DNA of 64,000 nucleotides, taken from the NCBI GenBank assembly GCA_041178425.1, contig JBEGVH010000014.1:103234-167233 (forward strand), in the 5' to 3' direction. Of the stretch, positions 1-64,000 are shown in pieces (the first letter of the stretch is position 1; each line of letters begins with the position of its first letter). The notes below the pieces were generated by a model. The model was not told the origin of the DNA. It did no database searches and was given only the letters and a program-made list of their open reading frames with translations. Position numbers and translations under genes: made by a program. The stretch comes from Pseudomonadota bacterium (GTDB lineage: Bacteria; Bdellovibrionota; Bdellovibrionia; Bdellovibrionales; Bdellovibrionaceae).

Positions 1-778
1 TAGCAGGAACCAAAAGTTTTAATTGATTTTGAGTTTGAGAAACAAGAAGTGGGTGCTCAAAAGAACGATCTGAATTGGTGGTTAACACAATCTCTCGCCG
101 ACTCAAGTCAGTGATGATTTCGCGAGTCGGACGTAAACAACACAATTCGCCCTTATTTATGACCGCAATCCTATCACAAAGGGTTTCTGCTTCTTGTAGA
201 TAATGAGTGGTCAAAAGAATGGTGAGACCTTCACGATGCATTTCACGAACAAAGTCCCAAAGACCCTCTCGCAACTCAATATCAACACCAGCGGTAGGTT
301 CATCAAGCAATAAAAGCTTTGGTTTGTGAACAAGAGCTTTCGCAATCATCAATCTTCGCTTCATTCCGCCAGAAAGTTGTTTTACTTTTTTGTGACGATG
401 ATCCCATAAGCTGAGCTTGTTTAGAAGATAATCTATATGTTCTTGATTTTTGCGAACACCATAGTACCCCGATTGAAATTGCAAGATTTCTTGCACCTCA
501 AAAAAACCATGGGTCACAATTTCTTGGGGCACAACCCCAAGAAGTGGCTTTGTAAAATCAGATTGAGTAAGTACGTCATGGCCGAAAATTTTGGCCCCAC
601 CAGAACTGGGTTCTTCAAGCGTTGTAAGAATTGATATAAGAGACGTCTTCCCTGCCCCATTAGGCCCAAGCAATCCAAAGATTTCTCCCGCCTCGATCGA
701 AAAGCTAAGATTGTTAATGGCGCAAGTAGTTCCATAGGTCTTAGTTAGTGCTGAAACTTCTAGAGCTTTAGTTGCCAC
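1..778 (-). CDS. ABC transporter ATP-binding protein (YadG/multidrug-like), 3' end runs off the window
   Basis: Not in the ORF track. Manual translation from GTG at 778 gives MATKALEVSALTKTYG...GLLGPNGAGKTS (Walker A)...LSGGMKRRLMIAKAL...LLLLDEPTAGVD (signature and Walker B). Confidence 0.92.
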   Translation of the reverse strand, partial: MATKALEVSALTKTYGTTCAINNLSFSIEAGEIFGLLGPNGAGKTSLISILTTLEEPSSGGAKIFGHDVLTQSDFTKPLLGVVPQEIVTHGFFEVQEILQFQSGYYGVRKNQEHIDYLLNKLSLWDHRHKKVKQLSGGMKRRLMIAKALVHKPKLLLLDEPTAGVDIELREGLWDFVREMHREGLTILLTTHYLQEAETLCDRIAVINKGELCCLRPTREIITDLSRREIVLTTNSDRSFEHPLLVSQTQNQLKLLVPA

Positions 779-786
779 TGTTTAAA

Positions 787-2391
787 TTACCTCGCTCGAC
801 TGATCGATGTGTGAAATTCAACGTCTGGATTTTCTCTCCGTGCCCAGTTAAGATCCCACTCTTGATTGAGCAAAATAACTGGCTGATCAATGGAATCGCG
901 ATAGATGGTAAAACTACCCTTCAATTCATCCACCGGCTTGCCCTCTGCAGTGCGCGGCCAGCGAGCCACAGTATAAGGCGCTCGATTGAGCCGAACTTCT
1001 AAGTTGTACTCTTCTTGCATGCGATGAACAAGAACCTCAAATTGTAGTTCGCCCACAACACCAATCAATGGATCTTGTGGTCCAACATAGGGATCTATAA
1101 AAAGTTGAATGGCACCCTCTTCAGAAAGGTGCTTCAAAGCTTCTTGCATTTTTGATCGCTTAAGAGCATCGCGCACTGACATCCGGGCAAAAAGCTCGGG
1201 TGCAAATTTTGGAATGTCCTCAAAGAGAACCTCTCCCGACAATGCCACCGAATCTCCAATTTGAAAATTCCCCGTATCATTCACACCAACAATATCACCG
1301 GCATAAGCTTCATCGATTGTTGCGCGATCACCAGCAATAAATTGATTGGAGTATGCGAGGCGGAGCTCCCGGCCCAAACGCATGTGCTTTACCTTCATTC
1401 CTCGCTCAAATTTACCTGAACAAATTCGCAAAAAGGCAACTCGATCACGATGTCGCTTATCCATGTTGGCTTGGATTTTAAAAACAAATCCAGAAAAGTT
1501 TTGATCTAAAGGATCCATTTGCTTGCCATTACGAAGAGTGCGCGCCTGCGCCCCCGGAGCATACTTGCAGAAGAATTGTAGAAAGGTATCCACACCAAAG
1601 TTTTGCTTTGCACTTCCAAAAGTAACGGGACTGATCTTTCCCAGCAAAAACTCCTCAGGATGAAACTCTGGCAGAACTCCCTCGACTAGCTCAAGCTCTT
1701 CGCGGGCCTGAGCCAGAATTTCGGCATCGATGAGAGAATCTAGCTGGGTATCATTGATTCCTGTGGTCTGCAAAACCGTTACGTCACGATCATCCTCGCG
1801 ACGTTGATCATAAAGAATAACCTCTTTATTCCATCGATTATAAATACCGCGAAAACGCTGACCGATTCCGATGGGCCAAGTCACTGGATGGCAACTCATT
1901 CCAAGAGTTGATTCGATTTCGTCGATGAGATCGAGGGGCGATTTTCCCTCACGGTCTAATTTATTTACAAAGGTAAAAATAGGAATGTGTCGATAGCGAC
2001 AAACATCGTAGAGTTTTCGGGTTCTCTCTTCGACCCCCTTGGCCACGTCTATCAACATCGTAGCACTATCAACCGCCATTAACACTCTGTAAGTGTCTTC
2101 TGAGAAATCTTTGTGACCGGGAGTATCTAGAAGATTCACACAGAGATCTTCATACTTAAAGGTCATGACGGAAGAAGTGATGGAAATCCCTTTTTGCTTT
2201 TCGAGTTCCATCCAATCGGAGGTGGCGGCCTTTGTGCCCGACTTACCCTTAACCTCACCAGCCTCGTGGATCACTCCGCCATGATAGAGCAGTTTCTCTG
2301 TTAGAGTCGTCTTTCCCGCATCAGGATGCGAAATAATCGCAAACGTACGGCGTTTCAATATCTCTTGGCGCTCCGGACCGGCATAAAGCAT
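787..2391 (-). CDS. prfC: Peptide chain release factor 3
   Basis: RRTFAIISHPDAGKTTLTEKLL, DTPGHKDFSEDTYR, NKLD, GELQFEV; 534 aa. Confidence 0.98.
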   Translation of the reverse strand: MLYAGPERQEILKRRTFAIISHPDAGKTTLTEKLLYHGGVIHEAGEVKGKSGTKAATSDWMELEKQKGISITSSVMTFKYEDLCVNLLDTPGHKDFSEDTYRVLMAVDSATMLIDVAKGVEERTRKLYDVCRYRHIPIFTFVNKLDREGKSPLDLIDEIESTLGMSCHPVTWPIGIGQRFRGIYNRWNKEVILYDQRREDDRDVTVLQTTGINDTQLDSLIDAEILAQAREELELVEGVLPEFHPEEFLLGKISPVTFGSAKQNFGVDTFLQFFCKYAPGAQARTLRNGKQMDPLDQNFSGFVFKIQANMDKRHRDRVAFLRICSGKFERGMKVKHMRLGRELRLAYSNQFIAGDRATIDEAYAGDIVGVNDTGNFQIGDSVALSGEVLFEDIPKFAPELFARMSVRDALKRSKMQEALKHLSEEGAIQLFIDPYVGPQDPLIGVVGELQFEVLVHRMQEEYNLEVRLNRAPYTVARWPRTAEGKPVDELKGSFTIYRDSIDQPVILLNQEWDLNWARRENPDVEFHTSISRAR

Positions 2392-2542
2392 TCTACAAAA
2401 CTCCTGAATTCGAAAGCTTCATAAATACTTGGTTCTGAGCACGAAATCTATCGAGAAGATCTTGGCTTTTGCCACACAGCGCATTTAGCCTTTTTAGGCG
2501 CAATCTACATTCTTGGAGCCTCTTTTAAGCTCCAAACGCCAA

Positions 2543-3157
2543 CTAATTAATTTCTAGCCAAATTTCATTTCGCCGTAAAAACCAGAGTTGATAAGGGGAG
2601 TTATAGCGAGCAAAGGTTGGCTGGCCTATGGTTTTTAAACCATCGCGCTCCAAAGTTCGTTGCAGCAGGTTCAACTTTTCGTTGTATCTTTCTTCGGTCC
2701 ATCGACCCGAATAGACAAGGACCGCCCTTTTTTTGGCTGGAATCTGTCGAATTTGAACGCTTGGATCTAGTGGTTCGGGAAGAGTCTCCATAGAGTAGCT
2801 TTTTGGCATCGTGAATTGAATTATAAAAGTGCCTTCTTTATCCCCGGAATTTATTTGTGTTACAGGAGCTGTCATTGCGATTTTTTCAGTCTCTGGCTCC
2901 TGGATCACTGGTGCGGTCATGTCGATTTTCTTTTTCGATTTGTTATTTCCAAAGATAAACGCAGCAAGGGTTCGAAAAGCAGTGTTCCCTGCTGAATCGA
3001 AATTTCCTTGAACTTCAACCTGAGCAACGAGAATAGGTTCGTATCTCCTCACTTCATAAACTTCATTTTTAGTAACTACTTCGAATGAAGGCTCCTCAAT
3101 CGCCATGACCTCTCCTGAGTTGAATAATACTAATAAAAATAGAATCAAAAACTTCAT
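2543..3157 (-). CDS. SOUL heme-binding family protein with signal peptide
   Basis: IEEPSFEV, YEVRRY, AFRTLAAFIFG, KIAMTAPV, FARYNSP...RRNEIW. Start chosen at MKFLILF (3157); the ORF track extends to 3178. Confidence 0.88.
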   Translation of the reverse strand: MKFLILFLLVLFNSGEVMAIEEPSFEVVTKNEVYEVRRYEPILVAQVEVQGNFDSAGNTAFRTLAAFIFGNNKSKKKIDMTAPVIQEPETEKIAMTAPVTQINSGDKEGTFIIQFTMPKSYSMETLPEPLDPSVQIRQIPAKKRAVLVYSGRWTEERYNEKLNLLQRTLERDGLKTIGQPTFARYNSPYQLWFLRRNEIWLEIN

Positions 3158-3170
3158 AATGTACTCCCCA

Positions 3171-5042
3171 TTACCCAAGAACTGTTTCTAGCAGAATAAG
3201 GATGATCCCTATAATGGATCCCCCAGCAATGACCCCTGCGGCCGTTGTCTCTTGATTTTCCACCATAGCTTTATAGCCAAGACTCGTCTTGTCTGTGCAT
3301 TTTTTGCCAGCAAGCCAGAAGACCAATGTTCCCAGCGACATAGAAAGTGCGTCGGTAAAGCGCAATACAAAGCCTAATCCAAGGCCAACGCCCGAAACAG
3401 GAAAACGTCCGTGAGTTTTTTGACTGAGAACTTCGAGAACAATTCCCAAGATCGCACCAACGAGGGCGCCAAACTGAGCCGTCGGATGCAAGGTGCTCAA
3501 ACCATTAGTCAGAGCCTCGGCCACCCCTTTCCATATCATCGCGCCAGGCAATGGCATTTTGTCGGAGGTAAAAAGAGAGATATCTCCCTTGAAAATCATG
3601 TAAAACACAGGAACAGCAACCAGAGACCCGGCAATCACTCCTAGAACGTGACCTACCGCCTGGTGCCTTGGTTTTCCACCAAGCATGTAGGCAGGCTTTA
3701 CATCCATCAAAAGATTACTAGCGTTGAGGCTCACATCAGATGTTATTCCGGCTGTCATTAAATTCGTCGTCACATTACCGGGGGCCAAAAGGCTGTAGGT
3801 AATTTGAGTTAATTTACCCAGAGCTCCACCGGGAGTGATCGCCGTTAGGCCCGTGGATGTGACAGCAATGAGTGTGAATAGAAAAACCAATGGGATCGCT
3901 AAAATTGCCAACCACCAATGGATACCAAACCAAGCGCTCGCCATATAGACCGTCACTGCACCAACGAGAGGAATCCCAACCACAAAAAGCCACATTGGGA
4001 GTTCAATGTCTTCGAGGATGTCTTTCTTTTTTGGCCCCTTCGAAAAAACTTTCGAAAAGGCCTCAACAATAATCTGCGGTTTTGAGAAGAAAGAATAGAG
4101 GGAGGCCGTTGTCATCATGGAAGCTCCACACCATAAAGACCACATCGTAATCGCCTTAAACTTAGCTTCTGGAATAATCCCATGGCTGATTAAGAATGGG
4201 GCTAAAATAAAATAATTCACAAAGGCGCCCAGCAAAATCGACATCGATGTTTTCATGTTCATCAATCCACCAGTGCCTGCCATTACAATCGAGGAGTCCC
4301 ACTGAATAGTTAGATTTTTGAGCGGAATATCCATCAGTTTTGGAGTAACAAACTTATAAACAATATCATCCCAATACTGAGGAAGTGTTAAAAACTTAAG
4401 TTTAAGAGTGCCCATGAAAGACTCACTTCGCATCATCTCTATTAATGCAGATAATCCGGCTCCGCCCAAAAGTAGTTTAGCCTTAAATGTGCCTTCGGCC
4501 CCCTGATCACTATGAAGGCTATCCAACACAACCCCTGCCGCGTACCCCTCAGGAAAAGGCAATTGCTCATCATTGATGAATCGTTTTTTCAGAGGAAAAG
4601 CAAAAAGAACTCCAAGAACAGCGAGAGAAATAATCCAAGGAATGACATGCCACATAGGTATCACCTGATTTGTGACCATCATGTACGCTGGAATCGAGGC
4701 GCACAGAGGTGCTGTCATATATCCCGCACTGGTAGCGATCGACTGCATGGCGTTGTTTTCGAGAATAGACATCTCAGAGCCAATCTTAAGCCGTGAGAGA
4801 ATTCGAAAAATCCCATAAGAAATCACAACCGATGAAATTCCAACTCCGAGAGTCCACCCCGTTTTAATCCCGATATAAAGATTCGTCATACTGAGCACAC
4901 AGCCAAGAAGCATTCCTGTGATCGCCGACCGAAAGTTTAATTGAGGCATATCACCCTTATAAACATTCTCCAGCCACCAACGATCTTTCTCTTCTAAGGT
5001 CATTGTTCGAATTTGCTCTGGCGTTAGTTCTTTGATGGCCAT
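3171..5042 (-). CDS. OPT/YSL family oligopeptide transporter
   Basis: NLYIGIKTG, ENNAMQSIATSAG, LPFPEG, many TM segments; GGAGG upstream of ATG 5042 (ORF track starts at 5063). Confidence 0.92.
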   Translation of the reverse strand: MAIKELTPEQIRTMTLEEKDRWWLENVYKGDMPQLNFRSAITGMLLGCVLSMTNLYIGIKTGWTLGVGISSVVISYGIFRILSRLKIGSEMSILENNAMQSIATSAGYMTAPLCASIPAYMMVTNQVIPMWHVIPWIISLAVLGVLFAFPLKKRFINDEQLPFPEGYAAGVVLDSLHSDQGAEGTFKAKLLLGGAGLSALIEMMRSESFMGTLKLKFLTLPQYWDDIVYKFVTPKLMDIPLKNLTIQWDSSIVMAGTGGLMNMKTSMSILLGAFVNYFILAPFLISHGIIPEAKFKAITMWSLWCGASMMTTASLYSFFSKPQIIVEAFSKVFSKGPKKKDILEDIELPMWLFVVGIPLVGAVTVYMASAWFGIHWWLAILAIPLVFLFTLIAVTSTGLTAITPGGALGKLTQITYSLLAPGNVTTNLMTAGITSDVSLNASNLLMDVKPAYMLGGKPRHQAVGHVLGVIAGSLVAVPVFYMIFKGDISLFTSDKMPLPGAMIWKGVAEALTNGLSTLHPTAQFGALVGAILGIVLEVLSQKTHGRFPVSGVGLGLGFVLRFTDALSMSLGTLVFWLAGKKCTDKTSLGYKAMVENQETTAAGVIAGGSIIGIILILLETVLG

Positions 5043-5254
5043 TAATCCTCCCGAGATCCGCATTCATTCAAGGTTTCTTACGTCGGCAAGTATGTACAAA
5101 ACCCTATTAACTTGTCTACAGATTGATCGGGTATTTTTAAATGGAAGCACGAGGGTCATAAACCTCATGGCCAAATAATCCTATCAAAAAGTACCTCATT
5201 AAATCTTGAATTTAAAGTTGAGTCCTTAAACGACTTGGCTTAGGGTCTTAGGTC

Positions 5255-6502
5255 ATGAAATCACATTATAAACTAATCATCAGTCTTTTCCTTGGTGCGA
5301 TCTTTGGCCTTCTCCTCCATCCAGCCTACGAATCTCCTTTTGCCCAGGGACTTAATAATTATTTTTTTGAACCAATGGGCCAAATCTTCCTCAGAAGTAT
5401 TTTTATGATCGTGGTTCCAATGGTGGTGAGCGGTTTGATTGTGGGCGTTTACCAGCTCACCTCCCACCATGGCCTTGCAAAGGTCGCGCGTCGCACTCTC
5501 TTCTACACCCTGATTGCAAGTTCGGCCTCTGTGATTATTGGGGTGGTTTTCGTGAACAGCTTGCGGCCCGGCGATGGACTAAATTTACCGACACTCTCCT
5601 CTACTGCCTCGGCCAATATCGAAAAAATACAAAAAAATGTCTCTGATTCAAAACCGGCTATTCAGGCTCTCATTGAGATAATTCCCAAAAACCCCCTCGA
5701 AGCTGCCACAAAAGCATTTGATGGCGAGATGCTAGCGCTTATGTTCTTTTCTTTAATCTTTGGAGTCGCACTCTGCAAGCAAGGCCCCGCAGATCAAACT
5801 CCCCGCTGGGTCGATCTTTTCGAGGAATGTTACTCCACCTGTATGAAGATTGTCGAATGGGTCATGAAACTCGCCCCATACGCCGTCTTTGCCCTTGTTT
5901 TTCAATCTACTTTTAAATTTGGAATTCAAATTTTACTTTCACTTGGTTTTTATGTTTTTGTGGTCGTCGCGGCTTTGCTCGCACAACAACTTGTTGTGTA
6001 TTCGCTTCTATTAAAATCATTCACCAATTGGTCACCACTCACTTTTTTTAAAGAATGTCGTGAAGTTTATCTCTATGCTTTTGCCACGGCATCTTCCAAT
6101 GCCACACTTCCAAGATCACTCGAAGTGGCAGAGCATCGCCTGAAGCTAACTCCAGAGATTTCGCGTTTTGTATTAACTATTGGAAGCACAGCTAACCAGA
6201 ATGGAACAGCCCTCTTTGAAGGGATCACAGTTCTTTTTCTTGCACAGGTTTATGGAATTCAACTTGATTTAGCCCAACAAGTGAAAGTCGTACTGATGTC
6301 GATATTGGCGGGAATTGGGACCGCTGGCGTACCCGGCGGATCTTTGCCATTAATAATGATCCTCATTCAACAAATGGGAATCCCTGCTGAAGGAATGGGA
6401 CTTATCATGGGTGTCGATCGATTTCTTGATATGTGCCGAACAACCCTCAATGTTAGCGGTGACTTAGTTATTGCCGCACTCGTCGACGAAAAGAAAGCAT
6501 AA
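5255..6502 (+). CDS. Dicarboxylate/amino acid:cation symporter (GltP/DAACS family)
   Basis: AFATASSNATLP, STANQNGTAL, GTAGVPG, VDRFLDMCRTTLNVSGD. Confidence 0.95.
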   Translation: MKSHYKLIISLFLGAIFGLLLHPAYESPFAQGLNNYFFEPMGQIFLRSIFMIVVPMVVSGLIVGVYQLTSHHGLAKVARRTLFYTLIASSASVIIGVVFVNSLRPGDGLNLPTLSSTASANIEKIQKNVSDSKPAIQALIEIIPKNPLEAATKAFDGEMLALMFFSLIFGVALCKQGPADQTPRWVDLFEECYSTCMKIVEWVMKLAPYAVFALVFQSTFKFGIQILLSLGFYVFVVVAALLAQQLVVYSLLLKSFTNWSPLTFFKECREVYLYAFATASSNATLPRSLEVAEHRLKLTPEISRFVLTIGSTANQNGTALFEGITVLFLAQVYGIQLDLAQQVKVVLMSILAGIGTAGVPGGSLPLIMILIQQMGIPAEGMGLIMGVDRFLDMCRTTLNVSGDLVIAALVDEKKA

Positions 6503-6511
6503 GGAGCCAAC

Positions 6512-7735
6512 ATGAATTTGATCATCACCACGGTACTTTTAATTACGAGCTCTGTAGCCACCGCTAAAGCACCGCCTCACCTGGATATCGAAATGAGCGG
6601 GTACGAGTACGAAAAACTCATTGCCTGGGACCAACTCGAATTAGAGAACCAGGGTAGAAAACATGCTTTTGACGATATTTTTGTTACTGGCAAACGCAAC
6701 CTAGATTGGATTCGACTGCTTAACCAAAATCGAATCGACAAAATTTCGCTCAGCACTCCAGAATCGCAACAGGGTTTCCCAATCAATAATCCCCGTGTTT
6801 ATAATCCAGAAATTATCCGAGCATCTTATAACGATCTGAAAGAAAAAATGCCCGAATCACTTCGCACCATTATTTTCAGCTCAACTCCCTTGCCACCGCA
6901 GCTTCCGAGCTCCCTTGAGGAATACATAACATGGGGTCTTGAAGTGGATCGCGTTTATCAGATTGCAGCAAGATGGAGAACCCTTGAACCCTATCGTGAA
7001 CATTTACTCATGAATGGCGTGAAAGACATTCGAGGCTATCATTTTATTACTTCAAATACTGATTTGATGTCCCGCCTCAAAAACTGGAACTCACTGGCCA
7101 CCGAAGAGAAACCTCTCGTTACCCAATGGCTCAATCAGGTTTGCTCCAATCACCTGCGCGATACAAACCAATGCAGCACCCTCACTCAAAGGGCTATTCA
7201 AAAAAATCAGGCCCTTTCCTTTTTTGAAAGTCATCGGGCTGGAAGCGAAGAAATTATCTCCGAAATGATGCATATTCCTGACGATGGCAAATTTGGATCA
7301 GTCAAATGGGAAACACAGAATGAAGTAAAAGTGCCTTTTAAAGACCCCATCGATTTGAATATGCGCTCCTATTTGCTCAACAACATCGAACAGGAATGGA
7401 ATTACTCCCCCTTTTCGCTCAAAATTAATTGGGTTCCCCAAAATGCCTATGGAGTAGAGGTCATTTGGAGCCCTGGTGTCACTCCGCATGTTCCCGGACT
7501 TGGATCCCATCAAATTTATATGGATGCAAACGCACCAATTTCTGAATATGACGTTCAGTGGACCATTCGACATGAATTTGGCCATGTATTGGGGTTTCCT
7601 GATTGCTACTTGGAATTTTACGATCCATCGCTGAGTGCCATCGTTGCTTACCAGCTCGATACCAGCGATCTCATGTGTTCACGCCGCGGCCATTTGAAAG
7701 AGCGTCACGTAGAAGAAATAAGAAAGACCTACTAA
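6512..7735 (+). CDS. Secreted putative metzincin-type Zn metallopeptidase
   Basis: Signal peptide; HEFGHVLGFPD (HExxHxxGxxD) followed by a Met-turn-like DLMCS; AAGGAG RBS. Confidence 0.7.
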   Translation: MNLIITTVLLITSSVATAKAPPHLDIEMSGYEYEKLIAWDQLELENQGRKHAFDDIFVTGKRNLDWIRLLNQNRIDKISLSTPESQQGFPINNPRVYNPEIIRASYNDLKEKMPESLRTIIFSSTPLPPQLPSSLEEYITWGLEVDRVYQIAARWRTLEPYREHLLMNGVKDIRGYHFITSNTDLMSRLKNWNSLATEEKPLVTQWLNQVCSNHLRDTNQCSTLTQRAIQKNQALSFFESHRAGSEEIISEMMHIPDDGKFGSVKWETQNEVKVPFKDPIDLNMRSYLLNNIEQEWNYSPFSLKINWVPQNAYGVEVIWSPGVTPHVPGLGSHQIYMDANAPISEYDVQWTIRHEFGHVLGFPDCYLEFYDPSLSAIVAYQLDTSDLMCSRRGHLKERHVEEIRKTY

Positions 7736-7841
7736 GCAACTGGGGGGCCATTTAATTGTTTTAAAAGTGACAATTTCGGGCCTTTAGTTTCATAAATCGA
7801 CACTCCATCACACCAAGGTCAAATAAAATTGATTTAAGAAG

Positions 7842-7857
7842 TGGAATGGGTTGTGCA
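7842..7857 (+). promoter_or_regulatory. Possible sigma54 promoter (-24/-12)
   Basis: TGGAAT-GGGTT-GTGCA: GG-N10-GC spacing is correct, but three positions differ from TGGCAC-N5-TTGCA. Confidence 0.35.
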
Positions 7858-7924
7858 CCCTCCGCCCCTATTTGCCAGTCAACAAAATTGATTTTCGTGG
7901 CAAGGACCGACTAAGGAGCGTTGT

Positions 7925-9244
7925 GTGAAAAACCTTTGGAACTTAAAATTCTTTAACAATACCCTCTTAATGGTGTGCCTCAGCCTGACGGCCTTTGCTG
8001 ATGGGGGCGGCAATAACCACATTCAACAGGAACTCAGAAATAAAACAGAAGGCCAAATTCTCGACCTCATCCGCTCTCACTTAGACACAATGAGCATGAG
8101 CGCAGATTATCGGTTCCAGAGGGACGCAGCAGTTATTGCTATAGGTTGCAATACAATCCCATCTGTTTTCTATAAGCAAAAGGCCAAATGTTTTAGAGAT
8201 CATTTAAAACAAATTAAAGACCTCACCGGCAACCGCTCCAACGAGTTACGTTTTGGAAATCTCGTTGATTCGGTCTGTTCTGCCGTACAAAGCACTCTCA
8301 CCACCAACGAGAGGCACAATAGAATTAACCCATGGATCCTCACCTACTCCAATTGCATGAGCAAGCTTGTCACTGCCCTTGGAGAAAAGAACCCTCTGAC
8401 CCCTATCTTTGGCTCATGTGAACGCTCCGGTTCTATGCAAGACTATGTGGAAAAACCAAATTGCTACCACGAGAAGGTTCCTCGCGTGGAGGATTCCCTC
8501 GAGTATCTTCCAAAAACCAATAGCGCTTCGGTTCAACTCAGCGACATGAACGGCCTTTTTCTGGACTCCGTTGTTTCAACGACACCCCTCTTACCGCCAC
8601 GATCGGCGCTCGATATTCAAAAAGTTGACTCCCTCTATGCCTCCTGCACCTCGCTCAACACGAACGATCTGCCGGCTGGAGAGAAAGGACGTGTCGCTCC
8701 CAATATGGATACCTATTCGATCTTTCGCGAAATCAATTGTTTTCGAGATGGCCTATTTGCGATCGCCTATGGAGCAACAGTTCCAGGAACCATTATGGCC
8801 GCTTGCCGCGAACGAATACCAGGGGTTGAAGTTCTCAGAACCAAATGGCGTGATATCAATCCCTCTCTCAAAGAGACCGATTGGAACTTGATCGAAACAC
8901 GCGACTTTAAAACTATTTGTCTTCGAAATGGTGTGTTAAATTCGGGTGATAAAAACTACGAATCTATCGCCGAAGATTCAGGTCGCTATCTCTTTGAAGG
9001 AGCTGTGAACTTGTTTGGTGGATGGATTTGGGACTCCTCTGTTTATGAAGACGAACTTGCGCTCTATAATGAACAAAAACTTATAACTCGTAGTGAAGAG
9101 GAGCGTAAGAGCCAAAAGCTCATTTCGAATCTGAATGAACTATCGGCTGATGATCTTTCAGTTTTAGCTGCCGCAGCGAAAAAGGCACGAGATATCAAAC
9201 TCAACAATCAGAATACTCAAACACCCTCCGAACCGATGCCCTAA
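7925..9244 (+). CDS. Secreted hypothetical protein with five Cys pairs
   Basis: GTG start after AAGGAG; signal peptide ending TAFA; 10 Cys in the mature region. Confidence 0.8.
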   Translation: MKNLWNLKFFNNTLLMVCLSLTAFADGGGNNHIQQELRNKTEGQILDLIRSHLDTMSMSADYRFQRDAAVIAIGCNTIPSVFYKQKAKCFRDHLKQIKDLTGNRSNELRFGNLVDSVCSAVQSTLTTNERHNRINPWILTYSNCMSKLVTALGEKNPLTPIFGSCERSGSMQDYVEKPNCYHEKVPRVEDSLEYLPKTNSASVQLSDMNGLFLDSVVSTTPLLPPRSALDIQKVDSLYASCTSLNTNDLPAGEKGRVAPNMDTYSIFREINCFRDGLFAIAYGATVPGTIMAACRERIPGVEVLRTKWRDINPSLKETDWNLIETRDFKTICLRNGVLNSGDKNYESIAEDSGRYLFEGAVNLFGGWIWDSSVYEDELALYNEQKLITRSEEERKSQKLISNLNELSADDLSVLAAAAKKARDIKLNNQNTQTPSEPMP

Positions 9245-9274
9245 ACTCATTTTTCAACCAAAGAGCTAAAACCC

Positions 9275-9306
9275 AGAGGGCTGCCACATCTGCCCTCTTT
9301 TTTTTT
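9275..9306 (+). terminator. Rho-independent terminator
   Basis: AGAGGGC-N10-GCCCTCT followed by a T run. Confidence 0.8.
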
Positions 9307-9312
9307 GAAGGT

Positions 9313-9348
9313 TAGACAAGAGCCACTAACTTGATTATGTTAAATCAA
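9313..9348 (+). promoter_or_regulatory. Putative sigma70 promoter overlapped by a palindromic operator
   Basis: TAGACA-N17-TATGTT; TTGATT-N6-AATCAA inverted repeat at 9331-9348. Confidence 0.45.
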
Positions 9349-9366
9349 CGTACAAATTAGGGGGCG

Positions 9367-10119
9367 ATGATGGCGATCACAAATTTTAAAAATAAAACTG
9401 TTTTTATTTCTGGTGCCGGTTCGGGAATTGGCGCAGCGACAGCCCTTCTTTTTGCGCAACATCAAGCTCATCTTATTCTCATCGGGCGAAGAATTGAAAA
9501 TCTGCAACAAACCTCCTTAGCGGCAAAACAGTTTGGTGCCAAAGTCGATTTGTTAAGTCTTGATATTAACAACCTTGATGAAATTCGGGCGTTCTTTTCT
9601 CGAATCGACCGTTTGGATATAGCCGTCAACAATGCCGGCATCGAAGGTGCCGTTGGTGATACTCTCGATCTGACCGAAGCTGATTTCAACCATGTTATGG
9701 ACACCAACGTTAAAGCTTTGTGGGTTTGCATGCAGGAACAAATTAAATGGTTTCGCCAACACAACCAACCAGGCAACATTGTTAATATCTCATCGATTGC
9801 CGGAATCCGTGGTTTTGCAGAGTCTGGACTTTACGTCACAAGTAAACATGCGGTGATTGGTATGAGCCAAGCCATCGCGCTCGAGCAAATCAAACACAAC
9901 ATTCGTATCAATGTTGTTTCACCCGGATCAATTGATACACCAATGCTCAATCGCCTCTTCCCCAACGCTGCTGCAGAAATGGGACCCTCTCAGCCCATGA
10001 AACGAATCGGTAAACCCGAAGAAATTGCTGAGGTCATACTCTGGCTGGCGTCGGAACAGTCAAGCTTTGTGGTCGGTCACAATCTCGTGGTTGATGGCGG
10101 CCGAACTATTTCTGGCTAA
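9367..10119 (+). CDS. Short-chain dehydrogenase/reductase (SDR)
   Basis: SGAGSGIG, NNAG, YVTSK (YxxxK), VSPGSIDT, VDGG. Confidence 0.95.
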   Translation: MMAITNFKNKTVFISGAGSGIGAATALLFAQHQAHLILIGRRIENLQQTSLAAKQFGAKVDLLSLDINNLDEIRAFFSRIDRLDIAVNNAGIEGAVGDTLDLTEADFNHVMDTNVKALWVCMQEQIKWFRQHNQPGNIVNISSIAGIRGFAESGLYVTSKHAVIGMSQAIALEQIKHNIRINVVSPGSIDTPMLNRLFPNAAAEMGPSQPMKRIGKPEEIAEVILWLASEQSSFVVGHNLVVDGGRTISG

Positions 10120-10351
10120 TTAATCAATTAACTTTTACTTATTATATAAACTCAAAACTAACTGAGACGAACAAGTATTATGTTTCAAAATGTCTCGGGC
10201 CTATTTTACTTTCTCTTCAATAAAAATAAATTCTATTGAAACCAAAAATAGTTCGCCTAGGTTTTATTGAGCGCTCGCGAGGCGAATAAGCCCCCAAATG
10301 GGGCTTCAATATTTTTTTTCATTCAACTTATTGAATGCAAGGGAGTTTAAA

Positions 10352-10927
10352 ATGAGAACATTTTTTCTTTCGACACTACTAATTTTAGTTGCGCCTTTGA
10401 GTCACGCCCTCACGCAGTTCGATATACAACCCTTATCTATTAAGACTAAGTACCAAGTGATGGGAGTCCAAGCGGGCCCACAAGCACAAAAAGCCATCAT
10501 TTATACCGGCGATCAGGCTGAACAAGTCGCGCAAAAGGCAGGATTTACGATCAACAAACATCGACAAATGCTCGTCATGACGGGACCTGAAGTTGACTCG
10601 TTGGTTGGCTCATCGATTGGGGCGACCTACAGCGTAGGAAAGTTAGTGTTGATAACGTCAGCTAACTTTGTTTCTGCTGCCATCAATATGACATACAATA
10701 TTTTAGCGGTTGGAGCTGGCGTTGTGTGGCTCGGGGTTAGCACTGCTGCTACCATCGGAAAAACGGTCGTGTACTTTACTTTAAAAGGCCTACAAGGTAG
10801 TTTTTATTTAATCACCGGAACGGGAGTTTTTCTTGTGAAGGCGTCACAGAGAATCGTGGTGGGCACCCTTAAGTTTATTTGCGAAATACCCAATTATTTT
10901 GGTTTAGGATTTTTTGCCTGCCACTAG
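10352..10927 (+). CDS. Hypothetical exported protein with Gly/Ala/Val-rich amphipathic C-terminal half
   Basis: GGGAG RBS before ATG 10352; signal peptide MRTFFLSTLLILVAPLSHA (ORF track starts at 10298). Confidence 0.75.
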   Translation: MRTFFLSTLLILVAPLSHALTQFDIQPLSIKTKYQVMGVQAGPQAQKAIIYTGDQAEQVAQKAGFTINKHRQMLVMTGPEVDSLVGSSIGATYSVGKLVLITSANFVSAAINMTYNILAVGAGVVWLGVSTAATIGKTVVYFTLKGLQGSFYLITGTGVFLVKASQRIVVGTLKFICEIPNYFGLGFFACH

Positions 10928-11179
10928 TTACTACAACTACACCCAAGGCAGAGATTTTGCTCTGCCTTTTCTTTTTTCTACAAAATCGTACTGACTATTG
11001 TTTGAGGAAAAACGCTCGTATTTTCTCATGAAAGTGATTTTAGCAGTCTCACAAAGTAGTAGATCGCTCCGACCAATTAAACCATCCTGAGTGACACTTT
11101 TTGCCATTCTCATTGAAAAGTACGGAGAAGCTTCGATCTTCAATAGACCTCGCCCATAGCCCTTGTGATAACGGGGTTA

Positions 11180-12001
11180 ATGAAAAACGTGGCTTTAGCC
11201 CTAGCGCTCCTATTTTTAATGTTCACAGGCTGTTATCGGTCGCCGCAAAAAGTGAATGTGGATCGCCAAATTGAGTGGGCGTACCATTTAATCGATCAAG
11301 GTGAGTACTCCGCGGCCATTGATCTTTTTACCCAACTCAGTCGTCAAAATAATTCGCCCACAGTGCGTATTGGCCTCGCCTCGGCCTATGCCGCGCGTGC
11401 GGGTGTCAGAGTTCACTCGTATTGGGACTTAGCTTTACCCTCAGTGAGAGTTCCGCCCCCCACCAGCCTGGAGGCCAATCTTGCTTTTAGAAAACAATGG
11501 ATGGATCGACTTCAACTTCTTCCTCTCAATTTACAAAATCAGGTCGCCACAAAAACGGAAGAAATTATTGCCGCTCACGAAAAAGTAGAAACACTGAAAT
11601 GGCGCTTTCAGCAAATTCCACTGATTGTAAGAATTGAACAACGTAATGATATTATGATGGCTCGAGAAATTATTAGAGATATTCCCAATCGGGGCATTCA
11701 TCTTTATCGTGCTCTTCTCACGCTCGTACTGGTTCGCTTTGAAACACAAGTAATCTCGAACAGTATCGACGAAACGCTTGTTACTAAGTCAGGTTGGCCT
11801 TGCTCGAATTCTCTCCGTAGCTGGATTCACCAACTGCCCCCATCACTTGATCTTTTAGCAGACGTGCTTTTTGACCTTAAATTGGCTTTCCCGCAAAAGG
11901 TTGCCGAAATGGCTCCCTTCGAACAAGACCTCGTTTCGTTTAAACAAAGATTTATGAACTCTCAATCCATCTTGGAAAACACTCTATGTTCGGCACAGTA
12001 A
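11180..12001 (+). CDS. TPR-like helical lipoprotein
   Basis: Lipobox-like FTGC; AYHLIDQGEYSAAIDLF...LASAYAARAG TPR-like motif. Confidence 0.7.
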   Translation: MKNVALALALLFLMFTGCYRSPQKVNVDRQIEWAYHLIDQGEYSAAIDLFTQLSRQNNSPTVRIGLASAYAARAGVRVHSYWDLALPSVRVPPPTSLEANLAFRKQWMDRLQLLPLNLQNQVATKTEEIIAAHEKVETLKWRFQQIPLIVRIEQRNDIMMAREIIRDIPNRGIHLYRALLTLVLVRFETQVISNSIDETLVTKSGWPCSNSLRSWIHQLPPSLDLLADVLFDLKLAFPQKVAEMAPFEQDLVSFKQRFMNSQSILENTLCSAQ

Positions 12002-13059
12002 CGTTTCGAAAAGCGACGCTACCGGGTACTATCGGCACTCTCCTTTTTATGGTGAGTTGCTTTGCCAATGCCTATCCCTCTGATACTTTTTTAAATTATT
12101 TGAATCAAACTCGAACCGATCAAAAGCGTAATCATCAGTTGTGCTATGCCTACGAAGACAGTACCCCTGGTTTACCCTGTAACCCTGCGTTTTTGGGCCT
12201 CGACCGCCAGAATACGGGTTGGGTTTACGGCTACGGAAACAACAATCTTCAGTTTTTTCAAGATGTGGCAGATATTGTTCGAGGCCCCATTCGCGCCCAA
12301 GAACTTTTAGCTATCGTTGACCACAACTCTCACGACAACTTTCAATTAGAGCTCTCAATGGGCTATGTCTCGAGCACCTGGGGCGTTAATGTGATTCCCG
12401 ATAAGCTTGTTTTGTTTACTAACTTTCGAAATCCGGCCCTACCAAGAATTACCGTGTTAGCAGCGCGTGAACGTGAAATCCAATTTCAGCTAGGCAGCTT
12501 CCTGAGCAAAGAGTGGTCGTGGGGCCTCCAGTTGAGAGGCGTTCAGAGACGCTTTACTTACAGCGATGCTTATTTTAGTGACTATATGACGGGCGATGCC
12601 GATTTTTTAAATTCCATCAGGTCTCAGAACGCTTATTATATTGAGCCGAGTCTTTTATATGTGCCTGAATCCAGCGACTGGAACCCTCTCGCCTCGGTGA
12701 TGATTACCAATCTTGGTAAACCTGATTTTTATATGGACCCTTACGATTACAACCCCGCGGCTCAGTTTGCCTTTTCTATTGCTCCTCAGACCGACTACGG
12801 AACCTTTAAAATGGGAGTCACCAGTCAGTGGGTTCAGCAGGCCGAGATCAATAGAATTTTTTCGGCTGCGGGTTTAACCTATAGTTATTCATGGTTTGAC
12901 CTCTTTACCACTGTGAGTGAATTCGAAAAACAGCTGGGCGTTTCCTTTAATTTTGAGTACCTCACAACCAGCGTTAGTTATGCCCAACAAGACTGGAGCA
13001 ATACTCCCTCGCCGAATGCGCATTCACTTTGGCGCTGGGATCTAGGAATTTTGTTTTAA
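11986..13059 (+). CDS. Putative outer-membrane beta-barrel protein (TraF/FadL-like plug motif)
   Basis: CNPAFLG N-terminal motif, alternating aromatic strands, C-terminal WDLGILF; start codon uncertain. Confidence 0.6.
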   Translation: MFGTVTFRKATLPGTIGTLLFMVSCFANAYPSDTFLNYLNQTRTDQKRNHQLCYAYEDSTPGLPCNPAFLGLDRQNTGWVYGYGNNNLQFFQDVADIVRGPIRAQELLAIVDHNSHDNFQLELSMGYVSSTWGVNVIPDKLVLFTNFRNPALPRITVLAAREREIQFQLGSFLSKEWSWGLQLRGVQRRFTYSDAYFSDYMTGDADFLNSIRSQNAYYIEPSLLYVPESSDWNPLASVMITNLGKPDFYMDPYDYNPAAQFAFSIAPQTDYGTFKMGVTSQWVQQAEINRIFSAAGLTYSYSWFDLFTTVSEFEKQLGVSFNFEYLTTSVSYAQQDWSNTPSPNAHSLWRWDLGILF

Positions 13060-13175
13060 TCGCCCCGCAACACCCTTTTGATCCCTCGTTAGCCAATGCC
13101 CCTTTGACTTTTGAGCTTTTCTAACTTCATATGGAAAAATCGTTTTTTGATTGATGTGGGGGAGGGCCCATTCTT

Positions 13176-14426
13176 ATGACTACAGCAATGACTGACTCCT
13201 TGGAGTCTACTGAACAACACCCGTCACGCCATCCTCAGGCGCGAAAAGCCCTCACACTTTTAACCACAGTCAACTATCTGAATTACATTGACCGATTTAT
13301 TTTGAGCGCTGTTTTAGTCTCAATCAAATTGGATCTTAATCTCACCGATTTTCAAGCGGGCCTTCTTGCGACCGCTTTCATGATTGCTTATATGTTTACT
13401 TCTCCCATTTTTGGTTGGATGGGAGATACCAAAAATCGCTCAAAACTTTTAGCTGCGGGTGCTCTACTCTGGAGTGTTGCGAGCCTTATGACAGGCTGGG
13501 CCGGCTCCTTTATGATGTTGGCGCTCTCGCGGTTTATTTTAGGATTTGGCGAGTCTGCGTTCACGACCATAGCAACGCCCTTCATTTCTGATTTTTACCC
13601 CAGCTCTCGCCGCGGTCGAGCTCTCGCTATTTTCTCCTCGGGTCTGCCGGTGGGAGCGGCTCTTGGCTTTGTCTTGGGAGGAATCTTAGGGCAAGTCGTC
13701 GGCTGGCGAAATGCTTTTTTGATTGTCGGCTTTCCTGGGATTATTCTTGCCGCCGTTATTCTTACACTTCCCGATCCGCGACAAAAAGTCAGTAATCTGG
13801 AATTTAACTATCGCAAAATTGTGAGAGAACTATCAAAAATTAAAACCTACGTTTGGACCACGCTCGGCTATTGCGCTTACAGTTTTGTCGTAGGTGGAGT
13901 GGCTCACTGGGTTCCTTCGTATTTACAGAGAAATTACAATCTCGATCAAATGAAAGCCAATATGCTTTTTGGTGGCATCGCGGTGTGCAGCGGCCTTATT
14001 GGAACACTTTTAGGGGGTTATATTGGTGATCGTTGGGCCTCTCAAAAAGGTTCCGCTGGGCATTTAAAATTATCTTCGCTCTCGATGGCGATGGCTCTCC
14101 CCTTCTTTATTGGAACTCTTTATGCACCCACAATCGGGTGGTTGACCTTCTTTCTTGTGTTTGCGCAACTCTTCTTTTTTCTTTCAACCAGTCCGATCAG
14201 TGTTGCACTTATTGAAGCCGTCCCTGCCCACGCAAAAACAACGGCCATGGCCATTTCGATCTTTCTCTGTCATATCCTTGGAGATGCCATATCTTCGCCA
14301 CTCATCGGACTTATTTCCGATAAGACAGGCTCTCTTCAAACAGGAATGGCAATTTGCGCGCCAGTGATCGTGATTAGTTCTCTTTGCTGGGCTAAGGGAA
14401 TGAACAGTCGCAAAGTCATGGCATAA
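13176..14426 (+). CDS. MFS transporter, Spinster-like
   Basis: NYLNYIDRFIL, GLLATAF, SPIFGWMGD..NR, GFGES, HILGDAISS; about 12 TM segments. Confidence 0.88.
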   Translation: MTTAMTDSLESTEQHPSRHPQARKALTLLTTVNYLNYIDRFILSAVLVSIKLDLNLTDFQAGLLATAFMIAYMFTSPIFGWMGDTKNRSKLLAAGALLWSVASLMTGWAGSFMMLALSRFILGFGESAFTTIATPFISDFYPSSRRGRALAIFSSGLPVGAALGFVLGGILGQVVGWRNAFLIVGFPGIILAAVILTLPDPRQKVSNLEFNYRKIVRELSKIKTYVWTTLGYCAYSFVVGGVAHWVPSYLQRNYNLDQMKANMLFGGIAVCSGLIGTLLGGYIGDRWASQKGSAGHLKLSSLSMAMALPFFIGTLYAPTIGWLTFFLVFAQLFFFLSTSPISVALIEAVPAHAKTTAMAISIFLCHILGDAISSPLIGLISDKTGSLQTGMAICAPVIVISSLCWAKGMNSRKVMA

Positions 14427-14561
14427 ATTAAGATTATTTAAAGTCTCACGCCCATAAAACCCCGTTGGCCACTATCACCGTGATGATTTGCCTCGATTTA
14501 CCAAACGACCCTTGAACGCTAAGACGATGCCTTTTAGATTCCCAATCAAAAGGGAGGTTTC

Positions 14562-15002
14562 ATGGGTCCACAAAATTGGTTTGTTGTAATAAATAGAAAA
14601 TCGGCAAAAGTCTTTGAAGTGAGCGATAAGCCTCAAACACTCACCTATCTGCGCACGATTCGCAATCCTCTCGGTGCCATTAAAAATAAGCTCATGCGAT
14701 TGGATAAGCCAGGTTTCAGTCGTGGCAAGTTTGTTAAAAACAAGAGTCCACACGCTCTCACTCACGAGAAAAACCCCCAAGAGGACAGCGCGATCGATTT
14801 TGCAAAAAAAATCGCTCATTATTTAAGATCTCACAAGTTAAACAAAAATTATCTCAACCTTATTATTGCCGCAGAACCTCATATGATGGGCCTGGTACGA
14901 AAAGCGATCGAGCACGATCACTTTAAAGTCAACATTCGTTGGCTTCAAAAAGATCTCGAAAAAATGCCGACCGATCGACTTGAGGCCATGTTGTTTAGTT
15001 AA
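14562..15002 (+). CDS. Host attachment protein family (baeRF12/AtsE-like)
   Basis: WFVVINRKSAKVF, DKPG, FAKKIAHYL, LIIAAEPHMMGLVR, KDL; GGGAGG RBS. Confidence 0.8.
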   Translation: MGPQNWFVVINRKSAKVFEVSDKPQTLTYLRTIRNPLGAIKNKLMRLDKPGFSRGKFVKNKSPHALTHEKNPQEDSAIDFAKKIAHYLRSHKLNKNYLNLIIAAEPHMMGLVRKAIEHDHFKVNIRWLQKDLEKMPTDRLEAMLFS

Positions 15003-15034
15003 TAGAAAGTGCTTATTCAAATAAAGGGAATGCT

Positions 15035-15466
15035 ATGAAAATTTCTAAAATTCTATGCTGTGTGGATACTGATCCCCTCGCTGAGTCTGTTTTTGATTAC
15101 GCTCTTGCCCTTGCCACCGACCTCAAGGCCGAGTTGGCCATTTTGAGCGTTCTTGATCAGAAACAACTCCAAATGGGAGACTCCGGCATCGACGCTTGGA
15201 CACTCAAAGCGTCGATCAAAGAAGAGATCTCACACCTTTTTGATAAACTCCAAAAAAAAGCTGCCAATCTCACCCTAACAAAGTTCTCCGAAGAAGGCAT
15301 TCCCGCGACGACAATCGTTGACGTGAGCAATAATTGGAGCGCCGATCTCATTGTGGTCGCTTCTCATAGCCGCACTGGAATTCCCCGACTCATCATGGGA
15401 AGCGTCGCGGAGTCGGTGCTTCGCCACGCGAAATGCCCAGTGCTAGTAGTGCCAGCAAAGAAGTAG
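15035..15466 (+). CDS. Universal stress protein (UspA family)
   Basis: KILCCVD, ADLIVVASHSRTG...MGSVAESVLRHAKCPVLVV. Confidence 0.95.
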   Translation: MKISKILCCVDTDPLAESVFDYALALATDLKAELAILSVLDQKQLQMGDSGIDAWTLKASIKEEISHLFDKLQKKAANLTLTKFSEEGIPATTIVDVSNNWSADLIVVASHSRTGIPRLIMGSVAESVLRHAKCPVLVVPAKK

Positions 15467-15583
15467 TTTTCACTGAGAGCGAAGAGGCCTCTTATCACCC
15501 ATTTTATTGCCATTTTTAGAAGCCTCCCAGAGACTTAGAGAACACTGCGCATCAGTGTGATCTTAAGTCTATGGGAGTTTAAC

Positions 15584-16615
15584 GTGGTGCTTCGAACTTT
15601 GTTATTGTTTGTTGTTTTATCGATTTGCCTGGGTTGTTCCACGCTAACACCAAAGCAAGAAGAGGAGCTTTTGTACTGGCAAGAGCAAGGTGTCTATGTT
15701 CAAAAGCAAGACGCTAAAAAAGCCTGGCAACTCAATTATTTCATGGGGGCTGGCGATTTTTATCTGGGCCACTATGATTATGGTTTTTTAAATTTAATCA
15801 CCTGGCCATGGTCAATGATCTGGGCTCCAAAGGCCGCCGCCAATCGCGCATTCAAAACAAATTGGGAAGCCACAAAGCTCGCCTTAGGCGACAGATACCT
15901 AACTCTGCGTCCTCCTCCCTCTCCAAAAGAGAGCGATGAAAACAACGAAGAGGAACAACCTATAATGCAAAGGATTAAGAAGGCCTTTCGCGAACGGCGA
16001 ATCTCCGAGGAAAGAAAAAAGCGGATACTCGAAATTTCTTTGGTACCTGTAGACACGAGTTTACTTTACGATGGAGGTCCAATTCCTCAAGGTTGGAGGG
16101 GTGTTCTTTATTTTCGAGGTCAACATGGTCTCCTTCATGAAACATATAGTTCGGGCCTGAGCGATTTTGCCTCTTCAATCTCCGGGATTGTACAAATTGG
16201 CCCCGAAGAAGATCGCAAACATATTTCTGGTGAACAGAGCCATTGGGCCTACAGATATTTTCTTCATGACAATTGGTTTATACAAGCCGGATACAAAGAA
16301 CGAGTGGTCTCCTATTCTTATACGGCCTGTTTTGAAGGAAGCTGTTATCGAACGATCGACGAGGCCAATTGGACGGCCAAGCTAAAGATGGCAGTAGCCG
16401 CTATCGGTTACCAAGCCTTTAGTGGCAAACATTCAAAGTGGGTGTCCGGGGTAGAATTCCATTTGAATACGGTCCAAAAGACAGAAATGCTAGAAGATCG
16501 TTATTCACGCAGTCGAAGCGGCGAAAGCCCTACACTAACTAAAAGTGAAGAGGCAAAGAAGCAATTTCTAGATTCATATGGGGACTTAATTTTTCACATT
16601 GGTTATTTGTTCTAA
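15584..16615 (+). CDS. Hypothetical lipoprotein: TM2-like N-terminal segment plus beta-rich C-terminal domain
   Basis: GGAG RBS before GTG 15584; lipobox-like CLGC; GAGDFYLGH motif; ends FHIGYLF. Confidence 0.65.
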   Translation: MVLRTLLLFVVLSICLGCSTLTPKQEEELLYWQEQGVYVQKQDAKKAWQLNYFMGAGDFYLGHYDYGFLNLITWPWSMIWAPKAAANRAFKTNWEATKLALGDRYLTLRPPPSPKESDENNEEEQPIMQRIKKAFRERRISEERKKRILEISLVPVDTSLLYDGGPIPQGWRGVLYFRGQHGLLHETYSSGLSDFASSISGIVQIGPEEDRKHISGEQSHWAYRYFLHDNWFIQAGYKERVVSYSYTACFEGSCYRTIDEANWTAKLKMAVAAIGYQAFSGKHSKWVSGVEFHLNTVQKTEMLEDRYSRSRSGESPTLTKSEEAKKQFLDSYGDLIFHIGYLF

Positions 16616-16629
16616 ATCTAATCCGAACA

Positions 16630-17421
16630 TTACTCAATGACTTCAATAGAATCTGTCTCGGCTACCACGCCCTCATTTTGAGGGATCCACAAAGTACCGA
16701 AAAAAACTTTGTTCTCTTTTTGACGGTAGCTACTCAGCGTTTTTAAGGGTTCTGGCCCACTGGCCAACCCCGTGGTTTGATCGATCGTAATCACATGACA
16801 TCGCTGACACAATTTGGGGTTGGCAAACTCAACCTGACCAATGCGAATGCGACGCCACTGTTCTTCTTCAAAAGCCTCTGCTCCCGAAAACACAATATTT
16901 GGTCGAAAGCGATCGTAAGAGACTGACTGCTCTAATCGCCCATTCAAATCCTCAAGACTTTTTAGATTTAAGATCTGTATAGGCCGCTGATCAGCAAATC
17001 GAACCTCGGGCTGCCAACCAGGGTTATCGGATTTTAGCCTTCGGTTTGTGGTGGGCATATGCCGAACAAGCCTGCAGGAAACCTCAAGGTATTGAGAGAT
17101 CGCCTGCGAATAAAGATCCGGCTCAAGAGCGACCTCAAAAGGAGAATCCCAAAGAGTGGCAATGACTTTTCGTTGGAAGGAATTCTTTTTGGAAATCTTA
17201 AAAAACATCTTTTGAAAGGCTACGGTGAGACTCTCCTCTTCGAGAAAAACTTCGATAGTGGCCATTTTTGGAAGTCGTCTCTGGGATAAAAATTGACCTT
17301 CTTGATCGATCAGCATCCATTCGCGATCACCCGCTGGGCCAAGGTGACTGATGCTTAATAGTTTAGTTTTTTGCGCACTCGCCGACTTGATGGGATAGAT
17401 GTAAAGATCTTTGATATTCAT
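16630..17421 (-). CDS. MOSC domain protein (YcbX/mARC-like, no ferredoxin domain)
   Basis: LYIYPIKS, GDREWML, FAD, DRFRPNIV, EEQW, CQRC. Confidence 0.92.
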   Translation of the reverse strand: MNIKDLYIYPIKSASAQKTKLLSISHLGPAGDREWMLIDQEGQFLSQRRLPKMATIEVFLEEESLTVAFQKMFFKISKKNSFQRKVIATLWDSPFEVALEPDLYSQAISQYLEVSCRLVRHMPTTNRRLKSDNPGWQPEVRFADQRPIQILNLKSLEDLNGRLEQSVSYDRFRPNIVFSGAEAFEEEQWRRIRIGQVEFANPKLCQRCHVITIDQTTGLASGPEPLKTLSSYRQKENKVFFGTLWIPQNEGVVAETDSIEVIE

Positions 17422-17469
17422 AAAAAGCGTATCTCATTGAATCGCCAGACTTGGCAATGCTTGACCAGC

Positions 17470-19419
17470 TTAAAAATAGTAATAAACACCAAGAGCACCT
17501 CTTGCCTCTGAGGACTCGGCGGTCTTGCTAAGTCGCGCTTCAAACAACCAACGATCATCCTTACCCGCCAAAAGGGTTTGCGCCAGGGCCCAAGTCAGTC
17601 GTTGGGTTTTTCGTGGCTCAAGAATAGCCTCATTGAGGCCCTCAAAAACAAAATTAGACTTTGGCGAAGTGGCCCATCGTAAACCTAACACCGGCCCCAC
17701 ACTCAAAAAGAGGTTCTCCGCTCTTGTCGATACCATTGTGTGACTCACCTTTCCCTGAAATAGAGTATAAGCAATAAGGCCAGAAATCGGTGTCGATTCA
17801 AATTTATAAGTGGCTCCTACCGCCGATCTCAAAAAAGCAGGGGCACCCACGAGGGAAATTTCAGGTTCACGCTCCCATCCAAATGACACTCGCCAACTCG
17901 GACTCACATCCAAGCGATTGATTGGAGACAAAGACGTAATTCCAACCAGGTGAAACTTTTCTAACAATAGATTTTTACTCAAAGCCCGATCATGAATCCA
18001 GCCGAGTGAGAAAAAATCAATCTGAGCGTAATCAGGATAGCCCGCAATTGGATCAAGAAAATCGTGAAGCGCAAATCGCCAAAAAAATTCAGTTCTCTCT
18101 TTTTCACTAATCCGCAGGCCTCCCCGTCCGGACGGATGGGCCTTATCAGGGGATACGTCTAAAGGTGCAATTATTTTAAGTGGCAAAGCCGCTGGCAATT
18201 CGCTCCGCTCTAGAAGCCAATTATTTTTTTCAACAACCCGAGAACCCGAACGTTCAAGTAAAAGCTCATTAGCAAATTTGTAGTCGTAATAATCGAGACC
18301 AGCATCAAGAACTCGCGCAAGCTCCTGGGGGTTTAAGGTTCCCCGCCAAGACTGATCGTCGCCACGCCATTTGTTGAAACTTTTAAACTCTTCATCGGTG
18401 AGTAAAGAAACCCTCTCTTTCAACTGGCGATAAACCGAGGGCCGGTAAATAATGTTGTCGATCAATCCAGGCGTTTCCGACAGGGGCTTAATCGTCTCGC
18501 CAGGTATGATCCAAAATGGCAGTTTTTCGACTAAACTCAAACGTGGCGCTGCGACTTCGAGCAGCGTTAGCATGTGATAGGAACAGTTTTCGGTAATATA
18601 ATAATAATCGAAGGTTGTAAACGAAAGCTCCCACAGATGATCAACGAGCCGCTCAACCTCTTGGTCGGTTAAGGCTAAATCATATTCCCAAAGATCTCTC
18701 GACTCGTAGTCGTTATATTCACGAACCTTGTAATAATAAGGAATAACCGTAAAGGTACCAGGAAAGCCTCCAGCCATTCCCAACACTGCATACAGAAAAG
18801 GATTCTTCGTCGTCGCATTGGCAGCGTAATTAACACCGATATCTAAAAGCTCGGTCGATTTTTCATTTCGTTCCGAATGTTTTTGCCGATTCAACCGCAA
18901 CAGAGAGTGACCGAAGGTCGAAGAGGGGTTGTTCATATAATACGACGAAAAAACAAGTGTCACCGAGCGAGCACGAAGTCTTTGCACGAATTTTTTATAT
19001 TCAGCACACTCACCATCAATCGAAAGATCTAAATCGAATCGGTTTTTGAGCTGTTCTTTGAGCCACTTCGCCCTTGCTGGAAACTGACAAAGTGCCGACA
19101 ACTCCACTTTTTCTTGGGTCAGCGGCACGTGAAGAGTTCTTTTTTTTGGAGCTTGCAATGCAACCAGTGTGGCCTTGAGCTCATTCAGCGGCGAGCTCTT
19201 ACCGTCGCTTGCTAAAAAAAATTGGGCGTCGTCGGCCTGACTTTCTGTATGATTACTAAAAAGGGGGTCTTTATAATGCAAAAGCCGATGCCAATAAGGA
19301 TCTCTCGAAAGTGATTGCAATTGATTGGAACTGAGCTCGATGGAGAAGACATTAGCAGAGTAGCCGAAAAACAAACCGTAAATCAGAAAGCGCCAAACTA
19401 TAAAAAACATAGAACGCAA
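17470..19419 (-). CDS. DUF4105 / Lnb-like papain-fold domain with probable C-terminal beta-barrel
   Basis: WHRLLHY, CQFPAR, NPSSTFGHSLLR, EYNDYESRDLWEY, YYYITENCSY; ends LGVYYYF. Confidence 0.85.
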   Translation of the reverse strand: MRSMFFIVWRFLIYGLFFGYSANVFSIELSSNQLQSLSRDPYWHRLLHYKDPLFSNHTESQADDAQFFLASDGKSSPLNELKATLVALQAPKKRTLHVPLTQEKVELSALCQFPARAKWLKEQLKNRFDLDLSIDGECAEYKKFVQRLRARSVTLVFSSYYMNNPSSTFGHSLLRLNRQKHSERNEKSTELLDIGVNYAANATTKNPFLYAVLGMAGGFPGTFTVIPYYYKVREYNDYESRDLWEYDLALTDQEVERLVDHLWELSFTTFDYYYITENCSYHMLTLLEVAAPRLSLVEKLPFWIIPGETIKPLSETPGLIDNIIYRPSVYRQLKERVSLLTDEEFKSFNKWRGDDQSWRGTLNPQELARVLDAGLDYYDYKFANELLLERSGSRVVEKNNWLLERSELPAALPLKIIAPLDVSPDKAHPSGRGGLRISEKERTEFFWRFALHDFLDPIAGYPDYAQIDFFSLGWIHDRALSKNLLLEKFHLVGITSLSPINRLDVSPSWRVSFGWEREPEISLVGAPAFLRSAVGATYKFESTPISGLIAYTLFQGKVSHTMVSTRAENLFLSVGPVLGLRWATSPKSNFVFEGLNEAILEPRKTQRLTWALAQTLLAGKDDRWLFEARLSKTAESSEARGALGVYYYF

Positions 19420-19465
19420 GACTACTTGATTTCATCTTGCTTTCCAAACAATTTCGAAATCCGAA

Positions 19466-19927
19466 TTAACCTTGGCAGCCTTCGCTTGCCGCTTGATTCG
19501 CCTTCAAAACAGATCGAACTTCTTTACTGATATGAGTAGAATCATTGGTGCCGTTTTGATAGATCTTCTTATAATTATTTTTCAAAAGACCATGAACTTT
19601 CATTGGATTTGAACAGTTCAAAACCTGTGTTAATCCTGTAAGAGTTTGTCCTTGTCCTCTCGCCATGTCATTCGCTAAGGCCTCAGGATTGGCCTCGATG
19701 TAATTTTCGAGCTTTGCAACTCCAGAAACTTCCACACAGTTTGACGTCCCAGAAGAAATTCCAAACGTCTGTGTATGAGAGGTACCATTGCTTGTGAAAG
19801 CAAAAATTTGATTTTCGTTACCAAACATTACATTACCAAGTCCGCACCCAGCAGGTCCAACCGGTTTTCGGGCATGGGCCAGAGAGGTAACAACAAGAGC
19901 AACAGCAACTAAAAATAATTTATTCAT
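19466..19927 (-). CDS. DUF3015 family protein (copy 1)
   Basis: Signal peptide; GPAGCGLG, TFGISSGTSNC, DMARGQGQTL. Confidence 0.9.
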   Translation of the reverse strand: MNKLFLVAVALVVTSLAHARKPVGPAGCGLGNVMFGNENQIFAFTSNGTSHTQTFGISSGTSNCVEVSGVAKLENYIEANPEALANDMARGQGQTLTGLTQVLNCSNPMKVHGLLKNNYKKIYQNGTNDSTHISKEVRSVLKANQAASEGCQG

Positions 19928-19943
19928 TTAATAACTCCTTCAA

Positions 19944-20453
19944 TTATGAATTCTGGCAATCTAATTTTTTGTTCTGTTCAATCACTTTCATGATCTGACG
20001 ACTTGATTCATACGAATTTTCGTTTTTCATGAAAATCTCTGAGAAGTTTTGATGAATTACTTCTTCAAAGCCGGATTGATTGCGGCAGTTGAAAATGCCA
20101 GCCAAATCTTGTAGTGTTTCACCCTGGCCACGAGCTGCTTCTTTTTTTAACGTCTCTCTGTTGATTTCAATGTATGAAACAGCTTCCATACCCATCTCTG
20201 AGATGTCACAGTTCGAAGTACCAAAAGAAATACCAATAGCTTGATTGCTATAAATGTCATTTGAAGTGGCAGCAACGATCTGTATCATCCCTGGTTTGGC
20301 GCCAAAAATCACACTCCCAAGACCACATCCAGCGAGACCGTAACCTCCGCCGGTGAGTTGGTCGTGAATTGACTTCTTTCTACCGTCCGCCATGCTCGCG
20401 CTACTGAACGCAGATACTAATAGTGCTGTCGCAATTAAAACCATTTTTTTCAT
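19944..20453 (-). CDS. DUF3015 family protein (copy 2)
   Basis: AAGGAG RBS before ATG 20453 (ORF track extends to 20606); YGLAGCGLG, GISFGTSNC, EAARGQGETL. Confidence 0.9.
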   Translation of the reverse strand: MKKMVLIATALLVSAFSSASMADGRKKSIHDQLTGGGYGLAGCGLGSVIFGAKPGMIQIVAATSNDIYSNQAIGISFGTSNCDISEMGMEAVSYIEINRETLKKEAARGQGETLQDLAGIFNCRNQSGFEEVIHQNFSEIFMKNENSYESSRQIMKVIEQNKKLDCQNS

Positions 20454-20563
20454 TGAAGCTCCTTCTTCGCAGTGTTTTGGTTTTTTATTCGTAATGACTC
20501 TATAAGAGCAAAAAGGCGATACTCCGACAAGTTTTAAAAATTCCAGAACTAAAAATAGATAAA

Positions 20564-21475
20564 CTAATTTAACCAGCCCGCACTCTCCCGAAAACATGCG
20601 CCACACTGGATGGCTCTCTCTATCAATTCAACAAACGGTTTTCTATTCTGCCCACCCTTCTTAAAAAGAAAATCGGTATGCCGGCCGTTCTCAATTTTTA
20701 CGAACACCTTTGGCTCCGCGCATCTATCAAAAAGACGCTGACCCATCGAGTAACTCACAACCGGGTCAGCGGTTCCATGCACCACCAATATCGGTGTCGG
20801 CGATAGACTTTTTAGCTCCGATTCTGGCGACTGACTATTGTCGACGATTACCCAGGCCAGCGGTTGAAGCAGCCATGTGAGCCAATGCTTCGAGAGGGTG
20901 TCGGCGGCTACTCTCTTGTAATCCGAAAAGCTCGAATCAATCACAATCAAACGAAGCGATTTTTCTAGTTCGGTAGCCCTATTTGTTTTTTTTAATTCAA
21001 CCAAAGACTTCATCGCAATGGCTCCTCCCAAACTTTGCCCAAAAACAATCAGCGGCACCTCAGGCTCTTGTTCGAGCATCCACTTTAAAGCCGCCAGACC
21101 GTCTTCGGTGGTCCCCATTGGCGAAGGCTCCCCTTTAGAGAGCCCATAACCCCTGTAATCGAAAATAAAATAATCAAATTGATGATGTAGCAGAAAGTAG
21201 AGACTTGCGAAGTGAGTTGAAATATTCTGAGCGTTTCCATGAAAAAAAAGAATTTTAGCCTTCGCTTTTTCCGGCTTCTTTTTTGAACTGTCATCGTGGC
21301 GAAAATACCAACCATGAAGCTTTACCCCATCCTTGGTTTCAAAAAAAATATCTTCAGGTTTCAATGGCAAGTGCTGAGGATCAGCGTATTGGTTCTGATG
21401 GGGGTAATAAAAAAAACTACTGCAGCCGCAAAGGCAAAAGAGAATCCAAATGATGATTAGCTTTATAAAACCCAA
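20564..21475 (-). CDS. Alpha/beta hydrolase lipoprotein (YfhR/ABHD13-like)
   Basis: Lipobox-like LCGC; FFHGNA, DYRGYG, GQSLGG nucleophile elbow, HGTAD, GRH. Confidence 0.9.
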   Translation of the reverse strand: MGFIKLIIIWILFCLCGCSSFFYYPHQNQYADPQHLPLKPEDIFFETKDGVKLHGWYFRHDDSSKKKPEKAKAKILFFHGNAQNISTHFASLYFLLHHQFDYFIFDYRGYGLSKGEPSPMGTTEDGLAALKWMLEQEPEVPLIVFGQSLGGAIAMKSLVELKKTNRATELEKSLRLIVIDSSFSDYKRVAADTLSKHWLTWLLQPLAWVIVDNSQSPESELKSLSPTPILVVHGTADPVVSYSMGQRLFDRCAEPKVFVKIENGRHTDFLFKKGGQNRKPFVELIERAIQCGACFRESAGWLN

Positions 21476-21524
21476 ACAGTGACCTTTCGCTGAAAATAAA
21501 GCGACCCATCAAAAAAACATCATT

Positions 21525-21902
21525 TTAGATTGGGCTCGTTGAACATCGGCCCCATAGTTCTTTCAACACAGGTATGCGTGGATTAATTAGTTTTGAATTA
21601 CCTTTTTCGGAATCGGTGCCATAAATAATCAATTCGAGATTATTGTCGGGACTCTCTTTTGACAGCCAAACATGAAGCACTTCATCTGAAGCACAAAACT
21701 CTTGAGTGATAGTTTCTAGTGACTCTCGCCCTTGAAAAACAATTTTTGCAAAATCGTCCGTCTTTCCGTTTCGCACCATCAAGTGAACATCGGCGAATGG
21801 GGCTCCGTACATGGAATAGGAGCAGTGATACTCTAGTTGCTCAATTGAAAAAGATTGAAAACAAAACAAAAAAAGAAACACACCCACTAATCTGGCCGGC
21901 AT
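21525..21902 (-). CDS. Small exported hypothetical protein
   Basis: GGGGG upstream, signal-like N-terminus, Cys near both ends of the mature part. Confidence 0.65.
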   Translation of the reverse strand: MPARLVGVFLFLFCFQSFSIEQLEYHCSYSMYGAPFADVHLMVRNGKTDDFAKIVFQGRESLETITQEFCASDEVLHVWLSKESPDNNLELIIYGTDSEKGNSKLINPRIPVLKELWGRCSTSPI

Positions 21903-22032
21903 TTCACACCCCCTTGTCCAGTTGTCTATTGAAGCAATAAAGTTAGTCTATTGTCACTTTGAGAAACTGCGACAAAAGGTGTCGAAAAAGCGGCCTTCAA
22001 AATTATTTTTTGATCCACAGGCTCTGTCGAAC

Positions 22033-23835
22033 CTATTTCACCCAAATCCGATGAAGAGTATTGCTTCCGTAAGAACCCTGATAGTCGTCGCATTCCCATC
22101 GTGAACCAGCACCGCGAACAGCCCAATGATAATTATTCCCGCGATAAAATGGGAAAGCTGTCATCGCCTCATTACCTTGACTCGTCCAATATCCGTCAAG
22201 AGTCGGAGGTGTGTTTGCAGAGTGGCTAGTCAGAGTTGTGTAACTGGAATTGAGATTACTACAACTTTGGCTATTTCCTGTTTTGAAGTAGGTAGAGCAA
22301 TTGGCGTCTGAGGTTTTGAAATGAACCACTCGAGCATGGTTGGATGTTTGACAATAAAATCGCATCGATGAAAACAAGAGTCTATTCAGCAATGAGGGAG
22401 CCGCGTGCCCCCAGGTTGTGGTACTTGCTGACTCATCTGTTCCAAGGCTACTGAGACCGAGGCGCGGAAACACCGTCGTGCTGGGATTAGTTGCTGGGTT
22501 CGTATTGCCTGCATGAAGATAATTAAGAACGAGCGTCCAGCCACCTCCATCGGTGGTTTGATCGCAATAGACAAGCACATCGCCCAGGCCATTAAGATTG
22601 ATTGTGTAAAGTCCACTTGCGGTAAATCCACGCGATCGCCAATCAGCACAAGATGCAGGTATAATACTGTATTGTATTAACACCGCACCAGAACCACCTC
22701 GCCCACCTGAAGTCCCTGCGATATTAGTATTCCATCGCGAACCACCGCCGCCGCCTCCGGTTCCATCAACGCCGATGGTGGCATCTAAACCATTAGTGGT
22801 TCCATCGTAATCATTTCCACCGTTACCACCACCACCAGTACCACCGCGACCATGGCGAGTACCAGAGGAATCAGTGTAGATCTGGCCACCACCTCCGCCA
22901 GCAAACCAACCCGAAGCTCCGACGCTGGTTCCAAAACGCGCGCTCATATCGATTCCTGCGCCGCCATCGCCGCCACCATCAGAACCTCGAATGCCATCGG
23001 TGCCAGACTTCCAATTCCCACCAACAGCACCAGCTCCACCGCCTCCCGCAGAAGCATGATTGGGCGCAGAGCCCGCTGTATCGGGTTTGCCGGTTCCTCC
23101 TGTGCGACCATAAACAGTTGCCCCACTATAACTTACTTGCGTGGAAGAACCGCCCGATGCAGCGGGTGCGCTATTGGAGTGTGACCCGCCGCCACCCGAT
23201 CCGCCGGAATTTCCGGCCTGCCCAGCAGCCGTCGATGCGTTTCTCGAACCACCCCCGCCTCCGCCTTTACCGGTATAGCCACTGAAAACTGAATCACTGC
23301 CGTTAGTACCATTAGTTCCGCCGGTATTCGATCCTGCTCCGCCACCACCCACTGTCACAGAGTAGGCCTGAGTGGATAAACCAACGCCAGGAATATAAAC
23401 AACACCACCGCCTCCACCGCCGCCGCCGAAACGTCCACCACCGCCACCGCCCCCGACGACGAGAGCCTCAACATTTCCAGTTCCAGTGGTGACGGTAAAG
23501 GTTCCATTACTGGTAAACTTGTGTTGTTTAATTCCGTTTGTCGTCGCCTCAGTGCCACCACTGGCAGCAAAACAAAGCCCGATAGAGACACCTGACGGGG
23601 GTGAACCCGCAAAGGACGTCCATTCGCCCGAACTATTTGTTGGAATAAATATGGCGAGCCCACTGGCGTGATTATTGGCAACTGTTCGACAGGTTGCATA
23701 CTCGGTGATTTGCCTAGTCTCACCAGCGATTACTTTATAAGAGGTCGCCGCACGAACCGATGGTTTTAAAAAGAGCACTACCATCGCAAATCCGAACCCA
23801 GCCAGGTAAAAGAAATTCTTGTAATTTTGCACCAC
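22033..23835 (-). CDS. Exported protein with glycine-rich domain and C-terminal fibrinogen-like (YCDxxxxGGGW) domain
   Basis: AAGGAG RBS before GTG 23835 (ORF track starts at 23922); HKFTSNGTF..LVVGGGGGGG..GGSGAVLIQY; SCADW..SGLY..VYCDQTTDGGGWTLV. Confidence 0.85.
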   Translation of the reverse strand: MVQNYKNFFYLAGFGFAMVVLFLKPSVRAATSYKVIAGETRQITEYATCRTVANNHASGLAIFIPTNSSGEWTSFAGSPPSGVSIGLCFAASGGTEATTNGIKQHKFTSNGTFTVTTGTGNVEALVVGGGGGGGRFGGGGGGGGVVYIPGVGLSTQAYSVTVGGGGAGSNTGGTNGTNGSDSVFSGYTGKGGGGGGSRNASTAAGQAGNSGGSGGGGSHSNSAPAASGGSSTQVSYSGATVYGRTGGTGKPDTAGSAPNHASAGGGGAGAVGGNWKSGTDGIRGSDGGGDGGAGIDMSARFGTSVGASGWFAGGGGGQIYTDSSGTRHGRGGTGGGGNGGNDYDGTTNGLDATIGVDGTGGGGGGSRWNTNIAGTSGGRGGSGAVLIQYSIIPASCADWRSRGFTASGLYTINLNGLGDVLVYCDQTTDGGGWTLVLNYLHAGNTNPATNPSTTVFPRLGLSSLGTDESASTTTWGHAAPSLLNRLLFSSMRFYCQTSNHARVVHFKTSDANCSTYFKTGNSQSCSNLNSSYTTLTSHSANTPPTLDGYWTSQGNEAMTAFPFYRGNNYHWAVRGAGSRWECDDYQGSYGSNTLHRIWVK

Positions 23836-24066
23836 TTCATTCTCCTTGAAATGATCATTTCTTGCAAGAGCCATCTCTGAAGGCAGGCCATCTCCTTTCA
23901 AGGCCAGCAAGCCATCGGTCACCTCTAATCAATGCATTCCGCCTATTTATACCAGGACCTATTAACGGTTTTTTTACAAGGCCTTGCGCAGCTCCTCTTT
24001 GGGACTATTCTATTAGAGCTTCAGAATTTTAAAGAACTTTTTGAGTCTCAATTTTTAGGGGGATCT

Positions 24067-26661
24067 ATGCCTAGGGTTCAAATGTGTGAAGTAATCATTT
24101 CTTGGCTTGTCTTTTTTGCGTTAGCCTCTCCTCGGTTCGCATCCGCCATTAACCGTGACACACTTGAAAATAACGCAGATTTAGCCAATCAAACACTCTC
24201 CCTTTCTTCGTTGGCCATCGAAAATAAAGATCTTGTCATCGCGGCTGATCAAACTGTTGAGATAGATGCGAGCGTCAATATTGAAAAACTGACTGTTTTG
24301 GGAACCCTCCTCTGCCCGGATCATGGAAACTTTACGATTCGTACAACCGGCCTCTCTGTTTCGGGTAAAAACGGCGCCTTCATTTGCGGAAGTGAATCAA
24401 ACAGATTTCGGGGCCAGCTCAAAATCGCTCTCAAACCAGGACGTTATGAAAATATTCACGGTGTTAATAGCGATCGTAATTTCTTGGTAATGAATGGCGG
24501 AAAAATTCTTCTGTTTGGTGATTCGAAAAATTCAAGGTGGTTGCACCTAAACCGAAATATTTCGGAGGGTGAGCGGCAAATTGAACTCTCTGAATCGGTC
24601 CCATGGACCCCAGGGGACCAAATAGTTATTGCACCAAGCAGCTACAACCCTTCACAGGGTGAAATGGCCATTGTAAGTCAAGTGTCTGTCGACCAAAGAA
24701 TTTTGACTCTCCGTGACCCCCTCAAATTTTCACACTTTGGCGATATTCAAAGATTCGAAGGTAGAAAAACTCACCTCATTGATGAGAGAGCTGAGGTTGC
24801 TAATCTAACGAGAAACATTTCTATTTTTGCAGAAGGGGCTCCAGAACTTATGGATTTTCGTGGGGGCCATATCATGGTAATGAAAGGTTCTTTTGCCCAA
24901 ATAGATTCTGTGGAATTATTTCATATGGGGCGCCTGAGTGAAATGGCGCGGTACCCTTTCCATTGGCATCTCGTGGGAAACTCTGAGGGGCAGTTTATCA
25001 AAAACTCGAGCATCCACCATTCTTTTCAACGCTGTATCACAGTTCACGGAACGAACAAAGTGCAAGTGATAAACAACGTTTGTTTTGATCACATCGGACA
25101 TGGTTTTTTTCTCGAAGATGGAAACGAAACAGACAACCAGATCATTGGTAACTTGGGAATTTTAACTCGCCGTCCACCCGAAGGCCGACAATTGCTACAA
25201 TCTGATATTGACCAATCTAACCCCGATCGATTCCCCGGTCCTTCCACATTTTGGGTCTCAAATCCACAAAATACGGTGGTCGATAACGTTGCGGCTGGCT
25301 CAGAAGGATCAGGTTTTTGGAATTCATTTAACAAAGATCTTTTTTGCGGAGCGGGGCCCTGCGAAAAAGCTAGCGGAAGCAACAAACCCAATGTTTTTCC
25401 GCTCACAACCAATACACAGCAATTCGATAGAAACAAAGCTCACTCTTGCATGGTTGGCATTACTTGGGATGGCGCCGCCGATGGAGCCTTAACACAAAAT
25501 AAGAATAATGCGAAAGATCGTTTTCTTACTACGGCTCACTATAGCCCCAAAATTCCTCCGCGCTTTTCTAACCTGGTTGTAAACAAAACAACGACGGCGG
25601 CCATTTATTTTCGGGGTAACACCTCTCATTTTGAGGCCCCTCTTTTAGCTGATAATCGCGTGGGATTATTCTTTGCCTTTAGTGCGAGTATCAAGAACGC
25701 AGTGATTGCCGCAAGAACGGCGAATGTTCAAAGTGGCGATGATCCATTTAACGGCGAATTCACCGGCATCAGAGTTTACGATGGACCCTTCGATCTTCAA
25801 AATGCCGACTTTCTAAATTTTTCTGAGGCATCCACCTCTTTCGGGCAAACTGTTTTACCATCGCCCGTATCGCTGATTGGAGCTTGGGATCGTTTTACCA
25901 ATGTTGTTTCCGCGACCGCTTTTTTTCCGAGGCCTCCACTAAGGGTTGGTTACCTTTCTGGGTGGAATGCTTATCCATGGGCTGATGGCAACACGACGCC
26001 TGGGGTACGAGATATTGATGGAGGCTTGTCTGGTCTTGCAAACTCAATATTAGTGCCAGATCACCCATTTAATCGTGATCAAAGTTGTATCTCGATGCCG
26101 GATTCAGCGACACTTCGATGTCAGTACGAAAAGGCCGTAATCACTCTGCAATCGAAACGAAATGGAAAACTAGAAAAATTTCTACCCTTTCTCGTAAGGC
26201 GAGATGATGGTGCGCAAACCTATGACAGCCTCGATAATAGCAGCGATAATGACTTAGAAGCTATTCGCAGAAAAGGATACACTCACCATTTTAAATTTGG
26301 GGTCATCGTAAATCCTTCGAGATCTTATGAGGTTGTTTTTAGAAAAGACTGGAAGATGCCTGTTGGCCAAAACGTGTTTCAGGTTTTTTTTCGTCCGGAG
26401 TATCGTGACTCAGTCAGCCCTATTCTCCGATTTAGCAAAATTGGATCTGGGTGTCGTCTCGTGAATTCTCAAGGAAACGCATGGAAAGCAGCCCGCTCTA
26501 TCGAGGAATTGGGACAACTTAAAGTGAACTCTTATTATTCGAAGGCAAGCGACGTCTCCATCAAATTACTTGCGACGGAACCCATCCCAAGAATTCAAAC
26601 TCCTGGCACTGAGAATATAAAGTCGGCACAAAATAAGGCCGCCTTTATCCAATGTAAATAA
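24067..26661 (+). CDS. G8-domain / parallel beta-helix protein (TMEM2/CEMIP-like)
   Basis: DERAEVANLTRNI, GGHIM, RYPFHWHL, SIHHSFQRCITVHGT, GHGFFLEDG, STFWVSNP; GGGGG RBS before ATG 24067 (ORF track starts at 23932). Confidence 0.88.
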   Translation: MPRVQMCEVIISWLVFFALASPRFASAINRDTLENNADLANQTLSLSSLAIENKDLVIAADQTVEIDASVNIEKLTVLGTLLCPDHGNFTIRTTGLSVSGKNGAFICGSESNRFRGQLKIALKPGRYENIHGVNSDRNFLVMNGGKILLFGDSKNSRWLHLNRNISEGERQIELSESVPWTPGDQIVIAPSSYNPSQGEMAIVSQVSVDQRILTLRDPLKFSHFGDIQRFEGRKTHLIDERAEVANLTRNISIFAEGAPELMDFRGGHIMVMKGSFAQIDSVELFHMGRLSEMARYPFHWHLVGNSEGQFIKNSSIHHSFQRCITVHGTNKVQVINNVCFDHIGHGFFLEDGNETDNQIIGNLGILTRRPPEGRQLLQSDIDQSNPDRFPGPSTFWVSNPQNTVVDNVAAGSEGSGFWNSFNKDLFCGAGPCEKASGSNKPNVFPLTTNTQQFDRNKAHSCMVGITWDGAADGALTQNKNNAKDRFLTTAHYSPKIPPRFSNLVVNKTTTAAIYFRGNTSHFEAPLLADNRVGLFFAFSASIKNAVIAARTANVQSGDDPFNGEFTGIRVYDGPFDLQNADFLNFSEASTSFGQTVLPSPVSLIGAWDRFTNVVSATAFFPRPPLRVGYLSGWNAYPWADGNTTPGVRDIDGGLSGLANSILVPDHPFNRDQSCISMPDSATLRCQYEKAVITLQSKRNGKLEKFLPFLVRRDDGAQTYDSLDNSSDNDLEAIRRKGYTHHFKFGVIVNPSRSYEVVFRKDWKMPVGQNVFQVFFRPEYRDSVSPILRFSKIGSGCRLVNSQGNAWKAARSIEELGQLKVNSYYSKASDVSIKLLATEPIPRIQTPGTENIKSAQNKAAFIQCK

Positions 26662-26670
26662 GACGACCGA

Positions 26671-26706
26671 ACGGGACGGGGTCCAACCTCCGTCCCGTCT
26701 CCGTTT
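26671..26706 (+). terminator. GC-rich hairpin downstream of the G8 gene, probable terminator
   Basis: ACGGGACGG...CCGTCCCGT stem; the U-tract is weak and displaced. Confidence 0.45.
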
Positions 26707-26907
26707 TGGGCCGAAAAACTTAATTAAGGTAACTATATAGACTCCTATTCCTTCCATTTACTTCTCAGTCCTCACAATTAATGAGTCCAATCTCTTCACG
26801 GTTAATTTCATAATAACTAGTATATTTAATACCTTAGTTCGGTGCTTCGTGACCTAAAAAATGTTACGCTATCGGATGGTGACCGTGAATTAAACATTGG
26901 GAACTTA

Positions 26908-27744
26908 ATGGTTAAACTGTTTTTATTTTTAGCTTTTTTCTTGGGCTCTAAGGCTTCAGCAGATCTGACTTACGAGGAGTCACGTCGGGCAGCAATGGAA
27001 ATTGGAAAATGGCTATCGAAATCTTGTTCCCATTTTGATTTTACGTCAGCTTCGCCGATATCACCAAAACGTGCCGCCGAGAGCATGTTTCTCAAAAATT
27101 TTAAAATTCCTGTTCAGAAAGCCTCAGACTATGGATTTTCTATTTCTGAAACTCCAATTACTCCAGATGCACTAAACGCTTACAGGCTCTTTGGTTATGC
27201 CGAGTCTGATATCCCTAAAACTCTCTACCTGGACCGCCTGCACTTAAATTGGGGAATCGGCAACACGACGGATTTCACTTTTAGCTATTTTCACAGTGCA
27301 GAGGGAGTGAGAGGCTGGGGTGCAGCAGTAAAAAGAATTCTACAAAAGGAAAATCGATACTATCTTTCTTACCGCGTTCAAATCGGACGCGCTCAGCTTA
27401 ATAATTACTTTGATAATATCTCAATTAATCAGGATTTGATGGCCTCTTACTATCTTCGCCTCGTTGACCTCTACGTTGGCCTAAGGCACACCTACGGAAA
27501 AGTAAACTTCGAGGCCAGCAAAAAAGAACTACAGATTCCTCCGGCAGAATTTTTCTCAGCTATGGATGAGATAGACTTATTTTACGGAATTGTTTTTGCT
27601 ACGACCTACAATACTCGACTAACGCTCCAAGGTCTCCATGGTGATGGCGTTTTTTCTTGGTCCGCCAAATTTTCGTTTCACTTTGACTCTCTGACTCCAA
27701 CAGACACAAACTGGTTCGGAGATCCTAGGGCTATCAAACAATGA
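26908..27744 (+). CDS. Hypothetical exported protein, probably beta-barrel
   Basis: Signal peptide MVKLFLFLAFFLGSKASA; alternating aromatic strands; ATGA overlap with the next gene. Confidence 0.6.
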   Translation: MVKLFLFLAFFLGSKASADLTYEESRRAAMEIGKWLSKSCSHFDFTSASPISPKRAAESMFLKNFKIPVQKASDYGFSISETPITPDALNAYRLFGYAESDIPKTLYLDRLHLNWGIGNTTDFTFSYFHSAEGVRGWGAAVKRILQKENRYYLSYRVQIGRAQLNNYFDNISINQDLMASYYLRLVDLYVGLRHTYGKVNFEASKKELQIPPAEFFSAMDEIDLFYGIVFATTYNTRLTLQGLHGDGVFSWSAKFSFHFDSLTPTDTNWFGDPRAIKQ

Positions 27745-30700
27745 GGGCTATCACTTTTTTTCTACTTTTTTTATTTGCGACGCTACTCACAGCGAACTGC
27801 CGAAGAAAAAATGAATTTCCTTCTCAACTCATCGAAAAAGAACCGGGCGCGATTACGGTACTCAACTCTGATGGTTTTATTGGATCAACAGTTGTGGGTA
27901 ATCAAATTGAAACTACCATCACCTTATTTGCTTCTGGCGGCCTAGACACCTACGATCTCAATATTCAAATAGTCACAACGGACCCTTTTTCGTTCGCCGG
28001 TGGATCTTATCCTGGAACAGGGGGTACCTGTGGAACCATTATCGAGTCGGGCGATACTTGTACTATTGTAATTCTTTATGAACCTCAGAGTACCACAACT
28101 CATCGTGCAACCCTTGCAATTAACTATCGAGACTCAATTGAAGCGCGAGCTTTAACTTTTCCTATTTCAGCAGACTCTCACCCGATATTAGTTTTTAACT
28201 ATGGGAATACTTATGACTTCGGGAATAAATTTATAGGCTCCTCGACTGATTTGCGAATTCAAATCAGCAATGCCGGCCGATCCAAAGCTGAGACAATCGC
28301 ACTCAATAACATAGTTCTCCCCTACTCTTACAAAGGAGGTACTTTTCCAGGCTCAGGCGGCAATTGCCAGTTAGAAATTATTCCAGGAGAAACATGCAGT
28401 ATCGTTGTAAATTACTCACCATCGGCGAGTGGGAGGCACTCTCAACAAATCACCTTTTCCTACACAAACAACGGCCGCCCGGAGAAATCAACGCTCAAAC
28501 TTTCAGCATGGGGCTTCAATAAAGCCGTTCTTTCATTACAGTCTGAATCGGGCGATGATAATTTTGGAACTCGTGCTAACGGTTATTCTAATCGAAAAAC
28601 CTATACTCTTCGGCACACCGCTGGTGATGTCGCAGCCAATGTAATTTCGGTGGCCAACCTACAAGCTCCCTTTAGTCGCGTTGGAGGAACCTGCGGAACT
28701 TCTTTAAGTATTGATCAAGGAACCTGCACTATCATTCTAGAAATGAACTCCCACACCTCGGGTGCGTGGCAGAACAGCGTGATTTTTAGCTATCACAATG
28801 GCATTGACCTGGTAAGTTCAATACGAACACTGACCGGTAGTACAAAACAAAAACCTGAACTAAGTTTTTCTATTTTAGACAATCTTGATTTTGGAATCGT
28901 AAACACAGGGCAATCTAGGCAAATCAACCTCACCATCACTTACCTTTCGGGTGAACTTCCCGCCACCAACCTTACCCTCTCCGGCCTCTCAACCCCATAT
29001 AGTAAATTAGCGAGTAGCAACTGCGGTGCAAGTCTTGCCTCGGGCCAGTGCCAATACGATTTTATTTACAACCCTACTTCCCGAGGAACAAACAACACAT
29101 CTGTAGATTTTTCTTTTAACGATGGATCAACCACTCAGAAAAAAACCTTTTCTTTCAGAGGGGCAACGCAATCGAATCTTACGGCCAATAGCCTCTCTTT
29201 TCCAAATACTTTGGTCGGCAATACTACATCTGGTTCTGTTGACCTAACCTTTAGCGGTGGGGCAAATATAACTTATTTATCTCACGAATTTATTCAAGAT
29301 CCAAACGATGCTCCAATGGCAAATCCCTTCGTGTTCGCCGGCAATACCTATCCGGGAACGGGTGGCACATGCAATCCTACAATAAACGGACCCTGTCGCA
29401 TCTCGATTGCTTTTAAACCTTTGTCTGCTTTGCGATACCGTTTTCGTTTGAAGTTGCATTATCATGACGGTATTACAAATAGCTCATTTGAAATTCCCAT
29501 TGAAGGCACAGGTTCAGCTGCTGCTCAGCTCACTATGAGTAATGCATCTTTCTCCAATACACCGATAAATAGTTTTTCTTCGACTGAGGTGACCGTAACC
29601 AACTCTAGTTCTCTTACCGCCACATCGCTGAACCCAATTTTACCACCCAATGTCTTTATTAAGAATGGGACCTTTCCCGGCAGTGGGCGCTATTGCAAAA
29701 GCAGTCTCCCGGGAAATAGCACTTGTGTTTTAGCACTTCTCTTTTACCCTGCATCTGATTCTAGTTATCAAAATAGTATTACCCTGAATTATTTCGATGG
29801 CTCCCAAAACCGAACGAGCAGTGTTAGTGTTCCTGGCATGGGAATAAAAACTTCACACGCTTACATCAGCCCTGAAGGCACTTATTTAGACAACTCCGAT
29901 GGTTATAACTACAATTCTGTATATTTAGGAGCGTCGAAAACAGTGAATCTGAAAATCGGCTATGGAGGAAACGCCAGCACCGCAACGATTCAATCTATGA
30001 CCACAAATAACACTCAGTTCGTCGTCACGAATTTAACGTGTTCAGCAAACCTCACCTTAAATGATACTTGTTTGGTTGCCGTGGCCTACACCCCCAACTC
30101 AACGTCTGTGTCTAATGCCGTTTTCACAGTCAATTACACCTCCGAAGGCATCTCTCGAACTGCAAGTCGGTCACTTCTTGGTACCGGCCAAAGCTCTGGC
30201 AGCCTCACCCTATCACCCGCTAGTATTAACTTTGGAACGACAGGGGTCGGAGCACAGAAGGATCAGATAATTACTGTGACTCGTTCAGGAGCCTATCCTG
30301 TAGGCTCCTTCAGTTCGGCCATCAGTGGAACTGGTTTTATTTATAAAGGGGGAACTTACCCTGGCACTGGTGGCACATGCCCCACCTTCGCGGAAGGTAC
30401 AAATTCTTGCAAAATCGTAATCTCGTTTAATCCAACCCAACAAAATACTTTTTCTGGCCAATTGTCCCTCTCTTATTACAACGGTTTTCAAAACTCTCTA
30501 GCATCAGCCGAAATGACAGGCGAAAGTGTCCCCTCTGCTAAACTAGTTTTTGAAACTACGAACTATCATTGGGGGCAATTGATACAAACACTTTCCTCAG
30601 ATAAAACAATCAGAATCACAAACAACGGTAGTCAGTCGGCCACCAGTATCAGTGCAGCAACTTTGACCAATTCCTTTAGTTATAAAGGCGGCACATTTCC

Positions 30701-31211
30701 CGGCTCGGGAGGTTCCTGCACCGATACTCTTGCACCTCTTCAAAGTTGTTCGCTAGTGGTTACCTTTAGCCCCACAGCGGTAGGAATCAAAAATACAAAT
30801 CTCGTCCTTAATTATTTAGATGGCCTCACATCAACTAACACAACAACGAGCTTGACCGGCGAGGGCATCGCCCAAGCAATCATAAGCCTTTCCGAAGTCA
30901 ATCCTTATAACTTCGGTGCGATCAACTCCGGAGGTTCACTACATAAACTATTCATCCTCACAAACGCGGGCAGCGTCACTGGTACGCAACTCGCTGGTTC
31001 ATTCACGTCAGCCTTCGGCTTTAGGGGCGGACAATTCCCTGGTTCGGGTGGCAACTGTGGAAGCACTTTAGCACCAGGAACGACCTGTACCATCGAGTTG
31101 AGTTTTACCCCCAGCGTACAGGGCAACTACATCGGGTCTTTTACTCTCAATTACAACGACGGACTAGGAGCCCAAACAGAGTACAAAGAACTTCATGCCT
31201 CCGGAAATTGA
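27741..31211 (+). CDS. Large lipoprotein with about ten tandem Ig-like (choice-of-anchor D / ASH-like) domains
   Basis: Lipobox-like TANC; repeated ~110-aa units with [YF]xFG...I.N.G...GGx[YF]PG[TS]GGxC...C...[FY]xP...L.Y.DG. Confidence 0.85.
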   Translation: MRAITFFLLFLFATLLTANCRRKNEFPSQLIEKEPGAITVLNSDGFIGSTVVGNQIETTITLFASGGLDTYDLNIQIVTTDPFSFAGGSYPGTGGTCGTIIESGDTCTIVILYEPQSTTTHRATLAINYRDSIEARALTFPISADSHPILVFNYGNTYDFGNKFIGSSTDLRIQISNAGRSKAETIALNNIVLPYSYKGGTFPGSGGNCQLEIIPGETCSIVVNYSPSASGRHSQQITFSYTNNGRPEKSTLKLSAWGFNKAVLSLQSESGDDNFGTRANGYSNRKTYTLRHTAGDVAANVISVANLQAPFSRVGGTCGTSLSIDQGTCTIILEMNSHTSGAWQNSVIFSYHNGIDLVSSIRTLTGSTKQKPELSFSILDNLDFGIVNTGQSRQINLTITYLSGELPATNLTLSGLSTPYSKLASSNCGASLASGQCQYDFIYNPTSRGTNNTSVDFSFNDGSTTQKKTFSFRGATQSNLTANSLSFPNTLVGNTTSGSVDLTFSGGANITYLSHEFIQDPNDAPMANPFVFAGNTYPGTGGTCNPTINGPCRISIAFKPLSALRYRFRLKLHYHDGITNSSFEIPIEGTGSAAAQLTMSNASFSNTPINSFSSTEVTVTNSSSLTATSLNPILPPNVFIKNGTFPGSGRYCKSSLPGNSTCVLALLFYPASDSSYQNSITLNYFDGSQNRTSSVSVPGMGIKTSHAYISPEGTYLDNSDGYNYNSVYLGASKTVNLKIGYGGNASTATIQSMTTNNTQFVVTNLTCSANLTLNDTCLVAVAYTPNSTSVSNAVFTVNYTSEGISRTASRSLLGTGQSSGSLTLSPASINFGTTGVGAQKDQIITVTRSGAYPVGSFSSAISGTGFIYKGGTYPGTGGTCPTFAEGTNSCKIVISFNPTQQNTFSGQLSLSYYNGFQNSLASAEMTGESVPSAKLVFETTNYHWGQLIQTLSSDKTIRITNNGSQSATSISAATLTNSFSYKGGTFPGSGGSCTDTLAPLQSCSLVVTFSPTAVGIKNTNLVLNYLDGLTSTNTTTSLTGEGIAQAIISLSEVNPYNFGAINSGGSLHKLFILTNAGSVTGTQLAGSFTSAFGFRGGQFPGSGGNCGSTLAPGTTCTIELSFTPSVQGNYIGSFTLNYNDGLGAQTEYKELHASGN

Positions 31212-31282
31212 AAAAACGCCGATCCTGTAAGTTATCTTTTTGATCCCTGGACATAATCGCTCTAAATGCTATCATCTTTTGA

Positions 31283-32233
31283 ATGAACAAAATCGATCGA
31301 CTCTTTGCCTCTCTTTCATCTAATTTTCTTTTGTTTATGTCTTGTGCGTGTATTTGGGGATCCACGTGGTTAGTGATTAAATATCAAATCGGCAACATCG
31401 ACCCGGTTATCAGTGTGTTTTTCCGTTTTTTTATTTCTACCGCTATTCTTTTTGCCTTTGCCTTAGCGACCGGCCGATCTCTTAAATACTCTCGACGATT
31501 CCATTTTATTTTTTTCTTCCAAGGTGCTTGTAATTTTTCGATTAACTACATCATCACCTATTGGGCGGAACACTTCGCCCCCTCCGCCACTGTCGCTCTG
31601 GCGTTCACACTTCTTCTTGCCTTTAATATTTTGGGAATGCGTCTGTTTTTTCGTAAGGCCATGGATTCGAGCGTTTACTTAGGCGCAGCCATAGGCGCCT
31701 GCGGAATTTTTCTCATTTTTGGCAATGAATTGAGCAATCTCGGAGCGGCCAGCTCTAGCCTAAAGGGTCTTGCTTTGGGAATTCTAGCAACGGTATTCGC
31801 CTCAGCCGGGAATCTTTTGTCGTATCGGAATCACCTGAACAATGTACCTGTCACAATATCGAATGCCTGGGGAATGTTCTATGGAACCCTCACCACATTG
31901 GGAATCGCATTGGTCATGAGAAAAGAATTTCAAATATCCACAACCCCCTCCTATTGGACTTCGCTGCTCTATCTTTCTGTTTTTGGTACAGTCATTGCGT
32001 TTGGAGCCTATCTGACTCTTGTTGCTAGAATTGGGGCTGAGCGCGCAGGATACACCACAATACTGTCGCCAGTTATTGCGGTCGTTTTATCGACAGTTTT
32101 TGAAGATTTTAAAATTACTCTTTACATTGCTCTCGGTCTCACCCTTTGTCTCATCGGAAACTATATAACCCTCGCAGGAAAATCGCTTCGACCTAAAAAG
32201 AAAAAATCCAAAATAGATACGTCAGTGATTTAA
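31283..32233 (+). CDS. DMT/EamA family transporter
   Basis: IWGSTWLVIK, RFF, LLYLSVFGTVIAF, two EamA-like halves. Confidence 0.92.
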   Translation: MNKIDRLFASLSSNFLLFMSCACIWGSTWLVIKYQIGNIDPVISVFFRFFISTAILFAFALATGRSLKYSRRFHFIFFFQGACNFSINYIITYWAEHFAPSATVALAFTLLLAFNILGMRLFFRKAMDSSVYLGAAIGACGIFLIFGNELSNLGAASSSLKGLALGILATVFASAGNLLSYRNHLNNVPVTISNAWGMFYGTLTTLGIALVMRKEFQISTTPSYWTSLLYLSVFGTVIAFGAYLTLVARIGAERAGYTTILSPVIAVVLSTVFEDFKITLYIALGLTLCLIGNYITLAGKSLRPKKKKSKIDTSVI

Positions 32234-32512
32234 TCATTTTTCGAAAAATAAGGGGCTTAAACCTCTTCTGTTTAAAAGTATTTCATAAATTAATAATTTT
32301 CTCAGGGGCCGTATCACCTTGAAAAAATATCTTAAGATAAATTATCTAAGTCTTCGACACATTGATTACGAAAATGCCAATGATTCGCAATTATAAAGCT
32401 GACTTTCTCAAAACCGCTCATAAGAAATGTTTTTAGAACTGTCTAGCTAAAGGTCTAGTTCACGCATTTAGACATTTTATTTAACTTTCGATGGCCTAGT
32501 TAAGCTCTGAAG

Positions 32513-32528
32513 TGGCACCACACTTGCT
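32513..32528 (+). promoter_or_regulatory. Sigma54 (RpoN) promoter
   Basis: TGGCAC-CACAC-TTGCT, a perfect -24/-12 consensus 40 nt upstream of ATG 32568, in a 334-bp AT-rich intergenic region. Confidence 0.8.
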
Positions 32529-32567
32529 CTTTTACCTCCTCGTCAGAAAAAACTACGGAGGGAAACC

Positions 32568-34214
32568 ATGAAGTTTTTAAAATTGAATCAAGCTGTCTTT
32601 AAAATTCTCCTAACAAGTAGCACGCTCGTTGCGGGTTGCTCCAATTATAACGGACCCGTCAATACGAAAGAAAGTGTGATGGGGTTCTCTGCCAAAGCCT
32701 CTGATTGGGTCGACGTCATTGATGACACTACAAATGGCGGCACAATCATCGGGGGAGCAACACCAACACCCACTCCGATTGCAGAGGAACCGCCGGTAGT
32801 TATTGAGCAACCGCCCGTGCAAGAACCTCCAGTGGTGGTTAATCCACCCATCATAGAACAACCACCAGTGGTTATTGAAGAACCACCCGTGCAAGAACCT
32901 CCAGTGGTGGTTAATCCACCCATCGTCGATCAACCACCAGTGGTTATTGAACAACCACCCGTGCAAGAACCTCCAGTGGTGGTTAATCCACCCATCATAG
33001 AACAACCACCAGTGGTTATTGAACAACCACCTGTGCAAGAACCTCCAGTGGTGGTTAACCCACCCATCGTCGATCAACCACCAGTGGTTATTGAACAACC
33101 ACCCGTACAAGAACCTCCCGTGGTGGTTAACCCACCCATCGTGACTCCTCCGCCTGTGGTACTACCTCCCATCGTCAATCCGCCAGTGGATTCTTGTGTT
33201 CCCGTCGCCCAAAATATGTGTGGATCTAAATCTCACCTCGCGCAATGCGGTGATGACGGAATGGATTCCTCTACGGATCAAGACGATGCCAATGAATGTC
33301 TAGCGTTCCGAGGACTAAATCTTTCCGCGGGAATTCATAGTCGCCATATGCCTAGAATCCGCGAAAACCATAAAAACGTTTGGCTTACTGATAGTGCCAT
33401 CACAGAACCTATCAGGGGCCACGGTAAACTCGTTATTATGTTTACTGGCAAAAAAGGCAAAGGGAGCATTTTTAAAATCGACGGTTGGAAAGGCAAAATC
33501 ATCCTCTGCGGATTCGTGGTTGATCAGATCAAACAAATCCGAGGCAAGATTGCCCTTGTAAATTCGGAGGTAAAAAAATTCGAATACAGCCGTGGCCGCC
33601 TTGTTTCTCACAGAACTGAACTGATGAATAATAAAATCAAAATCTCATCGGCCTCTCTCAGTGGCGGGCTTCTAAACCCAGGAGTTTTCTCGATCAATGC
33701 TAACAAGATTACATCTCTCGGTGATTGGACCAAAATGTCTTCTGAAAGTGTTAAAGCTAAAATGGATTTCTCTGAGCAAAAAGAGCAAGCCATCCGAGAA
33801 CATGAATTAACACTAAAAGACATCAACAATCAAATTCTCACACTCCAAAAAAGAGGTAAAGAGAAATACCACAGAGAAATCGAGATTCATCACGCTAGAG
33901 CCCAGGAGATCAGGCTTCTTATTGCCAAACTGCTAACAGTGAAAATTGGTTTCGAGTTGAACGATGATGACCACGATTGCGAACGCGACTCTAAAAAAAT
34001 AGTGACTATCGATATCTTTAAAAAATGGAGAGAATTTGCGAAGAGTGCAAATGCAAGAATTGGCCGATGCCACTCCGAAGCAAAGTCGATTTTTAACCAA
34101 GCCATCAACACAAATTATGCTTCGGCCACAAATACGACTCAAACCCAAAACTCGAGTTCAGCGATCACCTCAGGATTGGGCTCGATGCTCAGTAACCTCT
34201 TTAATAGAAAATAG
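32568..34214 (+). CDS. Lipoprotein with a Pro/Val-rich tandem-repeat spacer and an unknown basic C-terminal region
   Basis: GGAGGG RBS; lipobox VAGC; PPVVIEQPPVQEPPVVVNPPI repeats. Confidence 0.85.
   Translation: MKFLKLNQAVFKILLTSSTLVAGCSNYNGPVNTKESVMGFSAKASDWVDVIDDTTNGGTIIGGATPTPTPIAEEPPVVIEQPPVQEPPVVVNPPIIEQPPVVIEEPPVQEPPVVVNPPIVDQPPVVIEQPPVQEPPVVVNPPIIEQPPVVIEQPPVQEPPVVVNPPIVDQPPVVIEQPPVQEPPVVVNPPIVTPPPVVLPPIVNPPVDSCVPVAQNMCGSKSHLAQCGDDGMDSSTDQDDANECLAFRGLNLSAGIHSRHMPRIRENHKNVWLTDSAITEPIRGHGKLVIMFTGKKGKGSIFKIDGWKGKIILCGFVVDQIKQIRGKIALVNSEVKKFEYSRGRLVSHRTELMNNKIKISSASLSGGLLNPGVFSINANKITSLGDWTKMSSESVKAKMDFSEQKEQAIREHELTLKDINNQILTLQKRGKEKYHREIEIHHARAQEIRLLIAKLLTVKIGFELNDDDHDCERDSKKIVTIDIFKKWREFAKSANARIGRCHSEAKSIFNQAINTNYASATNTTQTQNSSSAITSGLGSMLSNLFNRK
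32790..33149 (+). repeat. Intragenic tandem repeat, 5 x 72 bp (24 aa)
   Basis: Unit PPVVIE[QE]PPVQEPPVVVNPPI[IV][ED]Q; endings alternate IIEQ/IVDQ and the last unit degenerates. Confidence 0.95.
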
Positions 34215-34262
34215 GAGGTTAAATAAGCGATATTTAAATCAAATAAGACATACCCTTCCCCG

Positions 34263-34300
34263 AAACAGAGTGTCTCTCCCCTTGGACACTCTGTTTTTTT
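34263..34300 (+). terminator. Rho-independent terminator
   Basis: AAACAGAGTGTC-N10-GACACTCTGTTT followed by further Ts. Confidence 0.85.
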
Positions 34301-34392
34301 GGGCCACCCAAAATTCACAGTCGCTAGTTTAGACTTCAAAAAGTAAAAAATAATGATTGTCTCTGAACCCAAGCCGGTGAAACAATAAAAGT

Positions 34393-34959
34393 ATGAAATC
34401 GTCATTGATCCCCTTTCAATCAAGTCTAACGACCCTTAAATTCGAAACCGACAGTAAAATTTCTGGTCAAAATCTCGAGATAACTTATAAACTTTCTGGC
34501 GCGCTAGAAAATATAAACCTCCTCCATAACTTTCCTTCAAAAAAAAACAGAAAAAATGAACTCTGGAAAGACACCTGTTTTGAGTGGTTTATCGGCTCGA
34601 AAACGAACAGCCAATATTGGGAATTTAACGCCTCTCCCTCTGGAGAATGGAATTTCTATCAGCTCGATGACTATCGAAAAAATCTCACCGAATGCGAACA
34701 TATAGGTGCTGACGATATTAATTTTTCCTCTCAATCGTTGAATGAGGACAAGTGCAACTATTCGTTTAAAATGAACATCGCTTTGAACTCGCTCCTGAGG
34801 GCCCAGCCTAATCTTATAGCCGATGGTGCTCTAGCCCTTACAGCGGTCATTCGGACCAATCTTGGAGCCACAGACTATTATTCTCTTAAACACCCAAGCG
34901 AAAAACCAGACTTTCACAACAGAACTGGCTTTATTATCCCATTGAAGGAGCTCGAATAA
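34393..34959 (+). CDS. DOMON-like domain protein (murB-like subfamily)
   Basis: ELWKDTCFEWF, YWEFNASPSGEWN, LTAVI, KPDFH. Confidence 0.8.
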   Translation: MKSSLIPFQSSLTTLKFETDSKISGQNLEITYKLSGALENINLLHNFPSKKNRKNELWKDTCFEWFIGSKTNSQYWEFNASPSGEWNFYQLDDYRKNLTECEHIGADDINFSSQSLNEDKCNYSFKMNIALNSLLRAQPNLIADGALALTAVIRTNLGATDYYSLKHPSEKPDFHNRTGFIIPLKELE

Positions 34960-36158
34960 TGTTTCAACTCGGAATCGATCAGTTACTCACAAATTCAGAA
35001 CTCAAAGATCAACTCAAGAACAAGAAACTGGCTTTTGTTGGCCATCCAGCGTCTGTCACTAAAGATCTCACTCACTCATTGAATGCTCTAGTGGAACAAA
35101 AATTCAATGTAGTTTGCGCCTACGGACCTCAGCACGGAATGAGAGGCGAAAAGCAAGATAATATGATCGAGAGCGAAGACTATCTTGATCCAGAATTAAA
35201 GATTCCAGTTTTTAGTCTCTATGGATCTTCGAGACGTCCCTCAGAAGAAAGCTTGAAGCTTTTTGATATCTGCCTCTTTGACCTACAAGATGTCGGCACT
35301 CGAATCTATACATTTCTAACAACACTTCGCTATATGATGGAAGGCTGTGCGAAAGCCAAAAAAGCCCTTTGGATTTTAGATCGCCCAAATCCCGCTGGAC
35401 GCCCTATTGAGGGAACTCTTTTAAGAGAAGGCTGGGAGTCGTTTGTTGGTGCCGGCCCGTTTCCGATGCGCCATGGAATGACCCTTGGCGAATGTGCCTT
35501 ATGGTTTAAAGACTTTTTAAAGCTCGATATCGATTTAAAAGTCATAAAAATGCAAGATTACAATCCGGATGCCGCACCTTATTTTGGTTGGCCCTCAGAA
35601 TTATCATGGGTAAACCCTTCACCGAATGCGGCCACACCACACATGGCAAAAACGTTCCCTGGAACGGTAATGATCGAAGGAACCCACCTTTCTGAAGGGC
35701 GTGGTACCACTCACCCACTGGAGCTCCTCGGCGCCTCTGATATTGATATTCATCGAATCTTGAAGAAAATGAAAACTCTTGCCCCCGAATGGACCCAGGG
35801 CTGTATTATTCGTGCGTGTTACTTTGAACCTACGTTTCATAAGCATCAAAAAACACTCTGCCAGGGCTTCCAAATACACGTCGACCACCCCACCTACAAT
35901 CATTATCAATTTAAACCTTATCGCCTCGTGGCTCTCTTTTTTAAAGCGCTTCGACTGGAATACCCTGGTTATCAAATTTGGAAGCAGTTCGCTTACGAGT
36001 ACGAGCACGATCGCTTAGCTATCGATTTGATAAACGGGAGTCCGCTCTTGCGCGAATGGGTTGACGATAAGAATGGAACGGTGGCTGATTTTGAAAAGGC
36101 TAATCTCATCGATGAGAGAGCCTGGAAAGAATCAACAGCAAAATACTTACTGTATTAA
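34959..36158 (+). CDS. namZ: Exo-beta-N-acetylmuramidase NamZ (DUF1343) family
   Basis: GPQHG, FSLYG, FDLQDVGTRIYTF, LDRPNP, RHGMTLGE, WVNPSPN, SEGRGTTHPLE. Confidence 0.9.
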   Translation: MFQLGIDQLLTNSELKDQLKNKKLAFVGHPASVTKDLTHSLNALVEQKFNVVCAYGPQHGMRGEKQDNMIESEDYLDPELKIPVFSLYGSSRRPSEESLKLFDICLFDLQDVGTRIYTFLTTLRYMMEGCAKAKKALWILDRPNPAGRPIEGTLLREGWESFVGAGPFPMRHGMTLGECALWFKDFLKLDIDLKVIKMQDYNPDAAPYFGWPSELSWVNPSPNAATPHMAKTFPGTVMIEGTHLSEGRGTTHPLELLGASDIDIHRILKKMKTLAPEWTQGCIIRACYFEPTFHKHQKTLCQGFQIHVDHPTYNHYQFKPYRLVALFFKALRLEYPGYQIWKQFAYEYEHDRLAIDLINGSPLLREWVDDKNGTVADFEKANLIDERAWKESTAKYLLY

Positions 36159-36203
36159 AGGTGAAAATGGCGAGTCGACACAAAGAGCCGACTCGCTCAG
36201 ATT

Positions 36204-37073
36204 CTATCGACTTACAAGAGCCTCTACAGCTTTTGTTGCTTCAACAATTTGTATAGAATTTTCATTGAATCCACTAAACGTTACTGTTTTGCGTGGATCA
36301 ATATTCAACAAATTCCAGTATTCCTGAAATTTAGCAAGCAAGGCAGGATCACTAGATAGTTCCCGATAGAACTTGGCAATTTCAATCGGCATTTGCGATC
36401 GAGCCAAACCATTGAGCTCCGCAATCTTCTTAGAAGTCGTCGCTTCTAATTTAGCAACTTCTAAGCGCCCCTCTTCTTGAACAATGGCCGTTGTTCTTTC
36501 AATTCGAGCAGCAACAGCATGAAAAAATTGCTTCGTAATATCAGATAAAAGACCGATATTTTGAATCATCGCATCGGACAGAGAAATTCCCCAGCGCTCT
36601 GTCTCAAACGCAATCGACTTTTTAAGCTTTTCACCCAACTCAGAGCGGTGGAGCAAAATTTCGTTTACTGACTGAGAAGAAAGAATCGAAGCCGTCGAAT
36701 GTATCACCGTGCTCTGCAAGACCTCTTCCCAATTCTCAACGCCAAATAAAGCCTTGTAAGGATCCGTCACTCTAAACTCAATCCACAGATCAACAACGAC
36801 GGTGGTTCCGTTTTTGTCATTAACCTGAATACTTCGATAGGTTCTAAAATCAATCTGTTTAGAAACAGTGATGACCTCTACCCATAGCAAAACTTTTTTA
36901 GGCGCAAAATGCAAACCCGGCTTCCAGAAGGACTTTTCTAAGCGACCAGCGTTGAGCAAAAATGTTTCTGAATGCTCTCTCACCTGAAGAGTTATTTTAG
37001 AAAAAATAGACCATCCAATTCCAACCAATAAGATAACTGCGATAAAACCAAAAAAAACTGTCGATAACTCCAT
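36204..37073 (-). CDS. SPFH/band-7 domain protein (second of the pair)
   Basis: N-terminal TM, PGLHF, DKNGTTVVVDLWIEFRVTDPYKALFGVEN, RWGISL, coiled-coil tail. Confidence 0.88.
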   Translation of the reverse strand: MELSTVFFGFIAVILLVGIGWSIFSKITLQVREHSETFLLNAGRLEKSFWKPGLHFAPKKVLLWVEVITVSKQIDFRTYRSIQVNDKNGTTVVVDLWIEFRVTDPYKALFGVENWEEVLQSTVIHSTASILSSQSVNEILLHRSELGEKLKKSIAFETERWGISLSDAMIQNIGLLSDITKQFFHAVAARIERTTAIVQEEGRLEVAKLEATTSKKIAELNGLARSQMPIEIAKFYRELSSDPALLAKFQEYWNLLNIDPRKTVTFSGFNENSIQIVEATKAVEALVSR

Positions 37074-37996
37074 TAGATATCTCCTTTTTGTAAAAATACT
37101 AACTTGGAATCACCAAGCAATTCCGCTCTCCGGTGCGCAAGATAATGATCAGCATTTCCTTCAGCCATAAGACCTTTGATTGTTTTTGCAAGAATTCTGA
37201 GTTCATTTGCAACCGACTCTGCACGTACTTTTGCAATCTCAACTCCCTGCTCGGCCGCTAAGACTTTCTGGCGGGTATCCGCCTCGGCTTTGGAGTACAT
37301 TGTGTCAGCCTCGGTCTTTGCATTTTGAATACCATTGAGCGCCGACTCTAGTTCCTGAGGCGGAACGATATCGATCAGATCAACGCCTAAAAATTGAATC
37401 CCATAAGAACTTCCGATTTGGCTGCGACATATGTATTCGACTTGCTGATTTAAAAGTTTTCGTTCACGACGAATCTCCGAATAAGATCCAAGAATTTCTT
37501 CTGTGCTTGTTGAAGACCCCTTGAAATTGGCAATCTCATTACGAATAACACAAATAAACATCTCTTTGATGTGACCCATTGGGTTTTTTAACTCGAAAAG
37601 GTAGCTATAATACGAAGAGCTTTTCGGAAAGAACCGGATTTTTGAATCTAATCTTAAAACAGTGCCATCCGCAGCCATGGCATACTTTCCACCTTCTTCT
37701 CCGGATAGATCGATGACTCTCTCCATGGTAGAAAAAATAATGACCTTGTCCCAGGGAAATTTCCAATGTCCACCTGGCGAATACAATTGCATTGGTTTTG
37801 AATCAGTCAATTCCGCCTCACGTGATTGGCTTGAAGATGCATTTTTATGCCCCTCCAAGACAACAGCCCCAAAGCGAACTAAAACGGCTAAGTGTCCTTC
37901 TTCCACGTGGAAATAAGCTAACCATAACCACGCAACTAAAAAACAACAAAGCGCTATTCCCACTCCAACCATAAAACTCAAAATATCAAATTCCAT
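37073..37996 (-). CDS. SPFH/band-7 domain protein (first of the pair)
   Basis: N-terminal TM, VEEGHLAVLVRFG, PGGHWKFPW, YGIQFLGVDLIDIVPP, AEA-rich coiled coil. Confidence 0.88.
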   Translation of the reverse strand: MEFDILSFMVGVGIALCCFLVAWLWLAYFHVEEGHLAVLVRFGAVVLEGHKNASSSQSREAELTDSKPMQLYSPGGHWKFPWDKVIIFSTMERVIDLSGEEGGKYAMAADGTVLRLDSKIRFFPKSSSYYSYLFELKNPMGHIKEMFICVIRNEIANFKGSSTSTEEILGSYSEIRRERKLLNQQVEYICRSQIGSSYGIQFLGVDLIDIVPPQELESALNGIQNAKTEADTMYSKAEADTRQKVLAAEQGVEIAKVRAESVANELRILAKTIKGLMAEGNADHYLAHRRAELLGDSKLVFLQKGDI

Positions 37997-37998
37997 GT

Positions 37999-40077
37999 CT
38001 AACTCCTCGGTTGATCATTTTTTAATTTTAAATTTTCGTCTAATTCACGATAGGCCTGAGCCAAACCCTTGTTGACTTCCACAACGTCTTCATTGAAGTG
38101 CTGGTGCACAGGACTCACACGGGCCAGGTTTTTGGCCTTTTCTTGAGTATCAATGATGGCTCCGTGAGGAACATATCGACCATCTGGCACTTCCACACCT
38201 ACCACAACAGCACCAATACCAATGTAACAGCCCTGCCCAACGATCGAGTCGTGAACGACAGCTTTAAATCCTACAAAAGTTTCGTTACCAATGAAACAAG
38301 GCCCATGAACTAACGCTTGGTGAGCCAGCGAAACATGCGAACCAATGTAAACGGCCCACTCCTCGTTGTGCACCCGCACCCATTTTTGCTTGAGAGCATG
38401 AATAACAACACCATCTTGAACGTTTGTATTATCGCCGATATAGAATGGCGTTCCCTCATCGGCCCTCACAGAGGCTTCAGCCGCGATGTGAACATTTTTT
38501 CCGAGTACGACTCTCCCAATTAAGGATGCGTTCGGATGCACATAGGCTGTCTGTGAAACGCTGGCTTGCTGCTTTAGATGATGAAGCCAACGCTCTCCTC
38601 GCTCAAGAACAGAATACACCACTCCTGACTGAAGCGACTCCTTAGGTTTTGCTGACGTCAAATCGGTTTTCTTTGGTTTTCCGGTGATTCCTTCGTCTTT
38701 CTTTTCAAAGGTACCAATCCAGGCCAGCACTAAGCCAAGGGCAAGACCAGACACAATTCGATCAGTCACTGTTCCAATGGCCGCCGCAAGAAAGGCTAAT
38801 GCGAGTAATTTATTTTGTTTTACCAAATGAATAAACTCAGAAAACTCAATCAACCTGAACCCAATAATACAGAGGAGTCCGGCGAGGGATGCTATTGGAA
38901 TTTTCGAAAGCATCGCACCAAGAAATAAGGCTGAACAAAGTAAGATAACGGCATGAAGCAAACTGGCTAACCTGTTCTTAGCGCCACTTTGAACGTTTAC
39001 AGAAGATCGTACAACCACTCCTGATACTGGCATGCCACCAAACAAACCCGTGACAACATTGGCAAACCCCTGCCCCAGGATTTCAAGATTTGAATGGTGT
39101 TTATCACCACTCATTCTATCGATGGCCTGAGCAGAAAGAACACTTTCTGCTGCGGCTAATAGTCCTAAAGGAAGAGCTAACTGAAGAAGCTGCAACCAAC
39201 TTTCTGGTGCCATGATTGGAAAGCTCCAGGCTAAGTCGACCGGTGGAATTTCGCCCACTAAATGAATGGGCCAATCAAGAAAACTGGCAAGCTCAGTGGT
39301 TACTGCGATCGCCACTAAGGCGGCTGGGAAACGAGGAATCGAGCGGAACGATAATATAAAAAACAGAACAAAGAGTCCGCAAACAACAGCGGGCCAAGAA
39401 GCATCATGCAGCCATACAGGATGACCGAGATCAAGAATCATCTGATCGAGAGCCCACTCAATGCCAAAAAGCTTAGGCACCTGACCATCTAATAATTTAA
39501 CTCCCACTCCGGTCGTGAAACCCAATAACACAGCCTCAGGAACAAACTTCATCAAATTGCCCGCAGCCCCTATCGAGAGGAGAATTTGGATGAGCCCCAC
39601 TAATAGTGCTGCCGCCGCTGCACCCGCCGCACCAAATTGTTGTACAATCGCAAAAACCATGGCGCTGAGAGCGGCAGCAGGTCCAGTTGCTTGAAAGCGG
39701 CTACCACCAAGAATGGCCGCGATTCCTCCACCAATAGCACCGGCTACCAATCCTGTCGAAGCTGGCAAACCAGCGGCTATCGCTAGAGCTAGATTCAGCG
39801 GCAATGCAACAGCCGCAACCGTTATTCCTGCAGTGAGGTTCGGACCAAACTGGGTGTCTTCTATCAAGGTCTTCCAGTCATTCACCAAAAAGCGAAGAGA
39901 GTCTTTTAAAGGATGCAAGAAACCACGACCTAAAGTTAAGGCTTCATAATCCCCGCTCAGAGCTCCCAAGCGACTAAGGCGCACAAACCCGTCAGCCTTG
40001 GATCGCTTGGGTTCTTCTAGAGTTTCTTTATATTTTTTTTGAGTTCTTGATAAACCTTCCGACAAATCAACCTCCAT
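37999..40077 (-). CDS. SulP/SLC26 anion (bicarbonate) transporter fused to a gamma-class carbonic anhydrase; no STAS domain
   Basis: AGITVAAVALPLNLALAIAAG, GGSRFQATGP, GFTTGVG, GQGFAN..GGMPVSGVVVRSSVNVQSGA; C-terminal hexapeptide repeats with RADEG, NVQDGVVIHAL, LAHQALVHGP, VVEVNKGLAQAY. Confidence 0.92.
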   Translation of the reverse strand: MEVDLSEGLSRTQKKYKETLEEPKRSKADGFVRLSRLGALSGDYEALTLGRGFLHPLKDSLRFLVNDWKTLIEDTQFGPNLTAGITVAAVALPLNLALAIAAGLPASTGLVAGAIGGGIAAILGGSRFQATGPAAALSAMVFAIVQQFGAAGAAAAALLVGLIQILLSIGAAGNLMKFVPEAVLLGFTTGVGVKLLDGQVPKLFGIEWALDQMILDLGHPVWLHDASWPAVVCGLFVLFFILSFRSIPRFPAALVAIAVTTELASFLDWPIHLVGEIPPVDLAWSFPIMAPESWLQLLQLALPLGLLAAAESVLSAQAIDRMSGDKHHSNLEILGQGFANVVTGLFGGMPVSGVVVRSSVNVQSGAKNRLASLLHAVILLCSALFLGAMLSKIPIASLAGLLCIIGFRLIEFSEFIHLVKQNKLLALAFLAAAIGTVTDRIVSGLALGLVLAWIGTFEKKDEGITGKPKKTDLTSAKPKESLQSGVVYSVLERGERWLHHLKQQASVSQTAYVHPNASLIGRVVLGKNVHIAAEASVRADEGTPFYIGDNTNVQDGVVIHALKQKWVRVHNEEWAVYIGSHVSLAHQALVHGPCFIGNETFVGFKAVVHDSIVGQGCYIGIGAVVVGVEVPDGRYVPHGAIIDTQEKAKNLARVSPVHQHFNEDVVEVNKGLAQAYRELDENLKLKNDQPRS

Positions 40078-40158
40078 GGGATGAAATAGAATTGCAAATC
40101 AAATTAAGAGATCATTAAGATGTGCAAGTCAAAAAATATTGGACTTACAAAAAAAACT

Positions 40159-40503
40159 TTAGCCGATCGATAAGAAAACTTTAGGAGGAGGAACTAGGGG
40201 CTCGGTGGCATGCGATATAAAAAGGTGTGCTAGGTCATTCGCATTAAAAACAACATGGTTTTGAAACCAAATGAGATGATTACAAAACACATTAGACTCA
40301 TCGTTGTGGCTGATAAAATTCTCAGTTTCTTCTAAATTGGATTCTTTTGACTCGGAGGATTCTACCCAATCTTCCGCCGTTTCGACAAGAAAAACATCAC
40401 TGCTAAGGGGATCAAAAAAAGAGCGATTTAGAGCTCCGCAAAACACTTGAAGAACTATCAAAAAGCAAAGGCATAACCGATTAAAATTTGAGATGGTTCC
40501 CAT
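40159..40503 (-). CDS. Short membrane-anchored hypothetical protein (TM, acidic linker, C-terminal PPP)
   Basis: LCLCFLIVLQVFCGAL hydrophobic segment; EDWVESSESKESNLEETE; ends HATEPLVPPPKVFLSIG; start uncertain (40503 or 40539). Confidence 0.55.
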   Translation of the reverse strand: MGTISNFNRLCLCFLIVLQVFCGALNRSFFDPLSSDVFLVETAEDWVESSESKESNLEETENFISHNDESNVFCNHLIWFQNHVVFNANDLAHLFISHATEPLVPPPKVFLSIG

Positions 40504-40630
40504 TCCGAGGACCCTAGCATGATCAAAAAACCAAGGCAATACCCATCCTACCCCATTAGACTTATTAACTAGACCTTGGGAGGGAGCCTCTCAAATTGTG
40601 CGAGGATTCTAATCAAAAAGAGGTAAGAAT

Positions 40631-42259
40631 ATGTCTATGAAGCCTTTTGTGATTCTCACAATTCCTATTTTTATGCCATTTTTAACTATCGACGTTTTAT
40701 TTGGTTCAACCAAAAACGTAAACTGTACGATCGAGGGCCTTACCAAATCGTGCGCTATTCTTGATGATGAAAAAGCAAATGGATTAACCGAATTTCCCGA
40801 CGGCTCTTTTTATGTTAATCCAAGAGAACTCGAAGCCGTCGAGTCTTTTAGTGATCCCAAAAAGCCCGAGGCCCTTGCCAGAAAAAAAGAGATTTTGGAA
40901 CAATGGCATTCCTACATCTATGATTACGATCTCAAAAAATGGAACACCGGCTTTATCGACAGCATCCTCGATGAAAAATTTTTGTTTCAAATGGGAGAAA
41001 ATCCAGCCCCCAAATCTATTTCCGTATGTTGGCCTCCAGATAAATCTGAAAAGAGTTGCTCCATTAGAGAGATCCCCACCTCAATGTTACAAAAAATCTT
41101 AAAATCAAAACCTGATCCTCAACACCGATTTGATTTTGAAACTGTTGGTTTTTACCATGGAAGATCCCTGCAAAATATCGGAGCCTCGCAAGAGGCTGTT
41201 TTAACAAAGATTATCGAGAAACAACAATCAGCCCGCCAATCAAAAAAACAGCTGGTCGACCAAATCAGCGAAAAAGTCCGTAAGAACTTAATAGCCACCA
41301 TCAAGGCTGACCGACTCGACTCCAACCTCTCTGATTCCGAAAAAATACTCATTAAAAAAATTGAGACAATTTCAATTAATCATGGTGATAATCCCGATGT
41401 CTCGATCCACCAGGCCTGCCAAGGCCTTTCGCCTAATGCCTTTTACGAACCCACTACCCACTCGATAAACCTTTGCGATAACATGTATGGGATGTCAGAA
41501 GCAAACCTGGCTCTCACCCTTGCTCATGAAATGAGTCACGCCATCGACCCCTGTAACTTTCGCAATACGCTCTGGATTAAAAAAACCGATCAGACTGTGC
41601 GCTTCGCAAATACACCGATGCGCATGAGCGAACTCTTTCAACCGTTTACAACAATGACGCCAATCAATGAAGAAGATTCCTTGGAGAGTTATCCCTTCAA
41701 AGCGGTCTATCAATGTTTACAAGAAAACTATAACCTAGAGGCAACCAATACAACGAGTGAGGAGCGCAATACAGAAACACTAAACAGGCAAGATCGCTTG
41801 ATAAAAAAGGTCGGCAGAATGTCGAATGTTGAAGTCTCACCTATGGTTATTGGCTTTAGTCGGCATAATGCAAAAAATGACTGCACCAATTTCTCCAATA
41901 TGAATGAGGCCCTCGCTGATTGGCTCGCAGGTGAAACCGTGGGTTCGATGATTCAAAAGGGAGATATAAAATCAACATCCATCACTTCTAGCCCTCTGCT
42001 ACCCACACTCATGGGCTGTTGGCAAAAAGAAGACGCCACAAAAGAAAATAACCAGCAAGCTGTGCTCCTCGCACTCGACGCCCACCCGATTGCAAGAGAT
42101 CGCGAAGATATTCTAATGCAAAACCCAACCATCAGAAAAACGCTCAGATGCCTTTCGAACCCTAAGCAGAGTGCCCAACGTTGTCTTTGGAAAGATAAGT
42201 CCCAGTCAGCTTCTGAATCGAACCAAACACCAATGGCCCCCGAGGAACACATACGATGA
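40631..42259 (+). CDS. Secreted putative gluzincin-type Zn metallopeptidase
   Basis: NAFY strand, LAHEMSHAID (HExxH), downstream EALADW, HP; N-terminal hydrophobic segment. Confidence 0.7.
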   Translation: MSMKPFVILTIPIFMPFLTIDVLFGSTKNVNCTIEGLTKSCAILDDEKANGLTEFPDGSFYVNPRELEAVESFSDPKKPEALARKKEILEQWHSYIYDYDLKKWNTGFIDSILDEKFLFQMGENPAPKSISVCWPPDKSEKSCSIREIPTSMLQKILKSKPDPQHRFDFETVGFYHGRSLQNIGASQEAVLTKIIEKQQSARQSKKQLVDQISEKVRKNLIATIKADRLDSNLSDSEKILIKKIETISINHGDNPDVSIHQACQGLSPNAFYEPTTHSINLCDNMYGMSEANLALTLAHEMSHAIDPCNFRNTLWIKKTDQTVRFANTPMRMSELFQPFTTMTPINEEDSLESYPFKAVYQCLQENYNLEATNTTSEERNTETLNRQDRLIKKVGRMSNVEVSPMVIGFSRHNAKNDCTNFSNMNEALADWLAGETVGSMIQKGDIKSTSITSSPLLPTLMGCWQKEDATKENNQQAVLLALDAHPIARDREDILMQNPTIRKTLRCLSNPKQSAQRCLWKDKSQSASESNQTPMAPEEHIR

Positions 42260-42705
42260 TATTCGGCCTTAAAGTTTTATTAACCTATTCGGTAATTTTT
42301 GCCTTCCCCAATCAGGAAAAGCTCGATCACTATTTAAAGGTTCAAATCGAATCTCGAACAAAAGAAAGTTTTGTTCTCAAACAAACCACCTCTGGAAGTG
42401 TCTCTAAACGAACAATCACTCACCTCATTGACAATAAATCGATTTCGGAGGTAGAGGTGCCAACCCAATTTTTTACGACAATGCTTAAAGAAGGTAAGAA
42501 TTTCGCAAATCTTTTACCGCCTCAAGGTGATTGTGGTCATGGGGGAATCTCGTTGATTGAGATAAAATCCCTTTCTGAACGTAACCTCAAGGCCTCGAAG
42601 AAAACTTTTTGCTCCCCACTCAAGAACAAACAAAAAGAATGGAAACTAATGCAGAACTGGTTCTCAACTCTCTCAAGTTACGCGAGAGGCCAAGTACGCC
42701 GTTAA
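42256..42705 (+). CDS. Small basic exported hypothetical protein
   Basis: ATGA overlap with the upstream peptidase gene; signal-like N-terminus; one Cys pair. Confidence 0.6.
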   Translation: MIFGLKVLLTYSVIFAFPNQEKLDHYLKVQIESRTKESFVLKQTTSGSVSKRTITHLIDNKSISEVEVPTQFFTTMLKEGKNFANLLPPQGDCGHGGISLIEIKSLSERNLKASKKTFCSPLKNKQKEWKLMQNWFSTLSSYARGQVRR

Positions 42706-42775
42706 AACGAGGGGCCTAGGTTTGACCCCAGGTTAACTAACTTTACTCCATGAAGCACTCGTAAATATGATGTGT

Positions 42776-45700
42776 TTACAACTCTTGCATTGCTTGTAGG
42801 CTATGCACCTCAAAAGCCTTTTCTCTTGTTTTCTTCAAAGCGATGAGAAAAGCCTCGGCGGCATCACTTTCAGTTAAACAAGGAATGCTGTAGTCGATAC
42901 AAGCACGACGAATGTTAAAACTAGCTTCGATCGAACGACGTCCAGAGGTGGTATTGATCACTAAGCTCACTCCTCCCGAACGAATCTTATCGACGCAATG
43001 AGGTCGGCCCTCGTGAACCTTTTTGTATTCAGCACATTGAAGTCCCTGCTCTTGAAAGAAATGAGCAGTACCCTTGGTCGCAGACAAAGTATAACCCATC
43101 TCTACAAGATCACGAGCAATGAGGAGCATTTCAGTTTTGTCTTTTTCTCTGAGCGAGAAGAAAACCTCACCCTTTTCTGGAAACCGCATGTGGGAAGAGA
43201 GCATGCCCTTCATTAGAGCTTCGCCATAATCGGCCCCTCTTCCCATACTCTCACCCGTGGACTTCATTTCAGGTCCGAGAATAGAATCCGCCTCAGGGAA
43301 CTTTTTAAACGGAAAAACAACACCCTTAACACAAACTCCAGGGCGAGAGCGCCATACAAAGCGCTCTGGCTTAACCTTTTCTTTACCATCTCCAAGCATC
43401 GCCGCCACACCCAAATCGATGAGTGGAATGCCCGTGGCTTTCACAACAAAAGGCACCGAACGCGAACTACGAGGATTAGCCTCTAGCATGTATACTTGGT
43501 CTTGTTTAATTGCTAATTGCAGATTCAGGTGACCAATCACACCAATGCGATCGGCTAATTGCTGACTCATCACTTCCACTTTGTCGCTTGTTTCTCGGCG
43601 AAGTCGTTGCGGAGGAATAACACCCTGACTATCACCCGAATGAACACCAGCCGCTTCAATATGTTCAACGACGCCACCAACGACCACCCAGTCTTTTCCG
43701 CGCACCAGATCAACATCAACCTCAAGCGCTCCGGCCAAGAATTGATCAATCAAACAGGGGCGATCAGTAGAAATCGCTTCTTGATGACGTTCAAAATAAC
43801 TAACAAGTTCTTCTGCATTTTCTACGACTTCCATGCGTCGCCCACCTAGTACATAACTCGGACGACAAATGACTGGAAACCCAATACGCTCAACGATTCC
43901 CTGAGCCCCTTGTAAATCATGGGCCATGCCCGACTCAGGAATTTTAAAATTCAATTCTCGACATATTTTATTGAATCGTCCGCGGTCTTCTGCCAGGTCG
44001 ATCGTCTCAAGATCAGATCCCATCAATTTAAATCCACGCTTCACAAGCCCTGGAGCAACGTTAATGGGGGTTTGACCACCCAATTGAACCACAACAGAAT
44101 CAACTTTTGCCGCATACAAAATCTCACTCACGTGTTCTTCGGTGAGCGGTTCAAAAAATAGATAATCCGCAGTATCATAATCGGTCGAAACAGTTTCTGG
44201 ATTGGAATTGATCATACAAACTTGCCAACCCTTTTTCTGATATCCCTTCACTCCACGCACACAACTGTAATCGAACTCGATCCCCTGACCAATACGATTA
44301 GGCCCACTCCCTAAGATCGCAACACGCTTTTCTGCACGAGGTAACTCAACCGGCTTTGACCAGTACGTCGAGTAATAATAAGGAGTCGATGAAGCAAATT
44401 CACCAGCGCAGGTATCAACCTGCTGGTAACTCGGTAGGACTTTCTCTTGGTGACGCATTTCGCGCACTTCAATTTCTGTTTTCTTTGTCAGTCGAGCGAT
44501 CAAGGCATCGGAGAATCCCCGTTTTTTAGCCTGCAATAGAAGATCCGCCGTCAATGAAGAGGCTTTGAGCGTGCCTTCGAAGTCAACTAGCCCCTTCACT
44601 TGCTCTAAAAACCACGGTGTGATCAGTGTTAGTTCTTGAAGGCTCTCAATTGTCCATCCATCACGAAAGGCTTGATAAATATGAAATAAACGCTGGCTAT
44701 TTGGATATGAAATCTTATCCACTTCGACAGTGATCTCTGGAAAACCCTCTCGATGTTTTTCAAGAGAGAGCACAGCCTTCATCAACGACTCTTGAAACGT
44801 TCTACCAATGCCCATTACTTCGCCCACGCTCTTCATTTGAGTGGACAACAAATCACGAGCACCAACAAATTTTTCAAAGGCAAAGCGAGGAATTTTTGTA
44901 ACTATATAATCAAGTGCTGGTTCATAGCAGGAAGGCGTAGTCTTAGTGATATCGTTCTGAATTTCTTCAAGACGATAACCAATCGCCAACAAAGCGGCAA
45001 TCTTTGCAATCGGAAAACCCGTGGCTTTAGATGCCAGAGCTGAAGATCGACTCACTCGGGGATTCATTTCAATAACTACACGCTCACCCGTTTTTGGATG
45101 AACTGCAAATTGAATATTAGCACCACCCGTCTGCAATCCTACTTCGTTGATAATTTTGCCGGCCTCATCACGCATCGCTTGATATTCGCGATCAGACAAA
45201 GTCTGTTGAGGAGCGATGGTGATACTATCGCCGGTGTGAACTCCACAGGGGTCGAAATTTTCAATGGTACAAATAATTACGAAGGTACCCGCGGCATCTC
45301 GCATCACCTCAAGTTCGTACTCTTTCCAGCCAAGAATACTCTCTTCAACGAGAACTTCAGTGGTTGGGCTTTCATGAAGTGCCTGCACTAACATACTTTG
45401 ATACTCTTCGGGAGAATAGGCAATTCCTCCGCCCCCTCCACCCAGAGTGTAATTGGGGCGAAGGATCAACGGATAACCTAATTCATCTCCCACTTGAGTT
45501 CCTTGTTCGAACGTGCGAACCAAATGACTCTTTGGGTATTTGGCTCCCACTTTATCGAGAATATCCCGAAAAAGTTCACGGTCTTCAGCGGCCTCAATCA
45601 CCTTTGGATCGGCGCCAAGCAGTTGAACATTATACTTTTGCAGCACCCCTTCTTTATGAAGGGCGAGAGCAAGATTAAGGGCCGTTTGACCACCTAGAGT

Positions 45701-45964
45701 CGGAATCACCGCCTGTGGTCTTTCTTTTTCAATAATTTTCTCAATGAACGGCACCTGGAGTGGTTCAATGTAAACGCTCGTCGCAATCTCGGGATCAGTC
45801 ATGATCGTAGCAGGGTTACTATTAACAAGTACAACTTCGAGACCCTCTTTCATCAGTGCCTTACAAGCTTGGGTACCGGAATAATCAAATTCACAAGCCT
45901 GCCCAATAACGATCGGGCCACTTCCTAAGATCAAAACCTTCTTAATTTCTTGGCGACGTGGCAC
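42776..45964 (-). CDS. carB: Carbamoyl-phosphate synthase large subunit
   Basis: [51 protein letters not shown] domain; GTG start at 45964 after GGGGG (ORF track starts at 46003). Confidence 0.98.
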
Positions 45965-45974
45965 CGCTTCCCCC

Positions 45975-46613
45975 TTATGCTTCTTGACAGTAAATTTGAT
46001 CAACCGTTACGTGACGATATTGCTCGTACTTGTAGCGCATTTTGGTCATGCGCAAGAGAAGTTCTTCAAGATTGAGATCTGGATTTTTTCTGTAGCGTTT
46101 TGCTTCTTTAAGAATAAACTTGCTGGCCTCTGGCGGGTGAAAACAAAATCCCCGGGTAAAAATATAGCTATCACCAATAGGAATCAATCGAACCTGGAAG
46201 ATTTCTTCGGTCGCAAACCCTGCGATAAAAGGAGATTCTTTAACCGTAATTTTTTTATCGGCAACGAGATCTTTGATGATCAAATTACCATCTTTTGTTT
46301 TGATATACTCAAAAAGGCTATTTCGGTAGCGCTTCATAATATTGAGCATTTCTACCTCTGCAGGTGTGTACTTTAATTCTCTTGGCAGAAGAGCACCCTC
46401 TAAGGGAGTGCATTCATAACCACGAATTTTTCTAGTGAAAAAGTACCAATCAAAAAACTGCGCCATTCTCAATTCGAAATGCGAAGAGCCTTCATCAAAT
46501 ACGCTAGAGCTATCAAAGAAGACTCTCTTTGCAATTCTAACTTCATCTTGAAATTGTTCTCCGGCAAAAAACTGGAGAACTTTATCCATTAAATTATTAT
46601 ATTCAGTAATCAT
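45975..46613 (-). CDS. Hypothetical cytoplasmic protein between carA and carB
   Basis: 212-aa ORF, ATGA overlap with the carA stop; FFDWYFF and FCFHP motifs. Confidence 0.8.
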
Positions 46614-47674
46614 AGCTGCTCCACAAAATATCTAAAAAGGTCATGGGCATCGTGAGGACCAGGATGGCTTTCTGGATGGTATTGAATTCCCATACACCGC
46701 TTTTCCTTGCTAAACACTCCAGACACCGTCTGATCGTTCAAATTAACATGGGAAACTCTAACATATGAAGGTAAAGTCGCCGAATCCACAGCATAACCAT
46801 GATTTTGGCTCGTCACGTAAATACGATTCAACAAATCATCTTTAATGGGATGGTTGCTGCCGCGGTGACCAAACTTGAGTTTATAGGTTTTCGCCCCCAG
46901 AGCGAGCCCCAAAATTTGGTGCCCCATGCAAATTCCCATCATTGGCTTCCAACCTATCATCTGTCGTACCGTTTCAACAGCCACCTGAACATCGGCGGGA
47001 TCGCCAGGACCATTCGAAAGCATAACTCGATCTGGATTCCATTCTTTGATTTTTTCAAAAGTCGTTCTACTTGGAAAAACCCCAATTTCAGAAGCCATTG
47101 GTAAAAGCTCTCTGATGATGTTTTCTTTACATCCAAAATCCAGCAAAGCAATCCGTGGTCCAGCAGGTTTTTCTCCCCGTCGCGACTGAAACTCCTTCGA
47201 AGATGCTGCAAAAACCCAGTCTTTGTCTTTTGATTTTTCTTTTGCAATCAGGGGCATTGCCAAGTCGATGGCTTCAGCCTCGCTATTGGCATGCACAAGG
47301 GCACCCCAAGGGGTTCCACCTTGTCGCAACCGTAAGACCAATGAACGAGTATCTAAATCCGAAAGAATTGGAATTTTAAACTCGCGAAGTCTCTCGAGCC
47401 ACGCTTGATCACGATTACTCGATTGCATTTGCACACAAACGAATCCTTGAATCCAAAGTTTATTCGACTCCCAAACATCGCGATCAACACCATAATTTCC
47501 CATCATTGGTGCTGTCATTACAACGATCTGGGTGTAGTAACTCGGATCAGTCGCGATCTCTTCGTAACCTGAATGAGAAGTGTTAAAAACCACTTCTCCT
47601 GCGCGGGGCTCACCGCCGTGCCATTGACCACGATAGATCTCACCGGTTTCTAAAACACAAAAGCCCTGCTTCAT
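46610..47674 (-). CDS. carA: Carbamoyl-phosphate synthase small subunit
   Basis: GEVVFNT, TDPSY, LSNGPGDP, GICMGHQ, FGHRGSNHP, QYHPE. Confidence 0.98.
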   Translation of the reverse strand: MKQGFCVLETGEIYRGQWHGGEPRAGEVVFNTSHSGYEEIATDPSYYTQIVVMTAPMMGNYGVDRDVWESNKLWIQGFVCVQMQSSNRDQAWLERLREFKIPILSDLDTRSLVLRLRQGGTPWGALVHANSEAEAIDLAMPLIAKEKSKDKDWVFAASSKEFQSRRGEKPAGPRIALLDFGCKENIIRELLPMASEIGVFPSRTTFEKIKEWNPDRVMLSNGPGDPADVQVAVETVRQMIGWKPMMGICMGHQILGLALGAKTYKLKFGHRGSNHPIKDDLLNRIYVTSQNHGYAVDSATLPSYVRVSHVNLNDQTVSGVFSKEKRCMGIQYHPESHPGPHDAHDLFRYFVEQL

Positions 47675-47676
47675 AG

Positions 47677-48576
47677 TTACACCAAAAGCCTTTTTAATAA
47701 AGCGGTCCGAACGTACAAACCGCAGTTAACCTGATCAAAAATCCGACATCGAGAATCCTGAAACACGTCATCAGCAAGTTCAACACCGCGATTAACGGGG
47801 CCAGGATGCATAATTAAAGCGTTTGGATTTAATGTCTTTAAACTTGTCTTATTTAAACCAAAATGAGCGTGATAGTCTTGAGCATCAAGTTCAACCCCTG
47901 AACCGTGCCGTTCAGTTTGCAATCGCAAAGCCATCACAACATCACACCACTCGAGACCCTCTTTCAAACTGTCAAACCACTGAAGCCCTGGAACCGGGTT
48001 CTTGGGTTTAAAAATCGCAGGTCCACAGGCTGCAACTTGCACACCCATTTTTGAAAACACCTCAAAGTGAGAAGAAGCCACGCGGCTATGTAAAATATCT
48101 CCCACAATGAGCATCTTAGATCCGCGCAACTCTCTTTCGCGCCAGAGAGTATAAAGATCAAGGAGCGCCTGTGAAGGATGCGCTTTTGCTCCCCACCCAG
48201 CATTCACGATCAACGGCTTAATTTCGCTATCAATTTTCTCTAGATCCAGACTTCCATTGCAACGGATAATCATTAGCTTAGGATCCATGGCCGCAATGTT
48301 GTAAATAGTGTCTTCCGGCGTCTCACCCTTTGTTAAGCTAGAACCAGAATTAGCATCAAGAAGGACCGGCCCCAAACCCACTCTCCAGCAGGCAGATTCA
48401 AAACTCATTCGCGTTCGAGTGGAGTTCTCAAAGAATAAGAGCGCAGCGGTCCCTTGAAACTTCCAATCTACTTCTTTTTGTTGCCGTAATTGATCAGCGG
48501 CTTGAAATAGGGAGATCAGGTCTTCCCGCTCGAAATGACGAAAATCGAGGAAGCTATTTTTTTTGGAATTCATCAA
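47677..48576 (-). CDS. pyrB: Aspartate carbamoyltransferase catalytic subunit
   Basis: FFENSTRTRMSFE, KGE, HPSQALLD, GDILHSRV, RLQTER, MHPGPVNRG. Confidence 0.97.
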   Translation of the reverse strand: MMNSKKNSFLDFRHFEREDLISLFQAADQLRQQKEVDWKFQGTAALLFFENSTRTRMSFESACWRVGLGPVLLDANSGSSLTKGETPEDTIYNIAAMDPKLMIIRCNGSLDLEKIDSEIKPLIVNAGWGAKAHPSQALLDLYTLWRERELRGSKMLIVGDILHSRVASSHFEVFSKMGVQVAACGPAIFKPKNPVPGLQWFDSLKEGLEWCDVVMALRLQTERHGSGVELDAQDYHAHFGLNKTSLKTLNPNALIMHPGPVNRGVELADDVFQDSRCRIFDQVNCGLYVRTALLKRLLV

Positions 48577-48630
48577 GAAACAACCCTACGAATCCCACCA
48601 TGGGAAGTCAATCGCGAGTTCGTTTTTCTC

Positions 48631-49335
48631 TCAGAAATCCAAACCAATGCGGTCCCAACGAATCTCGGGTTTTCTATCACGTCCGAATTGAGACCAATTG
48701 AGAGAGAACCAAATACCTTTCATTTTGGCTTCGATGTGCGAAAGTGGAACCGAACCCCAATAACGCGAATCATCACTGGCATCTCTGTTGTCTCCGACTA
48801 CAAATATCTCCCCAGGTGGAACAACTAGGGGGCCAACATCTTTTAATTGTGAAGGCATTTGTGTAAACATCACCGAATACAACTTAGAGCCATTCGACTC
48901 GTTATAAAAACGCATAAATTCAGCTCCAGGCAAATTAGCAAAGCCCTCAGCACCCAAGACTTCTTGCGAAAACAGACGGTCATTGACTAAAATTTGTTGG
49001 CCGCGAATCAAAATATTATCGCCGGGAAGTCCAATCACCCGCTTAATATGAACGGTATTGGGCTGATCGGGATAACGAAATAGCACGAGATCTCCCTTTT
49101 CAGGAATTTTCTCAAAAATTCTCTTCGGCGAAAAGGGTAATCGTATTCCATAAGATGCCTTAGAGACCCATACAAAATCTCCGATACGAAGACTCGGAGC
49201 CATACTACTCGTTGAAACTCTATAGAATCCAACAAAAAAAATCCTGAGAAAGATAGCGACGCTAAAAGTAACAATCACTACTTCGAAAAAGTCTCGCCAT
49301 CGACGAACTTGAGACGTATTTTTTTTATCTTCCAT
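48631..49335 (-). CDS. lepB: Signal peptidase I (third tandem copy)
   Basis: STSSMAPSL (catalytic Ser), HIKRVIG (Lys), GDNRDASDDSRYWG. Confidence 0.9.
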   Translation of the reverse strand: MEDKKNTSQVRRWRDFFEVVIVTFSVAIFLRIFFVGFYRVSTSSMAPSLRIGDFVWVSKASYGIRLPFSPKRIFEKIPEKGDLVLFRYPDQPNTVHIKRVIGLPGDNILIRGQQILVNDRLFSQEVLGAEGFANLPGAEFMRFYNESNGSKLYSVMFTQMPSQLKDVGPLVVPPGEIFVVGDNRDASDDSRYWGSVPLSHIEAKMKGIWFSLNWSQFGRDRKPEIRWDRIGLDF

Positions 49336-49352
49336 GAATAAAAAACCCTATC

Positions 49353-50057
49353 CTAGTACACTGTGCTAAAAACTCGCTCCCAACGCACAGTCTTAGGATC
49401 ACAGATAAAGGGAGCCGCTGGCAACGTGTTTTCACAGCTCAACCAAATAGCCCCCGCTCGTCCGATCAGATTTTTTTCAGGAACAAAACCCCATACCCTG
49501 GAATCACTCGATTCATCGCGATTATCTCCAACGACAAAAAAATGGCCCATCGGAACTTGCACAAGAGCCCCTTCCAATCTCGCCCGAGCACTAAAAGAGC
49601 GCGTAACAAAATCCCGCTGTCCTAGTTTCTCTTTAAAATAATCAAAACTTTGGGATTCTTCTCCTAAAAATAAGGGCTTGGACGTTTCGAATCGAGCAAT
49701 CGGCTCCCCATTTCGAACTAATTGCCCTTCACGAACTTCAATGGTGTCTCCACCCACAGCCACCACCCGTTTAACAAAAAACGTATCGGGATCTTTGGGA
49801 TACCGAAATACAACTATTTCTCCAGGAAGTGGCTTACTCCAAAATGCCAACCATCGATCACTAAAAGGAATACGAAAGCCGTAGGCCCATTTATTAACGA
49901 GAATATGATCATGAATCAGCAAGGTCGGAATCATGCTCCCGCTAGGGATGACGTAGGGCTCGAAGAGAGCCCAACGAAAAAAGAAAATTAAGATTATTGG
50001 TGTGAAAAAAGTCAGTAATGATTTTTTCCAAGTCACTTTTTTGGACATTGCTATCAA
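49353..50057 (-). CDS. lepB: Signal peptidase I (second tandem copy)
   Basis: IPSGSMIPTL, FVKRVVA, GDNRDESSDSRVWG. Confidence 0.93.
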   Translation of the reverse strand: MIAMSKKVTWKKSLLTFFTPIILIFFFRWALFEPYVIPSGSMIPTLLIHDHILVNKWAYGFRIPFSDRWLAFWSKPLPGEIVVFRYPKDPDTFFVKRVVAVGGDTIEVREGQLVRNGEPIARFETSKPLFLGEESQSFDYFKEKLGQRDFVTRSFSARARLEGALVQVPMGHFFVVGDNRDESSDSRVWGFVPEKNLIGRAGAIWLSCENTLPAAPFICDPKTVRWERVFSTVY

Positions 50058-50902
50058 TGAACCGAGTGAAAAAAACGTCCCCAGCGAATGGTCAGAGGAT
50101 TACAGATCATCTTGTCTAGAAAACCAAAAACGGGAACAACATTAGATGGCATAAATGTTTCTTCGCATGAGAGCCAAACAAAGCCCGCACGACCAAGAAT
50201 ATTCTCTTTGGGAACAAAACCCCAAACTCGAGAATCCATAGAATTATTGCGATTATCACCCATTACAAAGAGACTATCGGGAGGCACAGTTACCGGACCA
50301 AAAGAATCCATCAAAGCCTCTCCACGCCTAAGAAGAACATTGTGCTCTACGTTTCCAGGGAGTGTTTCCATGAAGTGAACATAATTATCTTTTCTGTCAA
50401 AGTTGTTTCCATCGCGCTGAAAGTCTTCATCACGGAGCCAATCGAAATCATTGGGCGATGCCACAACCTTTTTCTCCATCGGTATTTCATTGATATAGAG
50501 AGTTCCATTTTCGACTCGTATTTTATCTCCGGGCTCTCCAACCACTCTTTTAATAAAAAAAGTGCTCATATCACGGGGGTACTTGAAAACAATGACCTCG
50601 CCTTTTTTCGGTTCCTGAAATTTGGCAAGCCACTTTTCACTGAAAGGCACACGCAGCCCATAAGCCAACTTATTCACAAAAATATGGTCGTTGATGAGAA
50701 GTGACGGCAACATGCTTCCGCTTGGAATAACATAAGCTTCTAGCAGTGCCCAACGTATAGTCAGGGCAACAAAGATAGCTAGAAAAATGGAGCCTAAACC
50801 TTCAGTCCAAAAATATTTCGAGGTGACATCCCATGCTTCATTAGCCACAGACTCTTCGGCACCTGTTTTTTGAGATTCCTGGTCTTTTTGATTATCTGAC
50901 AT
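50054..50902 (-). CDS. lepB: Signal peptidase I (first tandem copy)
   Basis: IPSGSMLPSL, FIKRVVG, GDNRNNSMDSRVWG; directly follows lepA. Confidence 0.95.
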   Translation of the reverse strand: MSDNQKDQESQKTGAEESVANEAWDVTSKYFWTEGLGSIFLAIFVALTIRWALLEAYVIPSGSMLPSLLINDHIFVNKLAYGLRVPFSEKWLAKFQEPKKGEVIVFKYPRDMSTFFIKRVVGEPGDKIRVENGTLYINEIPMEKKVVASPNDFDWLRDEDFQRDGNNFDRKDNYVHFMETLPGNVEHNVLLRRGEALMDSFGPVTVPPDSLFVMGDNRNNSMDSRVWGFVPKENILGRAGFVWLSCEETFMPSNVVPVFGFLDKMICNPLTIRWGRFFHSVH

Positions 50903-52702
50903 TTAATCCTCCACCTTCAAAACAGCCAAGAACGCTTCTTGCGGCACTTCTACCGTTCCAATCTGTTTCATACGCTTTTTACCCTCTTTTTGACGCTCCA
51001 AAAGTTTTCGCTTTCGGCTAATATCACCGCCATAACATTTAGCGGTAACATCTTTTCTCAGTGCTCCTAATGTTTCACGAGCCACGATTTTAGCACCAAT
51101 CGCTGCCTGAATGGCAATTTGGAACTGCTGCCTTGGAATCAACTCTTTCATTTTCTCACAAAGCGAGCGACCTCGAGCCTGAGATTTTGATCGATGGACA
51201 ATAAAAGAGAGCGCATCAACCGCATCGCCATTAATTAAAATATCTAACTTAACAAGGTCTGCCTCTTGGTAATCTAGCAATTCATACTCAAGGGAGGCAT
51301 AACCTTTAGAAATAGATTTTAAACGGTCGTAAAAATCCATGACCACTTCATTCATTGGCAATTTGTACTCGAGAATAATTTTTTTCTCGGTCAAATAATC
51401 CATTTTCAACTGAGTTCCACGCTTGTCTTCACAAAGCTTGATCAAAGAGCCCAAGAAGTCAGTGGGCGTATGAATGGTGACTTTAACCATTGGCTCTTCA
51501 ATTTTTTCGATCTTGGTCTCATTAGGTAGCTGAGATGGATTCTCCAACTCTTTCATGGTTCCATCTAGCATATAGACACGGTAAACAACGGTTGGCGCGG
51601 TTGTGATAAGGCTCAGGTTAAACTCTCGTTCTAACCGTTCCTGAACAATCTCCATGTGAAGAAGACCCAAAAACCCACAACGAAATCCAAAACCAAGTGC
51701 ATCTGATTTTTCTGTTTCGAAAACTAAGCTGGAGTCATTAAGTACTAATTTTTCGAGGGCATCTTTTAGATTTTCAAAATCTGGAGCTTGGGTAGGAAAA
51801 ATTCCCGAAAATACCATTGGCTGAACACGCTTAAAACCAGCGAGAGGCTCGAGCGCCGGCTTTCGAACACTCGTAACGGTATCGCCCACTTTAACATCGC
51901 GAATGTCTTTAATTCCGCAAATGATAAAGCCCACTTCACCAGCTTCGAGAGCACTGCAAGGATTAGGAAATGGCTCGTATTTACCCATTTTTAAAACTTC
52001 GTAGTCACGGCCAGTCGCCATAAATCGGATTTTATCCCCCAACTTAACGGCACCATCCATCATTCGCACCAGAACTACGACCCCTTGGTAGGAATCAAAC
52101 CAAGAATCAAAAATCAGAGCTCGCAAAGGTTGATTACGATCGGCCTTTGGTGGCGGTACTCGCTCCACCACCGCATCCAGAATTTCCGCGATTCCAATCT
52201 TTTCTTTGGCGCTCGCCATGATAATTCCTGTGCAGTCTAATCCAATCGAATCTTCAATCTGCTTTCGAACTCCCTCAGGGTCAGCAGACGGCAAATCAAT
52301 TTTATTGAGAACAGGAATAATCTCTAGATTGTTCTCAATCGCCAGATACACATTGGCCAGCGTTTGCGCTTCAACCCCTTGGGCCGCATCAACAACAAGA
52401 ATGGCCCCTTCGCAGGCCGCTAAACTTCGAGAGACTTCGTAGCTAAAATCGACATGGCCGGGAGTATCGATGAGGTTAATTTGATACTCTTCTCCATCTT
52501 TGGCTTTCCACTTTAAACAAACAGTTTGAGCCTTGATGGTAATTCCACGCTCCCTCTCGAGATCCATGTTATCGAGGAATTGCGCTTTTGCCTCCCGTTG
52601 GGATAAGGATCCGGTCACATTTAAAAGCGCATCAGCCAAGGTCGATTTACCATGGTCAATATGCGCGATGATTGAAAAATTTCGGATACGCTTAGGATCC
52701 AC
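50903..52702 (-). CDS. lepA: Elongation factor 4 (LepA)
   Basis: [50 protein letters not shown]. Confidence 0.99.
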
Positions 52703-52727
52703 GCCTGATTCCTTCTTTATTGAGATC

Positions 52728-53888
52728 TTATAATTGCTTCAATGTTTGCACGACGGACTTTAGTTCGTCCACCTTATTCAATTTTTCCCACGGGAAGAGG
52801 TCTCTTCCGAAGTGTCCATAGGTCGCCGACGCTTGATAAATAGGCTTTAAGAGATCGAGATCCTTAATAATAGCAGCTGGTTTCAAGCTCCAAACCTTTT
52901 TAACAGCGTGCTCAAGCACTTCTGCCCCCACTTTGCTGGTTCCGTAATCGTTTACATTTATACTCACTGGCTCAGCTACGCCAATCGCGTAGGCCACCTG
53001 CACAAGGCACTTTTCTGCTAAGCCCGCCGCAACTATATTTTTAGCGACATGCCGGCAAGCATAGGCTGCTGATCGATCCACCTTTGAGGGATCTTTTCCC
53101 GAAAACGCGCCCCCACCGTGAGCACCATGCCCACCATAAGTATCAACGATGATCTTACGGCCTGTGAGGCCCGCATCACCCATCGGTCCACCTACAACAA
53201 AACGCCCGGTTGGGTTCACAAGAATCTTAGTTTTTGAGTCGATCCATTCAGGTAGAATTGTTTTTTTAATAAGCTGTTCGCGCACCAACTCCTCAATTTG
53301 CGACTGGGCCACATCTTCAGAGTGCTGGGTCGATAGAACGATCGTATCAATTCTCTTAGGTTTCCCATTCTCATACTGAACAGTCACCTGCGATTTGCTA
53401 TCGGGGCGAAGCCATTCAACACCTGTTTTTCTCATTTTTGCTAGTTCAATTAGAAGTTTGTGTGAAAGCGACAAACTGAGCGGCATTAACTCTGGCGTTT
53501 CATTCACGGCGTAACCAAACATTAAACCTTGATCTCCAGCGCCCTGCTCTTTGTTTTCGCTTGTGTTTACGCCCATCGCGATATCAGGACTCTGCTTGCC
53601 TACGGCAACCATGACTCCACATGTCTTATAATCAAAGCCTTTGTCAGTATGATCGTAGCCAATTTGCTTGATCGTTTCTCTTGTTATTTCTGCAATATTA
53701 ATATTTGCGCTCGTCGTGATTTCTCCAGCCACAACCACAAGGCCTGTCGTTAGAAGAGTTTCACAGGCAACACGCCCTCTGGGGTCTTGAGCAAGAATGG
53801 CATCGAGAACAGCATCACTGATTTGATCTGCCATTTTATCGGGATGCCCCTCTGACACTGACTCGCTTGTGAATAAGTAATTTTTCAT
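52728..53888 (-). CDS. metK: S-adenosylmethionine synthetase
   Basis: [41 protein letters not shown]. Confidence 0.99.
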
Positions 53889-54012
53889 TTATGCCCCTCG
53901 TCTCTTGTTGTTTGCGTTTAAGACCAATTAGAAGGCTTTGGCCAGCCCCCCTGAAGCTTAAAAAATAGGCTCTTTACTTTATTAGTCTTTAGCTCTTTGG
54001 AGTTAAACGGAA

Positions 54013-54041
54013 TTGGTAACAAAGGGAACGTAAAGGGTCAA
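54013..54041 (-). promoter_or_regulatory. Putative sigma70 promoter for the metK operon
   Basis: Minus strand TTGACC-N17-TACCAA with TG just upstream of the -10. Confidence 0.45.
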
Positions 54042-54076
54042 AATTTTTCGTAGATTTTTGGGTGGGACATAAAGTT

Positions 54077-54125
54077 AAAAGGGAAGACAAGGGCCCGTTC
54101 CAACTCTTCATCAGAACGAGGCCCT
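54077..54125 (-). terminator. Probable terminator of hpf
   Basis: Minus strand AGGGCC-T-CGTTC...GAACG-GGCCCT stem followed by TGTCTTCCCTTTT. Confidence 0.5.
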
Positions 54126-54139
54126 CAATAAAATTTAAA

Positions 54140-54529
54140 TTAAGCGGCTTTACGACTTCCTTTCCAATAATGACTGTAGTCGGTACCTAAACCCTCATCT
54201 AAAAGATCCATTCTCCCCTCTTTGGAGAGCGTATAATGTTTGTGGTTCTTTATCTTCTTACGACGCTTTTCAAACTGTCTTTCGAGCTTGTCCTGCACCA
54301 GATCAATAGCAGCATACAAATTTTCACAAGTTGCGCTCGCTTTATAGTAGGCCCCTCCAGCTCCTCTTATTGCAATAGCGATCGAAAACTCGTGTCCCCG
54401 CTTTCCAAAACTCACATGAACAGTTCCGTGGCTAAAAAGATAACGCATCGAGTGACCGATCTTATCTTCAACCGCCTGCACTACAAAATCGGAATGGGGA
54501 ATTTGATGAAACGAATATTTAAATTCCAT
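54140..54529 (-). CDS. hpf: Ribosome hibernation factor HPF/RaiA family
   Basis: Short HPF-like fold with NLYAAIDLVQDKLERQFEKRRKKIK; AAGGAG RBS. Confidence 0.85.
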   Translation of the reverse strand: MEFKYSFHQIPHSDFVVQAVEDKIGHSMRYLFSHGTVHVSFGKRGHEFSIAIAIRGAGGAYYKASATCENLYAAIDLVQDKLERQFEKRRKKIKNHKHYTLSKEGRMDLLDEGLGTDYSHYWKGSRKAA

Positions 54530-54553
54530 GGACTCTCCTTTGGTCGTACTGAC

Positions 54554-54581
54554 CTATCGGCTAGTCTCCGTTAAAAATTTA
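54554..54581 (-). promoter_or_regulatory. Putative sigma28 (FliA) promoter of hpf
   Basis: Minus strand TAAA-N16-GCCGATAG, 25 nt upstream of the ATG. Confidence 0.6.
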
Positions 54582-54686
54582 GGATCTAAAGGATGGAAAT
54601 TTAAAAAAATCTGACCTTTAAAATTGTTCAAAACTGAAGCGATCAGCGCTCAAAGCCAAATCGTTTCTGTTCCATTTTGAGATGCC

Positions 54687-55355
54687 TTAAGACACCCTTT
54701 TTGACTGCTTCTCGAAGGCCTTCCGGTATTGGGTTTGCTTCATTTTTACCAGAAGATTTTCCTCTTGGAGTAATTCTGTTAATCGCTCATCTAGTTGTTC
54801 CAAAAGCTGGTCTACAGCGACCTTCGCATGCCCCTCATGAATAACAAAAATTTTATCCAAAATAGATGGTGCGACAAATTGAGACACTGAAAGTCGAACT
54901 CCAGAAATGATTTCTTTAGTCTGCGATAGCATTTCCTTAATTTGCTGACGAACTCTCTTAAGTTCCCAATCCGTCACACTCTCAGAAACTGCTGTTCTGA
55001 GGTACTCGAGGTCGATCGGCTTTTCGAGAAGGTGCAACACGCCCAGTTCCATGGCTGTGATAGCATCCTCTTTATCCAGATAACCCGAGAACATGACGGT
55101 AGGAATCTGATGACCCCATTCATTAAGTTGTCGAAGAACTTCTAAACCCGTTAGTCCGGGCATTTTCAGATCGATCACCAAGACAGCAGGCTTTAACGAA
55201 TCAGCCCTGATCGCATCCAAAAACTGTTTTGGGTGATTAAATTGAATAGTTTCAAAATCAGCCTCTAGATCATCGGCAAGGATTTGAGTGATCTCAGTTT
55301 CGTCATCGACAAGGGCAACCAAGGGTCGCTCTAGATTTTTTGATGGCTTTTGCAT
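54687..55355 (-). CDS. Orphan response regulator (REC plus coiled-coil output)
   Basis: LVDDE, IDLKMPGLTG, FSG, LEKP; no HTH recognised. Confidence 0.88.
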   Translation of the reverse strand: MQKPSKNLERPLVALVDDETEITQILADDLEADFETIQFNHPKQFLDAIRADSLKPAVLVIDLKMPGLTGLEVLRQLNEWGHQIPTVMFSGYLDKEDAITAMELGVLHLLEKPIDLEYLRTAVSESVTDWELKRVRQQIKEMLSQTKEIISGVRLSVSQFVAPSILDKIFVIHEGHAKVAVDQLLEQLDERLTELLQEENLLVKMKQTQYRKAFEKQSKRVS

Positions 55356-55610
55356 GGCTAATCCTTCGTTTTAATTAACTATTTATGGGCATCGAAACTG
55401 AATATTTTTCAGACTTTACCACTCTCTTTCCCCATTTTAATGGCAAGCAAAACATCGGACGAGCTTTAAATTCATGGTTACACTTTGGTCTAGTAAAACC
55501 AGAGAGCTAAATCGACACATCCCCGTCAAACCCACTTGCTTAGCCTCAGATTCAATGCCACTATCCGCTCCGAAAAATCCTTTAAATTCTTTGAGAATAA
55601 GGAAACGACG

Positions 55611-56918
55611 ATGAAAACATTATTAATTAGCATTGGCCTCAGTCTTTTTAGCCTTTTTGCTTTTGGTCAGGATCGTTACACCGAAACACTAAGAAGCTCC
55701 TATACTGGAATCCTTAAAAACTTGAACCACCCTAACATTACTCCAGGGGCTGTGATTGCCTCTCCATCGCAACAAAACCCAAACTATTTTTACCACTGGG
55801 TGCGAGATGCAGGCCTAACCATGATGGAGCTTGTGGAGCTCTACAAACTACCTCTTAGGCCTGAGAGAAAACAAATTTTCGAGCACCATATTAAAAACTG
55901 GATAAGCTTTGAGATGCGCAACCAGCACACAGCGATTGCACGTTCAAATTTAGGGGAGCCTATTTTTACAGTCGGTGGCGATATTTATCCTTTTCCTTGG
56001 GGCCGCCCTCAAAGTGACGGCCCAGCCATCCGTGCCCTTGCTATGATCAATTATGCCGAAGCCCTCATCAGTGAAGGTCGCCTCAGTGAGGTAAACAAGC
56101 TTTATAGAGCTGAACTTCCTACGACATCCCCAATAAAAAGAGACCTAGAGTATATTTCTCATCACTGGCAAGAACAGAGCTTTGACTTATGGGAAGAGGT
56201 TAAAGGACTTCATTTTTTCACCAGAATGGCTCAACGCTCGGCCCTCATCCGAGGGGCTCAGCTCGCTGAAAAACTAAAAGACCCCAAAGCGGCTCACTTT
56301 TACATTATCAATGCTCGCGAGCTCGAAAAACACTTATTGAAGCATCGCAGTGAGGCACGGGGCTACATTGTGCCAACCATTCACCAAACAGATGGATGGC
56401 AGCATAAAAAGTCTGAGATTGATATTTCAGTTCTCCTCGGTGTCATCTACTTTTCCTTGAATGATGGATTCTTTGATCTAAATGATCCTTGGGTGCTTGC
56501 CACTGCAAAAACGATCGAATCAACATTTGCATCACTTTATAAAATTAATCAGTACATTGACCTTGCCCCCGCCATCGGCCGTTACCCAGAAGATGTTTAC
56601 ACAGGGAGTGGCTTTGGTGAGGGAAATCCTTGGTTCTTGGCAACAAATGCCTTCGCCGAATACTATTGCCAACTTTCAAAAACAAATACAGAGGTCAGAG
56701 AATCAAAACAGCTTCGCGATCGCGGGCTATCATTCATGACTCGCACGATTTTTCATTCTGATGCCGGCGGCAGAATGCCCGAACAGTTTAATCGTGATCA
56801 CGGCTTCACTCAGGGGGCAAAAGACCTCACTTGGAGCTACACCAGCTACGTTCGAGCTTACAGAAGATGTGATTCGAACAGTGGGTTCATGGCTGCTGAA
56901 CAAATCGATTTAAACTAG
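55611..56918 (+). CDS. Secreted glucoamylase, glycoside hydrolase family 15
   Basis: Signal peptide from ATG 55611 (ORF track starts at 55536); YHWVRDA, WGRPQSDGPA, FDLWEE, IGRYPEDVY, GNPWFLAT, PEQF, DLTWSY. Confidence 0.95.
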   Translation: MKTLLISIGLSLFSLFAFGQDRYTETLRSSYTGILKNLNHPNITPGAVIASPSQQNPNYFYHWVRDAGLTMMELVELYKLPLRPERKQIFEHHIKNWISFEMRNQHTAIARSNLGEPIFTVGGDIYPFPWGRPQSDGPAIRALAMINYAEALISEGRLSEVNKLYRAELPTTSPIKRDLEYISHHWQEQSFDLWEEVKGLHFFTRMAQRSALIRGAQLAEKLKDPKAAHFYIINARELEKHLLKHRSEARGYIVPTIHQTDGWQHKKSEIDISVLLGVIYFSLNDGFFDLNDPWVLATAKTIESTFASLYKINQYIDLAPAIGRYPEDVYTGSGFGEGNPWFLATNAFAEYYCQLSKTNTEVRESKQLRDRGLSFMTRTIFHSDAGGRMPEQFNRDHGFTQGAKDLTWSYTSYVRAYRRCDSNSGFMAAEQIDLN

Positions 56919-56965
56919 TTAATGTATTCGTAAACGGATTATTAAATCACTCCAAACCCTTACTC

Positions 56966-57018
56966 ACAATTCGTCAATTGTATTGCCCGCTTGACAACCT
57001 GGGCACTAAAAATGCAAT
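56966..57018 (+). promoter_or_regulatory. Palindrome plus putative sigma70 promoter upstream of ptsG
   Basis: ACAATT-CGTC-AATTGT (56966-56981), then TTGACA-N16-TGCAAT. Confidence 0.45.
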
Positions 57019-57056
57019 TCAATGAACCTCAAGGTTCAAAAAGAAGAAGGGTTTCT

Positions 57057-59069
57057 ATGAAGTGGATAAATTTTAGTCAGTTACAAAAACTCGGACAATC
57101 CTTAATGGTACCCGTCTCTGTCCTCCCAGGAGCGGGCCTTGTTGTGGCCCTAGGACGAATGCTTCAGCTGGCGTCGATGCAAGACACCTTGGTCGTTCAT
57201 CCAACGATTCATGCCATTGGTGAGATTCTCTACTCTTCGGGGCTTGCAATATTTGAGCAACTGCCAGTCATTTTCGCTATCGGTGTGGCCATTGGCTTTT
57301 CGGGTGGTGCAGGTATTGCGGGCCTATCTGCGGCGGCAGCCTATTTCACTCTCACTAATTTATTAAAGGTTATGACCGACGTTCGCGGCCTGACTCTCGC
57401 CATTAATACAGGTGTTTTTGGTGGAATTATCGCAGGTCTCCTCGCCGCCACTATGTACAAACGATATCATGAGACACGACTTCATCCGGTTTTGGGTTTT
57501 TTCTCCGGAAAACGCCTCGTGCCCATCATGTCAGTGTTCTTTATTGTCTTTATTGGCTTGATACTTTCCTACGTATGGCCTCCCATTCAATCGGCCATCA
57601 ACGCCTTTGGGGCAACCGTCACAACCTCCTCATTTGGGCCAGCTCTCTATGCTGCCGGCAAACGCCTTTTAATTCCACTCGGTCTTCACCACGTTTATTA
57701 CCCTTCATTTCTCTATGAATTTGGCGAGTTTACAACGACCGCTGGCAAGATACTTAAGGGTGATTCAGCTCGCTACTTTGGTGGCGACCCCTCTGCTGGA
57801 TTATTTATGGCGTCTGAGTATCCACTTATGCTTTTTGGTTTACCCGCGGCAGCTATAGCAATGATTCTTAGAGCAAAGCCCGAGAAGCGCCAGGCCGTGG
57901 CAGGGGTTATGATTTCGGCAGCGCTCACATCCATCGTCACTGGAATTACTGAACCGATTGAGTTTGCATTTATCTTCGTAGCACCGATATTATTTGTTAT
58001 TCACGTGGCTTTCGCCTTTTTATCGGGGCTCCTAACGCATTTTGTAGACATGCATTTGGGATATACCTTTTCTGCGTCTATTATAGATTTTGTTGTGGGA
58101 TACTTTAATCAAAAGAATGCCCTGCAGCTCTGGCTGGTAGTAGGCCCCATCATGGCCGCACTGTACTTTAGCGCTTTTTACTTTTTGATTCCTGCTCTTG
58201 GTTATAAAACGCCAGGTCGAGAGGATGAAGACCTTAGCAACGGAAGTGAAAGTACTCCCACTAATCTCACTCGTTCCGAAAAGGCCAATAAAATTCTCTT
58301 GGCTCTCGGTGGCGGAGACAACCTAAAGGCTCTCGATGCCTGCATTACTCGCTTGAGGCTAACAGTTAACGACATCAATCATGTCAATGAGGCCAATCTC
58401 AAGGCCTTGGGGGCCGCAGGAATTATGAAAGCCTCAGGTGGTAATCTGCAAGTTATCTTCGGCACAGAATCAGATCTTCTAAAAGAAGAAATGAAACGAA
58501 TCATTGCCGGGGGTAAAGTGATCGAAGCCAATGCTCAGCAAGCCAACGGCCCAATGGCTCCCCCCCTACAACAAACCCCAGCCGCGAATACTAATATAAT
58601 TGAGAGTTCAGCCTCCTCCATAGTTATTGGCTCTCCAATGGTTGGTAAATTAATACCTCTAACTGAAGTCCCTGACGCTACCTTTGCCCAAGGAATAATC
58701 GGACCCGGCGTTGGAATTGAGCCCACCGGAAATACAGTTGTTGCTCCCTTTGATGGAACTGTTGTAAACCTTTTCCACACTAAACATGCTATTGGTTTAG
58801 AGAGCGATCAAGGGATCGAAGTTTTGATTCATATTGGAATTGACACAGTTAAGCTTCAGGGGCGAGGATTTGAAGCCTTTGTAAAACAAGGCGACCAGAT
58901 CAAAGCGGGTCAAAAGTTAATTGAGTTTGACTTAGATTTAGTTCGTAGAGAGGCTAAATCGATTATCACACCAGTTATTGTGACTAACGGAGATCAATTT
59001 AAGTCTCTTAAACCAGAATCGGCACAAACTTTAAACCATCTTGACAAGATGGTCACGATTGAAAAGTGA
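57057..59069 (+). CDS. ptsG: PTS glucose-family EIICBA
   Basis: LQKLGQSLMVPV, GVFGGII, FFSGKRLVP, GLHH, GITEPIEF; EIIB DACITRLR; EIIA TKHA, LIHIGIDTV. Glucose vs GlcNAc specificity is not certain; the adjacent glucoamylase favours glucose. Confidence 0.9.
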   Translation: MKWINFSQLQKLGQSLMVPVSVLPGAGLVVALGRMLQLASMQDTLVVHPTIHAIGEILYSSGLAIFEQLPVIFAIGVAIGFSGGAGIAGLSAAAAYFTLTNLLKVMTDVRGLTLAINTGVFGGIIAGLLAATMYKRYHETRLHPVLGFFSGKRLVPIMSVFFIVFIGLILSYVWPPIQSAINAFGATVTTSSFGPALYAAGKRLLIPLGLHHVYYPSFLYEFGEFTTTAGKILKGDSARYFGGDPSAGLFMASEYPLMLFGLPAAAIAMILRAKPEKRQAVAGVMISAALTSIVTGITEPIEFAFIFVAPILFVIHVAFAFLSGLLTHFVDMHLGYTFSASIIDFVVGYFNQKNALQLWLVVGPIMAALYFSAFYFLIPALGYKTPGREDEDLSNGSESTPTNLTRSEKANKILLALGGGDNLKALDACITRLRLTVNDINHVNEANLKALGAAGIMKASGGNLQVIFGTESDLLKEEMKRIIAGGKVIEANAQQANGPMAPPLQQTPAANTNIIESSASSIVIGSPMVGKLIPLTEVPDATFAQGIIGPGVGIEPTGNTVVAPFDGTVVNLFHTKHAIGLESDQGIEVLIHIGIDTVKLQGRGFEAFVKQGDQIKAGQKLIEFDLDLVRREAKSIITPVIVTNGDQFKSLKPESAQTLNHLDKMVTIEK

Positions 59070-59076
59070 AGGATAT

Positions 59077-59346
59077 ATGGCAACTATTGAAACGACCGTA
59101 ACGCTCTTAACAGAAGATGGCCTCCACGCCCGCCCTGCGGGATTATTAGTGAAGGTGGCGGGTCAATTCCAATCCAAAGTTGAACTATCAGCCAACGGAA
59201 TGACCAAAAACGCAAAATCCATAATGAGTTTGATGAGCATGGGTTTAAAAGGTGGCGAAGAGATTCTTCTTAAGGCAGATGGTGAAGATGCTGCTACGGC
59301 CATAGATACCTTAAAAAAACTATTTGAATCGCGATTTCAGGAATAG
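59077..59346 (+). CDS. ptsH: Phosphocarrier protein HPr
   Basis: GLHARPA (His15), NAKSIM (Ser46 region). Confidence 0.97.
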   Translation: MATIETTVTLLTEDGLHARPAGLLVKVAGQFQSKVELSANGMTKNAKSIMSLMSMGLKGGEEILLKADGEDAATAIDTLKKLFESRFQE

Positions 59347-59351
59347 GCTCC

Positions 59352-61061
59352 ATGAACAAGCTATCATTACAGGGAGTAGCCGTTAGTGAGGGGCTTGCTC
59401 TCGGAACAGCAAAAGTTTTTCATCTTGAATTACCAGCCATTGTCGAAACTCCGTGCAGTGATAGTGCAAAAGAAATCGAGCGCCTCCAAAAGGCTATTCG
59501 AATTTCTAAAAAGCAAATTCAGACACTTATCGAAAAAAAAGGTGAATTCCTTGGCGCCGAAGAACGAAAAATCTTCGACGCTCATATCATGATGATCGAA
59601 GACCCTGAGTTTACCGATCAAATCACCGAAAAAATAACGAGTGAGAAGGCCGACGCAACAAAGGCTGTGGCCGTTGTTGCAGATGAATTTGCAAAAATGT
59701 TGGCTGCCCTTCCCGACCCTTACCTTTCTGAACGAAGCCACGATGTTAAAGACATCTCTTCGAGAATTCTCCGTAATCTCGTTGGTCAGTCTCTTGATTT
59801 TTCGGGGAGCGAAAAATCAAAATTTATTCTTGTTATTAAAGACATCGTTCCTTCAATGGTGCCGGAACTCGACCCTCAGTCAGTTCTCGGTGTGATTACT
59901 GAACACGGTGGAGCCACATCTCATGCGGCTATTCTCCTCCGCAATATCGAGATTCCAGCTATTTTTGGAGTCAAAAACTTAATCCAACAAATCACTGATG
60001 GCTCAACTATTCTGATGGATGCCATCAAAGGATTAATTCTTGTTGCGCCCGAAAGCCCAGACCAGGCTCAATTCAAAGAGCAACAGGCACTTTACCTTAA
60101 AGAAAAAGAAGACCTCGAAAAACTTAAATACGCCGAAGCCATCACAAAAGATGGTGTCCGAATCTATTTACATTCGAATATTGGTGGCACGGCTGAAATT
60201 CCTGTGTTGAAAAAATTTAATCCTGATGGAGTAGGACTCTTTCGGACTGAATTTTTATTTTTAGATCGCAAGGCTCCGCCCACAGAGCAAGAACAGTTTG
60301 AGATTTATAAACAAATCTTAGCGACCATGGAAACTCGCAAAACCATTATCCGTACACTTGATATTGGCGGTGACAAAGAGGTTCCTTATTTGCGTATTCC
60401 TAAAGAAGAAAATCCCTTTTTAGGCCTGCGAGGTCTTCGCTATTGCCTAGAAAATCATGAATTATTTCGAACTCAAATCCGCGCCCTGCTAAAAGCGAGC
60501 GTTTATGGTTCGCTTTATGTGATGTATCCGATGGTCACAACTATCGGCGAGATCAAAGCTGCGCAAGAGATCGTTAAAGAAGAGAAACAAAAATTATTGA
60601 ACCAAGGAATCAAGGTCTCTGACACCATCAAATACGGTGTTATGATCGAAGTGCCAGCGGCTGCCATAATGACAGCTGATTTCGCTCCTTATGTAGACTT
60701 TTTTAGCTTGGGCACGAACGATTTAATTCAGTACACTTGCGCTTGCGATCGTCTGAACCCAGTGGTGAAGTCGTTATACAGTTCGTTTGAACCTTCGGTT
60801 TTGCGCCTGATCAATATGGTTTCTGAAGCAGCCCAACGCCATGGTAAAGAGCTGAGCATTTGCGGAGAAATGGGTGGCCAAGCAACAATGACTCCATTTC
60901 TGATTGGAGTTGGTATTTATCATTTGAGTATGTCTTCAACCCTTATTCCTAAGGTCAAAAAACGCATTTTGGGCCTAACTCTCTCTGAATGTCAGCAATT
61001 AGCCAAGTCTGTTCTAAAAGCTAGCACGATACAAGAAGCCCAAGAAATTCTGAAAAAATAA
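59352..61061 (+). CDS. ptsI: PTS enzyme I
   Basis: GGATSHAA, GVGLFRTEFLF, RTLDIGGDK, EENPFLGLRG, GTNDLIQY, ICGEMGG. Confidence 0.98.
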   Translation: MNKLSLQGVAVSEGLALGTAKVFHLELPAIVETPCSDSAKEIERLQKAIRISKKQIQTLIEKKGEFLGAEERKIFDAHIMMIEDPEFTDQITEKITSEKADATKAVAVVADEFAKMLAALPDPYLSERSHDVKDISSRILRNLVGQSLDFSGSEKSKFILVIKDIVPSMVPELDPQSVLGVITEHGGATSHAAILLRNIEIPAIFGVKNLIQQITDGSTILMDAIKGLILVAPESPDQAQFKEQQALYLKEKEDLEKLKYAEAITKDGVRIYLHSNIGGTAEIPVLKKFNPDGVGLFRTEFLFLDRKAPPTEQEQFEIYKQILATMETRKTIIRTLDIGGDKEVPYLRIPKEENPFLGLRGLRYCLENHELFRTQIRALLKASVYGSLYVMYPMVTTIGEIKAAQEIVKEEKQKLLNQGIKVSDTIKYGVMIEVPAAAIMTADFAPYVDFFSLGTNDLIQYTCACDRLNPVVKSLYSSFEPSVLRLINMVSEAAQRHGKELSICGEMGGQATMTPFLIGVGIYHLSMSSTLIPKVKKRILGLTLSECQQLAKSVLKASTIQEAQEILKK

Positions 61062-61071
61062 AAGCCTAAAC

Positions 61072-61191
61072 GTATTCGCAGTTCTCGGAGGAGCCCCCAA
61101 GGCCTCCGGAATTCGAGTCCGGAGCGCAGCCGAAGGCGAGCACCGCTTGTTCGCTGAAGTACGGAGGCCTTGGGGGCTATCCTCCGAATAC
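61072..61191. repeat. GC-rich long inverted-repeat element between convergent genes (REP/MITE-like)
   Basis: AGCCCCCAAGGCCTCCG (61092-61108) is the exact reverse complement of 61162-61178; extended by TCGGAGG/CCTCCGA and terminal GTATTCG/CGAATAC. Confidence 0.75.
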
Positions 61192-61202
61192 TTCCCTCTC
61201 AC

Positions 61203-62039
61203 CTACAACTCGCCTAATTCCTGCTCCGGATTTGCAAATATCTTTTTCATGGTTTTAACCATATGACTAGCGTGCATACCATCGATGACTCGGTGATCGA
61301 AGGTTACACAGAGGCTAATCACTTTTTTAACAACCACTTGGCCGTTCTGTACGAGGGCAGCATCGCGGATAGAACCAATGGCAATGAGACACGGAATTCG
61401 AGAGTAAGGTACCAATGGAACAAAGGCTCGCTCTAAACCAATTGAGCCGATACTTGTGATCATAATAGATCCGAAGGGATCTTTTGGAACGCCTAACAGA
61501 GGCGACCAAAGATTCAGTGTGTACATCAAGTAAGACGAGAAGTTTAAGAGATACCGACTCGCCCAAGCAGGAATCATTCGCATGGTTTTTTTCATTTCTT
61601 TGTAGTCGATGTCGCCGGTGTCGCGAATACGCTTTACTTTATTCTGCATATCTTCTGCGATTTCTATGATGTTTTTTTTATCGATGTGCCTGACCGTCGT
61701 TCCAGACAGATCTTCTCCTTTGGTATCTGAGGCGACTTGAAAGAAAATGTCGACATCTTGTCGACGATAGAGTTTGCCCCAACGTAAAATGCAATTGAGT
61801 TCTGGATGACGACGAATCGTTTCGGCACAAGCTTTACCAACAAAATGAGTTATCGTAAGTTTTTTACCAGTTTGCTCACTGATCTTAGCCAGATAGGCAA
61901 GAGCCGCTTCGCATTCAAATTCCATTTCAGAGTAAACGCTGGGGTCACCTGCTGTTTGCCAAGTTCCCAATGCGACTTTTCGAAATGAGCTCAGCTTAAC
62001 TGGCCCCTGATACTTGATATTACGGCTGAGCAAACCCAT
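61203..62039 (-). CDS. 2-oxoacid dehydrogenase E2-like acyltransferase, catalytic domain only
   Basis: RHPELN, GSIMITSIG, TFDHRVIDG; no lipoyl domain. Confidence 0.88.
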   Translation of the reverse strand: MGLLSRNIKYQGPVKLSSFRKVALGTWQTAGDPSVYSEMEFECEAALAYLAKISEQTGKKLTITHFVGKACAETIRRHPELNCILRWGKLYRRQDVDIFFQVASDTKGEDLSGTTVRHIDKKNIIEIAEDMQNKVKRIRDTGDIDYKEMKKTMRMIPAWASRYLLNFSSYLMYTLNLWSPLLGVPKDPFGSIMITSIGSIGLERAFVPLVPYSRIPCLIAIGSIRDAALVQNGQVVVKKVISLCVTFDHRVIDGMHASHMVKTMKKIFANPEQELGEL

Positions 62040-62072
62040 GTTGCCTCCAAAGTATAATCAGCTCTTGCTAGC

Positions 62073-62576
62073 CTATCTTTGCTTAACAGACAAAGTTAAA
62101 CTGAATTCAGCCACTTTTTCGCTACCCGTCTTTGCTGGCGTCATCGCATAGGAGTGAAAAGTCATTGATTGTCTTTCCTTGGTGGATCGCGCCTGATGAA
62201 CCATATCGCGAATAGCGAGTCCTTCTTCACAAACAAAAACAACATCAGATTCAGCTCGTTTTAGAAATTGAGCCTTAAAATCTTTAAATAAAAAATCAAT
62301 CTTACCATTTTGGCGAATTTCATCGAGAACATGCAGAGCAATAACGGCTTCTGCTCCCATACAAAGTGCACCAAAATAAACAACATTTAGGTGATTTTTA
62401 GTGCGATACGAAATAGGAATTTGAAGTTGGCTGCGTTCTTCGCTGACCTCTTGTACCTCCGGCCATACGAATGCTAATAGTGGAATTTTTAAAAGCGATC
62501 CAACACGAACTCCCCAATTCAATTGAGTCTTGGCAGGTATTTTTGAAATTATATTTTGCACCATTTGATTTGCCAT
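62073..62576 (-). CDS. Hot-dog fold thioesterase-like protein (DUF4442/YiiD-like)
   Basis: RTKNHLNVVYFGALCMGAE, FKAQFLKRAESDVVFVC; GGAGG RBS before ATG 62576. Confidence 0.85.
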   Translation of the reverse strand: MANQMVQNIISKIPAKTQLNWGVRVGSLLKIPLLAFVWPEVQEVSEERSQLQIPISYRTKNHLNVVYFGALCMGAEAVIALHVLDEIRQNGKIDFLFKDFKAQFLKRAESDVVFVCEEGLAIRDMVHQARSTKERQSMTFHSYAMTPAKTGSEKVAEFSLTLSVKQR

Positions 62577-62577
62577 C

Positions 62578-63570
62578 TTATGCCTCCACTTTTGGTAAGG
62601 AAGCGATTGCCTCCTGGTATTCTTTAACCATTTTTTCAATTATTTCACGGCAAGGTAGTTCGCTATGGATGAGTCCAACACTCTGGCCTGCACTCCAAAC
62701 GGTTTTCCAGGTTGGTTTCCCAATCGCCTCCTCCAAAGACTTCATACCCAGATAGTGGATAAGAGGAACCACGTACTTCTTGGTGAGCGGATTTTTCTTT
62801 AAGACTTCAAGCGCCCAAGGGAGATCGGCGCCTAGTTTTTCGGTATACGGAGTTCGAATAACTGCAGCGGGAGTTCCAGAAAGACGCGTTGTCATAAAAA
62901 TGTCTTCGGGGGTGGCTTTAATAACCGCGTTCTTATAATCCGCTCCCACCTTTGCCTCCGTAGAGGCGATGAAGCGAGTACCAACACTCACTCCGGCCGC
63001 TCCGAGGGCCATCATTGCTGCCATCGTTTGGCCGTCTGCTACTCCTCCAGCAGCAATGACTGGAATATCGAGTTCGCCCGCCAGCCAAGGAATAAGAACG
63101 ATAGGTGAAATCGGACCTGCATGACCACCGGCCCCGGCACCAACAGCAATGACACCGTCGGCCCCCATGTCCTGAACTTTAAGAGCATGATCAAGGTTGG
63201 TAACATCACACAAAACTTTGGCGCCAGAAGCGTGCGCTGCTTTGATGACGTCTTTAGGATTTCCAAGAGACGTTATAAATAAATTAACGCCGTTATCGAG
63301 AGCCATCTTTAAATCGTCGTGCTGCCGAGTGTTCGACTTGTTGACAATAATATTAACCCCAATAGGTCTATTAGTTTTTTTACGAATCGTCTTAAGTGCT
63401 TTTTCATAGTTCTCGATCGGACGATAGTTTAGGGCAGGAAAAGTTCCAATAGCCCCAGCCTCAGAAATCTCCGAAACCATCTCTTCATTCGAAACGAGGA
63501 ACATTGGCGCACCGATGATGGGAATTTGAATATTTAAAAGCTCAGTTAATTTGGTTTGAATTAATGCCAC
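62578..63570 (-). CDS. Nitronate monooxygenase / FabK-like flavoenzyme
   Basis: PIIGAPMFLVS, GAGAGGHAG, PVIAAGGVADG, VGTRFIASTE, WSAGQSVG. Confidence 0.92.
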   Translation of the reverse strand: MALIQTKLTELLNIQIPIIGAPMFLVSNEEMVSEISEAGAIGTFPALNYRPIENYEKALKTIRKKTNRPIGVNIIVNKSNTRQHDDLKMALDNGVNLFITSLGNPKDVIKAAHASGAKVLCDVTNLDHALKVQDMGADGVIAVGAGAGGHAGPISPIVLIPWLAGELDIPVIAAGGVADGQTMAAMMALGAAGVSVGTRFIASTEAKVGADYKNAVIKATPEDIFMTTRLSGTPAAVIRTPYTEKLGADLPWALEVLKKNPLTKKYVVPLIHYLGMKSLEEAIGKPTWKTVWSAGQSVGLIHSELPCREIIEKMVKEYQEAIASLPKVEA

Positions 63571-63721
63571 AAAACCCTCGCTCGACTGTTTTAAAAAAGA
63601 AAAATGCTCATTTCTATCTAACCATAAGTCGGTCTAAGTAAGTACCGCCAATTCGCCGAGGCTCCACCTTCGTCTAGCTTGGCTCGCCAAACAAAAATTG
63701 TATGGAATAGGAAAGAAGGCC

Positions 63722-63748
63722 TCATTTAATAACGCCGTCTGCCGATAA
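63722..63748 (+). promoter_or_regulatory. Putative sigma28 promoter
   Basis: Perfect GCCGATAA -10 at 63741-63748; weak -35 (TCAT) 15 nt upstream. Confidence 0.5.
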
Positions 63749-63764
63749 ACGCTCTGGAGGGACC

Positions 63765-63845
63765 ATGACGAGAATTAATCTATTTTTCATCTTTCTTATT
63801 CTCCTCGCTGGGGCATGTGGTATAATCCCAACGCAAATTCAATAG
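63765..63845 (+). CDS. Small ORF, 26 aa, lipoprotein-like
   Basis: GGAGG at 63756-63760; MTRINLFFIFLILLAGACGIIPTQIQ*; below the ORF-track size cutoff. Confidence 0.5.
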   Translation: MTRINLFFIFLILLAGACGIIPTQIQ

Positions 63846-63854
63846 AGGTATGAA

Positions 63855-64000
63855 ATGCTAATGAAACATCCCTGGAAACGACATGAAGGTTACTTCTCTG
63901 GCCATGATAACCATAAGCTTTTTTATCAAGAGTGGACTCGAAATAACCCTAAGGGGCTTATAGTCATTACTCACGGGCATGGCGAGCACTCCGAGTGCTA
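63855..64000 (+). CDS. Lysophospholipase-like alpha/beta hydrolase (Hydrolase_4), 5' part only
   Basis: Manual translation MLMKHPWKRHEGYFSGHDNHKLFYQEW...LIVITHGHGEHSEC; GAGG RBS. Confidence 0.85.
   Translation, partial: MLMKHPWKRHEGYFSGHDNHKLFYQEWTRNNPKGLIVITHGHGEHSEC

Follow-up and report, generated by a model that had tools for sequence, protein, structure and literature searches.

A SulP-gamma-carbonic anhydrase fusion with a near-constant SPFH pair points to a possible caged bicarbonate- or pH-handling machine

Results

Organization of the operon

Three genes on the minus strand of the window, the whole 64,000-nucleotide stretch of Bdellovibrionaceae DNA analysed here, encode a fusion of a SulP transporter domain to a gamma-carbonic anhydrase (CA) domain, followed by two SPFH proteins, SPFH-A and SPFH-B (Table 1). 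The tight coupling reported in the original prediction is borne out by a 2-nt gap past the fusion stop, a GAGGAG ribosome-binding site (RBS) for SPFH-A and a TAATG overlap at 37073, and coupling in homologous loci is similarly close, with median gaps of 12 nt and 0 nt (68 loci). Translation of the fusion probably begins with the TTG at 40065; close homologs begin there, and GGAGG lies at 40071-40075. The hairpin downstream of SPFH-B has a z of -2.96, with 3 of 200 shuffles folding equally well, and a promoter scan returned fewer sites than in shuffles.

Table 1. Features of the operon, in window coordinates.
Feature	Position	Strand	Basis or remark
Fusion ORF, 692 aa	37999-40077	-	ORF listing
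Probable real RBS GGAGG (40071-40075) and TTG start (40065) of fusion	40063..40075	-	Sequence, homolog N-termini
SulP/SLC26 transmembrane domain, ~residues 55-461	38695..39915	-	Pfam, Foldseek
Disordered linker, residues 460-504	38566..38700	-	pLDDT < 50
Cam/CcmM-type gamma-carbonic anhydrase domain	38032..38595	-	Profiles, alignment, structure comparison
Short fusion C-terminus	37999..38031	-	Without the long Arg/Lys-Phe-ending tail of most other fusions
GAGGAG, RBS of SPFH-A	38003-38008	-	Inside last codons of fusion gene
SPFH-A ORF, 307 aa	37073-37996	-	N-terminal anchor with no positive residue ahead of it, SPFH1/2, coiled coil, cap; Band_7; His288
SPFH-B ORF, 289 aa	36204-37073	-	Band_7; SPFH-A-type anchor; cap region remodelled in the window's clade
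Hairpin, probable terminator	36168..36199	-	Between SPFH-B and convergent NamZ gene
Candidate leader ORF (TTG start, 126 aa; ATG start at 40503, 114 aa)	40159..40539	-	

As first noted from the DNA, no NfeD, FtsH or HflX gene lies nearby, judged over ORFs of at least 80 aa between 28000 and 48000 (ten neighbours and members by Pfam, the remaining ORFs by eye). The adjacent NfeD gene of stomatin-NfeD operons (SPFH1/2/5) is absent at the locus and is not a conserved neighbour elsewhere, and no fourth large gene is conserved among the neighbours of fusion loci. A functional tie to the nearby carAB-pyrB genes (42776-48576), whose products use bicarbonate, was considered and rejected: these genes are not conserved neighbours, and in a genome of the same genus (L187) the operon is flanked by other genes. 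PADLOC anti-phage defence models matched none of four proteins, and SPFH-A found no match on plasmids.

A short ORF upstream of the fusion is probably a fourth member of the unit. It has a hydrophobic N-terminal segment, an acidic middle and a C-terminal EPLVPPPK, and its resemblance to an arrest peptide makes it a candidate for ribosome stalling. By criteria fixed after examples had been seen, 17 of 74 fusion loci are preceded by an ORF of this anatomy, versus 13 of 1552 control windows. A codon test on four pairs of relatives, with a mild third-position excess and many amino-acid changes, lends weak support to the ORF being coding. The RNA from leader to start has no unusual structure (z +1.21), which left a SecM-type hairpin unsupported. 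RAPP-like leaders (CruR/DUF2946, RQH family) are likewise short ORFs upstream of transport operons with an export signal and a C-terminal di-proline, as described in the available parts of PMC9426467 and PMC10987492. Unlike these, the candidate leaders lack CXXC, have the acidic middle and, in Pfam, find no match; the window's motif is VPPP, and HRPP, VPPP and TPPP are not among the tested variants given in those parts.

The transporter-carbonic anhydrase fusion

The membrane part of the fusion matches Pfam Sulfate_transp at residues 80-431 (E 1.4e-64) and has a predicted SLC26 fold, with Foldseek matches to SULTR4;1, SLC26Dg and BicA and invariant residues Glu311 in TM8 and Arg357 in TM10. 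No STAS domain is matched by Pfam in the protein; the linker and gamma-CA stand in its place. Among NCBIfam models the SulP domain reaches no cut-off, scoring 133.6 against 880 for BicA and 216.5 against 614 for DauA, a dicarboxylate carrier to which it is 29% identical. Going by the CA fusion, the only guide here, its substrate would be bicarbonate.

For the hexapeptide domain the nearest profiles are CcmM (3.4e-60) and Cam-type CA (2.6e-54), neither of which reaches its curated cut-off, and beta-class Pro_CA (PF00484) finds no match in the protein. Its left-handed beta-helix model superposes on Cam with an rmsd of 1.0-1.2 A. All predicted Zn ligands are intact (His560, His586 and His591), as are Arg538, Glu541, Asn552, Gln554 and Asn669 of the active site. 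Across 63 domains, numbered from the Cam alignment, the core is invariant (63/63): three His, Arg59, Asp61, Glu62, Asn73, Gln75, Asp76 and Asn202. By profile, alignment and modelled fold this is a Cam/CcmM-type gamma-CA and a predicted enzyme.

One departure from Cam bears on function. The proton shuttle Glu84 is Lys in 60 of the 63 domains (Lys563 in the window), and the acidic loop is shortened. This substitution would suit a CA that is not a fast enzyme but a metal-bound bicarbonate/CO2 sensor or a trimerising gate on a caged transporter for some other anion or a dicarboxylate, as would the match of DauA to the SulP part, about as good as any, the exchangeable membrane partner described below, and the two beta-CA (Pro_CA) genes on other contigs and the SulP-DabA locus that the source genome already holds. 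The remaining catalytic residues of Cam do not vary, however; Glu84 is not strictly required for catalysis (PMC7199487), and the solved CcmM CA aligns a Gln at this position. One fusion partner (P0381) moreover carries BicA-like motifs, compared by eye, and SulP-CA links elsewhere indicate bicarbonate (PMC6458275). We regard a sensor or gate as improbable, a slim prospect at best.

The two halves of the fusion have separate histories. The distance between SulP clades A and B is 3.84 versus 1.39 within A, whereas the same clades show no split in CA (0.70/0.70), SPFH-A (1.80/1.86) or SPFH-B (1.66/1.60). Further fusions join CAs of this clade to a BicA-like SulP-STAS protein (P0381) and to a DUF1275 protein (P0376). 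Judged by these distances and fusions, the membrane part has been swapped, among two SulP clades, SulP-STAS and DUF1275, while the gamma-CA was retained.

Identity and topology of the SPFH pair

SPFH-A and SPFH-B both match Band_7 (E 3.6e-14 and 6.4e-21) and are as divergent from each other as originally described, with a non-significant BLASTP E of 0.6. Band_7 genes number only three in the source genome and include no HflK/C pair; the third encodes a stomatin-like protein and lies on a different contig, where it follows an NfeD-like ORF (NfeD recognised by eye). In a quick tree the pair branches apart from HflK/HflC, while A forms found beside the fusion cluster with generic A forms (SH-aLRT 99), and B forms do likewise (98). 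The pair is thus placed by phylogeny as a specialised copy of a large and widespread stand-alone two-gene SPFH family. This generic sister pair is probably the SPFH11a/b of Hinderhofer 2009, judged by gene arrangement and host range: an always adjacent, divergent pair from Chloroflexi, Acidobacteria, Planctomycetes and one myxobacterium. The main text of that paper mentions no transporter or CA for it (carbonic and sulfate, 0 matches; PMC2636767).

The charges around the membrane anchor suggest where the SPFH domains lie. Lys/Arg residues before the anchor average 0.0 in 144 A rows and 0.13 in 143 B rows, near-duplicates included, a pattern that resembles E. coli QmcA and is unlike HflK and HflC; only the absence of N-side positives separates the controls, as a naive comparison of charge on the two sides of the anchor would place HflC wrongly. 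Of these controls, QmcA/YbbK is on the cytoplasmic side and HflK/C on the periplasmic side (PMC2636767). From these charge patterns we predict that the SPFH domains are cytoplasmic, on the same side as the CA; an HflK/HflC-type N-in anchor with a periplasmic SPFH domain is not predicted. In solved heterodimeric SPFH complexes the subunits alternate, and the domes measure 190-210 A in width and 110-165 A in height (10.1101/2025.04.21.649849); by analogy with these family structures A and B would form an alternating hetero-oligomeric ring here.

An HflK/C-like role in proteolysis was weighed against this background. The pair might cage or recruit FtsH or another protease and set the turnover of the fusion, with the terminal Arg/Lys-Phe tail of most fusions as degradation or adaptor tag. 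Conserved free C-termini often act as protease tags, which counts for this reading. HflC (E 8e-11) and HflK (E 6e-7) are the best sequence matches of SPFH-A among solved structures, and the source genome has no HflK/C pair of its own. HflK and HflC, too, are divergent SPFH proteins encoded side by side, and their alternating cage surrounds a membrane client (PMC13220708, 10.1101/2025.04.21.649849), FtsH (PMC13220708). The window's pair differs in its predicted orientation, opposite to that of HflK/C, and is non-orthologous by cut-off or tree, scoring 24.2 and 40.2 on TIGR01933 (HflK; cut-off 159.4) and 18 on TIGR01932 (HflC; cut-off 134.4). The client in its operon is a transporter joined to an enzyme; the operon has no hflX and no protease gene, nor is a protease among the conserved neighbours. 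Proteolytic control therefore seems rather improbable.

Linkage of the pair to the fusion

The separation that the original prediction had allowed for, with the pair mostly found without the fusion and vice versa, did not appear: of 80 genome loci with the fusion, 78 have SPFH-A directly downstream, and the other two are cut by contig ends. Both A and B follow in 77, the other 3 stopping at contig edges. Conversely, metagenome loci picked by SPFH-A have a gamma-CA directly upstream in 64 of 80, and the 16 without a visible one have at most 245 nt of upstream sequence. Recurrence across distant taxa, also foreseen, holds for two phyla, Myxococcota and Bdellovibrionota, which we sampled without similarity ranking. 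The fusion CA occurs in 19 of 251 Myxococcota genomes, with dedicated A adjoining in 19/19 and B too in 18 (1 cut by a contig end), and in 6 of 301 Bdellovibrionota genomes, with the pair beside it in 5/6. Within the source's own family the fusion is patchy (7/151 genomes).

How dedicated the pair is depends on what is meant. Among the genomes and loci examined, its SPFH subclade was never seen outside the fusion context, and to this extent the original description stands; by origin the pair is instead a copy of a stand-alone family. The generic sister pair occurs alone, with no fusion, in 11/301 Bdellovibrionota and 24/251 Myxococcota genomes. It forms an operon without a client gene, so these SPFH proteins can work clientless. 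In one genome that is 97% complete (G089) the fusion is intact but an SPFH pair of this kind is absent throughout, which makes the pair dispensable in G089; in another (G552) a second SulP/CA piece, which is truncated, has no pair within the 5 kb read.

A rival reading is a co-regulated module without direct contact, in which the pair would organise a lipid patch or protect the membrane under a stress shared with the fusion (pH, low CO2), and the operon would only secure joint expression and transfer. The generic pair standing alone and the pair-less fusion of G089 fit this reading, and the patchy distribution fits a mobile cassette transferred whole. Against it, 14 of the 19 fusion-bearing Myxococcota keep a second, dedicated pair beside the generic one, and gene order and tight coupling stay constant while flanks vary among loci. 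Cap residues have also changed exactly where the tail was lost, as described next. We consider independence of this kind unlikely.

The C-terminal tail and the cage cap

Most fusions end in a tail that the window's clade lacks: an RF/KF end is found in 80 of 94 fusions outside this clade versus 0 of 25 inside. At SPFH-A position 288, Arg in 90/90 proteins outside the clade is replaced by His in 30/30 inside. In SPFH-B of the tail-less clade, substitutions fall in 11 of 20 cap columns versus 8 of 63 others (p 3e-4, with the cap boundary drawn after the data were seen), and such cap enrichment is significant in 0 of 7 tail-bearing control clades. In these alignments, the tail and conserved cap residues are lost together in the window's clade. 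The tail cannot be the sole contact, because this clade retains the pair without it.

The co-loss of tail and cap residues is a single evolutionary event. The tail-less clade has lost the RAV-type linker motif too (67/94 other fusions, 0/25 in the clade), and this motif could be the tail's real partner. The only pair-less fusion, that of G089, is likewise tail-less. In a modest monomer model of CA plus tail (mean pLDDT 61.8) the tail stays below 50, with no sign of folding back. A complex prediction that combined the C-terminal 34 residues of the tail-bearing L041 fusion with two SPFH-A and two SPFH-B copies, each from SPFH2 to cap, scored 0.02, where 0.32 was the mark for a verdict.

Discussion

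The near-constant company of an SPFH pair and a transporter-CA fusion in myxobacteria and related predatory bacteria suggests a caged machine, so far undescribed, that handles bicarbonate or pH. We favour, with a probability of about 0.55, a scaffold-plus-client arrangement in which an alternating A/B dome encloses the transporter-CA. A and B, made in step through translational coupling, would assemble into a ring and rise as a dome over the inner membrane on its cytoplasmic side, enclosing or corralling the fusion, whose trimeric CA would sit in the cytoplasm at the usual place of STAS. The transporter would move bicarbonate, probably with H+, and the CA would interconvert bicarbonate and CO2, the latter crossing the membrane floor freely; the unit would act as a local bicarbonate/acid-base shuttle. 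The dome may hold, stabilise and gate this shuttle and keep the CA separate from bicarbonate in the bulk cytosol. Recognition of the client would run through its CA half, not the transporter, and in most lineages the flexible Arg/Lys-Phe-ended tail may serve as its tether to the dome cap. The ring itself, its position on the cytoplasmic side, the enclosure of the fusion, the docking of the tail, the substrate, the CA activity and the direction of flux are all put forward here as predictions.

The original prediction of a cage around the transporter-CA gains from the shared cytoplasmic side predicted for both; its CO2/HCO3- microcompartment, read as a strict CO2-concentrating compartment, is unlikely, because the floor of the dome would be a membrane permeable to CO2 and the hosts that have names live heterotrophically. 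A version in which the CA is merely confined next to its transporter is more defensible. A bolder version, possible though distinctly tentative, is a membrane-floored microcompartment whose SPFH dome loads a specific enzyme-transporter cargo by a C-terminal targeting peptide, the long Arg/Lys-Phe-ended tail docked at the cap, much as encapsulins do. Any membrane protein that gained the CA-tail module would then be drawn into the cage, the CA would be confined against the membrane, and heterotrophic predators would gain a gated bicarbonate/proton shuttle tuned by a stalling leader.

The literature searched, which took in subscription journals only in small part, contains no paper on SulP-gamma-CA with SPFH proteins, in keeping with the original claim that no such system is described, and no experiment on any member was found. 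The nearest relatives in composition are the SulP-beta-CA fusions and can-sulP pairs of the Rv3273 type (Felce and Saier 2004, as cited in PMC6458275), which also link a SulP membrane domain to a cytoplasmic CA in a presumed bicarbonate transport metabolon. The system described here differs in its gamma class CA (trimeric), mostly absent STAS, conserved tail and near-obligate SPFH pair, and in the ESM Atlas the SulP-beta-CA form is a separate cluster with STAS and Pro_CA. In red cells, stomatin binds and stimulates AE1 (band 3), a bicarbonate exchanger, as stated in the available part of PMC5383999, and CA-transporter metabolons have been discussed for AE1. Stomatin, AE1 and carbonic anhydrase II thus offer an analogy, and only that, for an SPFH protein with a bicarbonate exchanger and a CA; that system is eukaryotic, with one SPFH protein of many partners and an unfused CA.

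For bacterial SPFH scaffolds, the operon supplies a rare and obvious client to test. Nature offers tail-bearing, tail-less and pair-less variants and four different membrane partners, the generic paralogous pair serves as a specificity control, and the system is testable in E. coli by a simple growth read-out. If the dome does enclose the CA, this would be a new way of compartmentalising a membrane reaction, a parallel in bacteria to the arrangement of stomatin, band 3 and CA, and possibly a tool for targeting proteins into membrane cages.

Conservation of the three-gene operon

The original prediction described three tightly coupled genes, with GAGGAG at a 2-nt gap and a TAATG overlap, and the sequence bears out this layout. 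As it had noted, the two SPFH proteins are divergent: both are Band_7 proteins with no significant mutual similarity, and both score far under the HflK and HflC cut-offs. Domain search and structure resolve protein 1 into a SulP membrane domain that lacks STAS, followed by a disordered linker (residues 460-504) and a gamma-carbonic anhydrase (CA); database names for the operon's proteins are generic. The window's genome (3.06 Mb, 100% complete), whose closest named relatives among the matches listed are Pseudobdellovibrionaceae, has elsewhere an additional SPFH gene, two beta-CAs and a further, weak gamma-CA homolog. Its second SulP gene directly precedes DabA, which gives this heterotroph a second locus for inorganic carbon.

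Table. Coordinates and features of the operon, its surroundings and related loci
Feature	Position	Strand	Description
SulP-gamma-CA fusion	37999-40077	minus	protein 1
SPFH-A	37073-37996	minus	protein 2
SPFH-B	36204-37073	minus	protein 3
Candidate leader ORF	40159-40539	minus	hydrophobic start, acidic middle, terminal PPP
Probable lipoprotein	27741-31211		1156 aa; repeated Ig-like domains, recurring GGxYPGxGGxC motif
Secreted-looking protein	32568-34214		548 aa; long Pro/Val/Glu repeat (PPVVIEQPPVQEPPVVVNPP); no Pfam match
542-aa protein	40631-42259		divergent from operon; HEMSH zincin motif, weak Peptidase M76 match
pyrB-carA-unknown gene-carB cluster	42776-48576		not kept beside operon in relatives
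L004 (window's genome, G000:C20)	2-2604	minus	second SulP, DabA (PF10070)
L175 (genome G089, G089:C3)	4455-8040		stand-alone STAS-less clade-B SulP, then tail-less clade-A SulP-gamma-CA fusion, no SPFH pair
P0376			same gamma-CA clade fused to DUF1275 (YoaK-like)
P0381			same gamma-CA clade fused to BicA-like SulP-STAS
P0390			more distant, without tail, fused to another SulP-STAS

Scanning species-representative genomes with the fusion alignment gave at least 599 stretches, at least 578 of them confirmed, and we analysed the best 80 of these, which by title are Myxococcota and Bdellovibrionota, with a few titled only as proteobacteria. SPFH-A lies directly 3′ of the fusion in 78/80 and both SPFH genes in 77/80, the contig ending at that point in the remaining three; a stricter count places all three genes together in 74/80. 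The genes are closely spaced (median gaps 12 and 0 nt over 68 loci), and no conserved larger flanking gene was found around the operon loci. In the reverse scan, which covered 80 of 104 confirmed metagenome loci chosen by SPFH-A and included near-duplicates, a CA is immediately upstream of SPFH-A in 64; upstream sequence in the remaining 16 is no longer than 245 nt. Two MAGs (L075 and L081; L077 and L080) each hold two full operon copies, one per SulP clade.

Because these 80-locus sets are ranked by similarity, even genome samples were also searched. The fusion CA occurs in 19/251 Myxococcota genomes; dedicated SPFH-A adjoins it in all 19 and SPFH-B in 18, one contig ending inside A, and no dedicated SPFH-A without a CA was found among the 251. 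A CA match is present in 7/301 Bdellovibrionota genomes, one being a distant stand-alone enzyme, and five of the six fusions have the SPFH pair. Tabulating neighbours, the check proposed originally, thus finds the pair recurring in both phyla; since related genomes are not independent samples, the counts describe conservation and are not a p-value. In the window host's own family, SPFH-B is found in 7/151 genomes. Of the six Bdellovibrionota fusions, the one without the pair is in G089: it is intact and preceded by a stand-alone SulP, and the genome's sole Band_7 gene is stomatin-type; three further genomes of that order have the full operon.

The SPFH-A profile also picks up lower-scoring matches (130-165 bits), which belong to a two-gene SPFH operon that stands alone and is present in 11/301 Bdellovibrionota and 38/251 Myxococcota genomes; its A gene is from a family that numbers at least 8000 protein clusters. 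Dedicated and generic A cluster together (SH-aLRT 99), as do dedicated and generic B (98), in a quick tree with long outgroup branches, and 14/19 fusion-bearing Myxococcota keep both pairs. Judged by these sequences, the dedicated pair is a copy of a common SPFH pair. The generic pair (L176-L186, L198 and L199) is very common, highly conserved and has no client gene. It is probably SPFH11a/b, which it fits in arrangement and hosts as outlined by Hinderhofer et al. (PMC2636767), a match by description, not by sequence, and is apparently unstudied.

A putative cap-docking tail

In most fusions the C-terminus is a tail, 17-61 residues long with a median near 37, that is poorly conserved save for a terminal Arg/Lys-Phe, often preceded by Trp residues. 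Outside the window's clade (n = 94), 80 fusions have RF/KF at the end, 13 have another Phe/Leu/Ile there and one lacks a tail; within it, the RF/KF end occurs in 0/25. One Kofleriaceae type ends in Lys-Pro-Phe/Leu in place of Arg-Phe. At SPFH-A position 288, the 30 closest homologs all have His, among them the partner of the one outsider without a tail; the remaining 90 have Arg. Where the tail-less clade has lost conserved columns, these concentrate in the cap region (SPFH-B, 11/20 versus 8/63; SPFH-A, 3/7 versus 6/63), a concentration absent in 7/7 tail-bearing clades examined. A linker motif is lost in the same clade, and the pair-less G089 fusion is likewise tail-less. By arithmetic, an extended 37-residue tail could span >100 Å, the height of such a dome. 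This pattern, drawn from one clade and with a cap boundary set post hoc, suggests that the tail may be a cap-docking peptide. The window's operon is an atypical, tail-less member that retains the SPFH pair. Set beside the tight gene spacing and the tail and cap pattern, we consider co-regulation of pair and fusion without contact unlikely.

A candidate leader ORF upstream of the fusion

ORFs built like the one preceding the fusion stop shortly upstream in 17/74 fusion loci versus 13/1552 control windows, by criteria fixed only after examples had been inspected. The build of the ORF resembles that described for the CruR and RQH arrest leaders; its terminal motif is not among the tested arrest motifs in the portions of those reports considered here (PMC9426467, PMC10987492). 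No detectable leader lies upstream of most fusion loci, and RNA folding from leader to start found no hairpin over the fusion start. The SulP and fusion genes at L175 follow a small ORF that begins with a hydrophobic stretch. Leader-like ORFs elsewhere have a WRPSNP-type end (L013, L016, L030, L072 and L117; Cystobacter) or RxQI before the stop (L029, L141 and L162), possibly further stalling motifs.

The carbonic anhydrase as the constant element

Metal ligands and catalytic residues, numbered from the Cam alignment, are all invariant in 63/63 domains, apart from Tyr200, which varies, and Glu84 (Lys in 60, Gln in 2, Arg in 1). According to PMC7199487, conservation of Glu84 is not strict, and by sequence the fusion is likely to have carbonic anhydrase activity. 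A different SulP clade occupies 7/63 complete loci (3.84 from the main clade versus 1.39 within it), with no matching split in CA, SPFH-A or SPFH-B. Among the best 25 of 150 CA-profile representatives, the same CA domain also occurs in fusion with a DUF1275 protein and with a SulP-STAS that has BicA-like motifs; each of these two fusions has a tail ending in Phe. On these comparisons the CA half is the constant element of the fusion. At L102, a DUF1275 gene lies ~3.7 kb downstream of the SPFH pair. L190 (G225:C1) holds a stand-alone gamma-CA in what by eye resembles a zinc-limitation cluster (GTPase metallochaperones, TonB receptor, ABC metal uptake), and P0043, P0370, P0371 and P0380 (720-830 aa) carry several tandem hexapeptide/gamma-CA-like domains.

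Proposed function

In SLC26 topology, the STAS position, here taken by the CA, is cytoplasmic. Lys/Arg residues average 0.0 before and 1.8 after the anchor in SPFH-A (144 rows), and 0.13 before and 1.2 after in SPFH-B (143 rows), with no row in which those before outnumber those after. In E. coli, HflK and HflC have two positives before the anchor and QmcA none. QmcA is placed on the cytoplasmic side and HflK/C on the periplasmic side (PMC2636767), so the few, QmcA-like pre-anchor positives predict a cytoplasmic dome, on the same side as the CA. Solved heterodimeric SPFH complexes alternate and are reported as 190-210 Å across and 110-165 Å high (10.1101/2025.04.21.649849); we estimate that such a dome would have space for a few SulP domains together with CA trimers.

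We favour, at a probability of roughly 55%, an alternating SPFH dome on the cytoplasmic side that would hold the SulP-gamma-CA fusion. Bicarbonate would pass through SulP and CO2 through the lipid floor of the dome, and the CA would couple the two routes into a shuttle for bicarbonate or protons that acts locally and is stabilised and gated by the dome. Direct contact with stomatin is reported to stimulate the bicarbonate exchanger AE1 (PMC5383999). Protease control of the fusion would follow HflK/C, which cages FtsH (PMC13220708); with SPFH-A and SPFH-B far from HflK and HflC in score, this is rather improbable. The CA might instead act as a sensor on a carrier of something else, in keeping with the exchange of SulP clades; SulP-CA links in other bacteria point to bicarbonate in the account of PMC6458275, and we regard a sensor as quite improbable.

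Each component of the system has precedent. The SPFH operons given in the consulted part of PMC13086221 include none with a transporter or CA, and the original statement that no described system of this composition is known agrees with the literature covered, in which the SulP-gamma-CA and SPFH combination was not found (subscription journals mostly lie outside that coverage). Less probably, the system could be a cargo-loaded membrane microcompartment.
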